A stretch of DNA of 64,000 bases from Eledone cirrhosa (lineage: Eukaryota): the NCBI GenBank assembly GCA_964016885.1, contig OZ024743.1, positions 102,176,001-102,240,000 on the forward strand, written 5' to 3'. Positions 1 through 64,000 of this stretch are shown piece after piece; within the stretch, counting starts at the first letter, position 1; every line of letters begins with the position of its first letter. The position numbers and the translations under genes are program-made. The notes under the pieces were generated by a model, which was not told the origin of the DNA, ran no database searches, and saw only the letters and a list, made by a program, of their open reading frames with translations.

Positions 1-790
1 TATAGCTATTTCTGTTACAAAATCGTTGCGGGAGAAAAACAATATTCATAGGAAATAAAATAAACAAAAGATACATTTGCCATTGCTATTTAATACATCA
101 AAGTCCTTTTTCGTTTTTGTTCTTTTATCAGAAAAGGTATAGCGCTTTTAAAATTATTATTGTAGTAGTAGGGCCTACAAAGCACACATATACGTTGTAT
201 ATATATTTCTATTACTTGCATATTCCTTCATGTTGTGAGATTTATTAGTTAGAAAAATAAGTTATATGGCTTCTTATATTGGATAGTTAGATATTCGTGG
301 ACACAGGATTCTATGACATTTCTATAAAATTCTGCAGCTCAAATATCAGTCAACATTTTGCTCACGTAACTATCTAATGGATATCCGTCTTTTTTCGACG
401 ATCAATATTCTAGTTATTCGATCAATGGTACTGCTTTCTCATGAAATTATCGGCTAAAAGGCTGAGCTTTAGAAGGCCTCGTTTACCTTTAACACAGAGG
501 TTCAGTTTGACAAGGTTGGTCTTTGGAAATACGGGTACAGTTCATCCTACGGGATTCCAAACAGATTACGTCTATTCAAATTCACTCACAAAACGTAGGT
601 CATACCGAGTAATTGCGAAGTTAAAATAACAATTCGACCATATATCGTCCACTCATCTATCAATAAAAAACGTAGCAAAAATTTAATAAGTTTAGGATAT
701 TTTGACAGAGGTATGAGCAAAAGGAAAAGTATCATTTGTACATGGCCTATCATAAAGACTCATGCAAACGCATTAAAATCATGCATATCT

Positions 791-801
791 ACACACACAC
801 G

Positions 802-860
<59 letters not shown>

Positions 861-874
861 ACACACACACACAC
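791..874. repeat. (CA)n microsatellite
   Basis: Direct ACACAC run; source of spurious poly-HT/VC ORFs. Confidence 0.95.
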
Positions 875-1146
875 ATATATGTGTGAGCGTGTGTGTGTAT
901 ATATATACTCACCATACAAATATACAGATGCGTGGTTTAGTCTGGTGTCGTAGAGACACACATACTGATATATATGTATAGATACACACAAACAGACGCA
1001 CTCATATATTTACACACACACACATACATATCTGTCTTTTTGTATGTCTATATATGTGTATACATATATATATATATATTATTTATATTCAACAAATTTA
1101 AATGTTTATAACTGATTCAAAGCATTCGACAAGTTTTCTGGAGTAT

Positions 1147-1506
1147 AATATTCAATGATATTAAATAAATGGAAACTATATTTATAAAACCATATTTATT
1201 CTATTATATATATTTCAAGGGTACCAACATTTTCGTACGCCCTCATCAGATAAAATACAAAAGTTTGTTTTATAAATATTGACATAACCAGGAAAGAATA
1301 ATATAACGGTTCAACTTTTTCCTGGATAGGAAAACTTGAACCGTTAAGTTATTCTTTCCTGGTTATGTCAATATTTATAAAACTAACTTTTGTGTTTTAT
1401 CTGATGAGGGCGTACGAAAGTTTTGGTACCCTTGAAATATATATAACAGAATAAATATGGTTTTATAAATATAGTTTCCACTTATTTAATATCATAATAT
1501 CATTGA

Positions 1507-1510
<4 letters not shown>
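1147..1510. mobile_element. ~175-bp-arm hairpin element (inverted PLE pseudo-LTR remnant) with hammerhead-like core, between (TA)n tracts
   Basis: Arms ~1147-1323 and 1328-~1510 are reverse complements with a few mismatches around loop GGAT; CTGATGA-gggcgtac-GAAA at 1401-1419 (+) mirrored at 1231-1249 (-). Confidence 0.65.
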
Positions 1511-1592
<82 letters not shown>

Positions 1593-1594
<2 letters not shown>

Positions 1595-1785
1595 CGAAGG
1601 AAATGTGGTAAGGAACCAGATGGACCATAACGCACCAAAGTACTCAATACTTAGGGTAGTAGAGTGGGTAATAGGAACGAGTAGGACCCCGAAGGCTGAG
1701 ATCAAGCCGTTTCAACGGCTAATTCTGGACAGAATTAGCCGTCGATACGGGTTGAGCTCAGCCGTCGGGGTCCTACTCGTTCATA
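1593..1785 (-). mobile_element. Short (TA)n-flanked element with ~52-bp terminal hairpin; same family as 32077-32270
   Basis: Arms 1675-1726 / 1731-1782; the non-hairpin part is clearly similar to 32077-32160; strand is a guess. Confidence 0.65.
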
Positions 1786-1790
1786 TATAT

Positions 1791-2132
1791 ATGGTGGCTG
1801 CCAACTCGTTTTCGAGTACGGCCACTACTTTATATCCATGTAGGAGAACCCCTACCGATGCACTGAACGAATGTGACTTTAGTCCAGCCAGCGACTTGAA
1901 AACTCTGGTACAAACACTACACTTGTGACAATTATTGACACATAGTGCCCATGGTACCATGTGATGACAAGTGCAGAGAGATCTCCAGATATAAAGCAAT
2001 GCCTGTGCCGTGAAGCTTTTATAGTGAGCAAAGGCACTGGACAAAGCCAGTCCCACTCTCTTAACCAAGATGATATTTACCAAAAAGAAGAACAAGTCAA
2101 CATCATTGGATACCATCAGAGTTGCAGGTGTT
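1791..2132 (-). mobile_element. Non-autonomous RTE-related element, 5'-truncated copy
   Basis: Highly similar to 18436-18783; minus strand encodes CSVCTRVFKSLAGLKSH, resembling the C-terminal zinc finger of RTE-type ORFs; ends in (TA)n. Confidence 0.6.
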
Positions 2133-2230
2133 ATATATTTATATATGTACCTATATATATACAGGTACATATATAAAAAATAACATAAATAAAGATTGCT
2201 GATGTTATATGAATTGTTTATTTATTATAA

Positions 2231-2397
2231 TTAGTAGAGGGTCGGACGCCATGCTTTCCAGCATAGTTACGTCCCTTTACGGTCTGAGTTCAAATCCCGT
2301 CGAGGTTAACATTGCCTTTCATCCTTACGGGGTCGATAAAATAAAGTACCAGTAATGTACTGGGTAATTGCTGGCCTTGTGCCAAAAGTAGAAACAA
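2231..2397 (+). mobile_element. tRNA-derived SINE (young family, 5'-truncated)
   Basis: B-box-like GAGTTCAAATCCC, central GCCTTTCATCCTTACGGGGTCGATAAAATAAAGTACCAG, tail GTAGAAACA; ATTATAATTA direct repeat on both sides. Confidence 0.9.
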
Positions 2398-2603
2398 TTA
2401 TAATTATTTCAACTGTTAACCTATGCAATCAAGATGTGATTCATGCATTTGTTGTTATGAGAACGGTATCCTCAGATGAAAATCCGATTTAGTGATATGC
2501 TGCCGGCAGGAAAAAAACACACGTCCTTCTGCTCGTGCGTCTAGCAGACATATGGTATATATATATATATATATGTACCTATACCTATATTTCTGTCTAT
2601 GTA

Positions 2604-2668
<65 letters not shown>

Positions 2669-2694
2669 CTATCTATCTATCTATCTATCTCTCT

Positions 2695-3243
2695 TTGTGG
2701 GACCAATCCAGTTGACCACCGAGTCCATTGTCATGATCAAACCGCCACCCTCCTTCAAAAACGAAGGAGAGGCGGTTTTCCTTTGTGTGATAGCTATGGC
2801 GAAAGAGGTTGTATGGTGGACAAGGTTGAAAGGGACAGACACCTTTCTCTCCGGCCAACAACTGATTCTTTTTTTCAAATACCACTTTGGAAGAAGAATC
2901 AGGATGGAGAGAGAGGTGCTGTACCCCAGCAAGTTTTATGAAAGGTGGGTGAAAGTGGCGAGAATGGCCCGAGTGAATGGGCCTTCTCTCTATATCAGCC
3001 TGTAGGTTGAGGAAAAGGAGGAGGAGAGGAAAGGAGTACAAGCTCTTCGTACTCCTGGAGATGAGGGTTGCACATTTTTTTTCGGGGGTATGTGTTACCC
3101 ATATAAACCGTCTCCCTCTATTGGGGAAAATCGACTAACTTTTAAATTCCATCTGTGATAACATTTTACACGTTTTTATTGTATGTAAACTCCCCCCTTT
3201 GTATTTGTCCCCTTCTTTTGTGCCCCTGTGGCTAATAAAGAAA
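2695..3243 (+). mobile_element. 5'-truncated Tx1/L1-like LINE 3' end
   Basis: Encodes ORF2 C-terminus (…KEVVWWTR…GPSLYISL*) homologous to 7780-8079; ends GTGGCTAATAAAGAAA; (TCTA)n upstream and ATCT-like sequence downstream. Confidence 0.9.
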
Positions 3244-3611
3244 TATATCTATCTCTCTTTCTGTCTGACGTGTGAAACAACGCTGGTAAGTTTTTTGTTA
3301 ATTTCTATGCAAAAAACCGATCTAATTGTTTGAAAAAAATACAACACTTTGTAGATTAACCCCCCAAGCTGAATTGTCAGCTGGGTGGTAATCCCATTTT
3401 TCGCCCCTGTAGGGGCGAAAATTTTATTTTAAAAATTTGCTTTAAAATATCAGATTTTACAAAGTAAAAAACTTGAGCAACACTAGAACGCTGGAGAACG
3501 TTAATAGAGAAAAGAGAGAGAAAGAGGCAGATATTAACGTTATATCTGCTTCTACTACTATGGACGTTGCCATAGATACAACTGTCACAAAAGAAAAAAA
3601 TATATTAACAT

Positions 3612-4934
3612 TTGAAAATTTTACAATTTCTACCGCCGAAGCGGAGAAAAATGACAATAACACACAGGAAAACAGCAAAAAAACCCATTGACATACATAC
3701 ACATGAAAAAGACATCAACAACTCTACAGATACATCTACACATAAAGTTTCCAACAACGATAACATCATCATCAACAACAACACCACACAAAAAAAGAAA
3801 ATGTCTTTCGCTGACACAGTGAACAAGAAACACGATTTTATAAATCTTGATATCTCCAACGCAAGAGATATGCTCCAGCAAGGGAGAAAATTTGTAACTT
3901 TCGAAGAAAGAGGTGGGTTTAGAATTAACTCACCCCTTGAAATAAAGGAAGACACAAACCGCCGATCAGTCACTTTTAGGACTGTGTCAAATTCGTCAAT
4001 AAAGCCAACATTTGTTAATCAAGCAGATATAGAAGATTCTTTCAAGGAAATTCTAGCAAATGTCGATTTTCTTCAGCGAGGAAAACAGTGCGGAAGTGTT
4101 TCCGTACTGTTTAAAAGCGAGGCACTCGCCCCAAAAAACTCTGTGACACCAATAGTGTCAAAAGCATACACCTTTTTCCCTACATACATGGGGAAAAGGA
4201 CACAAAAAATAAAAATAAAAAACATACCTCCAAGCATTAACATCTGGTGGATCTTGGCTGGCTTCGTAGAGCCAGAAACAGACATAATACTTTCGATACG
4301 AAAATCTATTCGACAAAGGTGGGCGGGCACCGATTTGGAGATTCTGTTGCAAATGAAACCGGAGAGAATCTCCAAAATACCCGAAAGAGTCGTTATTGAT
4401 AATAACAACAAAATAAACATTTCGGTAGAAGGACGAAAATGTCATTGCTTTCGCTGTGGTAGCACATCTCACCTAAAAGCCTCTTGTCCACAAACACACA
4501 ACAGCAACATCATAAAAAAAAACGCTATTACCAACACCAACACCAAAACAACCACCACCACCACAAGTACAGCGACAGACGAAACGAGCAACCACACCAA
4601 AACAAACAGACACTCAACCAACAACAACAGAAAAAACAGAGACAACACCCCTGAAGAACACACCCCACTCCATCCCACTCCATCAAACACTACCACAAAC
4701 ACACATACCGAAACACCACCACCACCACACAACATACCCTTACCCCACACACATGACGATGATTATTCATCGACGGATGAAGCTGCTTCTCCTTCTTTAA
4801 GTGAAGAAGAGGGAGAACCGCGGAAATCTAAAAAACAAAAAAAGAGACACCACAAAACGCCCAAAACCCACCAAATAAAATTTTCACAGGACGTTGCAAC
4901 CCCTGCCACAAACTCATCAACCGCGTCCTGTTGA
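3612..4934 (+). CDS. LINE ORF1 nucleic-acid-binding protein
   Basis: 440-aa ORF with CFRCGSTSHLKASC zinc knuckle preceded by VEGR (also in the 58689-60143 ORF1); true start probably upstream in the 3473-3691 frame. Confidence 0.75.
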   Translation: MKILQFLPPKRRKMTITHRKTAKKPIDIHTHEKDINNSTDTSTHKVSNNDNIIINNNTTQKKKMSFADTVNKKHDFINLDISNARDMLQQGRKFVTFEERGGFRINSPLEIKEDTNRRSVTFRTVSNSSIKPTFVNQADIEDSFKEILANVDFLQRGKQCGSVSVLFKSEALAPKNSVTPIVSKAYTFFPTYMGKRTQKIKIKNIPPSINIWWILAGFVEPETDIILSIRKSIRQRWAGTDLEILLQMKPERISKIPERVVIDNNNKINISVEGRKCHCFRCGSTSHLKASCPQTHNSNIIKKNAITNTNTKTTTTTTSTATDETSNHTKTNRHSTNNNRKNRDNTPEEHTPLHPTPSNTTTNTHTETPPPPHNIPLPHTHDDDYSSTDEAASPSLSEEEGEPRKSKKQKKRHHKTPKTHQIKFSQDVATPATNSSTASC

Positions 4935-5058
4935 AAGGTTTCCCCACCCCACCCAACACCCCATCCAGCACCCAAATGGAGATTGAACAACCCGATCTCC
5001 AGGAAACGAAAAGGTAAGTGCACCTTTCGTCCTTTTTCTCCAACTTTTCTTCACCAAC

Positions 5059-8000
5059 ATGGCTGGTTTACGAGTTGGAACCGTGAATGTGCGTGGCCTA
5101 GGGATGCCCTGGAAACAGGGTCACACAGTATGGATATGATAGCCATCACCGAGTGCAGGATCCACAACAGGCAGCAACTAACCCCATCTTCGACGACTTT
5201 GAGATCTACACATCTCTCTGTCAGCCAGGAGGTGGAGGTGGAGTGGCTGTTATGTTTCGGAAGAACCTGGACGTCGGAGTACAGCAAGTACACTTGGACC
5301 CGGTGGGTAGACTGGTAGTCCTAGACGTGAACAGTATCGGAGGTGGAGCCTTCAGACTGGTGGCCGTTTATGCCCGGACCGGGCAATCGCAATCACGGCC
5401 AGACTTCTTTAAGCGTCTAGACTCTTTTCTGGGAACGTCTCGCTCCTTACTTTTAGTGGGGGACTGGAATGGTATCCTAGATGCACGATGGGACTATGTG
5501 GGAGCATACCCCAGTAGAGCGGGGTGCAACAGCCTCAAAACTTTAATCGGCCAATTCCAACTGGCCGATAGGTATCGACTGGATTTCCCGACTGCACCAC
5601 AGTGGACGTGGGTAAACCGCAGTGGGACATCTAGATCGTATTTAGATAGGTTCTTCATTAGAGAAAGGGACAAGGAGATGTTAAGCTGTCCACGAATGCA
5701 CATGGTTGCCTATTCAGATCACAAGTTAGTCGTCTGCTTAGTCAACCGTGATAGAATACATAGACAGGGTCCCGGATACTGGAAGCTGAACGTGTCGTTG
5801 CCGACACGTAAAGCTTACAGTGAACGGATAAGTAGACTAGTCAAGCAACAGTTAACGGGAGCCATCGTCAACAATAGATGGTGGTACTCTCTCAAGAAAG
5901 CAATTAGAATAGAATCGATAGGGTATAGCAGAGAGTTATCGTTAGAGAAAAACAGAATAGAAAGAGAACTAGTAGCCAAGGTAGGGGAGGCACTTAGAAG
6001 TGGCAACGCGGCTAGAGTGTTAGCGTCGAGAACGGCACTGGACCAGTTCTTCGATGCGAAACACGACGGCTGCGTGGTCACAAGCAAAACACGTGCTCTA
6101 GGAAACGAAGGAGCGAAAGCTGTCAGCTGGGCCCGAGTGGCGGAGGCAAAAAGTGGCAACAAGTCCACGATTCGGTCTTTGAAAGACCAAAACAGACGCG
6201 TGATACTTGACCCCAAGCAAATGTGCGCGGCCTTTCAGCGGCACTTTGCGCGACTGTTTGAGCAGAACGACGGTGATCCGAACGGGGCAATGGACTTTAG
6301 TTCATACCTCGACGGCCTGCCGCGTCTCTCGAACACAGACGCCGAGTTCTGCGAAAGACCGATCAAGGACACTGAGATACGGGACGCTCTGGGCCGCTGC
6401 GGGAAACGCAAGTCACCCGATCTAGATGGTCTACCCTACGAATTTTACATAGGCATGCCGGACTTGTTCTCTGGCGTCCTCGAAGCCGTCTACTGCAATT
6501 GGCAACAGAACGGGAGAATTCCCAGTTCTGCAGGCAAGGGCGTAGTAACGCTGATCAGGAAAGACGAGAACAAGGGGGACGAAATTAACAACTTCAGGCC
6601 CATAACTCTGATCAACACAGAGTTAAAGATTTTGGCCAAGTTAAAGATTTTGGCAAAGTTAAAGATTTGGGACTGCGCAAAGCGGCGTCGGCTTATGCCG
6701 ACGACGTAGCGGTAATGGTGTCGAGCACCTCGGAAATCGGGGTGATCGGCAACATACTGAAAGAATACGAAACGCTGACGGGAGCAAAACTAAACCCAGA
6801 CAAGTCTGTCGGTTTGCAACTCGGTACGTGGAGAGGCAAACCGATGACATCCGACAGCGTCGTTGGACGCTGGACGGACGGACCGGTGAAATTGCTCGGG
6901 GTCTGGTTCGGTCGAGACCTCCAGGTGGAGAAAAACTGGAACGAGGTCACGGCCAAGGTGTTTGCACTCACTCAGAAGTGGGCAGAGTGCAAACTGTCCT
7001 TAAAAGGTCGAGCGTAGGTGGCGAACACTTTCATAGCGTCCGTCATCTACTACCGCTTGACTGTCGTGCCTTGTCCCCGTGAACATCTCGCCAAGATGGA
7101 ACGCATGCTCTTCCAGTTTCTGTGGAAGAAGCAGGCTCCGCTGGTGAGGAGATCCGTCTGCTGTCAGCACCCTTCGAACGGAGGGCTGGGTATGCTGTGG
7201 CTGATGATGCGCAAACATACGCTGAGGCTGCGGCATCTCCAGGTATTCCTCACCGACCCCCAACCGGTGTGGGCACCGTTTGTGAGACAGGCTTTCCCAC
7301 AGCTCGTCTCGCTAACGGAGCTGCAGTGCTGCGTGAAGAAAAGACCGAAAACGATGGGCGCCTGGCACATTGAATGCGCTCAGGCGCTCACAGTCCTCTG
7401 GCAAGCGGGCGCAGCAATCAGTGGAGACTCCACTTCGACATTCTATAGAGGGATTGTACGTTACAAGGGCAACGACGTGCTCGGAGAGACTCTGGGCGTC
7501 GAAGACGATGAGCTCACCAGTCTGTTTTGTAGGACTTTCCACCCGGGACCTATGGACAACTTCCAGAGGTCCCTGGCCTGGCAGTCCTACCGAGGAGCTC
7601 CACCGGTTCGTGACAAGATCTACAGGCATGGACGCCCTGGCAGGGATCCTTCCAAGAGGACGTGTCCAAGATGTGCGCAGGACATTGAAACAGTTCTGCA
7701 CGCAATTGTACACTGCCCGGGCGTAAGCGACCTGTGGAACTATGCAGAACAACTGCTGTCGCGTATGGCACAAATACAGTTGACTGCCGAGTCCATAGTA
7801 AGGATCAAACCGCCAGACTCTTTCAAAAACGAAAGAGAGACGGTTTTCCTCTGTACGGTGGCTATGGTGAAAGAAGTTATATGGTGGACGAGGTTGAGAG
7901 GACTGAGGACAGATGCCTTTCTCTCCGGACAACAATTGATTCCCTTCTTTAAGTATCACTTTAGAAGGAGAATCAGGGTGGAGAGAGAGGCACTGCACCC

Positions 8001-8079
8001 CAGTAAATTTACTGAAAGGTGGGTGAATGAAGCGAAAATGGCCCGAGTGATTGGGCCTTCTCTGTTTATAAGCCTGTAG
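5059..8079 (+). pseudogene. LINE ORF2 (APE endonuclease-RT), frameshifted, with internal RT deletion and premature stop
   Basis: MAGLRVGTVNVRGL, GDWN, SYLDR, SDHK, GPGYWKLN, FRPITLIN, then jumps straight to AYADD; CPRC…HAIVHC; stop at 7015-7017. Confidence 0.9.
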
Positions 8080-8649
8080 GTTGAGGAAGAGAGCAAAAGG
8101 AAGAAAGGAGCACTTGCACAACACGCTCCTCGAGTTGAGGGTTGTTCTCTCGACGGGGTATTAAACAACCCATTTGTGACGCCTCCCCCCTATTGGTGAT
8201 TTCGATTGTTGAAATTGTTTGTTTTTATATTTTTTACACGACTGTATGTAAAATCCCCGGCATGTCTTTGTATTGTCCCCTTTCTTGTTGCGCCCTTGTG
8301 GCTAATAAAGAAATCTATCTATCTATCTGCATGTATGTATGTGTGTATGTATGTATATATGAAAGGCGGCGAATTGACAGAGTCATTAGATCGTCAAATA
8401 GAATGCATTGTGGTATTCGTTTGAGGTCTCTTTTCTTTTACTTCAAATCCCACCGTCGCAGATAAAAATAGAACCAGTCTACTACTGCAGTCTATTCTTC
8501 CTCTGTATCGATTTCTCCCCACCCCCTCTCTCTCTCCCTATCTCTCATCTGGAAGAAACTGAAAAAAGTTCCATAGCGACGCCATATATACATATATACA
8601 TATATACATATATACATATATCCATAAATACATATATACATATATGATG

Positions 8650-8699
<50 letters not shown>

Positions 8700-8702
<3 letters not shown>

Positions 8703-8770
8703 ACAAGGGCGGTGCCCCAGCATGGCCTCAGTCGGATGGCTGGAACAAGCAAATGAAGTAAAAGAGGATA
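8700..8770 (+). mobile_element. SINE 3' tail fragment
   Basis: CAAGGGCGGTGCCCCAGCATGGCC…GAACAAG matches my recollection of octopus SINE tails; not verified. Confidence 0.5.
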
Positions 8771-8788
8771 TATACATATATGATGATT

Positions 8789-8843
<55 letters not shown>

Positions 8844-9599
8844 TTTATATATATAGACAAACATCTGTTTCAGTTAAAAATCAAAACAAACACTAAACGT
8901 TGTACTAATAGCGTTACCTATATGTCAATTCTAATTAAATGTAGCTGATGAAGTACTGTTATCGCAAAGTAATTGCATGATTGTGGAGAACTCATATAGT
9001 AAACATCAATTGCCAATATATTTCATGCAAACCGATATTGACTGTTTATAGCGTTGTTTGTATATGAAACAGCAAACAAATGAAACGTCACAAAGTATAA
9101 TAAATCTATGGTATATTATTTTACCTATTCGATTTCTGAACCATTACTGATTAGGAGATGATATTTAATCGTATGGCTAAAGCAACACGATCAGGTGAAT
9201 CAGCTGCTAACAAGTTTGTAATGATTCAGGGTTTTTAATATTTTATGGTTATTCGTTCTCTGTTTATTTATGGTTGTGAAACATATCATTTTGTGGAAAT
9301 ATATCTTATTTGTGTCATTCGTTGATTGAACAACGGCGATTCTATATCAAATGTACAGACACGCACACGTACACATAATCACATATGCGAAAACATATAA
9401 GTCACCACTAATGTGTATTGTTTATATGAACCCGTAATATCTGATTTATCATAGTGTCACAGCAATGACATGCAGCATGCCTTGAGCGTGTTAAACCTCA
9501 CGGCACCCAACCCTCTCAATGTCTGAGCACAGAAGATTTCTTCTAGAGAAGGAGAGAGTGATAGAGAGATTCAGAACGAGAAAGAGATATAGAGGATGA

Positions 9600-9725
9600 T
9601 TAGACCCCAGTACTGCACTTACTTCTTTTATCAACCTCGAAAGGATGAAAGGCGAAGTTGACTTCGGTGGAATCTGAACTCAAAGCATTCTATCCGCCGT
9701 TCTAACGAATCTGCCAATTTGCTGC
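9600..9725 (-). mobile_element. Old SINE copy
   Basis: Reverse complement of the SINE central domain (GGATGAAAGGC…GAACTC). Confidence 0.7.
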
Positions 9726-10719
9726 TTATCCACATATATACATACACAATCATACACATACATGTTGATGCATACATAAGCGTAACTCTTTTTGATCTCT
9801 GAATCATCTCTTAGATTTGGTAATTGTAATCCATATCTATAACTAACAAATATAATTTCATGTAAAGTTATCATCTCGCTTCATAAGTAAAACTGTAATA
9901 TACGATCTCTGTAATGGAATACTAAATCATATTTTAGCGTAACATGATAAACAACCTAGAAGATTATATAATATTTCTAGGTATTTGAATGTTAAATTTA
10001 TTCCCTTATGATTCTATAGATCATTGGTTAATATCTCCATCAGTTTTGGTGTAGTAAAAATAATATATAAGCCATGACATGAAAACGCCTTTTTTTTACT
10101 TTCATTTCATAATTCAATATCTATATTTAGAAATTCGACGAAGATATTTGAGAGAAAATATTTATAAGATATAAAAAAGTTATAAGTTTCGCATAATGTT
10201 ATTGCACATTAATATAATATACATAAAGATAAATGTTTCAGCTCAGATATTTTTCTATAAATGTTACATATATTTTGTAAGGGAAATTATAAAATATCTA
10301 AATATCAGAGCAATATTTCATATTCTAATATTATTGATTTGCGTTTAATACATTACCAGAAAGATAATGCTTCGATGAATATACTGAAGCTTACCCCAGT
10401 TTTTAAGAAGTTGACTTTTCTTGACTTAACACGAGCTGTTAAATTTGAGAAAACTGTGTCCCACAACAGTAGCATTAATTTAGGTTCAAGCCTTGACTTT
10501 CATTCAAAAATCAAGTCAGAAAATATTAGCATTAATATATGGAGATCCATTGTATCATTTATGTCCCTCTTGTTTTGAAGTGGCAGCTTTCTATTGAACT
10601 TTTTAAGGAGGTATAGAAAATGATATATATACAGCTGAGATTAGGCGAACAGTGGAGATTAAAGGCGAGGAAATAGCTCAGATCTACTCCTTACAAATCC
10701 TTAAAAATCAAAGTTTATA

Positions 10720-10995
10720 TTCTTCCTCAAACTGGGTCACTCATCAAGTAGGAGCTTGTTACAGTTTCATTGGTGTTAAGCAACTAAAGATACAAGTGTT
10801 TCTCACGGCCAGGACGACATCCCATTACATGGTTAAGCTCCAGCTGTAGCTGCTACTCATTTTCAACCGTGTCTATCAGAGAAATGTGAAATGAAATGTT
10901 TTCTTCAGGGGATAAAAGGCACCACCCAGTCCAGAAATCGAACCTTCAGTATTACTATCGTAGGTCCAACACGCTAACCACTTAGCCATGTACTT
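10720..10995 (-). mobile_element. Old tRNA-derived SINE of a second family (related remnant at ~36110-36225)
   Basis: Minus strand TGGCTAAGTGGTTAGCGTGTTGG (A box) and GGTTCGATTTC (B box). Confidence 0.55.
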
Positions 10996-11481
10996 TCCTT
11001 ACCACCTGTTGCACCACGTATTAGAGATAAAGCTAGAAAGCAAGTAGTCAAAGCTATTATTGCTTGTAATAGCGATTTGATAACAAATACAAATGCACTA
11101 AGTACACTCATTAAGACTTAATACGTGATATATAAGTAAGAAATAACACTATTCTATCCTTTTACTATAAACGACGAGATACAGTACATGAAATCTAATT
11201 AATCGTTCATTTAGTCATGTAAGTCGTTACTGATAATATATTTAAATGGAAAGCAAATAGCATGTGGAATTACACAAATTACTATTAATTAATTGGGTAG
11301 GTAACTAATTGGTGTTTTGCTTGTATCGATGCATTCATATTGGTAACATTCCAACAATAATATATCGATATTAACGATTTCCTATAGTGTTTAAACTTTG
11401 CTGCGGTTCAATGTGAAAGTGTATTTTCTAACGAAACATTACTGTTTATACGGACGTTTACAGGTAGCACTGTAAATTATT

Positions 11482-11482
<1 letters not shown>

Positions 11483-11561
<79 letters not shown>
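11483..11561. repeat. (GT)n microsatellite
   Basis: Direct repeat run. Confidence 0.95.
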
Positions 11562-11562
<1 letters not shown>

Positions 11563-11684
11563 CACAGATCACTCTTTTGAGGTTTTGTAATGTAAATAGA
11601 TCAAAGGCAGCGAACTGGCAGAATCATTACAGCGTCGGATAGAATATTTTGCGATATTCGTTCCGATTCTCTGCATTCCAACTC

Positions 11685-11755
11685 TCTTCTTCTTCTTCTT
11701 CTTCTTCTTCTTCTTCTTCTTCTTCTTCTTCTTCTTCTTCTTCTTCTTCTTCTTC
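11685..11755. repeat. (CTT)n microsatellite
   Basis: Direct repeat run; source of spurious poly-K/poly-S ORFs. Confidence 0.95.
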
Positions 11756-12410
11756 AAACTCTTATTTTTGGGAGGATCGTAGGGGAGGGAGAGTCTTAAT
11801 TCTTTCTCCTGCCTCCATCACTGGTGAACACAACCCAGAGATACTTGAACCTCTCTACCTGCTTCAGTCGAACTCCATTTACATATAGAGTGCACTATTT
11901 AGTCTTCCTTGAGAGGATGTGTCTCAGTTTTCGGAGCACTGATTTTCATTCCAGCCATTTTCATTCTAACAATATCGTCTGCAAATTCCAGCCGACTGAT
12001 TTTACACCTACCAGTCATGATACCACATCTAACCCGGCAGCGCATGTCAATCATGTTTATGTAAGTAATGTACAGAAGAGGTGACAGTACGCACACTTGG
12101 CGGAATCCGGCGCCTACATTAAAGGGTTTCGATTTAATATCATTTATCTGAACACAAATATTGGCCATTCGTATCGAGACATCAGGGCAGCAAGGAACTG
12201 ACCATCGATCCCATACTCTTGCCGAATTTCCAGGGCAGTTCCCTTTTCAAGGGGTCCACAAAACAAGAATATACCTCTTGGCAATACTCCCACGATTTCT
12301 CGAAGAACCGCTAGAGTGTGAATAGTTGGTCCGTTGTGCTGCGTCCGCGGTGAAAACCACACTGTTCGACATTCTCCCTCCATCTCTGATCACAGCTTAC
12401 AACATTCATA
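11756..12410 (-). pseudogene. Degenerate LINE RT fragment (RTE-like)
   Basis: GFRQVCVLSPLLY and LEFADD motifs in ORF 11899-12168. Confidence 0.75.
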
Positions 12411-13184
12411 GAGAGACTTATATATGATTATTATGCATAAACATGTCGTTTATGCATTTATATATATGCCTATTTTGAATCACGATATTTCAATGCTACT
12501 GCTAGGTAAATTATAGAAAATTATTTTTTCTGATCATTTAAACATTATTCCTAGCATTGTCAAAATCGTTAGAGTGGCGGACATAATATTTTGTAGTATT
12601 CAGTTAAGGCTGCTTACATTACGCATAAGTCCAACTTCCAACGATGTCAATTTTACCGTTCATACTTCCGGTGTTGATAAAATGATATAGTTATATAATG
12701 GGCTCGATGCAATCGACGTTCCTATAAATCTAATTGGTGTCATTGTGCCTATATTAGAAACTAGCATTTTGAATCACTCCAAAATCTATTGCATCACATG
12801 CTTAGCAGCGGTGCCTGTATATTTCAGATCTGTTCATCCACCCATCCAATAAATATAATTATGCCGTATGATCCAATCTCAAAGAATTTCAGAAGATATT
12901 GCAAATGAAAACACCAACCACATCAGTTTCCGCTGATCAAATATTGGTGATTAACAAAATTTATAGAATTTTCACATACTGGAATATTTTAGATAATTCT
13001 GTGATTTTTTGTGAGAGTCACATTAATAAGCAACGCTTAAATTAGTCAACCACGATATTAGTCAAGTTTAATTAGGGGCAGAGTGCCGTAACGGTCTGCA
13101 TTGGTTGATAGTTTTCAATGAAACACGTCTCAAGCAAATTGTAATTAATTGTTCATTGCTGTTCTAAGGTTTCTTTAATGTGCA

Positions 13185-13250
13185 TTGTAACAAATTTTTC
13201 AAATTGATAATTATAATGCAATGAGAATTAATATACGCACTCACATATAC

Positions 13251-13317
<67 letters not shown>

Positions 13318-13332
13318 AGTGCGTATATATAC

Positions 13333-13366
<34 letters not shown>

Positions 13367-13456
13367 GTATATGTGAGTGCGTATATTAATTCTCATTGCA
13401 TTATAATTATCAATTTGAAAAATTTGTTACAAATAATAATAACAGGTGACACGCCA

Positions 13457-13535
<79 letters not shown>

Positions 13536-13680
13536 ACGATGTTATTGTCTGCTCGGAGCAGCGTGTTACTGTATAAAGCAATATGCTATTTCAAGTCTAC
13601 GACAATAAAAAGTGGAAGGTAGATTTCGGAAGAAATTGAAAGCAACAAAAATGGTGGCGTGTCACCTGTTATTATTATTT
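13185..13680. repeat. Two abutting inverted repeats, each enclosing (TA)n
   Basis: 13185-~13255 vs ~13362-13432; perfect 30-bp IR 13431-13460 vs 13651-13680. Confidence 0.85.
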
Positions 13681-14046
13681 ACCTTTCCTAATATTTCGGG
13701 TCTAAAAACCCTTCATCAGAAGGCTGTAAAAAGAAACTGGATCGGACGTAGAGCTATTCGCTATTTTTCTTCCTTTGTACCAGAAGTGACGTCGTCTCTG
13801 GACTGACGTATACAAAATCGCCTTCAACGCCTCCGTCTCCGACTGTTCCGTAAAATTTCTTGATATCTCTTTTTCAGTCGACCACTCCCACTGCACCCTC
13901 GGTACATCCATCCTTTACAAAACCACGAACTCGCTCTTCTCTGTTGATTTCACCTACACCTACACAATCCCACCAAACCTTCCATACCCTACTTACAATT
14001 CTTCCATTTTCGTCAGCTCGGCAGCCAAGTCCATGATTTTGAGAGC

Positions 14047-14114
14047 AATAAAATAAAGTACCAGTATTGCACTGGGTAATTGGTGGCCTTGTGTCAAACG
14101 TAGAAACAATTATT
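14047..14114 (+). mobile_element. SINE 3' fragment
   Basis: AAAATAAAGTACCAG…GTAGAAACAATTATT. Confidence 0.8.
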
Positions 14115-15140
14115 TTCGGATTTTGTTAGTGTAGTTTCCTATGTTTACTAAAAAGCGGCAGCCTCCGTGAGTTATGCATCTGTTGGATAGCATGTTCTTT
14201 AATTTGAGCTTTTCTGGATAGAAATTTCTTAAATGACTTTTACTGCTATTTATGTAGCAGTTGTCTTTTATGCTTTTCTTTTCGTACTTACTTAAGGGCA
14301 CAACTCTCAGATAGCTTTGTGATCTTGTGGAGTTATGAAAAGTAGTATGTCCATCATGATACAACCCTACAACCTGCCATGAAGTGTCTGGTCACCGTAG
14401 ACTACGTAGCAATACTGCGGTGCCCATCATGAACCAACCAGACATGCCATGGAAAGACTTGTCAGCGTAGAATACCTACCAATACAGAGCAAAGAAAACC
14501 TCTCGAACCAGGTGCTGACATCGGTAACGGTGTTCTTGATCCTAACCGTATTGCTCAGTTTGAAACGCTGCGGGTCACCTAACAGGCAGAGCTAACATTG
14601 TCCAAAATGTTCTTGATCGTAACATTCAAATTGTTCCGTTTGTAATACTGCACCCCACCTTACGGACAAGAGTATCACGTACCAACAGATTTTGTGCACT
14701 CTACCATTCACTTCCTTTTCATGGGGCTCAGCGTTGAGACAATGGGTGTCTCCAGGGCCCGAAATAACTTTTTCCTCCGTGGGAAGCGTTCATCTCTCCA
14801 GAGGAAGGATACCGTGATGAGGATGACTGCTGCAGCGGGTTTCACTGTATGTTCTTAGCTGAAATACGTTTACCATTTGTCCCCAACGAGAAGAGGCAAT
14901 ACTCTTCCTAGACAGAGATGTAGAGTCCACCGTTTCCTCCATTCATCTCTTAATTAAAAAAAAATTTCCTTGCAATGATTACAAAGTTTAATGGAAAATG
15001 TGTTGAATAAATATGTTGAGCTGGTCATTATTTAAAAATACATATTGTGTACTGCTACTCTACCACTCGTTGTGTAATAAATTTTGATTGAGACATAGAA
15101 GTCATATGTGCATATCATATAAATATTATACATACACAAT

Positions 15141-15270
<130 letters not shown>

Positions 15271-15490
15271 TGCATATATATAACTTCCTTTACACATACA
15301 TATATATAACTTCCCATACGTAGATATATAAACACACACCCGTCCCCTCAATCTATCTTATTTCTCAGTCATTTTTTAGATGAACGACTAGCGTCCTAAA
15401 CATTAAGACCCCTTTCCTGCTCTATCAAGCTTTAACCTAATATATACCTTCCACATATTGTACCTTCCACATGTTGTTATTTCTGTTTAC

Positions 15491-15564
<74 letters not shown>

Positions 15565-15567
<3 letters not shown>

Positions 15568-17880
15568 GGATATATGTATCGTGGGGGAGGAGGAAATAGA
15601 GAGGTACAGCGAAGTGCGATACTAAATGCCAATAGCCGAAGCGAAATGTGCTCAATGCTTGGGTTAGCAGAGTTAAATATTAGAGAAGATTTAATATTTA
15701 GTAGATTGTTCAAGCAGAACAGGTATAGGCAATTCATCTCCAATGAGCTCAACAAGAATTACAGAAAAAACCAAAAGACAAACAAACAAATAACACACCC
15801 AGTAGCACACTCAACAACATAAATAGAGTATGTAAGAGCATTGTAACTAGCTTAGATATGGATAAATATACAGACCCTTACAAACCTATGACACCGAAAT
15901 TCTCTCTTAAGGATCACAAATGTAAACCCTTCTGTTAGATTAATATGCCCCTCCATCTCTGATATAGGTAGAATTAGCAAATTGATCCTAGATAGAATAA
16001 TGGAATAATAGGACTAGTATAATGGCGAGGCACACCAATAACCACAGCGGCAGCGAGCTTGTTAATAGGAAATATGGGAGTGGAACCAACATTGCGACCG
16101 GCCTAGTACAATATCACAACAGCAATGGTAATAGGCCAGGTAGATCCCTGAACGGTTCCAATCTAATTCAGCAGAATGTAACTAGAAATAACTTACTAGA
16201 AAAATTCCCCGCATACAGGCATAACAATGGAGATGGCCTTTCACAAACACCTATCAACAAACATAGCGTAACTCAGGTCGGCTCCTCAGGAGGTAGGTTA
16301 ACACATAGGACTAATAAGAACTGTGCGCAACAGGCAGCCGTCCAACTGCCGCAGTTTAAACACCCACCATAGCAGAAACGATCACACCGGCCCAACGACA
16401 ACATATGTCATATGACCCCCCCCCCTCCCCTATTCTAAGGGTTTTGCCTCAAACTTACCAAAAATCTTCTTCGTTGCCTTAGAGAAAAACTTCCTACCTA
16501 ACCATAGATACCATAAGATCCTTAACAAGAATAATGTCAAAATCTCTTACTCTACAACACCTAACTTAGCCGATCTTATAGCGCTTAGGAACCACAAGAA
16601 GCTCACTAGAATCAAACCATCTTGTAACGCCAATATTAGAACACCTCGCAACTTTAATAACCATAACAATACCCATAGCCATAATAGCAATAATAGTAAC
16701 CAGGATAATAATGATAGTAATAACAATAACAACAACAATATCAACATTATAGAGACTAGCCGCAGCAGTAATAGTGGAACTAGTGACCAGGATAGGAACC
16801 TTAGCAGCGATAACAACAGCAGTAGAGTGAGCTTTAATAGGAACACCAGAAATAACACCGTGTCGCAAAACTATATCTGTAATAATGCCAACGGCAATAA
16901 TAATGAAATAATGATAATGGTGATAGTGGTAATGATAGTAGTAATGATAGCAGTGGCCCTTACCACATCATTAGAAATAACAACAAAAAGCATTGCAATT
17001 GCCGAAACCCCAACAACTGTCTGCTCCAGGGCCACTGCTTAATTAGAAATGTAATCTATAAATGCACGGTCACGAGTAAAAATAGCACTAGGTCTTTCAT
17101 AGGCGCCACTTCTAATGAGTTCAAGACTAGATTTAGATCACATTTCCACTCTTTTAGAAATAAGAAACTCAGGTTATGTACCTCCCTTGATAATTATATT
17201 ACACTATTAACTGAATCTAACATTAGCTATACAACACAATGGGGAATAGTAGATCAAGCAACGCTTTACAACTTTAGGAAAAATTGCCAGCTGTGCCTAA
17301 TAGAAACATATTATATAGTAAGCTCACCCAATGAACTCATTAATAGACGAGCTGAAACGGTAATAAATTGCAACCACAGACTACAACGCTCGTTCTACAA
17401 CTGGTCTCTAGAACAGTAATAACATCCTATCCCCACAGCTATCTACATGACCCCCCCCCCCACCATTTAGCCCACCTGCAATAATTAGGCCTAAGTACAG
17501 TATTTATTGATGCTATAACTACCCGCCTGATTTTTACCTAAGCAGAGCCCATCACCTACTGAGTTAGACTCACCCTGTTAAACCATCCCTTTCGCTGGGA
17601 TATACTAAACATTCTAGGGGACTGACTTGCCTTATACCGTGCAGTTGCCTCCTTTAGCTGATTATGCCCCTTTCACTGACGCCATTATTATTTTTTCGCC
17701 TACCATGCAAGGTGACGCTAATCTAATGGAAAGATTCTCAACCTGCCCTAACGGTATTTATATTTTTGATGATGTTATATAAACAATCACTTCTCTGAGG
17801 AGCCCGGGTGGGCGAAACATTATGTAAGTTTTATATAAAGAACTTGTTTCAACGGCTTGTAACATTAATTCATTTGCTTA
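15565..17880 (+). mobile_element. Internally deleted, degenerate Penelope-like element (second family, possibly Hydra clade)
   Basis: Remnants KDHKCKPFCRLICPSISDIGRISKLILDRI (~15910), YHKILNKNNVKISYSTTPNL (~16510), KHCNCRNPNNCLLQGHCLIRNVIYKC…FIGATSNEFKTRFRSH…CQLCLIE…INRRAE…CNHR (GIY-YIG type, ~16990-17420); hammerhead core in 3'UTR; (TA)n on both sides; no YxDD region seen. Confidence 0.8.
17788..17832 (+). ncRNA. Hammerhead ribozyme motif (minimal PLE type)
   Basis: CTGAGGA-GCCC-gggt-GGGC-GAAA-CATtATG-TA: canonical core, 4-bp stem II, near-palindromic stem III, GUA triplet; stem I is short. Confidence 0.7.
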
Positions 17881-18435
17881 TATATATATATATGAAAATA
17901 TGGCGTGCTCGTGGTTGCAAATTGGTTACATATGAATAAAATTAGTCCTTCATCAGTGATCCTCCTGCCTTCATTGGTATTTCATCGTTTGAGTACATAT
18001 ACAAATACACACACTCATATACATGTATATATATTCGTATGGTATATACACAAAACTTCTATTTGAAAATATCGTTACCCCAAAGTAAATTACTATAATG
18101 CTAGTTTATGGCTATAAATAATAGGAAGGAGAAAATTAGGAGGAAAGTATCATTATCCTTCTAGATGCATACATATATCTGTATGCATAGGTTCAATTGT
18201 TAGCAGAGCCGGTGTATGTTTATAATCACACCAACAGAAAATGTTGATATATTTGTATTGAGAACCTTTATGTTAATTGACCTATAAACTAAGTAATACG
18301 AGGCTATAAATATTGCAATCAATATGGTCGACAAATTCATTGATGCTAGTTCCCCAGTGTAGCTATAGTTCAATAATAATACACAGACACCACAGACACA
18401 CACAGGCACACATATTTATGTATGTATATATACAT

Positions 18436-18849
18436 ATGGTGGCTGCCAACTCGTTTTCGAGTACGGCCACTACTTTATATCCATGTAGGAGAACTCCTAC
18501 CGATGCGCTGAACGAGTGTGACTTTTTAGTACAGCCAGCGACTTGAAAACTCTGGTACAAACACTACACTTGTGACAATTATTGACACACAGTGCTGGGC
18601 CTATGGGACCATGAGACGACAAGTGCAGAGAGATCTCCATATATAAAGTAATGCCTGTGCCGTGAAGCTTTTATAGTGAGCAAAGGCACTGCACAAAGCC
18701 AGTCCCCCTCTCTTAACCAAGATGATATTTACCAAAAACAAGAACAAGTCAACATCATTGGATACCGTCAGGGTTGCAGGTGTTTTTTCAGAGTTTTCCT
18801 TCTCCTAGAATTATGCCTTGACAAAGGCTAAGGGGTCATCTCTCCCGGT
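18436..18849 (-). mobile_element. Non-autonomous RTE-related element, longer copy
   Basis: Homologous to 1791-2132; 5' part contains CTAGGAGAAGGAAAACTCTG, resembling RTE 5'UTRs; TA-rich flanks. Confidence 0.6.
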
Positions 18850-18871
18850 ATATATACATATACATTCATAT

Positions 18872-19365
<494 letters not shown>

Positions 19366-19609
19366 TTGCGAGGTTTTTTATATGAAATCGTGTGTCGAAA
19401 CAGATATTGTTATATTTGGGGAGGGTCATATTTGCGTAATATTGCCAGAATTAATAACAGAACACACTCACTGTTTGGTTGGTTTTCGCTTCTCGCTGTC
19501 TTTTATATATATATATCTGCGATCTAACTTACTCGGTCCTCAATGTTGCCATTGACTGACCGGCGGTCAAAAATAATACAGATACAATATAGACAAACAC
19601 ATATATATA

Positions 19610-19659
19610 TAGTTTACATAAATCTTTCGTTGCACATCTGCAACATCGTCAGTGGTGTT
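19610..19659 (-). ncRNA. Hammerhead ribozyme core, minus-strand copy
   Basis: Reverse complement at 19625-19652. Confidence 0.65.
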
Positions 19660-19932
19660 ATATTCATTGTTCCTCCTGTTGTGTTGTATGTCTACGCCAT
19701 TTTTTTTTTTGTTCAGTCTGTCTATATATTTATTTATTTATTTGCTTGTTTGTTTATCTTATTTTATTTTGTCTTCTTTGCGCATGCGTTTGCGTGTGTG
19801 TATAGTGTTATGTGTGATGTGTGATGTGTGACTAGTGTGTATAGTGTTGTCTGCTGGGTGACTAGTGTGTGTTTATGTGCTTGTGTATGTATTTATTTAT
19901 CTTATTTTATTTAATTTAATTTACTTATTTAT

Positions 19933-22900
19933 TTATACTTCTCTTAGGTCAGTGTTGTTTGTTTGGGTGTTGTTGTTGTTCCACTCATTCTTTCTGTTTA
20001 GCTTTGGTCTTCTAATTTCTATTTCACTGGCCTCTCTGATTTGCCTATCTGCTGGGTCATTCCTATGTTTAGATATTATTCTAATTTCTATGTTGTCTAT
20101 GTTACCGTCATGATGTTGTCTAGCATGTTCGTATAGTACTGACCCGTTTTTTCGTCCTTTTAGTTCCCCCCAGTGTTGGTCTATCCTTTCACCTATGCTA
20201 CGAGCTGTCTCACCTATGTATGTTGTTGTCGTGTTTCTGCAAGTACCCTCTGTACATCTTATGCTATAGACTACGTTTCTAGTTTTACAGTTTATCCGGG
20301 GGTTCACCTTACATATGATACATTTCCTATTGGTACAGTGGGTTTTCTTAAAAGGGTAGGTTTTGCTGATCAGGGATTTTATGGTGGTTCCTGGCTTTTC
20401 TACCACCTTTATTTTTAAGTGGGTCTTTCTCAGGGCCTTTCTACACTGGTTAGCTAATTTCCCTCCAGGGGTGGCGTCCACAAACATGACACTCTGATAT
20501 CTCTGGTTGTCGTACCATGATGTGGCCTTCCCTATCTTATGTCTAGCCCTATCTAAGCTATTCCATGATTTGCTCCTGTATAGTGGGCAAATTCCTTTCA
20601 TGTCCAGTTCTATGAGGGTCTTATACTTTTCCATGGCTCCTTCGTATACTCTGACTCTGTCTCTTTGGTTGTAGCCAGAGAACTGCATGCGGTTGATGAA
20701 GTGTTGGATGTGTCCTTCCATTTCTGTTGGGTCGCACATGCTGGACACATTCTTCATCACTCGTACCAAATCTGCGATCAGAATATTAAACTTAGCACTA
20801 CTGGACATTGCTGAGTTTTTGAGTATCAGGTATTTGGAGGCCATGGGTTTAGCATAGTGTGAGTGGAGAATTTGGGCTCTCTCGTCTATAGTGTTAATCC
20901 AGAGTTCTGTGTCTAATACAGGTAGTCTATTGTTAGGGTGTTTGGAAGGGAAGTCTATAGTTACAGTTATACTCTGGTGTATGGAATTAGCTATCTGCTG
21001 GATGCTTTCCATCGTGCTACGTTCTAAATCAAACTTGTTAGTGCTCTCTAGTGGGGGTGTTCTTATAACTATATTGATATCGTCTACATAACGAGAGTAC
21101 ATGATGAGGTCTATGGAGCTTTCATTAAGGAGATCTTTAAGTCTCCTTTCCCACCATACCATGAAAAGGTTGGCAACATCGCCAGCTATGCTGACGCCGA
21201 TGGCTGCTCCCTCATTTTGGGTGTAGATTTTCTCATTGAACTTAAATATGTGGCCCTTTAGGGTAGTTTTGATACTAGCCCCTATTGCATGTGCGACCAT
21301 TTTTCTTACCTGATCAGTGTTTTGGGGGGTCCGTATAGCTTTGGTCCACCCAATCCACCTTCCTATGGGAGTCTTTTTAGCCATTGAGGTTATGGTGGGG
21401 GGTCTACCTCTTATAGGTCTACTAGGGCAGAAACATCTAAGGTCATGGCTGTCTAGGTAGTCAGTGTCGTAGGTAAGTCTAAGTAGGAGGCCCAGTTCGT
21501 CTGTGTCGACGTCGCAGAACTCCACCTCACTCTCAATGATCATCTCCACACATCTTTTCACAGCAAAATCAATGTTAATGGATGGGTACAGTGACACCAC
21601 ATCCATGCTGCCTATTATGCAGTTGGATAGGCTCCTGTTTTTGTTGCACTCACTGATTCTGCTGAGGAGGTCCTCTGTACTTTCACATACATCTGGGGAC
21701 ATCTTGATTATGGGGCGTATAACCATTGAGAGGAAGTAGGAGATCCTGTAGTTGCTAGCTATATTAGCTCCGCATACAGGTCTTGTTGGTGGTCCTATTG
21801 TCGGGTCGTCGACTGTCTTGTGGTCTTTGCGGAGCCCATACAAGGGTGGTATGCCATTGTTAGACGCCTGGAAGTTGTTGGCAGTGCGTCTGCTTGGCTT
21901 TAGGATGTCAGTCCACATCATCATGTGAGCGTTGAGGATTTTTTCTCTCCCATCGTGTGTTAGTTGTGCAACTTCGCTCGTGTTGGTGATGTGGGGTTGC
22001 ATTGCCTCGATGTAGTTCGGCATGCTATCTATTGACATCCTACCAGACTTATCTGTGGGTAGACACACTACCTCACCATCCCTTGTGCGCTGCTTGAGGC
22101 TAACCAAGCCTTCTACAGGTTTTATCCCAAGTTGTTGGGCCTCTGGTCTGCTCTGTCTCATAGTGTACCTGTCTACTACTTGTCTAATCTTATTTCTAGC
22201 TATGGTGAACTGTGCCTCCGTCTCGTCATCTATTTGTTGTGGTATGCAAACTCTTTTATTAAAGGGTAACCTCGTAGGATAGATATTACCCATCTTATAT
22301 GTTTTGTCAGCTGGGTTGAAAAATAGTTTCTCTAAGGGGTTGTCGTTATTTCTATCGTCATAGTTGTGTGTGTTGCTATTATTGTTATCATGGTGGTTGT
22401 TGTTGTTTCTATCCTTAGCATTAATATTATTATTGTTATGATTGCTAGATGTATTGTTGTTTACTTCACCGTTATTGTTGTTGTTACTGCTATTTCTACC
22501 ATTGTGGTTGTTACTATTATTATGTTTCTTGTTTTTGTTGATGTTGCTACATGTACTATTTCCATTATTACCACTGTGGTTATTGTTGTTGTTGTTGTTC
22601 GTATTGTTACCGTTATTACTACTGTGGTCACTGTTGCTGTGTCTGTGGTTAACGTTTCTATTATTATTATTATTGTGGTTGTTGTTGTTCTGTCTATCGC
22701 TAGTATTATTACCATTATCACTATTTCTCACTTTCCTGCCATTGTTATGGTTATGGCTGTTATTTCTATACCCAGAGTTATTGTTTATATTACTACTACC
22801 GTTATTATTGTTGTTGTTGTTGTTTACCTTTGCATTCCAACGTATTTTTGTGAAACACTTTTCCAGCTCCGTTTTGCATTCCATAGGATTAATCTTTTTG

Positions 22901-23565
22901 TAGATGGCAAATTTTGGTGGTAACTTTAGGATTTGTTGTTCTTGTTCACTGATTAAAGTGTTCCCATAGATATTTACTGTGTGGTCATTGGTAAATTCTT
23001 CCGGTAGTTTTACATCACTCATACGGATGTTGTCGATGTTATCTGGGTATTTTTGAGAATATTCGATTTTCCTTTCTTGTAGTTTTTTCTTATTCATCCA
23101 TTCTAATTTCTTCTTGAAATGCCTACAGCATTCGTTTTGAGCATATTTCGTTTCGCGTCGGATGACGCTCATGAAGTCATCTCTCTCGTTTGCTGTGATG
23201 AGATTTCGGATTTCCTTACCGTTGATGCGTTTTTGTCTGTAGAGTGCGTTGACTTTTGTGTATGTTGTTCTTTTCATATTAACTGTTATTGTGTGTTTTA
23301 GCCGTTCAGCTTGTGTTTTGTTCAATAATAAATTATTTACTTGTTTTGATATGTTTGTTGTGTATGTTTTGGAGGAAACACAGTGTTTTAAGAAGCGGAT
23401 TTGTTCTGTTGTTATTGTAGTTTTTATATAACAGAAAACAGTGTCTTTCAATAACCTTTCAGCTTGGCACAAGCTAATGCCATAGCGGCGATGAATTAGT
23501 TTTGCGAGGTTTTTTATATGAAATCGTGTGTCGAAACAGATATTGTTATATTTGGGGAGGGTCAT
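19933..23565 (-). CDS. PLE polyprotein: reverse transcriptase + C-terminal GIY-YIG endonuclease (intact, 1210 aa)
   Basis: DKSG, LYGLRKDHK, RPV, SMDVVSLYPSI, GAAIG…ANLFM, RYVDD; Cys cluster CTNRKCIIC; NVVYSIRC…YIGETAR…R…H…HARQHH…REA…LN. Confidence 0.95.
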   Translation of the reverse strand: MTLPKYNNICFDTRFHIKNLAKLIHRRYGISLCQAERLLKDTVFCYIKTTITTEQIRFLKHCVSSKTYTTNISKQVNNLLLNKTQAERLKHTITVNMKRTTYTKVNALYRQKRINGKEIRNLITANERDDFMSVIRRETKYAQNECCRHFKKKLEWMNKKKLQERKIEYSQKYPDNIDNIRMSDVKLPEEFTNDHTVNIYGNTLISEQEQQILKLPPKFAIYKKINPMECKTELEKCFTKIRWNAKVNNNNNNNNGSSNINNNSGYRNNSHNHNNGRKVRNSDNGNNTSDRQNNNNHNNNNNRNVNHRHSNSDHSSNNGNNTNNNNNNNHSGNNGNSTCSNINKNKKHNNSNNHNGRNSSNNNNNGEVNNNTSSNHNNNNINAKDRNNNNHHDNNNSNTHNYDDRNNDNPLEKLFFNPADKTYKMGNIYPTRLPFNKRVCIPQQIDDETEAQFTIARNKIRQVVDRYTMRQSRPEAQQLGIKPVEGLVSLKQRTRDGEVVCLPTDKSGRMSIDSMPNYIEAMQPHITNTSEVAQLTHDGREKILNAHMMMWTDILKPSRRTANNFQASNNGIPPLYGLRKDHKTVDDPTIGPPTRPVCGANIASNYRISYFLSMVIRPIIKMSPDVCESTEDLLSRISECNKNRSLSNCIIGSMDVVSLYPSINIDFAVKRCVEMIIESEVEFCDVDTDELGLLLRLTYDTDYLDSHDLRCFCPSRPIRGRPPTITSMAKKTPIGRWIGWTKAIRTPQNTDQVRKMVAHAIGASIKTTLKGHIFKFNEKIYTQNEGAAIGVSIAGDVANLFMVWWERRLKDLLNESSIDLIMYSRYVDDINIVIRTPPLESTNKFDLERSTMESIQQIANSIHQSITVTIDFPSKHPNNRLPVLDTELWINTIDERAQILHSHYAKPMASKYLILKNSAMSSSAKFNILIADLVRVMKNVSSMCDPTEMEGHIQHFINRMQFSGYNQRDRVRVYEGAMEKYKTLIELDMKGICPLYRSKSWNSLDRARHKIGKATSWYDNQRYQSVMFVDATPGGKLANQCRKALRKTHLKIKVVEKPGTTIKSLISKTYPFKKTHCTNRKCIICKVNPRINCKTRNVVYSIRCTEGTCRNTTTTYIGETARSIGERIDQHWGELKGRKNGSVLYEHARQHHDGNIDNIEIRIISKHRNDPADRQIREASEIEIRRPKLNRKNEWNNNNTQTNNTDLREV

Positions 23566-23745
23566 ATTTGCGTAATATTGCCAGAATTAATAACAGAACA
23601 CACTCACTGTTTGGTTGGTTTTCGCTTCTCGCTGTCTTTTATATATATATATCTGCGATCTAACTTACTCGGTCCTCAATGTTGCCATTGACTGACCGGC
23701 GGTCAAAAATAATACAGATACAATATAGACAAACACATATATATA

Positions 23746-23795
23746 TAGTTTACATAAATCTTTCGTTGCACATCTGCAACATCGTCAGTGGTGTT
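23746..23795 (-). ncRNA. Hammerhead ribozyme core, minus-strand copy
   Basis: Reverse complement at 23761-23788. Confidence 0.65.
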
Positions 23796-24069
23796 ATATT
23801 CATTGTTCCTCCTGTTGTGTTGTATGTCTACGCCATTTTTTTTTTTTGTTCAGTCTGTCTATATATTTATTTATTTATTTGCTTGTTTGTTTATCTTATT
23901 TTATTTTGTCTTCTTTGCGCATGCGTTTGCGTGTGTGTATAGTGTTATGTGTGATGTGTGATGTGTGACTAGTGTGTATAGTGTTGTCTGCTGGGTGACT
24001 AGTGTGTGTTTATGTGCTTGTGTATGTATTTATTTATCTTATTTTATTTAATTTAATTTACTTATTTAT

Positions 24070-26677
24070 TTATACTTCTCTTAGGTCAGTGTTGTTTGTT
24101 TGGGTGTTGTTGTTGTTCCACTCATTCTTTCTGTTTAGCTTTGGTCTTCTAATTTCTATTTCACTGGCCTCTCTGATTTGCCTATCTGCTGGGTCATTCC
24201 TATGTTTAGATATTATTCTAATTTCTATGTTGTCTATGTTACCGTCATGATGTTGTCTAGCATGTTCGTATAGTACTGACCCGTTTTTTCGTCCTTTTAG
24301 TTCCCCCCAGTGTTGGTCTATCCTTTCACCTATGCTACGAGCTGTCTCACCTATGTATGTTGTTGTCGTGTTTCTGCAAGTACCCTCTGTACATCTTATG
24401 CTATAGACTACGTTTCTAGTTTTACAGTTTATCCGGGGGTTCACCTTACATATGATACATTTCCTATTGGTACAGTGGGTTTTCTTAAAAGGGTAGGTTT
24501 TGCTGATCAGGGATTTTATGGTGGTTCCTGGCTTTTCTACCACCTTTATTTTTAAGTGGGTCTTTCTCAGGGCCTTTCTACACTGGTTAGCTAATTTCCC
24601 TCCAGGGGTGGCGTCCACAAACATGACACTCTGATATCTCTGGTTGTCGTACCATGATGTGGCCTTCCCTATCTTATGTCTAGCCCTATCTAAGCTATTC
24701 CATGATTTGCTCCTGTATAGTGGGCAAATTCCTTTCATGTCCAGTTCTATGAGGGTCTTATACTTTTCCATGGCTCCTTCGTATACTCTGACTCTGTCTC
24801 TTTGGTTGTAGCCAGAGAACTGCATGCGGTTGATGAAGTGTTGGATGTGTCCTTCCATTTCTGTTGGGTCGCACATGCTGGACACATTCTTCATCACTCG
24901 TACCAAATCTGCGATCAGAATATTAAACTTAGCACTACTGGACATTGCTGAGTTTTTGAGTATCAGGTATTTGGAGGCCATGGGTTTAGCATAGTGTGAG
25001 TGGAGAATTTGGGCTCTCTCGTCTATAGTGTTAATCCAGAGTTCTGTGTCTAATACAGGTAGTCTATTGTTAGGGTGTTTGGAAGGGAAGTCTATAGTTA
25101 CAGTTATACTCTGGTGTATGGAATTAGCTATCTGCTGGATGCTTTCCATCGTGCTACGTTCTAAATCAAACTTGTTAGTGCTCTCTAGTGGGGGTGTTCT
25201 TATAACTATATTGATATCGTCTACATAACGAGAGTACATGATGAGGTCTATGGAGCTTTCATTAAGGAGATCTTTAAGTCTCCTTTCCCACCATACCATG
25301 AAAAGGTTGGCAACATCGCCAGCTATGCTGACGCCGATGGCTGCTCCCTCATTTTGGGTGTAGATTTTCTCATTGAACTTAAATATGTGGCCCTTTAGGG
25401 TAGTTTTGATACTAGCCCCTATTGCATGTGCGACCATTTTTCTTACCTGATCAGTGTTTTGGGGGGTCCGTATAGCTTTGGTCCACCCAATCCACCTTCC
25501 TATGGGAGTCTTTTTAGCCATTGAGGTTATGGTGGGGGGTCTACCTCTTATAGGTCTACTAGGGCAGAAACATCTAAGGTCATGGCTGTCTAGGTAGTCA
25601 GTGTCGTAGGTAAGTCTAAGTAGGAGGCCCAGTTCGTCTGTGTCGACGTCGCAGAACTCCACCTCACTCTCAATGATCATCTCCACACATCTTTTCACAG
25701 CAAAATCAATGTTAATGGATGGGTACAGTGACACCACATCCATGCTGCCTATTATGCAGTTGGATAGGCTCCTGTTTTTGTTGCACTCACTGATTCTGCT
25801 GAGGAGGTCCTCTGTACTTTCACATACATCTGGGGACATCTTGATTATGGGGCGTATAACCATTGAGAGGAAGTAGGAGATCCTGTAGTTGCTAGCTATA
25901 TTAGCTCCGCATACAGGTCTTGTTGGTGGTCCTATTGTCGGGTCGTCGACTGTCTTGTGGTCTTTGCGGAGCCCATACAAGGGTGGTATGCCATTGTTAG
26001 ACGCCTGGAAGTTGTTGGCAGTGCGTCTGCTTGGCTTTAGGATGTCAGTCCACATCATCATGTGAGCGTTGAGGATTTTTTCTCTCCCATCGTGTGTTAG
26101 TTGTGCAACTTCGCTCGTGTTGGTGATGTGGGGTTGCATTGCCTCGATGTAGTTCGGCATGCTATCTATTGACATCCTACCAGACTTATCTGTGGGTAGA
26201 CACACTACCTCACCATCCCTTGTGCGCTGCTTGAGGCTAACCAAGCCTTCTACAGGTTTTATCCCAAGTTGTTGGGCCTCTGGTCTGCTCTGTCTCATAG
26301 TGTACCTGTCTACTACTTGTCTAATCTTATTTCTAGCTATGGTGAACTGTGCCTCCGTCTCGTCATCTATTTGTTGTGGTATGCAAACTCTTTTATTAAA
26401 GGGTAACCTCGTAGGATAGATATTACCCATCTTATATGTTTTGTCAGCTGGGTTGAAAAATAGTTTCTCTAAGGGGTTGTCGTTATTTCTATCGTCATAG
26501 TTGTGTGTGTTGCTATTATTGTTATCATGGTGGTTGTTGTTGTTTCTATCCTTAGCATTAATATTATTATTGTTATGATTGCTAGATGTATTGTTGTTTA
26601 CTTCACCGTTATTGTTGTTGTTACTGCTATTTCTACCATTGTGGTTGTTACTATTATTATGTTTCTTGTTTTTGTTG
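24070..26677 (-). pseudogene. 5'-truncated copy of the PLE ORF (begins inside the Asn-rich tract; RT and EN uninterrupted)
   Basis: 786-aa ORF identical to the C-terminal part of the 1210-aa protein; truncated at the inversion junction. Confidence 0.9.
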
Positions 26678-27222
26678 ACGCCACCCCTGGAGGGAAATTA
26701 GCTAACCAGTGTAGAAAGGCCCTGAGAAAGACCCACTTAAAAATAAAGGTGGTAGAAAAGCCAGGAACCACCATAAAATCCCTGATCAGCAAAACCTACC
26801 CTTTTAAGAAAACCCACTGTACCAATAGGAAATGTATCATATGTAAGGTGAACCCCCGGATAAACTGTAAAACTAGAAACGTAGTCTATAGCATAAGATG
26901 TACAGAGGGTACTTGCAGAAACACGACAACAACATACATAGGTGAGACAGCTCGTAGCATAGGTGAAAGGATAGACCAACACTGGGGGGAACTAAAAGGA
27001 CGAAAAAACGGGTCAGTACTATACGAACATGCTAGACAACATCATGACGGTAACATAGACAACATAGAAATTAGAATAATATCTAAACATAGGAATGACC
27101 CAGCAGATAGGCAAATCAGAGAGGCCAGTGAAATAGAAATTAGAAGACCAAAGCTAAACAGAAAGAATGAGTGGAACAACAACAACACCCAAACAAACAA
27201 CACTGACCTAAGAGAAGTATAA
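26673..27222 (+). pseudogene. 5'-truncated PLE ORF, endonuclease portion only
   Basis: Identical to ~30813-31358 (DATPGGKL…DLREV*). Confidence 0.9.
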
Positions 27223-27495
27223 ATAAATAAGTAAATTAAATTAAATAAAATAAGATAAATAAATACATACACAAGCACATAAACACACACTAGTCACCCA
27301 GCAGACAACACTATACACACTAGTCACACATCACACATCACACATAACACTATACACACACGCAAACGCATGCGCAAAGAAGACAAAATAAAATAAGATA
27401 AACAAACAAGCAAATAAATAAATAAATATATAGACAGACTGAACAAAAAAAAAAATGGCGTAGACATACAACACAACAGGAGGAACAATGAATAT

Positions 27496-27545
27496 AACAC
27501 CACTGACGATGTTGCAGATGTGCAACGAAAGATTTATGTAAACTA
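27496..27545 (+). ncRNA. Hammerhead ribozyme core in PLE pseudo-LTR
   Basis: CTGACGA-t-GTTGCA-gatg-TGCAAC-GAAA (27503-27530); stems I and III not confidently assignable. Confidence 0.65.
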
Positions 27546-27639
27546 TATATATATGTGTTTGTCTATATTGTATCTGTATTATTTTTGACCGCCGGTCAGT
27601 CAATGGCAACATTGAGGACCGAGTAAGTTAGATCGCAGA

Positions 27640-27690
27640 TATATATATATAAAAGACAGCGAGAAGCGAAAACCAACCAAACAGTGAGTG
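27640..27690 (+). promoter_or_regulatory. Putative TATA box/initiator of the PLE pseudo-LTR promoter
   Basis: TATAAAAG at 27648-27655, CAGT at 27682-27685, ATG at 27726. Confidence 0.45.
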
Positions 27691-27725
27691 TGTTCTGTTA
27701 TTAATTCTGGCAATATTACGCAAAT

Positions 27726-30700
27726 ATGACCCTCCCCAAATATAACAATATCTGTTTCGACACACGATTTCATATAAAAAACCTCGCAAAACTAATTCAT
27801 CGCCGCTATGGCATTAGCTTGTGCCAAGCTGAAAGGTTATTGAAAGACACTGTTTTCTGTTATATAAAAACTACAATAACAACAGAACAAATCCGCTTCT
27901 TAAAACACTGTGTTTCCTCCAAAACATACACAACAAACATATCAAAACAAGTAAATAATTTATTATTGAACAAAACACAAGCTGAACGGCTAAAACACAC
28001 AATAACAGTTAATATGAAAAGAACAACATACACAAAAGTCAACGCACTCTACAGACAAAAACGCATCAACGGTAAGGAAATCCGAAATCTCATCACAGCA
28101 AACGAGAGAGATGACTTCATGAGCGTCATCCGACGCGAAACGAAATATGCTCAAAACGAATGCTGTAGGCATTTCAAGAAGAAATTAGAATGGATGAATA
28201 AGAAAAAACTACAAGAAAGGAAAATCGAATATTCTCAAAAATACCCAGATAACATCGACAACATCCGTATGAGTGATGTAAAACTACCGGAAGAATTTAC
28301 CAATGACCACACAGTAAATATCTATGGGAACACTTTAATCAGTGAACAAGAACAACAAATCCTAAAGTTACCACCAAAATTTGCCATCTACAAAAAGATT
28401 AATCCTATGGAATGCAAAACGGAGCTGGAAAAGTGTTTCACAAAAATACGTTGGAATGCAAAGGTAAACAACAACAACAACAATAATAACGGTAGTAGTA
28501 ATATAAACAATAACTCTGGGTATAGAAATAACAGCCATAACCATAACAATGGCAGGAAAGTGAGAAATAGTGATAATGGTAATAATACTAGCGATAGACA
28601 GAACAACAACAACCACAATAATAATAATAATAGAAACGTTAACCACAGACACAGCAACAGTGACCACAGTAGTAATAACGGTAACAATACGAACAACAAC
28701 AACAACAATAACCACAGTGGTAATAATGGAAATAGTACATGTAGCAACATCAACAAAAACAAGAAACATAATAATAGTAACAACCACAATGGTAGAAATA
28801 GCAGTAACAACAACAATAACGGTGAAGTAAACAACAATACATCTAGCAATCATAACAATAATAATATTAATGCTAAGGATAGAAACAACAACAACCACCA
28901 TGATAACAATAATAGCAACACACACAACTATGACGATAGAAATAACGACAACCCCTTAGAGAAACTATTTTTCAACCCAGCTGACAAAACATATAAGATG
29001 GGTAATATCTATCCTACGAGGTTACCCTTTAATAAAAGAGTTTGCATACCACAACAAATAGATGACGAGACGGAGGCACAGTTCACCATAGCTAGAAATA
29101 AGATTAGACAAGTAGTAGACAGGTACACTATGAGACAGAGCAGACCAGAGGCCCAACAACTTGGGATAAAACCTGTAGAAGGCTTGGTTAGCCTCAAGCA
29201 GCGCACAAGGGATGGTGAGGTAGTGTGTCTACCCACAGATAAGTCTGGTAGGATGTCAATAGATAGCATGCCGAACTACATCGAGGCAATGCAACCCCAC
29301 ATCACCAACACGAGCGAAGTTGCACAACTAACACACGATGGGAGAGAAAAAATCCTCAACGCTCACATGATGATGTGGACTGACATCCTAAAGCCAAGCA
29401 GACGCACTGCCAACAACTTCCAGGCGTCTAACAATGGCATACCACCCTTGTATGGGCTCCGCAAAGACCACAAGACAGTCGACGACCCGACAATAGGACC
29501 ACCAACAAGACCTGTATGCGGAGCTAATATAGCTAGCAACTACAGGATCTCCTACTTCCTCTCAATGGTTATACGCCCCATAATCAAGATGTCCCCAGAT
29601 GTATGTGAAAGTACAGAGGACCTCCTCAGCAGAATCAGTGAGTGCAACAAAAACAGGAGCCTATCCAACTGCATAATAGGCAGCATGGATGTGGTGTCAC
29701 TGTACCCATCCATTAACATTGATTTTGCTGTGAAAAGATGTGTGGAGATGATCATTGAGAGTGAGGTGGAGTTCTGCGACGTCGACACAGACGAACTGGG
29801 CCTCCTACTTAGACTTACCTACGACACTGACTACCTAGACAGCCATGACCTTAGATGTTTCTGCCCTAGTAGACCTATAAGAGGTAGACCCCCCACCATA
29901 ACCTCAATGGCTAAAAAGACTCCCATAGGAAGGTGGATTGGGTGGACCAAAGCTATACGGACCCCCCAAAACACTGATCAGGTAAGAAAAATGGTCGCAC
30001 ATGCAATAGGGGCTAGTATCAAAACTACCCTAAAGGGCCACATATTTAAGTTCAATGAGAAAATCTACACCCAAAATGAGGGAGCAGCCATCGGCGTCAG
30101 CATAGCTGGCGATGTTGCCAACCTTTTCATGGTATGGTGGGAAAGGAGACTTAAAGATCTCCTTAATGAAAGCTCCATAGACCTCATCATGTACTCTCGT
30201 TATGTAGACGATATCAATATAGTTATAAGAACACCCCCACTAGAGAGCACTAACAAGTTTGATTTAGAACGTAGCACGATGGAAAGCATCCAGCAGATAG
30301 CTAATTCCATACACCAGAGTATAACTGTAACTATAGACTTCCCTTCCAAACACCCTAACAATAGACTACCTGTATTAGACACAGAACTCTGGATTAACAC
30401 TATAGACGAGAGAGCCCAAATTCTCCACTCACACTATGCTAAACCCATGGCCTCCAAATACCTGATACTCAAAAACTCAGCAATGTCCAGTAGTGCTAAG
30501 TTTAATATTCTGATCGCAGATTTGGTACGAGTGATGAAGAATGTGTCCAGCATGTGCGACCCAACAGAAATGGAAGGACACATCCAACACTTCATCAACC
30601 GCATGCAGTTCTCTGGCTACAACCAAAGAGACAGAGTCAGAGTATACGAAGGAGCCATGGAAAAGTATAAGACCCTCATAGAACTGGACATGAAAGGAAT

Positions 30701-31358
30701 TTGCCCACTATACAGGAGCAAATCATGGAATAGCTTAGATAGGGCTAGACATAAGATAGGGAAGGCCACATCATGGTACGACAACCAGAGATATCAGAGT
30801 GTCATGTTTGTGGACGCCACCCCTGGAGGGAAATTAGCTAACCAGTGTAGAAAGGCCCTGAGAAAGACCCACTTAAAAATAAAGGTGGTAGAAAAGCCAG
30901 GAACCACCATAAAATCCCTGATCAGCAAAACCTACCCTTTTAAGAAAACCCACTGTACCAATAGGAAATGTATCATATGTAAGGTGAACCCCCGGATAAA
31001 CTGTAAAACTAGAAACGTAGTCTATAGCATAAGATGTACAGAGGGTACTTGCAGAAACACGACAACAACATACATAGGTGAGACAGCTCGTAGCATAGGT
31101 GAAAGGATAGACCAACACTGGGGGGAACTAAAAGGACGAAAAAACGGGTCAGTACTATACGAACATGCTAGACAACATCATGACGGTAACATAGACAACA
31201 TAGAAATTAGAATAATATCTAAACATAGGAATGACCCAGCAGATAGGCAAATCAGAGAGGCCAGTGAAATAGAAATTAGAAGACCAAAGCTAAACAGAAA
31301 GAATGAGTGGAACAACAACAACACCCAAACAAACAACACTGACCTAAGAGAAGTATAA
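27726..31358 (+). CDS. PLE polyprotein: reverse transcriptase + GIY-YIG endonuclease (intact, 1210 aa)
   Basis: Translation identical to 19933-23565(-). Confidence 0.95.
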   Translation: MTLPKYNNICFDTRFHIKNLAKLIHRRYGISLCQAERLLKDTVFCYIKTTITTEQIRFLKHCVSSKTYTTNISKQVNNLLLNKTQAERLKHTITVNMKRTTYTKVNALYRQKRINGKEIRNLITANERDDFMSVIRRETKYAQNECCRHFKKKLEWMNKKKLQERKIEYSQKYPDNIDNIRMSDVKLPEEFTNDHTVNIYGNTLISEQEQQILKLPPKFAIYKKINPMECKTELEKCFTKIRWNAKVNNNNNNNNGSSNINNNSGYRNNSHNHNNGRKVRNSDNGNNTSDRQNNNNHNNNNNRNVNHRHSNSDHSSNNGNNTNNNNNNNHSGNNGNSTCSNINKNKKHNNSNNHNGRNSSNNNNNGEVNNNTSSNHNNNNINAKDRNNNNHHDNNNSNTHNYDDRNNDNPLEKLFFNPADKTYKMGNIYPTRLPFNKRVCIPQQIDDETEAQFTIARNKIRQVVDRYTMRQSRPEAQQLGIKPVEGLVSLKQRTRDGEVVCLPTDKSGRMSIDSMPNYIEAMQPHITNTSEVAQLTHDGREKILNAHMMMWTDILKPSRRTANNFQASNNGIPPLYGLRKDHKTVDDPTIGPPTRPVCGANIASNYRISYFLSMVIRPIIKMSPDVCESTEDLLSRISECNKNRSLSNCIIGSMDVVSLYPSINIDFAVKRCVEMIIESEVEFCDVDTDELGLLLRLTYDTDYLDSHDLRCFCPSRPIRGRPPTITSMAKKTPIGRWIGWTKAIRTPQNTDQVRKMVAHAIGASIKTTLKGHIFKFNEKIYTQNEGAAIGVSIAGDVANLFMVWWERRLKDLLNESSIDLIMYSRYVDDINIVIRTPPLESTNKFDLERSTMESIQQIANSIHQSITVTIDFPSKHPNNRLPVLDTELWINTIDERAQILHSHYAKPMASKYLILKNSAMSSSAKFNILIADLVRVMKNVSSMCDPTEMEGHIQHFINRMQFSGYNQRDRVRVYEGAMEKYKTLIELDMKGICPLYRSKSWNSLDRARHKIGKATSWYDNQRYQSVMFVDATPGGKLANQCRKALRKTHLKIKVVEKPGTTIKSLISKTYPFKKTHCTNRKCIICKVNPRINCKTRNVVYSIRCTEGTCRNTTTTYIGETARSIGERIDQHWGELKGRKNGSVLYEHARQHHDGNIDNIEIRIISKHRNDPADRQIREASEIEIRRPKLNRKNEWNNNNTQTNNTDLREV

Positions 31359-31631
31359 ATAAATAAGTAAATTAAATTAAATAAAATAAGATAAATAAAT
31401 ACATACACAAGCACATAAACACACACTAGTCACCCAGCAGACAACACTATACACACTAGTCACACATCACACATCACACATAACACTATACACACACGCA
31501 AACGCATGCGCAAAGAAGACAAAATAAAATAAGATAAACAAACAAGCAAATAAATAAATAAATATATAGACAGACTGAACAAAAAAAAAAATGGCGTAGA
31601 CATACAACACAACAGGAGGAACAATGAATAT

Positions 31632-31681
31632 AACACCACTGACGATGTTGCAGATGTGCAACGAAAGATTTATGTAAACTA
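31632..31681 (+). ncRNA. Hammerhead ribozyme core, second plus-strand copy
   Basis: Same sequence at 31639-31666. Confidence 0.65.
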
Positions 31682-31879
31682 TATATATATGTGTTTGTCT
31701 ATATTGTATCTGTATTATTTTTGACCGCCGGTCAGTCAATGGCAACATTGAGGACCGAGTAAGTTAGATCGCAGATATATATATATAAAAGACAGCGAGA
31801 AGCGAAAACCAACCAAACAGTGAGTGTGTTCTGTTATTAATTCTGGCAATATTACGCAAATATGACCCTCCCCAAATAT

Positions 31880-31930
<51 letters not shown>

Positions 31931-31964
31931 TATGTATATGTATGTACATATACATATGCTACGG

Positions 31965-32050
<86 letters not shown>

Positions 32051-32076
32051 ACAAATATATGTGTGTGTATATATAT

Positions 32077-32264
32077 AACAAAGCAAGTGTGATAAAGAAC
32101 CAGGTCGACCATAACCCACCGGAGTACTCGATACTTAGGATAGTAGAGTGGGTAATAGGAAAAGAGCCAGGACCCCGACGGCTGAGCTCCGGTCGTTTCG
32201 ACAGCTAGATCTGAACTAGTTGTCGAAACGGCCGGAGCTCAGCCATCGGGGTCCTGACTATTTT

Positions 32265-32270
<6 letters not shown>
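32077..32270 (-). mobile_element. Short (TA)n-flanked terminal-hairpin element, second copy
   Basis: Arms ~32155-32208 / 32216-32269; homologous to 1593-1785; contains GAAACGGCCG. Confidence 0.65.
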
Positions 32271-32326
<56 letters not shown>

Positions 32327-32427
32327 AAATTAAGATAAATCAAAGTGAATTAAAACTTGTAAAAATTATCCCGTGATTGTTTCATATGTTTATTTATATG
32401 TTAATCAATTTCTAGTTGTTATATATA

Positions 32428-32518
<91 letters not shown>

Positions 32519-32595
32519 AGATTTGAATGGATACAGTTTAGTTGAAAGGAATTTATTGACACGTGTTTCTATAACAGTTACATTACCTAAAACAG

Positions 32596-32681
<86 letters not shown>

Positions 32682-32690
32682 TATATATAT

Positions 32691-32723
<33 letters not shown>

Positions 32724-33372
32724 ATAAGGAAAAGCGAAGTAGTTTCAGGTGTTCAAGTCTTCTAATAATAATATTGTGATATATATTTCAATGGCGACAG
32801 TGTCCACACTGTTCTGTGTGCCAGTGTCGCGACATCGTCAGACAGCTTGTTACATAATAAGGTTATGTTTCCGAGGCAATCCAAATTGAATCGACATGGG
32901 AACGGACGAAGTGTGTGCTTTTGGGTTCTTCATCCGTTCCTCTGTGAGTATCAATTCACCCCCACCGGTCTGCGCAGGTCCAGAGGAAGTTGACCATTAG
33001 TTACCGCAGATTTCAACGAAATTCGCTTAGTCAGTTCCCCTCTCAGCCAAACAATGACCCATTCAGGCCTGTGCCATAGTTTACTGCTACCCATCCCGTC
33101 TGTGGCAGTCAGCCGAAAGCCAGAGGGGATGGGAGAGTGTTAGTATCTACAGGTCACAATACTACCTCTCACCAAGCATGGACAGTACAATTGACCATCA
33201 ACCCCTAAGAGAAAATATACTTAATTCTAGGTATCATGATTTCACATTGGAAGTTATGAGTGAGTGTTGGAAATAAAAATAAAAATTTAAAATCGAAAAT
33301 CCTAAATCAAATATCAGAAAATTATAAATTAAAAAATTAAAACATATCTCTGCATATTATTTACTCACTTCA

Positions 33373-33554
33373 GGGCGGTGGATTGGCAGAGTTGGTAGAG
33401 GGTTGGACATGCTTTCCAGCATAGTTACGTCCCTTTACGATCTGAGTTCAAATCCCGCCAAGGTTAACTTTGCCTTTCATCCTTACGAGGTTGATAAAAT
33501 AAAGTACCAGTAATGTACTGTGTACTTGCTGGCCTTGTGTCGAAAGTAGAAACA
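33373..33554 (+). mobile_element. tRNA-derived SINE, full length
   Basis: A/B box-like head; 17-bp TSD ATTATTTACTCACTTCA (33356-33372, 33555-33571). Confidence 0.92.
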
Positions 33555-34244
33555 ATTATTTACTCACTTCAATCTATATATTTTTTACTCACCTCAATCC
33601 AGATTCTCACCTGAACATTTTTTTAATTTCTAATTGTTAATTTTTTAATTTTTTAATTTTTTAATTTATAATTTTCTGATATTTGATTTAGGATTTTCGA
33701 TTTTAAATTTTAATTTTTATTTCCAACTCTCACTCATAACTTCCAATGTGAAACCATGATACCTAGAATTAAGTATATTTTCTCTTAGGGTTTGATGGTC
33801 AATTGTATTGTCCATGCTTGGTGAGAGGTAGTATTGGGACCTGTAAATACTAACACTCTCCCATCCCCACTGGGTTTCGGCTGACTGCCACAGACGGGAT
33901 GGGTAGCAGTAAACTATGGCACAGGCCTGAATGGGTCATTGTTTTGGCTGAGAAGGGGAACTGACTAAGCGAATTTCGTTGAAATCTGCGGTAGCTAATG
34001 GTCAACTTCCTCTGGTCCTGCGCCTGCGCAGACCGGTGGGGGGTGAATTGGTTCTCACAGGGGAACGGATGAAGAACCCAAAAGCACAAACTTCGTCCGT
34101 TCCCATGTCGATTCAATTTGGATTGCCTTGGAAACAACTTTATTATGTAACAAGCTGTCTGACGATGTCGCGACACTGGCACACTGAACAGTGTGGACAC
34201 TGTCGCCATTGAAATATATATCACAGCATTATTATTAAAAGACT

Positions 34245-34279
34245 GGGTAATTGCTGACCTTGTGCCTAAAGTAGAAAGA
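34245..34279 (+). mobile_element. Extremely 5'-truncated SINE (~35 bp)
   Basis: SINE tail flanked by duplication ATTATTATTAAAAGACT (~34228 and 34280); absent from the left foldback arm. Confidence 0.85.
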
Positions 34280-34406
34280 ATTATTATTAAAAGACTTGAA
34301 CATCTGAAACTACTTCACTTTTCCTTATTCAATATTTACTCCATCACTCCTATGTGGAATAAGTACGTTGAGTGGTTGAATTGAATTGCCTCAATGTTTA
34401 CCCTAA

Positions 34407-34443
<37 letters not shown>

Positions 34444-34444
<1 letters not shown>

Positions 34445-34629
34445 CCAAAGTTTATATGGTTCGTTGATTATTCAACGAATACGATTTTACAATATATTAG
34501 AAGCACTCGCCAAATTTTTCTGGAATCTGAAGAAAACGGACTGAAACCCCATTGTACTTTTGAAATATGTATAATAAAATATATATTTTGGTTATGAGAA
34601 TATTTTTCATTTATTAATATTTTGAATAA

Positions 34630-34633
<4 letters not shown>
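34444..34633 (+). mobile_element. (TA)n-flanked PLE-like terminal remnant with degenerate hammerhead-like core
   Basis: CTGAAGA-9nt-GAAA-7nt-GTAC..TTGAAATATgTATAA, parallel to 1401-1450. Confidence 0.45.
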
Positions 34634-34720
<87 letters not shown>

Positions 34721-34831
34721 GACGACGGAAAGAAATGAGTACTTAATACTGAAGTAGACCTTACGAATTTATTTTACTAAGTGAGTCTTGTTAGATACAC
34801 CGACACACAGAGCACATATATATGTATATAT

Positions 34832-35475
<644 letters not shown>

Positions 35476-36367
35476 AACACAACAGCAGTCTACCTTTATT
35501 GATGATATATGCCTACAACTCTTCATCTTCTTTCTGGTGAATAGTATGTATGATTTCCTATATTGGACTCAATTCTGTGCCTATTATTTTCATGTTGGTT
35601 ATGACAGTTTCAGCCCTTGCCGAATATTGTCTGACCACTTTTTCTCATTTTGTTAGACGTTGGAAATCTTTCTTGGATTCAGCGTTGAGATCGATGTCTT
35701 TGATTGGCCTACGACTTCGCCAGACAACTCTGTCGGCATTTCTACATCCCTTGGATCATCGATATATGTGCTTCCTTATCCTATTGTTTTATTGTTTTGT
35801 TTTTAAATAACGTTATATTTTACATAATTTGTTGCTGCCTCCCTCTAGCAGTTAAAACAATATAGTTATTGCAAAAATTAACATTTGATTTTTGATCATA
35901 TATCAACTGTAGTGGTATGCATTATACCTCACCACTAGTGCAATGCACATAAATCTAAATCACAAAACGAAACTAAATTGGAAAAAATTGTACTATACAG
36001 AATTCCCTACCATAAAAAAGGATCGATCGACTTTCGTCATATCGGACCGAGGAAACAATGTTTCCGTTGGTCTTTCCAGTTGCTCATACTATCTATCCGT
36101 CAGAACTCTAGGTAGAAGGATCAACGTGAAATAAAAAGTCTTGCTCAAGGACATAACGCATCGCCTGGCCCAGGAATCGAACAGACAACCTCACGATCGC
36201 TAATCCAGTTCTCAACCGCATACCTAATAGACGGTTAATGAAGGGTCCCATTCTCATAGCGTATCCCGAGTAACATAAATATATAGATAACATACACTTA
36301 TTACGAGCAAAACTAAACACTGAAATGTTCATATAGATTTTACAGTCAACACTACAAATATCAGTGA

Positions 36368-36475
36368 TAATTGTTTCTACTTTTGGCACAAGGCCAGCAA
36401 AACCCAGTACATTACTGGTACTTTATTTTATCGACCCCGTAAGGATGAAAGGCAAAGTTAACTTCGGCGGGATTT
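36368..36475 (-). mobile_element. SINE, 5'-truncated
   Basis: Reverse complement of the SINE 3' half. Confidence 0.88.
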
Positions 36476-37671
36476 AATGATGAAATTAATCATATACTAT
36501 AAAGAGACATCAGCACACACTATAATCACGTCATCTAGAATATAAAACTATGTATGTTAAGAAACGTTGATGTTACATTTGGGAAATTTACTACTTCAAA
36601 TATCTTATATAACACGAAAAATGTCTTGATGAAAAAAATATAACTACCACTACTTATGTCGACACATTTCAAATATAAGCTGTTCGTCATATCTAATTAT
36701 CTAGGACACACAAATTAACATTTGTCGATGAAAAACATCGGTAAATATAAACAATTAAACTGTTATAAATTTCCATTTTTCCTGTTGCCATATTTACAAG
36801 TAAATAATTTGCATGTATTGCTTACTGCTAGTCAGTCATAAATAAACAATTTTGAAAGCATAGGTTAAATTTAATATATTTTTGGAATCTGCCAACTGGG
36901 TGGCATGGAAGTCAAATGTTTAATAAATGTTTGATGAAAACTGAATGTCTCTCATTTCACATTCTGTACTTATGGTTTATGTTTTAATGTTAGACAATCT
37001 TTCCTTAGAGAGAGATCGTTTACCCAGAATTGCTTTAATCCGGTCCTGGTTAATCATGTGGTTTCATTGTGTCAGTCTGGACATGTAAAATCATAAGATA
37101 TAATAGTGCACTCTTCTCTTATGTGCGATGTTATTCGAAATAATGAAATAAATCATTTTTACCCAAGCGGTGAATATCGTGGTATATCGTTATGTTTATT
37201 CTTAAACAGTCCCAATAATCTTATGGAAAATAGGAAATTCCAACTACTTCCTGCTCTCGGTTATTGTGTGTCTTGGATTGCAATTTTCTAGCAAATTCCT
37301 TCTACTTTCCTAATTACTGCATACAGACGTTAGGACATCGGATAGAATGCTTTGTAGCATCCGTTCCGGCTGTCTGAGTTCAAATCCCGCCAAGGTCAAC
37401 TTTACTTTTCATCCTTTCGAGATCGATAAAAAAGTATCAGACATGTGTTGGGGCACTCCCCCCCCCCCCCCACACACATTTCTCTCTTTCTACCTTTATG
37501 TTCAGATCTGGAGAAGATATGGGCTACACGAGGTTTAAAATGCCCAAGTGACGCTGTATATCACAACGAGGTTACTATGACTCCAATATTTGCGGGTTTA
37601 TACATACATGCATACATACACATACAATGCATAGACACGTTCATATATACATGCATACATACATACATACA

Positions 37672-37703
<32 letters not shown>

Positions 37704-37711
37704 CATAATAT

Positions 37712-38292
37712 GAAAGAGTATTGGTAGAATGTTCCAGTAAAAACCCCAATAAAATGCAGGCATAACAGACCAGATATTATGATATGGGACAGTAGTGGAA
37801 GTTAGCTGCCCAGCAAATGCCAATATAATATCAAAGATTAGCGAAAAGGAGAATATTTATGCAGAACTGATGAGAAATCTGCAGATACTCCACCATGATT
37901 ATACCTTCAGATTTATGCCTGTGATTATTGGGGCACTGGGATATGTTAGTAACTGCCTCAATACAAATCTGGAGAAGCTGGGCTTCACAGGAACAGAAAG
38001 AACACAACTAGTTAGGAAATTACAAGTACAATCGATTAATGGAACAGTAAAACTATGTAAAATATTCCAAATATTTTGCATCTAATAACTGCATATACAC
38101 ATGTACAGATACTAGGCATATACACATACACACATACAATAACATCCATATCTACACATGCATGCATGCAGACATGCATACATATCTACCAAGTTGATGT
38201 TGTGTAAATTCCAATGAGAGAGTCTTGTGTCTATGTTAGAAACCGACTCTCTCTATTGGCGAAAATTTGTGAAATTATAAAACCAGAACAAC
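37712..38292 (+). mobile_element. Degenerate 3' fragment of a REL-endonuclease LINE (R4/Dong-like) in (CATA)n
   Basis: HNRPDIMIWD…VEVSCP…EKENIY…PVIIGALG; (CATA)n upstream and CATACAT downstream. Confidence 0.75.
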
Positions 38293-38543
38293 ATACATTC
38301 GTACAATTGCTGTATAACTTGTATTCAATAATTAGAAGTGTAGTCATAAATGAGAGCATCAGATTAAATATGTGTAGTAAGATTCAAGTCCTTTCGTTTA
38401 CATTTCTCTTTCCTGCCTCTATTTTCTCAAAAGGTGTATGAGCCAAAAAACCAAAACAAAGGAACAAAAGCAGGAAAAGAAATCAATAAATGCTCTTTTT
38501 GCTGGCGACGTTCTTAGCAAACAATGAGCGCAGAATAACATTA

Positions 38544-38574
<31 letters not shown>

Positions 38575-41484
38575 CGTTTTATATTCTATTCCACCAGTTA
38601 TATAATTATATTCAGATTGTTTTCTAAAAGATGATTGCTTTAGTATCATATTGAGGGAACATTATTCAATTTCCCATTAAATTGTATTTGATATAGTAAT
38701 CGGAGTTAGAAAAAATATATTTGATATGTCTATGTAAACATATTTTCCTTCATTAAATGTGAATTATCGTTCCACAGACAAGCTAGAAATTTGCATTCAC
38801 ATGCTCATTCACACATTTTCCGTTATTTTTCTATATTAATATTTCGTTACATGTATTAAATGTACCTAAGGTTGTTATATGTGTGAAAACAATTGTCTAT
38901 ATTTACAAAATTCAGTATGTTAAATACTAAGACAGGAGTAAATATACAGAATGCATTCACTTGATTGTAATGCACACTACATTTATCTGCCGGCATTTGC
39001 TGGTGATAATTGATAACTATGAATACACAGTATGTATTTCCGTTATATACTTATATGTCAACCTTTATCTGCAGAGTTAAGCATATCTATAACATAGGCA
39101 TGTGATTTCTCTATAGTGTATTTGTATATCTACTGTTCACATATAACCATGTGTCTCTGTTACATCTCTATTTTTTGTGTCATATATATCTCGATAACTA
39201 TCGATCTAAAGCATGATCATTGCACTCGTATAATAACAATGATTTGTACGAGCAGTATTTGAAGAATTCACTTTCTTGTAATGTTATTTGTGTCAGCCAA
39301 ACTGACTGAGCTAAAAGTTCATTATTGCACGACAATAGAAAGGTATAAAATCAGGACTGTAATGTAATGAAGAACAATATTTAGTTTTACAGTTCTGTTG
39401 CTACTCACATCATGGTACTTCACAGCTAAATGGGGTTGGCTAAATATCTTGGCTATATACATATCAGGGCTAAAGGGAAGCTATAAATGGAGAATGTTGT
39501 ATCAGTAAACTGCTGTTTAATATGTATATACCATAACTATATATTATACCGAAATAGCAGGCAATTGGCAGAATCGTTATAAAGTCGGATGGTTTGCTTT
39601 GTGGTATTCGTTCCGGCTCTCAGTACTTTGAATTCAAATCCAACAGAGGTCAACATTTCATTTTATCCTTTCGAAGTACCAGTCTATATCTATTTCTTAT
39701 ATCCTCCCCATCACTATATGGAAGAAATCGATTATGTTCAGACCTGGAGATGGAATTAGATCCATCAAGTTTTAAAATGTCCCCAAAACGTCGTATGTCA
39801 CTAAGGCACATCTACGAATCTACCGGGGATTACAGGTTCATAAACACATACATTCATATACACCCATCACCTCTTTGTTGATGTAGAGTGAATATAATTC
39901 AAGCACTACTCTGTCTTTACATATTGTATACTCCAAAGACAAAAATAATTAAATCAAGCAGGAAATATGTTTGAATAACAAATACACGTCGTTTTAACTG
40001 TTAGGTCGGTGGCCACATTCTTCGCAATATTCTTTTTGAGGAATTAAACCAGAGAAGCCATATTTTGGCACTATATAGTTTACCGTTACTCATTGTATTA
40101 GAACTTTCACATTGTGAACGCGAGGAAATCGCAACTGAAAAATGGCTTCTAATGTTTTAATGTATAAACGTTTCTAATAGTTTTTATATATAAAGGTTTC
40201 ATCGAGGTAGTATAATAACTAGAGAAGCATGCGCTGATCCTGAATCGTACATCTTACTAGTTTATCGTACATCTTACAAGATTTAAAGTTTTGGGTGTAG
40301 TGGAGTGCGCGTGATGCTAAAATTTAGCAGAATTATTGACTGTTACAGTGCGGTTTCCTTTGTCATATTGTCTTATTGATTCAATATTGAATTATATGAC
40401 GCAAGTGAGGTAAAATTGCATAACATCTAAACAGCCAATATACACGCATTGCAGTATTTAGCCTCACTGTTTGATATATTGTCATGTTTAATTTTTCTAT
40501 TATATGTAATTTTCATTGCTGTGAAGTGGATAAATAAATACTAGCCCTTTGCTGTGGTGATCCATATGCGGGTTTGAATTTCGATTCAGAAAGAAATCAA
40601 TATCAATAGTAATGTTTTACTCTTCATATTAAGGAGAAAGAAACATTGAGAGTTATGAAACTGTTGTTAATGGTTGAGGTGTATATGAAGGTATGTACAA
40701 TTTGTATATGTATAATAAATACATAAGAAACTCGCTATGAATGTTCGAAGCTGAGACCATGTCACAGATATCTCTGTGGTAATGTGAGAACATCCGTCAT
40801 CGGTGACATTTACTTACGCGTTTCAGAGACAAGAATTAGCCATAGCTTATATTCTTTTATGCGGCTGGGGTTGCTCATTTACGTATAGTGCGAACTTGAA
40901 AGACTTAGATAAATAAGTAGTAGTACTAACATAGTATGCTACATAGTGTTGTTTACCTCCAGCCAATCCCTGATCGAGTAGATACAGACCTAAAGACGTT
41001 CGAGACATGCCCATCTACTCGTTTGTTTCAAATTTAGTATATACTCAAGACTACATTAATTTAGGTAATCACACCATTCTTGTTTGAAATACTTCGAAAC
41101 GTTGACTACTATTTCTAGCAGGTTGAATTAGCACGTATAGGCTACCTCATTATATAAAAAGAAATTAATGATGTATTTTAATTCCTATTAAATAACTTTT
41201 GCTACAGAATTCTCGTGATAAAAGTAATTACCTCAGATTTCTTTCTCGTCCTCTAAAATAGACGAGCTGCTGGGGTACTAACAATTAAAAAATATATTTT
41301 TAGGAAGATCATAAACAAACATTGTAATAGAGTTTCAATTTTTCCTCCCTCAAAATTCAATGCCATTCATACGTAGTCAAAATAAAATCTATTAATATAA
41401 TGACTATAGTTAGGTTCGTTTTCACTTGAAACTATTTCCCTAACTCTATAATTTACGTGAGTATATAAACATATTACTTTCATT

Positions 41485-41942
41485 TGACGTTAAACTCCGC
41501 CAGTTGCAGACTGCACATCAGCATGAGATATTATTTCTCCACAAATTTCGATCACCAACAGCAGAGTCTAAAAAGCAAAGATCAAGTCCAGTCCATAGGT
41601 TGACATTATCAAGCCATCGTTTTGGCTGCCGGCCTCTGCTTCTCTTACCAGCTATCCTTTCTTCCAGGCATAGCCTACTCACACCACAAATTGATCTTTT
41701 TATATGGCCATATAGTTTGTGTACTCTTGACTTGACAATTGATGTAATTGGTCTAAGTTTGGGAATGTTGAGCAGCTCACTGATACAGATACGGTCGCTG
41801 AGCCGCTTACCAGTCATAAGTCTCATGATGTGGTTCTGGAATGTAGGGATCTTCTGAAGTGACCTTGTCGTCCAATTAGCACAGTCAAGACCATATAATA
41901 CAACTGGTAGGATGTAAGTATCGAAGATCTTAGCCTTCAAAT
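41485..41942 (-). pseudogene. RTE-clade LINE 3' fragment
   Basis: ILPVVLYG…W…LYGHIKR…GKRSRGRQPKRWLDNV…DRNLWR is typical of the RTE ORF C-terminus. Confidence 0.85.
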
Positions 41943-42494
41943 GATAGTAAACTCGTTTTTATGTTAGTACTTTCTAGTACTTATTGTTTCTTATAAATCT
42001 GACTTTTCTTTATATTGTCTAAAAGAAGTGACCACAAAAACACACCAGCTACGTTGTTGTGGAGTGAATGGCACTGCCATGTACTAGATCGTGTCAATTC
42101 CGCAAATGAAGAAACATTGATAGTTTATGAAACTGTATCCACCAATATTGAAAGAATATTCATTAAAATTTTGATATTATAAGTATTTGAAATCAATGAG
42201 TTTTTTGTAGTCACCCTGTAGTATAAATACATTAATCAACAATAATGTGTTGAGACTGATAAAAGAGCAAGGCATCTTACCATCCCGTTTATTGTTTCGT
42301 ATTATCGGATTCTGGCGATGTTGACCAACTTTCCTCATCGATTAAGTCTATGCCTCCGGCATCGTCGTTATCTTTGTTGTCTTCGTCTTTGTCATCGTCG
42401 TGGTTGATATTATATTTGCCGTCCTTTGATTTCATTACATCACAATTTAACCTTGATTTCCTATATTATTTCCCTATATTATTTTATCAACATT

Positions 42495-42675
42495 GGTGGA
42501 TTGGCAGTATCGGTAGCGGGTCGGACGCCATGCTTTCCAGCATAGTTACGTCCCTTTACGATCTGAGTTCAAATCCCGCCGAGGTTGACTTTGCCTTTCA
42601 TCCTTACGGGGTCGATAAAATAAAGTACCAGTAATGCACTGGGTAATTGCTGGCCTTGTGCCTAAAGTAGAAACA
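42495..42675 (+). mobile_element. tRNA-derived SINE
   Basis: 17-bp TSD ATTATTTTATCAACATT (42478-42494, 42676-42692). Confidence 0.92.
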
Positions 42676-44609
42676 ATTATTTTATCAACATTATTTCCTT
42701 ACCGCTTAACGTGAAAGCTATTATAAATTATTACACATTCTATCCAAATGAACTCAATCGTAATAAATCTATTGTTATATTATTTACTATCTTAATTTTT
42801 ATTTAGTTTTTGTCATGATTTGGCTACCTTTCTTAGAAGTCCTTTTATCTTCATACACTGAGAAATAATTGAAGTATACTACGATATACAAATAATATGA
42901 ATTTGAGTACATGTAGAGCCTACATTCCGTGTAAATATTGAAATACCTTGCATTGGAAGGTGTTAATAAAACTTTGAAAATCTATATTTGAATATATTAT
43001 TTAATATATTGTGAATCTCCTCAGCGTTAGTGGGAGTTGAGGAAATAAAGCCCTAAAATTAATTTTGTAAAAATTTACAAAACGTTTTTATATAAAAAGA
43101 TTTTGTAATTGAGAAACTATCACCAGCATCGTCAGCAACTCTATGTATACATAGATTCGTACTTCCTGGTGTTGTTATAGAGCCGCTGTCGTGATATATG
43201 AACACAGTAAGCAGGAAAAAATACGGGCACCCTAGTGATACAAACATAATCTATAACTAGAGAAAAGACACTTAAAATCAAACTGTAATTTCCAGTATTT
43301 TATTTGTAGGACATTGAGGATATAATCGATATCTTTATCATATTTTCATACAAGGTCTAATGAATGTAGGCAGAGAAGTGACTGAGTCGTCATATCGTAG
43401 GTTAGAATGCTTTGCTGTATTCGTTTCGACGTTCTGCGCTCTTTGTGTTCAAATCCAGCCGAGATCAACTTTGCTTTATATTGTATTCAGATTTATAATA
43501 TCGTTCCTGTGCAGAGCTGTGGTCGATTTTTCCTTTATATTTCTTTCTACCTCTTCCAATTATCTCTCTTACTGGAAATGATCGGCTGTTTTCTCAGTTA
43601 GAGAGGGATATGTTCCACTAGGTTTAAAATGCTCAAGTAACACCTTGTGTCAGAAAGCCATAACTTAAATTCCCCAAAGAGTTATGGGTTTCATTTCCAT
43701 TCCTTTTCAACAGGACACATTTTACTTAAGTATACAATGATCAATCCGTCGAAACAGTGAGGGAAGACCCTATATGGTCGATAGATCTTTGAGTAGTAGC
43801 GACAAAATCTTCTTCAAGGCAAATCTTAAAAATAGGAAAGAGACATTCGATCTTTCTGTTTGGTGTTACTTGGTCTCAGGTTGTTGTTGTTCACCTGATT
43901 GATATCAGAGATCAGTCTCTAGTTCCCAGTGCGTGGACGTCGTCAAGCATGATCCTCATATATTAGATATTGTGATTCTTCACATCTAAATAGATGAGAT
44001 GGTCACTGTTGAAATACTTTTGACCTTGGTTTCGCAGAACCCAATTAATTCTGAGAAATTATAACACCCAAGCATCAGTCAACATTATCCTGAAAAGGGT
44101 TGGGAACTACATCACTGGTAAATAAGATAGACATTCTGAATAAGGTGAAGATTATCTAACTCTTAAACTCACGATAAAAAATATCAGAGAATGAGAGTTC
44201 TTTTATTAAGAACGATTAGAGAAAACACAATTTACCCTACTTGTACGTTAAGATATATAGTATATTAACGCTTTTAATATCATTTTACTGTGATCCACAG
44301 CAAGTGTTGCATTTTGTATTGCGACCCGATGTGCCTATGGGTAATAAATCCGACACGAACTCTCTGAACTGTAGTCCTATTTTACTATGCTTTGTCCTGC
44401 GACCCATTGTATTTATTTTGGTATACAATCATGGGCTGGAAACCATGTTATATGCGTTTCTGAATAACAGAGATACACAAAGTGGGTAAGAGAAGTCTTT
44501 CCCAGTAAATGAGATGATGGATGATTCTATTTAAAGTATTGATTTAAATACCTACTGACAACATTAGGAATATATTTAATTCTTATACAATAACATTATA
44601 TTGACTTGG

Positions 44610-44791
44610 GGGATTGGCAGTATCGGTAGAGAGTCGGACGCCATGCTTTGCAGCATAGAGTTACCTCCCTTTATGATCTGAGTTCAAATCCCGCCGAGGT
44701 TAACTTTGCCTTTCATCCTTAGAGGGTCGATAAAATAAAGTACCAGTAATACACTGGGATAATTACTGGCCTTGTGCCAAAAGTAGAAACA
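44610..44791 (+). mobile_element. tRNA-derived SINE
   Basis: 15-bp TSD ATTATATTGACTTGG (44595-44609, 44792-44806). Confidence 0.92.
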
Positions 44792-47130
44792 ATTATATTG
44801 ACTTGGTTTTCACTCTTCGGGACATCGAAAAGTAAATATTAGATTCACTCTACTATATTCTGAAGAGTCTAGAAAACCTTTCATCGACAGATTGCTCTGT
44901 TCATACTTACGTCACTTATCACAATGGCGTTTGATCTTACTAGACAAGACTTCACTTTAACTACCGATTTCATGAACAATTGATAAATGTTCCTGGTATC
45001 ATATTTATGCAAACGTTGTACAAAGCACCAATTTAATGATAGAAATCTGGTTCCTAGATACTGTAAATTATATTTTTACCAATTCTGTATGAATAAAAAT
45101 AAAAATAAAAAAGATGTTTTCATAGTTGAGTGGTTATGATATCGGATTCACTGTCATGAGACCCGAGTTCCTATTCTTTACAAAGGGTTTATTGTTTTCA
45201 TGGTTAATATATTTTCACATTGTCTAAATCTATATAGCTGTAAGGAAATATATACAGAATTATTCATGCTAAAACGAAACAAAATGGACTGGGAATTTGT
45301 GGAATGATTTTTGTTATGTTGAACGCAGCCAGATGTTTTGTAACATAGAGATCTTGCTGATAAAAATGTATATTACATATTTTAGGAACAAGCCGGTATG
45401 AAGTTTATGTTAGTCAATAAAATGCCACCATGCTTAAGTTAGTTAGGAAAAAGTAAATTAATAATATTACTTCGGTAAGGAGAAGGAAGTATTAAGTCAT
45501 TGATGTACATGTCAGATTACTGTCAAGACAGTTGCTATATCCATGTACATTAATATTTACAAGTAGGCGTCAACAGTTGTCATTATCCAGGGAATCCATG
45601 TGCACAAAAACGTAGAATCATGTTAGACGCATCATTAAGTCATCATGTTGAGGAAAACAATCAAATTAATTAACAGTACTTATGTGGCATTGTTAAGAAT
45701 ATTAGTTTTATGTTTAGTCGCTATATTTTTTAAGGAGGTTAAATGGAGTGTGTTGATGTCTGAAATGGTTAACTATATACAGCTTTTTCTCTGGACTATG
45801 TTATATCAACACTGGTTCGCATGTTTGATGGGTAAGTATGGTTTATTAAATATGTTTGAAGTATTCCGAGGGCTTAGCTTAAAGGACTCAGTCAGCAGAA
45901 ACTAAATACGGTAAAGTATTTAGTGCAGAACTCAGCAACTTCCTTCAACTAATTACGTTTCTTGATTCACATTAATATATTTATGAGGCGCAAAAGGTTA
46001 TAGAGAAAGAGATATGGGATAATCTGCCTTTACTGTTCCTCCAAATACTAATACTAACATTGTAAACTCGTACGAAAACAAAAATTGATAGTTCATAGAG
46101 ATTCCAGGCGTTCATAGAGATTCCAGGCGTTCATAGAACCCCTTTACTAGCTAGACTGTACTCACTGCGTTGTGAATGTTTATATATTGATTTCTTTACA
46201 ATTGGCTCAAGGCCTATATATTTTGAGACGCAGGATTTATATTATATTATTCCTAAGTGTTTCATTGTATCAGGAATTACTGACAGATATATCATACTAT
46301 CAGAAATGAGTATTGTAGATGCTCCAGCAGGAGTTCAGCTTGGAATGAAAGATAGAGAATCACCGAAATACCAACGTTTTTGGATATATGGATGTTGAAT
46401 ACAATTGAATATTATGCGTTTCCAGCATAAATGTTTCATAAATATGGCCAATATTTTATTATGGAAATTATCTTCAGTAATTTAATAGCTTTTATTGAAA
46501 CATTCTGCTTCCACTCTTGGGGCTTTCTTAAAATGATATCAATTATACTTCATTGCCTAAATTATTACTTTTTTATTATAGTTGATGTGGTAACGTTTGA
46601 ATTGAAAACATTATCGCTGCAAATTTCCATACCATCTTTAGTTTCAAGACAAATCTTATGACAACCTTTACTGGTCACTCCTGAGAAACGCTGTTCAACT
46701 ATCATTTATATAAATTTAAGTAGATCTATAATACATTCGATCTCTCATATAGATCTCCTCCATAAAATTGAATGTTGGATTGTAAGACGATGAATAAGTT
46801 TTCTGAAATTTAACATGGTAATTCCTATCAGATCTGACTATTTTACTTATATTTCCTCTGAATAGCTTAGTTGTGATATTCCTTTTTATTGTATCTCGTA
46901 GTGTTTGTATTTTATCTTTGAAGGTTATTTATATACAATATCTCTTGTTTAGTAATCTTATCCTAGGGCTGTTCAGCAACACTGAATCTATTCTAATCAG
47001 TTCTTTGGCTTACCTTCTCATTTATCAAACGCCGTAGACGATCTTAAGTTGAATACATAGAAGCCATCGTCTATATTACTGTCACCATGTCGCTTGTTTA
47101 TTCCCTCTTATGTGTAAGAAAACATATGCC

Positions 47131-47311
47131 TGTTTCTACTTTTGGCACAAGGCCAGCAATTACCCAGTACATTACTGGTACTTTATTTATCGACCCCGTA
47201 TGGATGAAAGGCAAAGTTAACCTCGGCGGGATTTGAACTCAGATTGGAAAGGGACGCAACTATGCCGGAAAGCATGTCAGACCCTCTACAGATACTGCCA
47301 ATTAACCACCC
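47131..47311 (-). mobile_element. tRNA-derived SINE
   Basis: Reverse complement of consensus; TSD TATGTGTAAGAAAAC at 47109 and 47312. Confidence 0.9.
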
Positions 47312-47351
47312 TATGTGTAAGAAAACTTATAATGGTTTCTTTCTGTTTCGC

Positions 47352-47417
<66 letters not shown>

Positions 47418-47420
<3 letters not shown>

Positions 47421-47773
47421 GGAAGAAGAATCAGGATGGAGAGAGAGGTACTGTACCCCAGCAAGTTTTATGAAGGGTGAGTGAAAGTGGCGAGAATGGC
47501 CCGAGTGAATGGGCCTTCTCTCTCTATCAGCCTGTAGGTTGAGGAAAAAGAGGAAGAGTGGAAGGGGGTACTCACTCTTCGTACTCCTGGAGATGAGGGT
47601 TACACATTTTTTTCGGGGGTATGTGTTACCCATATGTAATGTCTCCCCCTATTGTGGAAAATCGACTAACTTTTAAATTGTATTTGTGATAGTATTTTAC
47701 ACGTTTCTATTGTATGTAATCTTCCCCTTTGTATTTGTCCCCTTCTTTTGTTCCCCTGTGGCTAATAAAGAAA
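47418..47773 (+). mobile_element. 5'-truncated Tx1/L1-like LINE 3' end inside (TCTA)n
   Basis: Highly similar to 2887-3243; (TCTA)n arrays on both sides. Confidence 0.9.
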
Positions 47774-47775
47774 CA

Positions 47776-47808
<33 letters not shown>

Positions 47809-50027
47809 GATTACTTACCTGCCTACCTGCCTATCTGCCTATCTCCATTTTTTCACTCCCTACCTACCTACCTATCTACCTACCTACCTACCTATCTACC
47901 TACCTGCCTTCTTATCTACATATCTATCCATTCATCTGTCAAGCCATCCACACATGTATGTATGTATGCTTGTATGTAGAGGAGAGTGTTTAGTTTGGCA
48001 TGTGTAGATGTAATATGTGAAACAGTACTATCATATTAGTAAATTTCATTTCACCTAATTGATTGTAGAGGGATGTTATAGGTATTCTTCTTTTCCTTGT
48101 GTGTGCTATGCATCTCAAAGATTTCTCCTTCCTACTATTTCACTTCCTATGATTAAGTTGGAGAATACGCAATAACCTTATTTAAACCAGAAAACAGAAT
48201 ACTTGGTCATATACGATCATTTAAATGAAATATTCCTCGGTCAATTGCTCAAAGCCGCCATTAGGCTTTGCAAAGTTATTTCCTTGAAATTGACTTCCAA
48301 CGTCCTGTACTACATACAAATGCATTAGCAAGGCAATCTTAGAATGTATACACTACATTACCACTGTATCACATTAACAGTTAAAGTTTTGTTTTACTTT
48401 CCTACAATATTTCACAAAAACATTTGTTCGCAAATAAATATATAAACAACCCAGATGTAAATTTGAAAATGATTGTGGGAAATTCCTATAGGAAACTGGG
48501 CTAAAATATGACTTCCTATTTTACAAACCTCATTTAAAGACGAAGTAATTTTAAATATTCAAGATACATACATCAAGATCATTATTATTTCATTGTATTT
48601 CTGTAAAATAGGTCTTTAACGCCACACTAATTTCAGTTGCATTTGACTCCAAATTCTGTAGCAATTAGATTTTATTGAACGATTAGTTTGCTAATCTCCG
48701 TTATGGTGTAATTATTAATGTTATAGCAACCATTTTATTTACATCATATGGATATCTTAATGTCATATATGCACGTGTGTATAATTTCACCATGAAACGA
48801 AGGAATAAAAGAAACGCGAAATAGATACACATACAAAGATAGCAAACATGAGCCATCCACAAACCATGCCTGCAAATAAGGTCTTGTACTTCAGCTTAAA
48901 AACAGGCAAATACAACAGAAACACGCATACACGCACTTACACGCATACACACATACATATACAGGCATACATACACAGTCATACGCATATAATATATACA
49001 AACACTCATATTTGTCTGTGTGTGTGTCTATGTGTATTGATGTATTGGATAAACTAACCGATATATTTAAATTAACATATATCTACATGTTTACGTCCAA
49101 TTACAAAATATTCACAGCAAAGGCGTTATGTTAGACATATATTTATTATATTTTAGGCATGCTATTAAATGAGAATGAAGTTTTATATTTTATTTTAATA
49201 TTTCAAAATATTCTGAGAAATCTCGTCAATTATTTCCCGGAATTATATCGCGTTTTGTTTCAGTTTCACAGATTGGGTGTTATCACAAAATTGAAAACTT
49301 GTGAAGTTAATTAAAACTAACTCATAATCGTTAATCGCAATCTTACCACTAGCCAGTTGTTAAACTCATTAAGCAGTAACTGAATCTGTTTTACTATGCA
49401 TAATGGTATTGTTTTATATATATATACTATTTATATTATATATTTAAAAGAATGAATTTTACTTGTAACTGATTCAAAGTATATATAGATCGATGATAAC
49501 CTTTACTCATACACTAGTAAAACGATCCTACGCAAAGCTGTCACATCAATACCTTATTTCAGATGATTATACTACTGTAAGATCTGTAACTGATACCTAC
49601 CCTTCGACTCTACATTGGGTAGACGCCTATCCTTTACTAAATAAATGAAACAAATACACGGAAAAAAATAATTGTTTCTATGTTACTTTTAGTTTCAAAA
49701 AAGTGTCTGGTGTGTTGTCTAGGATATTTGACTCACCATCGTAAGTTCTTTGGCTCGATTACCAGCGGCGTGAAGCATCTTTTTGTAAAATTCCTTATTT
49801 TGTGTTGCTCCAGTTTATCTAGCTGCCACAAATGTGTTGTATCAGTAATTTAAAGGACCAGATTATCATACGCTGTCAAACGTTGAACCTCTTTGAAAAC
49901 TACGATAAAGATACACGGGTCTGTGGAATGTTCAACAACATGAACATCAAATTTACTCGTAGGCTTTTCCGTTGGTTGAACAACTGGAACACTCATCGTC
50001 AGAACTTTTGGATGCCCAGCACACACA

Positions 50028-50348
<321 letters not shown>

Positions 50349-50529
50349 ATATATATATATATATATATATATGAAAATATGGGTGAGAAGAATACTGCTG
50401 GTTGCACATGGATAACATGTTATAAAATGAGTCCCTCATCAGTGAATTACCAAACGATCATGGTTATTTCATCGCATTAAAAATCACGAGGTGTTCGTCA
50501 ACTTATTGGAGGAATATAAAAGTTGAGAG

Positions 50530-50696
<167 letters not shown>

Positions 50697-50734
50697 TCGT
50701 GTTTATCATGGTATAAGAATGTATATATTAAAAC

Positions 50735-51075
50735 CGAGGCAGCGAATTGGCAGATTTGTCAGAACGTTGGATAGAATGGTTTGTGGTATTTATTCCCTCT
50801 CTCTGCCCTCTGCGTTCAAATCCCGCTGAGGTCAACTTTGCTATTCATCCTTTCGAAGTCGATAACAAAAATTACCAGTTCAGTGCTGTGGTCGACTATT
50901 CCTCTATATATCTTTCTCACTTCCTCTCTTTCGCTATCTACCCCCCCCCCCCTGGAATAAATCTGCTGTTGTATTTAAACCTGGAGAGGGGATAGGCTCC
51001 ATCAGATTTTAAAATGCACTAGAAACGGCATATGTCAATATGGCGCCACTACATTTCCTTCAGGAGTTACGGGAA
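50735..51075 (+). mobile_element. Older SINE subfamily with different 3' tail (similar remnants ~37325-37600, 39555-39840, 43365-43690)
   Basis: GGCAGCGAATTGGCAG head, GTTCAAATCCCGCTGAGGTCAACTTTG; tail …CCTGGAGA…TTTAAAATG shared among copies. Confidence 0.65.
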
Positions 51076-51857
51076 CATGCATCCATGCATATTGAAACCG
51101 ACGCAGGCCATTTTGTACGCCTTAACTTTAGAAACATATCTGTCTATATCTAGCATACAGCAGTTATGTTATAAAAACTGACTTTCTAAATATATATATC
51201 AAGTTTCATAAGAGATTGATAGTAAAGAAATTGTAGTTTCTTTCCCCTCTACCTATTATCGGAAAAAAAAAATATTGTATATTGATTTCATTCTATCTTA
51301 CTTTAGTTATTTATTTATTTTGAGAATTACTTCTATGAAATATCTATGTTCAACGAGAAAGCGAAAAGAAATATTCTTAAGTCTTAAACGACGAACAAGT
51401 CACGCATGCGTACACAAACGCACAAACGCACTCACACACTCGCACTTTTACAGACATAGACACAGACACAGACACACAGACACAGACACACACACACACA
51501 CAATTATATATATATATATATATACATACATATATATATATGGACAGAAACATAGTGAGATAGAACGTACTTAGAGAATATTGTATTTTCAGCATGAGAG
51601 ACTAACAATATTTACTTATGGTTCTGGATATAGTATTGTAGAGAGAAAGGGAAAATGTGGATAAAATATGAGAAATAACATAAATTCAGTATAATAGTTA
51701 CAGCCAGTAAGTAACAGCAAACAGTCTAGATTAAATTTTGGAACACTTTCAGAAGGATCATAAACATTTTGAGACTATCTTTTTTTATAATACTTAATCT
51801 ACAGGGTATTCATCCACACAAGTATATCTATTTTCCAGACCAGTCAAAATAATAATG

Positions 51858-52441
51858 ATTTCTACTATAGGCACAAGGCCAGCAAATATCCAGTACATTA
51901 CTGGTACTTTTATTTTATCGACCTCGTAAAGATGAAAGGCAAAGTTAACCTCGGCGGGATTCGAACTCAGAATGACAAGGGCCGTAAGTCTATGCGTCAA
52001 AGCATAGCGTCCGACGCTCTACAGATACTGCCAATCCACCGCCCTATATATATATAATAATTGTTTCTACTGTTGGCACAAGGCCAGCAAATACCTAGTA
52101 CATTACTGGTACTTTTATTTTATCGACCTCGTAAAGATGAAAGGCAAAGTTAACCTCGGCGGGATTCGAACTCAGAATGACAAGGGCCGTAAGTCTATGC
52201 GTCAAAGCATAGCGTCCGACCCTCTACAGATACTGCCAATCCACCGGCCTATATATATATAATAATTGTTTCTACTTTTGGCACAAGGCCAGCAATTACC
52301 CAGCACATTACTGGTACTTTATTTTATCGACCCCGTAAGGATGAAAGGCAAAGTTAACCTCGACGGAATTTGAACTCAGACAGTAGTGGGATGTAACTAT
52401 GCTAGAAAGCATGGCGTCAACTATCTACCAATACTGCCAAT
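51858..52441 (-). mobile_element. Three SINE copies in head-to-tail tandem
   Basis: Units ~51858-52046, 52060-52250, 52266-52441 separated by (TA)n-ATAAT. Confidence 0.9.
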
Positions 52442-52621
52442 ATAATAATAACTACGAGATGGCCTGGGGTTGACCGGGATTTGCCCTAGGGTTCTTATAT
52501 ATTTGATATATATTTATCCTTATCGAGCTTCGTGAAATAAATACCTTTGTTTATATTTTGTTTTTCTGTATGCAAAATATCTGTACACGAATATATAATT
52601 ATATATATATATATATAAATA

Positions 52622-53296
52622 TAAGTATGTATACGTACTTACATATTTGTATACAGACGTACACTAGTATGTATATACATACATGCACACATATATATAT
52701 ATGTACGTCTGGGTTTACCGAACATTTATTATAATTCTCGGTTTGTTTGTAAACAAACAGCCCGAATTAGTAGCCGTACAGTGTTCGGCAACCATTGTTG
52801 CCCTTTTGTTCAACACTGACAAAGGTACGATGAACTAGTTTCTAGCTTATTGGCTCTCATCAGCAACGTTAACCTTCCTCTCAGTCGATTGAACGTTTGA
52901 AAGCATATACGTTCCTTATGCATATTAACGACTGAGCAGCCTAATTTGCATATCGAGTGAGATAGTCGGCCGGGTGTACCGAAAACGATAAATTGAAAAA
53001 GATGAAATTTCATTTCTATTTCTCACTCTTAGTACGCCTGATACTTAAATCTAAGTATGTATACGTACATACATATATGTATACAGACGTACACTAGTAT
53101 GTATAAGCATACATACATGCACACATATATATACGTACGTATGAGTTCACCGAACATTTATTATAATGCTCGGTTTGTTTATAAACAAACAGCACGAATT
53201 AGTAGCCGTACAATGTTCGGCAACCATCGTTGCCGTTTTGTTCAACACTGACAAAGGAACGATGAACTGGATTCTAGCTTATTGGCTGTCATCAGC
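52622..53296. repeat. ~245-bp imperfect direct repeat, ~430-bp spacing
   Basis: 52622-52865 aligns with 53052-53296. Confidence 0.85.
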
Positions 53297-53447
53297 ACTA
53301 ATTCTAATTCGGACTGTTTGTTTACAAAACACCCACGGGACCATAAGTATTACATGTGTAAAGTTTGAAAAACCTCGGTTGGGTAGGTCTCGAGTTTTAG
53401 TGATTAGATAGACAAACAGACATTCTCCGCTTTAGTAATATAGATAA

Positions 53448-53622
53448 TGTTTTCTGATATAGGCACAAGGCCAGCGTGACTGGTACTTTATTTTATCGAC
53501 CCCGTAAGGATGAAAGGCAAATGTAACCTCGGCGGGATTTGAACTCAGATTATAAAGGACCGTAACTCTATGTTGCAAAGCATGGTGTCGGACCCTCTAC
53601 CGATACTGCCAATCCACCGCCC
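53448..53622 (-). mobile_element. tRNA-derived SINE
   Basis: Reverse complement of consensus; head abuts (AAT)n. Confidence 0.88.
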
Positions 53623-53680
<58 letters not shown>

Positions 53681-53683
<3 letters not shown>

Positions 53684-54850
53684 TCCCGAGCTGTGTCTAT
53701 TATTAGGTACAGTGCGGGAATTCTGAGATGGAATGTTGCTGAACAGAAAGAAATGGATAGGAAGACTAGGAAGCTATTGACTATCTACAACATGTTCCAC
53801 AAGAGGAGTGATGTCGATAGACTCTACCTAAGGAGATCTGAGGGTGGAAGAGGTCTTATCAGCATAGAGGACTGTGTTCAGATGGAGAAAAACAACCTAT
53901 ACAAATACGTGACCTATAGTAAGGAGCCAATGCTCAGAGCTGTACTGAAGGAGGGGACAGTAGGCCAGGGGATGTCCAGGGAGGAAATAACATCAAGGAG
54001 GAAGAGCAGCCTTAAGGGAAAACCCCTTCATAGTACCTTCTTTGAGAAAACTGAATTTAGAGATCCACAGACATGGAACTGGTTGAGAAGAGGAGACCTC
54101 AAAAAGGCTACAGAAGGAATGCTAATGGCTGCGCAGGAGCAGGCCCTCAAAACGAAGTGGTTGAAGCACCATATCTACAAGGAGGAGGCCAGCCCACTGT
54201 GCAGGATCTGTGGAGAGAGAGAGGAGACTGTGGCTCACATTGTGTCCGAGTGTAAACACCTAGCCCAGACCCACTATAAGGGCTGGAGACACGATGTGAT
54301 GGGTAGGGTGATCCACTGGCACCTGTGCAAAGTAAACAATCTACCACATTCTGAGAAATGGTATGAGCATAGGCCAGAGGCGGTGATGGAGAACAATCAG
54401 GTGAAGGTGCTGTGGGATTTTAGGATACAGACGGACAAAAAACTGGAACACAATAGACCTGACCTGGTGGTTGTGGACAAAGAAAAAAGATCGTGCCTGA
54501 TTGTGGATGTGGCCTGCCCGTTCGACACGAGAGTGCAAGAGAAGGAGAGGGAGAAAATTAACCGATACCAGGACCTAAAGTGGGAGGTGAAAAGGATTTG
54601 GAACTGCAATGAAGTCAAAGTGATCCCGATTGTCATAGGCGCACTGGGGACTATCTCCAAAAGTTTCCAGGGATGGTTAAAGAAAATCGGCCCCTTCACG
54701 CTTTTTGGAACGCTTCAAAAGGCATGCTTGCTTGGAACAGCAAGAACCCTCCGATACGTCCTGAATATCTGAGGCTGCAGGTAGTGGCTTGATATTCAAT
54801 CCAACGGACTTTCCAGTTAACCAACATCAATGACTGAGATTCAAGGAATA
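53681..54850 (+). mobile_element. 5'-truncated R4/Dong-like REL LINE in (AAT)n
   Basis: Uninterrupted ORF to 54772 with CRICGEREETVAHIVSEC, RHD, RPDLVVVD…IVDVACP…EKINRY, PIVIGALG; 5' part nearly identical to 63736-64000. Confidence 0.92.
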
Positions 54851-54877
54851 ACAATAACAATAATGATAATAATAATA

Positions 54878-54962
54878 ATATCTGAGGCTGCAGGTAGTGG
54901 CTTGATATTCATTTCAACAAACTTTCCAGTTAACTAACAGCAATGACTGAGACTCGAAGAAC

Positions 54963-54963
<1 letters not shown>
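54878..54963 (+). mobile_element. R4/Dong-like LINE 3'UTR-only insertion
   Basis: Repeats 54766-54850 with a few differences; (AAT)n on both sides. Confidence 0.85.
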
Positions 54964-55002
<39 letters not shown>

Positions 55003-55238
55003 TTTTCTTTATTGGCCACAAGGGCTGACATCAAGAAAAACATCACAGACAGAACAGGACGGTACGATGTGGGTTTTGTGCGTGTAAATATTTTTATATA
55101 TTTATATAAGAAAAGAAAAGACATAAAACATATATATATATAAACAATAAAATGAAAATTGGCGAAAACCACACAAAAGACCACGGTCACCCTGACTACC
55201 AGGGCAAGCGCCCTCTCTCAATTTTTCCATCTCTCAAA

Positions 55239-58200
55239 CTACAGACGGATATTCAGAGTGGTCCCATTCACTCGGACCATTCTCGCTACATTCACCCACC
55301 TTTCAACAAACTTGCTAGAAAGCAGCACTTGCCTCTCCACCCTGATTTTCCTCTTCAAGTGAAACTTGAAAAAGTTAATTAGGGATTCGCCGAAGAGGAA
55401 AGTGTTTGTCTTTAATCCTTTTAACCTTGTCCACCACACAATCTCTTTCGCCATGGCCACCAGGCAGATGAAAACCGCCTGCCTTTCCTCCTCAAAGGAA
55501 GACGGCAAGACCATCTGCACAATGGACTCAGTCGACAACCGGATCAGTCCCACACGTGACAGCAACTGTTCGACATAGCTCCACTAGTCAGCAATGCTCG
55601 GGCACTGAACGAGTCCGCGCACAACGGTTTCGTCGCTATGCACGCATCTCGGACAGGCTCGGCTGACGGCACTTCCGTGCCTGTAGAGCTTATCTCGAAC
55701 CGGCAGCGCTCCCCGGTAGCACTGCCAGGCCAGGGATTTTTGGAAGTTATCCATAGGCCCCGGGCTGAAAGTTCTCCGGAAGAGAGCAAGCAGCTGATCT
55801 TCTTCGACGCCCAGGATCTCTCCGAGAACGTCGTCTCTCTTCCCCTCCACTAGTCCTCTATAGAACGCCGAGGTGGATGTTCCACCGATACTGGTGCACA
55901 ACTGGGAGAGGGCAGTGAGCGCCTGGAGGCATTCCAGTTTCCAAGCGCTATCCCTCGGTCTTTTTCTGACCCAGGACTGCAGCTCCGTCAAGGAGACGAG
56001 CTGTGGGAAAATGTGCCTGGCGAACGGCGACCACACCGGTTCACCATCAAGGAAACACCAGAGATGTCGCAGCCTTAGCGCATGTTTGCGCATCATCAGC
56101 CATGGCATGCCCAGTCCTCCACGCAACGGGTGTTGACAGCAGATGGATCGTCTAACCATGGGAGCGCGTCCCTTCCACACAAAGCGGAAGAGGAGGCGCT
56201 CCATTTTGGTGAGAGATTGGGCTGGAGCAAGGGACAACGGTGAGGCGGTAGCAGATGACGGATGCGATGTACGCATTCGCCACTTCCGCCCGGCCTTTCA
56301 GGGACAGCTTCCTCTCAGCCCATTTCTGGGTGAGGGAGGCCACCCTGCTCGTCACCTCGTTCCAGTTTTTCTCCATCTGGAGGTCCGGTCCGAACCAGAC
56401 CCCGAACAATTTAACCGGTCCGTCCGTCCAACGCCCCACGACGCTGTCGGACGGCATGGAGTTGCCTCTCCAGGTGCCTAGCTGCAAACCCACCGACTTT
56501 TCCTGGTTTATCTTTGCTCCTGTCACCGTTTCGTATTCCTTGAGAGCGGTGCCGAGCATCTGGACGTGTCTGGTCCTCGACACCACCACGGTGACGTCGT
56601 CAGCGTAAGCCGACTCGGATTTCCCGCATCCTAGTTCGCGTGGGATGCCCCTCATCGCCCCCAGTTTGTGCAGTAACGGTTCGAGAGCTAATACGTACAA
56701 GAGGGACGAGAGGGGACAACCCTGGCGGACTGAGCGCATGATGCTGAACGGCTGCGACAGGTGACCGTTCACCCTCACAACTGAGCAGATGTCGCTGTAC
56801 ATTGCTGCGATCCAACGCTTGAAAACGGGCCCGAAACCGGCTGCCTCGAGGACCGCAGTCAGGTACCGATGGTCGACCCTATCGAATGCTTTGGATTGAT
56901 CCAAGTTGATCAGGGCTCCACCCTTGCCAGGTTCCTTAACCACCCTCTCTATGATGTATCGCATGAGGTGGAGGTTGTCGTGTATGGATCTGTCCGGGAT
57001 GGCGCATGTCTGCGCCTCTCCCACCAGACCCTTGACGACAAGCGTCAACCTCGTTGCTAACACCTTGGCCAAAATCTTGAACTCTGCCTTTAGCAGAGTT
57101 ATGGGCCTGAAATTATCAATAACATCCCCCTTGTTCGGGTCCTTTCTCAGCAGCGCTACTGCTCCCCGGCTAACAAAACTGGGAATGCTCCCGTTCTGCT
57201 CCCAGTTGCAGTAGAGGTCTGCCAAGAGGTCACCGAACAAATCTTGCATAAATGCATAAAGCTCGTAGGGCAGACCCTCTAAACCTGGCGATTTACCTCT
57301 TGTGCAGTTAGCCATTGCTTCCCGTATTTCACCGGCTGTTATCGGCTTTTCGCAACACTGTGCTGCGGTCGTCGAGAGACGAGGCAGTCCGTCGAGGTAT
57401 GCACTGAAGTCCATGTCCCGATCCGGGCCGCCGCCGCTCCCGAACAGTTCAGCAAAGTGCTGCTGAAAAGCTTCACACATCCGCTCGGATTCGAGCATCA
57501 CGCACCCGTTTTGGTCAGACAAAGACCGAATTGTGGCTTTATTGCCACGTCGCGCTTCTGCCACCCGGGCCCATTGGACGGTTTTTGTCCCCTCGTGTTT
57601 CAGAGCACGCGTTCTAGCTCTGACAACGCAGCCTTCGTGTTTTGCGTTGAAGAATTGGTCGAGTGCCAATCTCGCCGCAAGCACGTCGGTTGCGATGCCT
57701 GTCCTAAACGCCTCTTCTAGCTTTCTGACTAGCTCTCCCTCTACTCTATTTTCCTCTATCACTACTCCTTTGCTAAACCTAATCGACTCTACTTTAATTG
57801 CCCTTTTCAGGGCGAACCACCACCTGTTGTTGACGACCGCTTAACTACGCTCGCTTAACTAATACGCTAATCCGGTCTCTGTAGGCCTTGCGCGCCGGGA
57901 AAGACGCGTTCAGCTTCCAGTAACCAGGCCCTTGTGTATGAAGTCTGTCTATGTCGATCTCACAGATCACAAATTTGTGGTCTGTGTAGTCGACTATTTG
58001 AAATTGTGGACAACTTATACTAGCCTTATCTAGTTCCCTGCAGAATACCCTATATAGATACGATCTGGATGACCCGATGCGGTTTGTCCATGTCCACATT
58101 GGCACATTCGGGTGATCCAGTCGATACCTATCAGACAGTTCAAAACGTCTGAGCAGGTTGGTGAGGCTCTTGCACCCTCCTCCCCTATCCACTAGCCCCA

Positions 58201-58656
58201 CATGATCCCAGCGTGCATCCAAGATACCGTTCCAGTCCCGCACTAACACTAAAGAGCGGGACGTTCCAAGAAAGGTCTCTAGACGTCTGAAGAAATCTGG
58301 CCGTCCTGCCCCTGTTGGGGCGTAGTCTGCTACTAGCCTGAAAGCATTGCCTTCGCTGCCGGTCACGTCCAGCACCACCGACTTAACTTCTGGGTCCAGG
58401 AAGATGGCCCGTATCGCGAGATCCAAGCCTGTCCGAAAAAGGACGCAACCCCTCCCCCCGATCCTGGACGCCTGGGAGATGCGTATACATCGTAGCCGCC
58501 GAAGATCGGTGCGAAGGCCCGTGCCTCGGAGATTCTGGTTTCACTGATGGCCACCACATCTATGTTTAGTGACCTGAGGTCATTGAGCAGGTGACCCTGC
58601 TTCCAAGATGACCCCAGGCCACGTGCATTTATACTGCCTATTCTGAGTACAGCCAT
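55239..58656 (-). pseudogene. LINE ORF2 APE endonuclease-RT, broken by several frameshifts and stops
   Basis: MAVLRIGSINARGL, ISET, TDHK, GPGYWKLN, LDQSKAFDRVDH, RQGCPLS, AYADD, CPRC. Confidence 0.92.
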
Positions 58657-58688
58657 GTTGGATGAGAAACGGGGCAAATGAGAAAGGG

Positions 58689-60143
58689 TCACTTACCTTG
58701 TTCGTGTGATGAAGGGACAGTAGAACCGTCCCTTTCGCTGGTCATGGGTGTTTCCAAGAGGATGTCAGTGTATATCCTTTTGGTAACCGTCCCTCTGAAG
58801 TCTCCAACTGAGTTGGGGAATTTTTGTTTTAAAGGTTTGTATTGTTCTAATGAGATTTCGATGATGCTTATGTTTGTTGGGAGAGTTCTTGGTGTTGGTG
58901 GGGTGTAGTAATTTTTTTCCGTGATGTCTGTGTGCTGCTTTATATATTTTATGAGTTCTTTTTTTGCTATGTTTATGGCTGTGTACTTTTTTTGGGGGGG
59001 GGGGGTGATTTTGTTGCCGTTTTCTTCTTGTTGCTGTTTGGTGTGTGTGTCTTGTGTTTGCGTTGTTGGTGTTTGAGGTGGTGTTGCTGCAAGTTTACTT
59101 GCTACCTTTACCCCTCTGTGTATGCCTTCGCTTTTGGAGGGTGAATCTAAGGGTTTTTTTCTTTTTTGTTTTTCGTGGCAGACTGTTTGCCACGTTACTC
59201 CCGCCTCAAACTCCATGTCGGATTCTGTGGCGTCTGGGAGGGGTATATGCTCCACGGCTGTTGGTGGTGGTAGTGGAGCCCTCTTCGGCAATGTTGTTGC
59301 TGGTGTAGCTATTTCAAATGTAGCTATTGGTGTTGCCGCTACTGATGATGCTGCTTTAGTTATCCGTGGCCTTGGTACGGGTGCTACGGACGTTGCCCTC
59401 CTACTCACCGTGGAAGGGGCTTCTTCGTTTGTTGCCTGTCCTGCTCTTGGTAGCAGCGGACCAGGTATTGGAAGGAGAGGGGGCCTCTTCGGTGTCTTCT
59501 GCGGGCAAAAGGCCCTGAAGTGACCTTTCGACCCACAGAGATAACATTTTGGCCGTCTTCCTTCTACACTTATAGGGAGTTGGAGTCCTCCCTCAAAGTC
59601 TATGATATCGGGGATAGCCTCGATACATTCCTGGTCAGTTTGTATAAGCATTTGCATGCCTATACCTGACCAGTTCTCTCTCCCTATTTTTTCTACTTGC
59701 AGCATGGTCGCCCTGTTCTCAATTCCAGAAAGAACAGACGCGGCTAGCCAAGGTATGGGCACGTCGGGTGGGACCTGGGTCACTTTGACCCTCACAATTT
59801 TCTGCCCGCAGTAGGAGGGCACCAAGACTAACTCCTCACTCTTTAGGCTTTCCAAAGAGTGAGACTTTGCTTCCTGGTGTGTGGCGAAAAGTACGTCTAC
59901 TGTGGCGTACTTTCTGCCTCGGGTGATGTGGGTTTTGCGTGCCCAGACGCACCCCAAGGCCTTTTGGATTTGAGCCTCCGTGGCTCTCTCCACTCGATGT
60001 GAGATTTTGCTTACGGTGCGGTAAGTCACCGTTCGTAGCTGCTGGTCCTTGAAAAAATCGGGTGGAGGTTTCAGGGAAACTCTATTTGCGCTTCTTGTCA
60101 CCATGGCCCTTGCGACTGCCATCTCCTCCTCTGTGACTAACAC
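58689..60143 (-). CDS. LINE ORF1 with CCHC zinc knuckle
   Basis: VEGRRPKCYLCGSKGHFRAFC; N-terminus possibly continues in the 60137-60712 frame. Confidence 0.8.
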   Translation of the reverse strand: MLVTEEEMAVARAMVTRSANRVSLKPPPDFFKDQQLRTVTYRTVSKISHRVERATEAQIQKALGCVWARKTHITRGRKYATVDVLFATHQEAKSHSLESLKSEELVLVPSYCGQKIVRVKVTQVPPDVPIPWLAASVLSGIENRATMLQVEKIGRENWSGIGMQMLIQTDQECIEAIPDIIDFEGGLQLPISVEGRRPKCYLCGSKGHFRAFCPQKTPKRPPLLPIPGPLLPRAGQATNEEAPSTVSRRATSVAPVPRPRITKAASSVAATPIATFEIATPATTLPKRAPLPPPTAVEHIPLPDATESDMEFEAGVTWQTVCHEKQKRKKPLDSPSKSEGIHRGVKVASKLAATPPQTPTTQTQDTHTKQQQEENGNKITPPPQKKYTAINIAKKELIKYIKQHTDITEKNYYTPPTPRTLPTNISIIEISLEQYKPLKQKFPNSVGDFRGTVTKRIYTDILLETPMTSERDGSTVPSSHEQGK

Positions 60144-60939
60144 TGTCTCGATATTTTGGGCGACACCTGCAAAAGAATGGTCCCTTTTTCAGCAGCACAA
60201 CTATTGCTGCCGCTACTGGTCTTACTGGTGGTGCTGAGGTCGCTATTACAGGTATCGGTGTCATTGTTGTTCTTTTCGCTGGTACAGTTGTTGGTGTTGT
60301 TTTCGTTGATACTGTTGCTGCTGTTACTGTTATTGTGGCTGTTGTTATTATTGTTGTTTTTGTTGATACTGTTCCTACTATTATTGTTGTTGTGGCTGTT
60401 GTTATTATAATTTTTATTGTCGTTCTCGACCTTACCGCTGTTATTTTTGTTATTGTCGTTCTCGACTTTACCGCTGTCATTTTTGGTGTTGTAGTTGGTG
60501 ATGTTGTTGGTGTTATTGTTGGTGTTGTTTGTGTTAGAAATATTTGTTAATTTTAAATCTGTAACAATCTTTTTTTCCTTTGTAATATTTTCGTTTATAT
60601 TTACCTCCGCTGGAACGCTGTCTTGTTGACATGCTGATAAAGTCTCCCTCTCTCTGTGTTGTCTGACAGCGCTCTCTCTCTTTTTTGTGTTATCCATGTT
60701 GAAATTTTTCAAAAAATATTTTTACACAAATACGAATACGACACCCCGTAAAGGGGTGCCGTATTATTTACTAGTGAACCCCTGTATTAGGTGGGTCACT
60801 TCTTCTAAACTTTTATCAAATTTAAAACTTGAATAAAAGGTTTAGAACGCTTGAAAAAGAGGTAAAACGTTGAAAAAGACTGGAGGCGATAAGAAGCGTG
60901 GCTTCACCAACCAATAATAATAATAATAATAATAATATT

Positions 60940-61221
60940 AATAGGAGAACTAGAAAATTAACCGATACGAGGACTTAAAGTGGGAGGTAAAAATGATTTG
61001 GAACTGCCATGAAGTCAGAGTCGTCCCGATTGTCATAGGCGCACTAGGTACTATCTCAAAGAGTTTCCAAGGATGGTTAAAGAAAATTAGTCCAGCCCCG
61101 CTTTTTGGAACACTTCAAGAACCCTCCGATACGTCCTGAATATCTGAGGCTGCAGGTAGCGGCTTGATATTCATTTCCACAAACTTTCCAGTTAAATAAC
61201 ATCAATGACTGAGACTCAAAC
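60940..61221 (+). mobile_element. Diverged R4/Dong-like LINE 3' fragment
   Basis: Homologous to ~54545-54845; (AAT)n on both sides. Confidence 0.88.
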
Positions 61222-61302
<81 letters not shown>

Positions 61303-61304
<2 letters not shown>

Positions 61305-64000
61305 AGCGTGGTGATAATGCCACACAAGGGCCAAGTGGGATGGCGGATCCACAGATGGCTATGTAAACATACATTCGCCAATCCTCGATAAGAGTGTTTA
61401 AATATCGAACATAAACAGTTCGAATAACGGTGAAATGGAGACTAGAACGTCATGTGACAGACTCTCACCCAACAGGTGCCCCCTGGCTCAGCAGCAGGAA
61501 CCTGACTGTCAACGAAATACTGCTGATGTTGGAGGAAGAAGAAGAAGGAAAGGGGCCAGAACCAACTGGACGAAAGAATTGAATAGAACTGTTATGCAAT
61601 GCTACCTGAAAAGTAACCCCAAGGAGAGGGGCTACAGGAGACGGATGCATAACATCTGGAACGAGATTGGTTTATTTAAATTAGATGAACAAAAATTGGC
61701 CGGGCAGGCTCGGGTAATAAGAACTAATGGGTGGATAAGCGAGCTGGAACTGGAGGAACTGAGCAGAGAGAATGGCTTGGAGATGGCGGGTGTAGTATGC
61801 CAGACAAGCGAGCCGGCGGGAAATGAAGGTGAGGAGGTCCTGAGAGCGGAGGAACCACCCGAAGCAGACAATGATCTGAATACTGAGATAAATAATACCT
61901 GGAACAGAGATACGGCCACTGAGGAGATGAATGCTGACGGGCTAGGACAAGATTCGGTTGACATCCTAAATTTAGTGGTAGATGAGTTGAACAATGATAG
62001 TGGGAGACCTATGAACCTAAGATTTGTAGACAGGAAAAAGTTAAAAGAAACAACAGCTAAGGTAAACAAAGTCATCCCATACCTTGAGGCGAGGAGTCTT
62101 CACCAGTGCAACAATATCCTCAAAGCAACAGCAAATACGGTGAGGAAACTACTTGGTATAAAAGCGAGAGGAAACAACAGACAAGAAAGAGCAGAGCCGT
62201 GGTGGAAGAAGCGACTGAGTGGGCAAATCGGGGAAATGAGAAATGACATAGGAAAGCTTGAGTCACTACTGAATGGGACACTAAAAAACATAGGCACTAA
62301 AAATAGACTGGAAATAAAATACAAAACTAGGAGTAAAAAGCTAAACATTATCATAGAGGAATTGAAGCAACGCATTGTAGCAAAGAGTGCCAAAATCAGG
62401 CGATACGAGAACAGAGTCAGTCAGTATAAACAGAACCGCATGTTCGACAACAACCAGAAGATGCTGTTTGGACAGCTTGAGGGGAAAGAAAGAGGCACCG
62501 ACTTGATCCCTGGGGCGGAACAAGCTAAAACATTCTGGAGAGGAATATGGGAGCAGGATGTTAGACACAATGCCCAGGCAGGGTGGATTGAGACAGTACA
62601 GAGGGAGATCGGTGAGCAGGCACAGCAACAGACTGATTTGAGTATCACAGTTGAAACTCTTAAGGGGCAAGCCAAAAAACTAACCAACTGGAAATCACCA
62701 GGCCCAGATGGTGTGCAGGGGTATTGGATTAAACATTTAACATCCCTCCACCCGAAGCTGACGGCCATGTTCAATGACTGCTTGGTGTCGGGTGAGGTGC
62801 CAGAGTGGTTGACAAAAGGTACCACAGTTCTGATAATGAAAGACCGAATCAAGGGTAATGATGTTACCAACTATAGACCTATCACATGTCTGCCCGTAAT
62901 GTGGAAACTGTTGACGAGCATTGTGTCTGAGGAAATCTACCATCACCTCCACACAAACAACTTGTTGCCGGACGAACAGAAAGGATGCCGAAAGAAGTCA
63001 CGTGGTACAAAGGACCAGTTGCTTATTGATAAGATGGTAATGGGGAATTGCAGGAGGAGACACACTGATCTTGCCATGGGATGGATAGACTACAGAAAGG
63101 CATTTGACATGGTGCCTCATTCCTGGATCACCAAAAGTCTGGAGATCTTCAGGGTGGCAGATAACATCAGACAGTTGCTGGGCAGGAGTATGGGGTCCTG
63201 GGAGACAGAGTTGACATCAACTGGAGTATCCTTGGGAAGCGTGAAGATCAAGAGAGGTATCTTCCAGGGAGATAGCCTGTCCCCTCTGTTGTTTGTCCTT
63301 GCCCTGATGCCCTTGACCATTATGCTGCGAAAAGTGAGAGCAGGATACAAGTTGGGAAGGGGAGAGCTTACCATCAATCACCTCCTCTTCATGGACGATC
63401 TTAAGCTCTTCGGGAAAAGTGAGAAGGAGTTGGATGTGCTTGTTGACACTGTCCGTATTTTCAGCAGTGATATATGTATGCAGTTTGGTATTGGTAAATG
63501 TGGAGTCATTGTGATGAGGAGGGGTAGGTTGAGCAGAAGTAACGGGATCCAGATACCAACAGGTGAGATGATAAAGGAAATTGACTCTGAGGAAGGATAC
63601 AAGTATTTGGGCGTTCTGGAGGCTGATGGCATAAAGAACAAAAAAATGAAGGAATTGTTAAGAACTGAATACATTCGGAGAGTAAGGAGCGTATTGAAGT
63701 CACATCTGAACAGCAGAAATGCCATAAGCGCAGTAAATTCCCGAGCTGTGTCTATTATTAGGTACAGTGCGGGAATTCTGAGATGGAATGTTGCTGAACA
63801 AAAAGAAATGGATAGGAAGACTAGGAAGCTATTGACTATCTACAACATGTTCCACAAGAGGAGTGATGTCGATAGACTCTACCTAAGGAGATGTGAGGGT
63901 GGAAGAGGTCTTATCAGCATAGAGGACTGTGTTCAGATGGAGAAAAACAACCTATACAAATACGTGACCTATAGTAAGGAGCCAATGCTCAGAGCTGTAC
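61303..64000 (+). mobile_element. R4/Dong-like REL LINE with intact 5' end, running off the window
   Basis: Starts immediately after long (AAT)n; same family as 53681-54850. Confidence 0.9.
61435..64000 (+). CDS. R4/Dong-like ORF (N-terminal domain + RT), 3'-partial; missing from the ORF track, apparently because no stop is reached
   Basis: METRTS…NWTKELNRTVMQCY…GYRRRMHNIW…EQKLAGQ; NWKSPGPDG, NYRPITCL, EQKGC, DYRKAFDMVPH, GIFQGDSLSPLLF, HLLFMDDLKL, YKYLG. Confidence 0.88.
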   Translation, partial: METRTSCDRLSPNRCPLAQQQEPDCQRNTADVGGRRRRKGARTNWTKELNRTVMQCYLKSNPKERGYRRRMHNIWNEIGLFKLDEQKLAGQARVIRTNGWISELELEELSRENGLEMAGVVCQTSEPAGNEGEEVLRAEEPPEADNDLNTEINNTWNRDTATEEMNADGLGQDSVDILNLVVDELNNDSGRPMNLRFVDRKKLKETTAKVNKVIPYLEARSLHQCNNILKATANTVRKLLGIKARGNNRQERAEPWWKKRLSGQIGEMRNDIGKLESLLNGTLKNIGTKNRLEIKYKTRSKKLNIIIEELKQRIVAKSAKIRRYENRVSQYKQNRMFDNNQKMLFGQLEGKERGTDLIPGAEQAKTFWRGIWEQDVRHNAQAGWIETVQREIGEQAQQQTDLSITVETLKGQAKKLTNWKSPGPDGVQGYWIKHLTSLHPKLTAMFNDCLVSGEVPEWLTKGTTVLIMKDRIKGNDVTNYRPITCLPVMWKLLTSIVSEEIYHHLHTNNLLPDEQKGCRKKSRGTKDQLLIDKMVMGNCRRRHTDLAMGWIDYRKAFDMVPHSWITKSLEIFRVADNIRQLLGRSMGSWETELTSTGVSLGSVKIKRGIFQGDSLSPLLFVLALMPLTIMLRKVRAGYKLGRGELTINHLLFMDDLKLFGKSEKELDVLVDTVRIFSSDICMQFGIGKCGVIVMRRGRLSRSNGIQIPTGEMIKEIDSEEGYKYLGVLEADGIKNKKMKELLRTEYIRRVRSVLKSHLNSRNAISAVNSRAVSIIRYSAGILRWNVAEQKEMDRKTRKLLTIYNMFHKRSDVDRLYLRRCEGGRGLISIEDCVQMEKNNLYKYVTYSKEPMLRAV

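What the first reader, a model, noticed from the sequence alone, without database searches (positions are those of the whole stretch)
19361..31888. 12.5-kb palindromic, greater-than-unit-length Penelope-like insertion: two outward-facing multimeric cDNAs fused at a microhomology
Seen: a 4136-bp unit (ORF + pseudo-LTR) is copied ~1.8 times on the minus strand and ~1.3 times on the plus strand. The truncated 5' ends meet at 26671-26678 through TTTGT(T/G)GA microhomology. Both 3' ends run past the pseudo-LTR into the next ORF start (~68 and ~26 nt) and stop where the element reads like TA repeat. The only difference I noticed among copies is one poly-T length. Known: PLEs form tandem and inverted insertions. 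Inference: two priming events on opposite strands of one (TA)n site each copied a multimeric or circular RNA, leaving two intact, promoter-bearing copies of a probably active family.
Basis: partly seen in the sequence, partly recalled or inferred. Interest (0 to 1): 0.85.

Follow-up and report, generated by a model that had tools for sequence, protein, structure and literature searches.

The report
Oversized head-to-head Penelope retrotransposon insertion
Two near-identical, longer-than-one-unit copies of a Penelope-like jumping gene sit head to head inside a TA repeat of what is probably an octopus genome; this is the textbook layout for these elements at unusual length, likely made in one recent insertion, and it does not by itself show a circular RNA.

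Summary
A 4136-bp Penelope-like (PLE) unit occurs 1.77 times on the minus strand and 1.26 times on the plus strand. The arms join at a 7/8 microhomology and end at ORF +69 and +26 in (TA)n; the only other difference among copies is one poly-T length. The 1210-aa ORF is an RT with a C-terminal GIY-YIG nuclease and Nematis-type linker; best hit Octopus vulgaris, 68%. The layout is the published PLE norm: partial tandem, inverted 5'-truncated copy, one-ended tail. Two-strand priming at two internal sites was shown in vitro, and more-than-unit copying from circles was proposed in 2014. Public reads show a large, 5'-truncated family with at least nine other head-to-head joints and near-identical young copies. 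No displayed read or contig bridges this locus's own junction, so it is not independently verified. What is unusual is that both arms exceed one unit, roughly 0.1% of endonuclease-containing arm pairs if arms truncate independently. Dual priming is likeliest; fold-back copying fits too. The scan noted a head-to-head PLE pair before, in another genome. New member of a known kind.

The parts
19328..19362 (.). (AT)n left target remnant
   Evidence: TRF 17.5 copies
19361..19429 (-). Left 3' end: ORF start +1..+69, including the 43-nt tail (19361-19403) absent from the right end
19430..19932 (-). Outer left pseudo-LTR (503 nt)
19619..19652 (-). Minimal hammerhead-like motif (core, stem II, stem III; 2-bp stem I)
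19933..23565 (-). Complete 1210-aa RT + GIY-YIG ORF
   Evidence: sequence identical to 27726-31358
23566..24069 (-). Inner left pseudo-LTR (504 nt; carries the 12-T variant at 23836; hammerhead core at 23788)
24070..26678 (-). 5'-truncated ORF copy (ORF nt 1025 to stop), broken inside the Asn-rich linker at aa 342
24622..26670 (.). 2049-bp non-palindromic spacer between the inverted arms
26671..26678 (.). Head-to-head junction, 7/8 microhomology; keeps the left-arm base at the mismatch
26671..27222 (+). 5'-truncated ORF copy (ORF nt 3082 to stop; endonuclease part)
27223..27725 (+). Inner right pseudo-LTR (503 nt); presumed promoter
   Evidence: promoter inferred from PMC2377424
27503..27536 (+). 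Minimal hammerhead-like motif: CUGACGA core, 6-bp stem II, GAA, self-complementary stem III, 2-bp stem I
   Evidence: no Rfam hit
27726..31358 (+). Complete 1210-aa ORF: PPKF (aa 216), DKS (505), YVDD (826), CX4CxxC linker (1077-1085), GIY-YIG with CCHH (1100-1152)
28455..28961 (+). Asn-rich linker (aa 244-412, 49% N) N-terminal to the RT
31359..31861 (+). Outer right pseudo-LTR (hammerhead core at 31639)
31862..31887 (+). Right 3' end: ORF start +1..+26
31884..32077 (.). Compound (TA)n right target remnant

Best explanation
This is a head-to-head pair of more-than-unit copies of one Nematis-type Penelope-like retrotransposon inside a (TA)n tract, likely made in a single recent insertion in which both nicked strands of the target primed reverse transcription. 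Shown: the anatomy, the identity of the copies, the microhomology, the two ends 43 nt apart, the domain motifs. Inferred: the element's GIY-YIG nuclease nicked both strands of the self-complementary TA tract. One 3'-OH primed at ORF +69 and the other at ORF +26. Each cDNA ran back through pLTR, ORF and a second pLTR into the preceding unit (7.3 and 5.2 kb). The two cDNA ends annealed at the 8-nt microhomology and repair filled in. The template had to be continuous across unit boundaries. An uncleaved tandem transcript is the reading best backed by in-vitro data (about 0.4); an RNA circle (about 0.3) or a seamless homologous template jump at the pLTR (about 0.3) cannot be told apart by sequence. 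It is the long tail of the family's ordinary truncation spectrum, not a new mechanism.
For: One donor: copies identical but for one homopolymer, while family records span 90-100% identity (X1: 4264 at >=99%, 5568 at 95-99%, 5399 at 90-95%, of 15231 laid). The three window copies that cover position 25934 share an allele that X1, X3 and X6 contigs do not show, and 63 of 65 and 117 of 117 X22 reads carry the other base. Family ends: depth falls 44-, 28-, 227- and 20-fold across 27795/27796 in four runs; two X6 contigs leave the element at +64 and +71 into TA repeat. Same geometry elsewhere: nine distinct antisense-ORF to sense-pLTR joints among the displayed rows of RAD run X22 (15 of 242 joints and 12 of 116 insert rows shown; 52-207 reads each); two hammerhead-bearing inverted pairs in this window; relative L008. 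In those nine joints a 1.4-2.9 kb arm is paired with a 0.05-0.26 kb arm, as expected if each arm truncates on its own. Seven contig depths in X3 fall exponentially with distance from the 3' end (0.61 per kb, r = -0.99). In vitro an anole PLE nicks and extends both strands, starts at two internal sites that bound the tail, is predicted to be a dimer and does not need ribozyme cleavage (PMC11167929). The 12-T variant of the inner left pLTR is not mirrored in the right arm, weakly against fold-back.
Against: No displayed contig or read bridges 26671-26678 (24 of 16213 pieces shown). Two independent arms this long are rare: about 7% x 2% = 0.14% of endonuclease-containing arm pairs by rough extrapolation, whereas fold-back yields two long arms for free. 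Small palindromes in the window have arms of equal length with short centres, which suggests coupled arms in some insertions. No family end at +26 is among the 24 of 1709 loose-end rows shown. The nine RAD joints seen in table 5 each start at one place, so PCR chimeras are possible. The in-vitro work is on another clade (Poseidon).
Confidence: 0.5

Rival explanations
1. Fold-back: one priming at +69 made the 7.3-kb cDNA; its 3' end annealed to the single 7/8 complementary site 2049 nt back on itself and was extended along its own strand to +26, where ATAT annealed to the other target end.
For: The right arm is exactly the reverse complement of 19404-24621; the longer arm carries the tail; the junction keeps the left-arm base; both arms hold two pLTRs without needing a coincidence. 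Equal-armed palindromes at 1145-1503 and 18964-19241. Self-priming was proposed for PLE palindromes (PMC3846280).
Against: The 12-T variant is not copied into the mirror pLTR (could be later slippage or consensus error). In vitro both tail ends are RT start sites on either strand (PMC11167929). A fresh cDNA end is still paired to RNA unless stripped (inference).
Confidence: 0.27
2. Assembly error: a standard inverted-plus-partial-tandem insertion whose unit count was inflated or whose spacer was flipped by the assembler, or a chimeric-read junction.
For: Units are 99.97-100% identical, so only reads over 12.5 kb fix the count; such structures are known to break assemblies (PMC8557442); junction not bridged; no genome held.
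Against: A read fold-back would mirror the sequence about its centre and copy one flank. Here the centre is a 2049-bp asymmetric spacer with microhomology, the flanks differ, the ends differ by a PLE-type tail, and the left end falls where the family ends in independent runs.
Confidence: 0.1
3. Two-step or DNA-level origin: two separate insertions into the same TA tract later fused by deletion, or a shorter inverted insertion expanded by unequal exchange between repeats.
For: The window is a TA-rich landing ground with many PLE remnants (12 hammerhead-like motifs versus a mean of 0.3 in 20 shuffles); microhomology joins also arise in deletion repair.
Against: No TA remnant or tail at the inner tandem boundaries or at the junction; shared rare alleles mean one donor; ORF nt 70-1024 exists only in full units, so at least one arm had to exceed a unit from the start.
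Confidence: 0.1

Closest known systems
Canonical EN+ PLE insertion (Drosophila virilis Penelope; Craig et al. 2021 Fig. 2 legend, PMC8557442; Schostak et al. 2008, PMC2377424)
   Same: Partial tandem forming pLTRs, inverted 5'-truncated copy at the 5' end, tail at one end only, hammerhead motif in the pLTR.
   Different: The inverted part is itself a partial tandem with a complete ORF, so both arms exceed one unit (7.3 and 5.2 kb); tail 43 nt versus the 30-40 reported.
Nematis clade PLEs (versus Neptune)
   Same: C-terminal GIY-YIG with CCHH and an upstream CX2-5CxxC linker; 7 residues to the next cysteine, like the Nematis rows of Craig Fig. S2; (TA)n target as reported for linker-bearing clades.
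   Different: No reference tree built; DKS instead of DKG; 170-aa Asn-rich linker; unit 4.1 kb.
PAc, Poseidon element of Anolis (Frangieh et al. 2024, PMC11167929)
   Same: Two ends inside the ORF start in AC-rich sequence; AT-rich target; geometry expected from both-strand priming.
   Different: Start sites at +26/+69 rather than near +111-118; other clade; no biochemistry here.
Adineta vaga Penelope families (Arkhipova et al. 2013, PMC3846280)
   Same: Head-to-head inverted repeats, microhomology junctions, long Asn-rich in-frame insert.
   Different: Insert lies N-terminal to the RT, not between RT and thumb or RT and EN; the junction here is not a palindrome.
L1 twin priming (recalled from memory, not read here)
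   Same: Both 3' ends face outward, inner ends joined at microhomology.
   Different: In L1 the two cDNAs copy mostly non-overlapping parts of one linear RNA from a poly(A) start; here they overlap by 5.2 kb and start inside the ORF.

Membership tests
Canonical EN+ Penelope-like element | Single ORF with RT and C-terminal GIY-YIG endonuclease | tested here: met
   YVDD aa 826; YSIRC...YIGET aa 1100-1120; invariant in the 14-sequence alignment. Pfam gives 0 hits on the query itself; 2 of 14 members hit RVT_1 and 1 of 14 GIY-YIG, weakly.
Canonical EN+ Penelope-like element | CCHH motif in the endonuclease | tested here: met
   C1104, C1109 invariant; H1147, H1152 in at least 90% of 14.
Canonical EN+ Penelope-like element | N-terminal GxKF/Y and DKG motifs | tested here: met
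   As variants: PPKF aa 216 and DKS aa 505, the latter invariant in 14 of 14; other clades vary the third residue.
Canonical EN+ Penelope-like element | Pseudo-LTRs formed by partial tandem | tested here: met
Canonical EN+ Penelope-like element | Inverted 5'-truncated copy at the 5' end and a 30-40 bp tail at one end | tested here: met
   Inverted arm; tail 43 nt (41-47 with ambiguity), slightly longer than reported.
Canonical EN+ Penelope-like element | Hammerhead ribozyme in the pLTR | tested here: inconclusive
   Core, stem II and stem III in all four pLTRs but only 2 contiguous stem I pairs; no Rfam match; 70850 of 94106 X22 reads have an extra base there; relatives L001 and L007 (2 of 9 loci) have 5-bp stem I motifs behind the ORF. 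Cleavage untested.
Canonical EN+ Penelope-like element | Target-site duplication | not testable with these tools
   Both flanks are (TA)n; no empty allele available.
Canonical EN+ Penelope-like element | Retained spliceosomal intron; RT sister to telomerase | not tested
   No run on record as RNA; no reference RT set; PDB search gave only weak bacterial RT hits.
Nematis clade | Short CX2-5CxxC linker before GIY-YIG | tested here: met
   C1077-x4-C1082-x2-C1085, 7 aa to C1093, compared by eye with Fig. S2 text of PMC8557442, where Neptune rows have about 20-25 residues there.
Nematis clade | RT phylogeny groups with Nematis references | not tested
   No reference sequences available to the tools.
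Naiad/Chlamys | N-terminal endonuclease | tested here: not met
   Endonuclease is C-terminal.
Hydra | No CCHH; CxCX5C linker; DKT | tested here: not met
   CCHH and CX4CxxC present.
Penelope/Poseidon | No Zn-finger-like linker | tested here: not met
   Linker present.

The most novel reading that the evidence does not exclude
A PLE dimer primed both strands of one (TA)n site on a hammerhead-made 4136-nt RNA circle, and each RT ran more than one full lap: a two-sided rolling-circle footprint that names the exact circle junction (27536/27537) to test in a young, abundant family.
Probability: 0.17. Interest if true: 0.65.

Novelty: new member of a known kind. Interest (0 to 1): 0.3.

Why it matters
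How PLEs regenerate their tandem pseudo-LTRs is an acknowledged open question (PMC2377424, PMC8557442). This locus does not answer it. It does supply an intact, young element with exact ends, a large family and a clean long example, so a genome-wide count of arm lengths and tail sides could separate dual priming from fold-back, and an RT-PCR could test the circle. A 5.2-kb near-perfect inverted repeat with two outward-reading ORFs may also be a fragile site, and the locus is an assembly test case (inference).

Tried and rejected
Own-genome search: no genome held, so no copy census or empty site. Sequencing runs: no RNA holder listed; this says nothing on expression. Junction in reads: at 26676 the ordinary G makes up 33089.3 of 33100.1 depth in X1 and 20406 of 20475 plus 194 of 196 reads in X22. 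The 10.8 residual in X1 could be a junction contig or a divergent copy, so it is not counted. Rfam at E<=5 on 26600-28000: 0 hits. Pfam on the ORF: 0 families. PDB sequence search: weak bacterial RT matches only. tblastn of 109 homologs: no PLE ORF remnant outside the element. Bacterial promoter scan: at chance level and not applicable. Folding of the ORF start showed no strong structure at +26/+69. One RAD joint starts at 27536, beside the predicted ribozyme cut, but 1 of 9 is within chance and not used. The 177-aa antisense ORFs (22390-22923, 28368-28901) are the reverse of the Asn codons, not genes. Read fold-back artefact rejected as the main reading because of the asymmetric centre. Earlier-finding look-ups by sequence and by place were empty. 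Searches for a printed case with both arms over one unit found none stated outright, but figures are not visible and the 2002-2006 Penelope papers were not read. Papers that added nothing: PMC9977147, PMC12910113 (passages).
Full report
1. Observation. A 4136-bp unit (3633-bp ORF plus 503-bp pseudo-LTR) runs on the minus strand from 26678 to 19361 (7318 nt, 1.77 units) and on the plus strand from 26671 to 31887 (5217 nt, 1.26 units). The right arm is the reverse complement of 19404-24621; a 2049-bp spacer separates the arms, so the structure is an asymmetric inverted repeat. Five pairwise alignments show only two variable sites: a poly-T of 12 instead of 11 in the inner left pLTR, and the mismatch inside the junction. 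The junction joins ORF nt 1025 to ORF nt 3082 through a 7/8 match. That is the only such match in the unit, and 0.038% of 200,000 random 8-mer pairs do as well. The ends lie at ORF +69 and +26, both running into (TA)n, so one end has a 43-nt tail.

2. What it is. The two complete ORFs encode the same 1210-aa protein. Its RT-EN part found 109 homologs among 5106 candidates, best an Octopus vulgaris protein at 68%; the host is therefore probably an octopus (inference). [quoted passage not shown] The short linker resembles the Nematis rows, not the Neptune rows, of Craig et al. Fig. S2 (read as text); no tree was built. Residues 244-412 are 49% Asn. Pfam has no hit on the query. Each pLTR holds a minimal hammerhead-like motif; my scan found 12 such motifs in the window against a mean of 0.3 in 20 shuffles, four of them in this element. 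Its stem I has only two contiguous pairs and Rfam finds nothing, so activity is open.

3. The family. No genome is held. Of 24 listed runs, 6 hold at least half the sampled words, under three organism labels; none is on record as RNA. I laid four runs on 24622-28749. The family is large and diverse (X1: 15231 records, spread over 90-100% identity) and strongly 5'-truncated. Depth drops 20- to 227-fold right after 27795, where the left arm ends, and two X6 contigs leave at +64 and +71 into TA repeat. Contigs in X3 and X6 match the window over 200-515 nt with 0-3 differences, so this subfamily is young and occurs in other samples. The window's three copies share an allele at 25934 that is nearly absent from all four runs, which points to one donor. 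Among the rows shown for RAD run X22 (15 of 242 joints, 12 of 116 insert rows) nine distinct joints lead from antisense ORF into sense pLTR, the same head-to-head geometry with a 1.4-2.9 kb arm and a 0.05-0.26 kb arm; those in the joint table each come from one start site, so some may be chimeras. Against the reading: none of the 24 displayed pieces (of 16213) bridges this locus's junction, and no +26 end is among the 24 of 1709 loose-end rows. Seven X3 contig depths fall exponentially along the unit (0.61 per kb, r = -0.99); extrapolated, 7% and 2% of endonuclease-containing arms reach 5.2 and 7.3 kb, 0.14% both (rough, contig depth is no copy number, and X3 carries another organism label).

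4. Local and distant parallels. The window holds two smaller outward-facing inverted pairs with hammerhead cores in both arms (1145-1503; 32722-34330) and further palindromes beside TA tracts. Of 9 metagenome loci, L001 and L007 have a 5-bp-stem-I hammerhead behind the ORF and a terminal direct repeat, L003 ends in (TA)n, and L008 is an asymmetric head-to-head junction inside the ORF (the output was cut within the rows of L002).

5. Mechanism. Shown: anatomy, identity, microhomology, ends. Inferred, best reading (0.5): both strands of one TA tract were nicked and primed at +69 and +26, two cDNAs ran 7.3 and 5.2 kb over a template continuous across units, and their ends joined at the microhomology. 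A pLTR-initiated single-unit transcript cannot give these arms, since they reach 552 and 2609 nt upstream of the inner pLTRs. The template was a tandem transcript, a circle or a seamless jump; sequence cannot choose. Rival (0.27): one cDNA folded back on the single complementary site 2049 nt behind its end. This explains two long arms without coincidence and fits the equal-armed small palindromes, but the 12-T variant is not mirrored and in-vitro data make both tail ends start sites. Misassembly (0.1) and two-step origins (0.1) remain.

6. Compared with print. Craig et al. 2021 (PMC8557442; passages; supplement parts 1-2 and a search) describe partial tandems, an adjacent inverted 5'-truncated copy, a 30-40 bp tail at one end and (TA)n targeting. 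Schostak et al. 2008 (PMC2377424; passages and Discussion) call the tandem flanked by large inverted repeats the commonest D. virilis form, with 30% of copies tandem. Arkhipova et al. 2013 (PMC3846280; parts 1-4 of 5) report head-to-head repeats, microhomology junctions, Asn-rich inserts and a self-priming model. Cervera and de la Pena 2014 (PMC4209133; passages) propose circular RNA as template for more-than-unit copying and report low ribozyme activity. Frangieh et al. 2024 (PMC11167929; parts 1-2 of 4) show both-strand nicking and extension, two internal start sites bounding the tail, no need for ribozyme cleavage, and favour a multimeric mRNA. Bonar et al. 2026 (PMC13282606; passages) count 336 recently active PLE insertions in 31 families in O. 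vulgaris. PMC7761336 (passages) and bioRxiv 10.64898/2026.07.22.740005 (part 1 of 5) give the retrozyme background. L1 twin priming is recalled, not read. Seven searches found no text stating that both arms exceed a unit, but figures, the Frangieh supplements and older Penelope papers were not seen, and Craig's legend says all variants occur. An earlier scan note (e1-7508860, unchecked) describes a head-to-head pair of full PLE copies in another genome.

7. Verdict. Real in the assembly, probably real in the animal, and a long example of the standard PLE insertion. New member of a known kind; interest 0.3. It becomes more if a 4.1-kb circle is found or if a family census settles dual priming against fold-back.

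Noticed in passing
window 1145-1503: About 350-bp near-perfect palindrome next to (AT)n with a hammerhead core in each arm, both facing outward: a miniature head-to-head PLE of another family with equal arms.
   Followed up: partly
window 32722-34330: Inverted pair of about 600-bp arms (94%) with hammerhead motifs at 32841 (-) and 34159 (+) and a SINE-like piece in the centre.
   Followed up: partly
window 18964-19241, 32155-32269, 1671-1786, 13185-13432: Further palindromes beside TA tracts without a detected hammerhead; short PLE ends or hairpin elements.
   Followed up: no
window 17795 (+), 13719 (-), 52863 (-), 34527 (+), 2475 (-): Solo minimal hammerhead-like motifs, probably pLTR remnants of other families.
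   Followed up: no
window 26527-27222 (+): The junction creates a 231-aa in-frame chimera: a Val/Ile-rich antisense stretch fused to the whole endonuclease domain. No evidence of expression.
   Followed up: no
window 27533-27559: Most family reads differ from the window in the 3' strand of the hammerhead's stem I (extra base behind 27538 in 75% of X22 reads; 27557 and 27559 in about 97%), so this young subfamily may carry a variant or weakened ribozyme.
   Followed up: partly
window 3651-8079 (+) and 55233-60122 (-): Two related (about 73%) two-ORF LINEs with AP endonuclease, RT, zf-RVT and a zinc-knuckle ORF1, split by frameshifts.
   Followed up: no
window 53570-54772 (+): C-terminal part of a non-LTR element with zf-RVT and a restriction-like nuclease motif, flanked by (AAT)n.
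   Followed up: no
window 51849-52380: 2.6 tandem copies of a 205-bp SINE-like unit.
   Followed up: no
L008 1-1040: Distant relative with an asymmetric head-to-head junction, both breaks inside the ORF, about 750-nt spacer.
   Followed up: partly
family-wide: C>T and G>A changes outnumber A>G and T>C in all four runs (X22: 88 and 77 versus 51 and 49), as from methylation decay; not examined.
   Followed up: no
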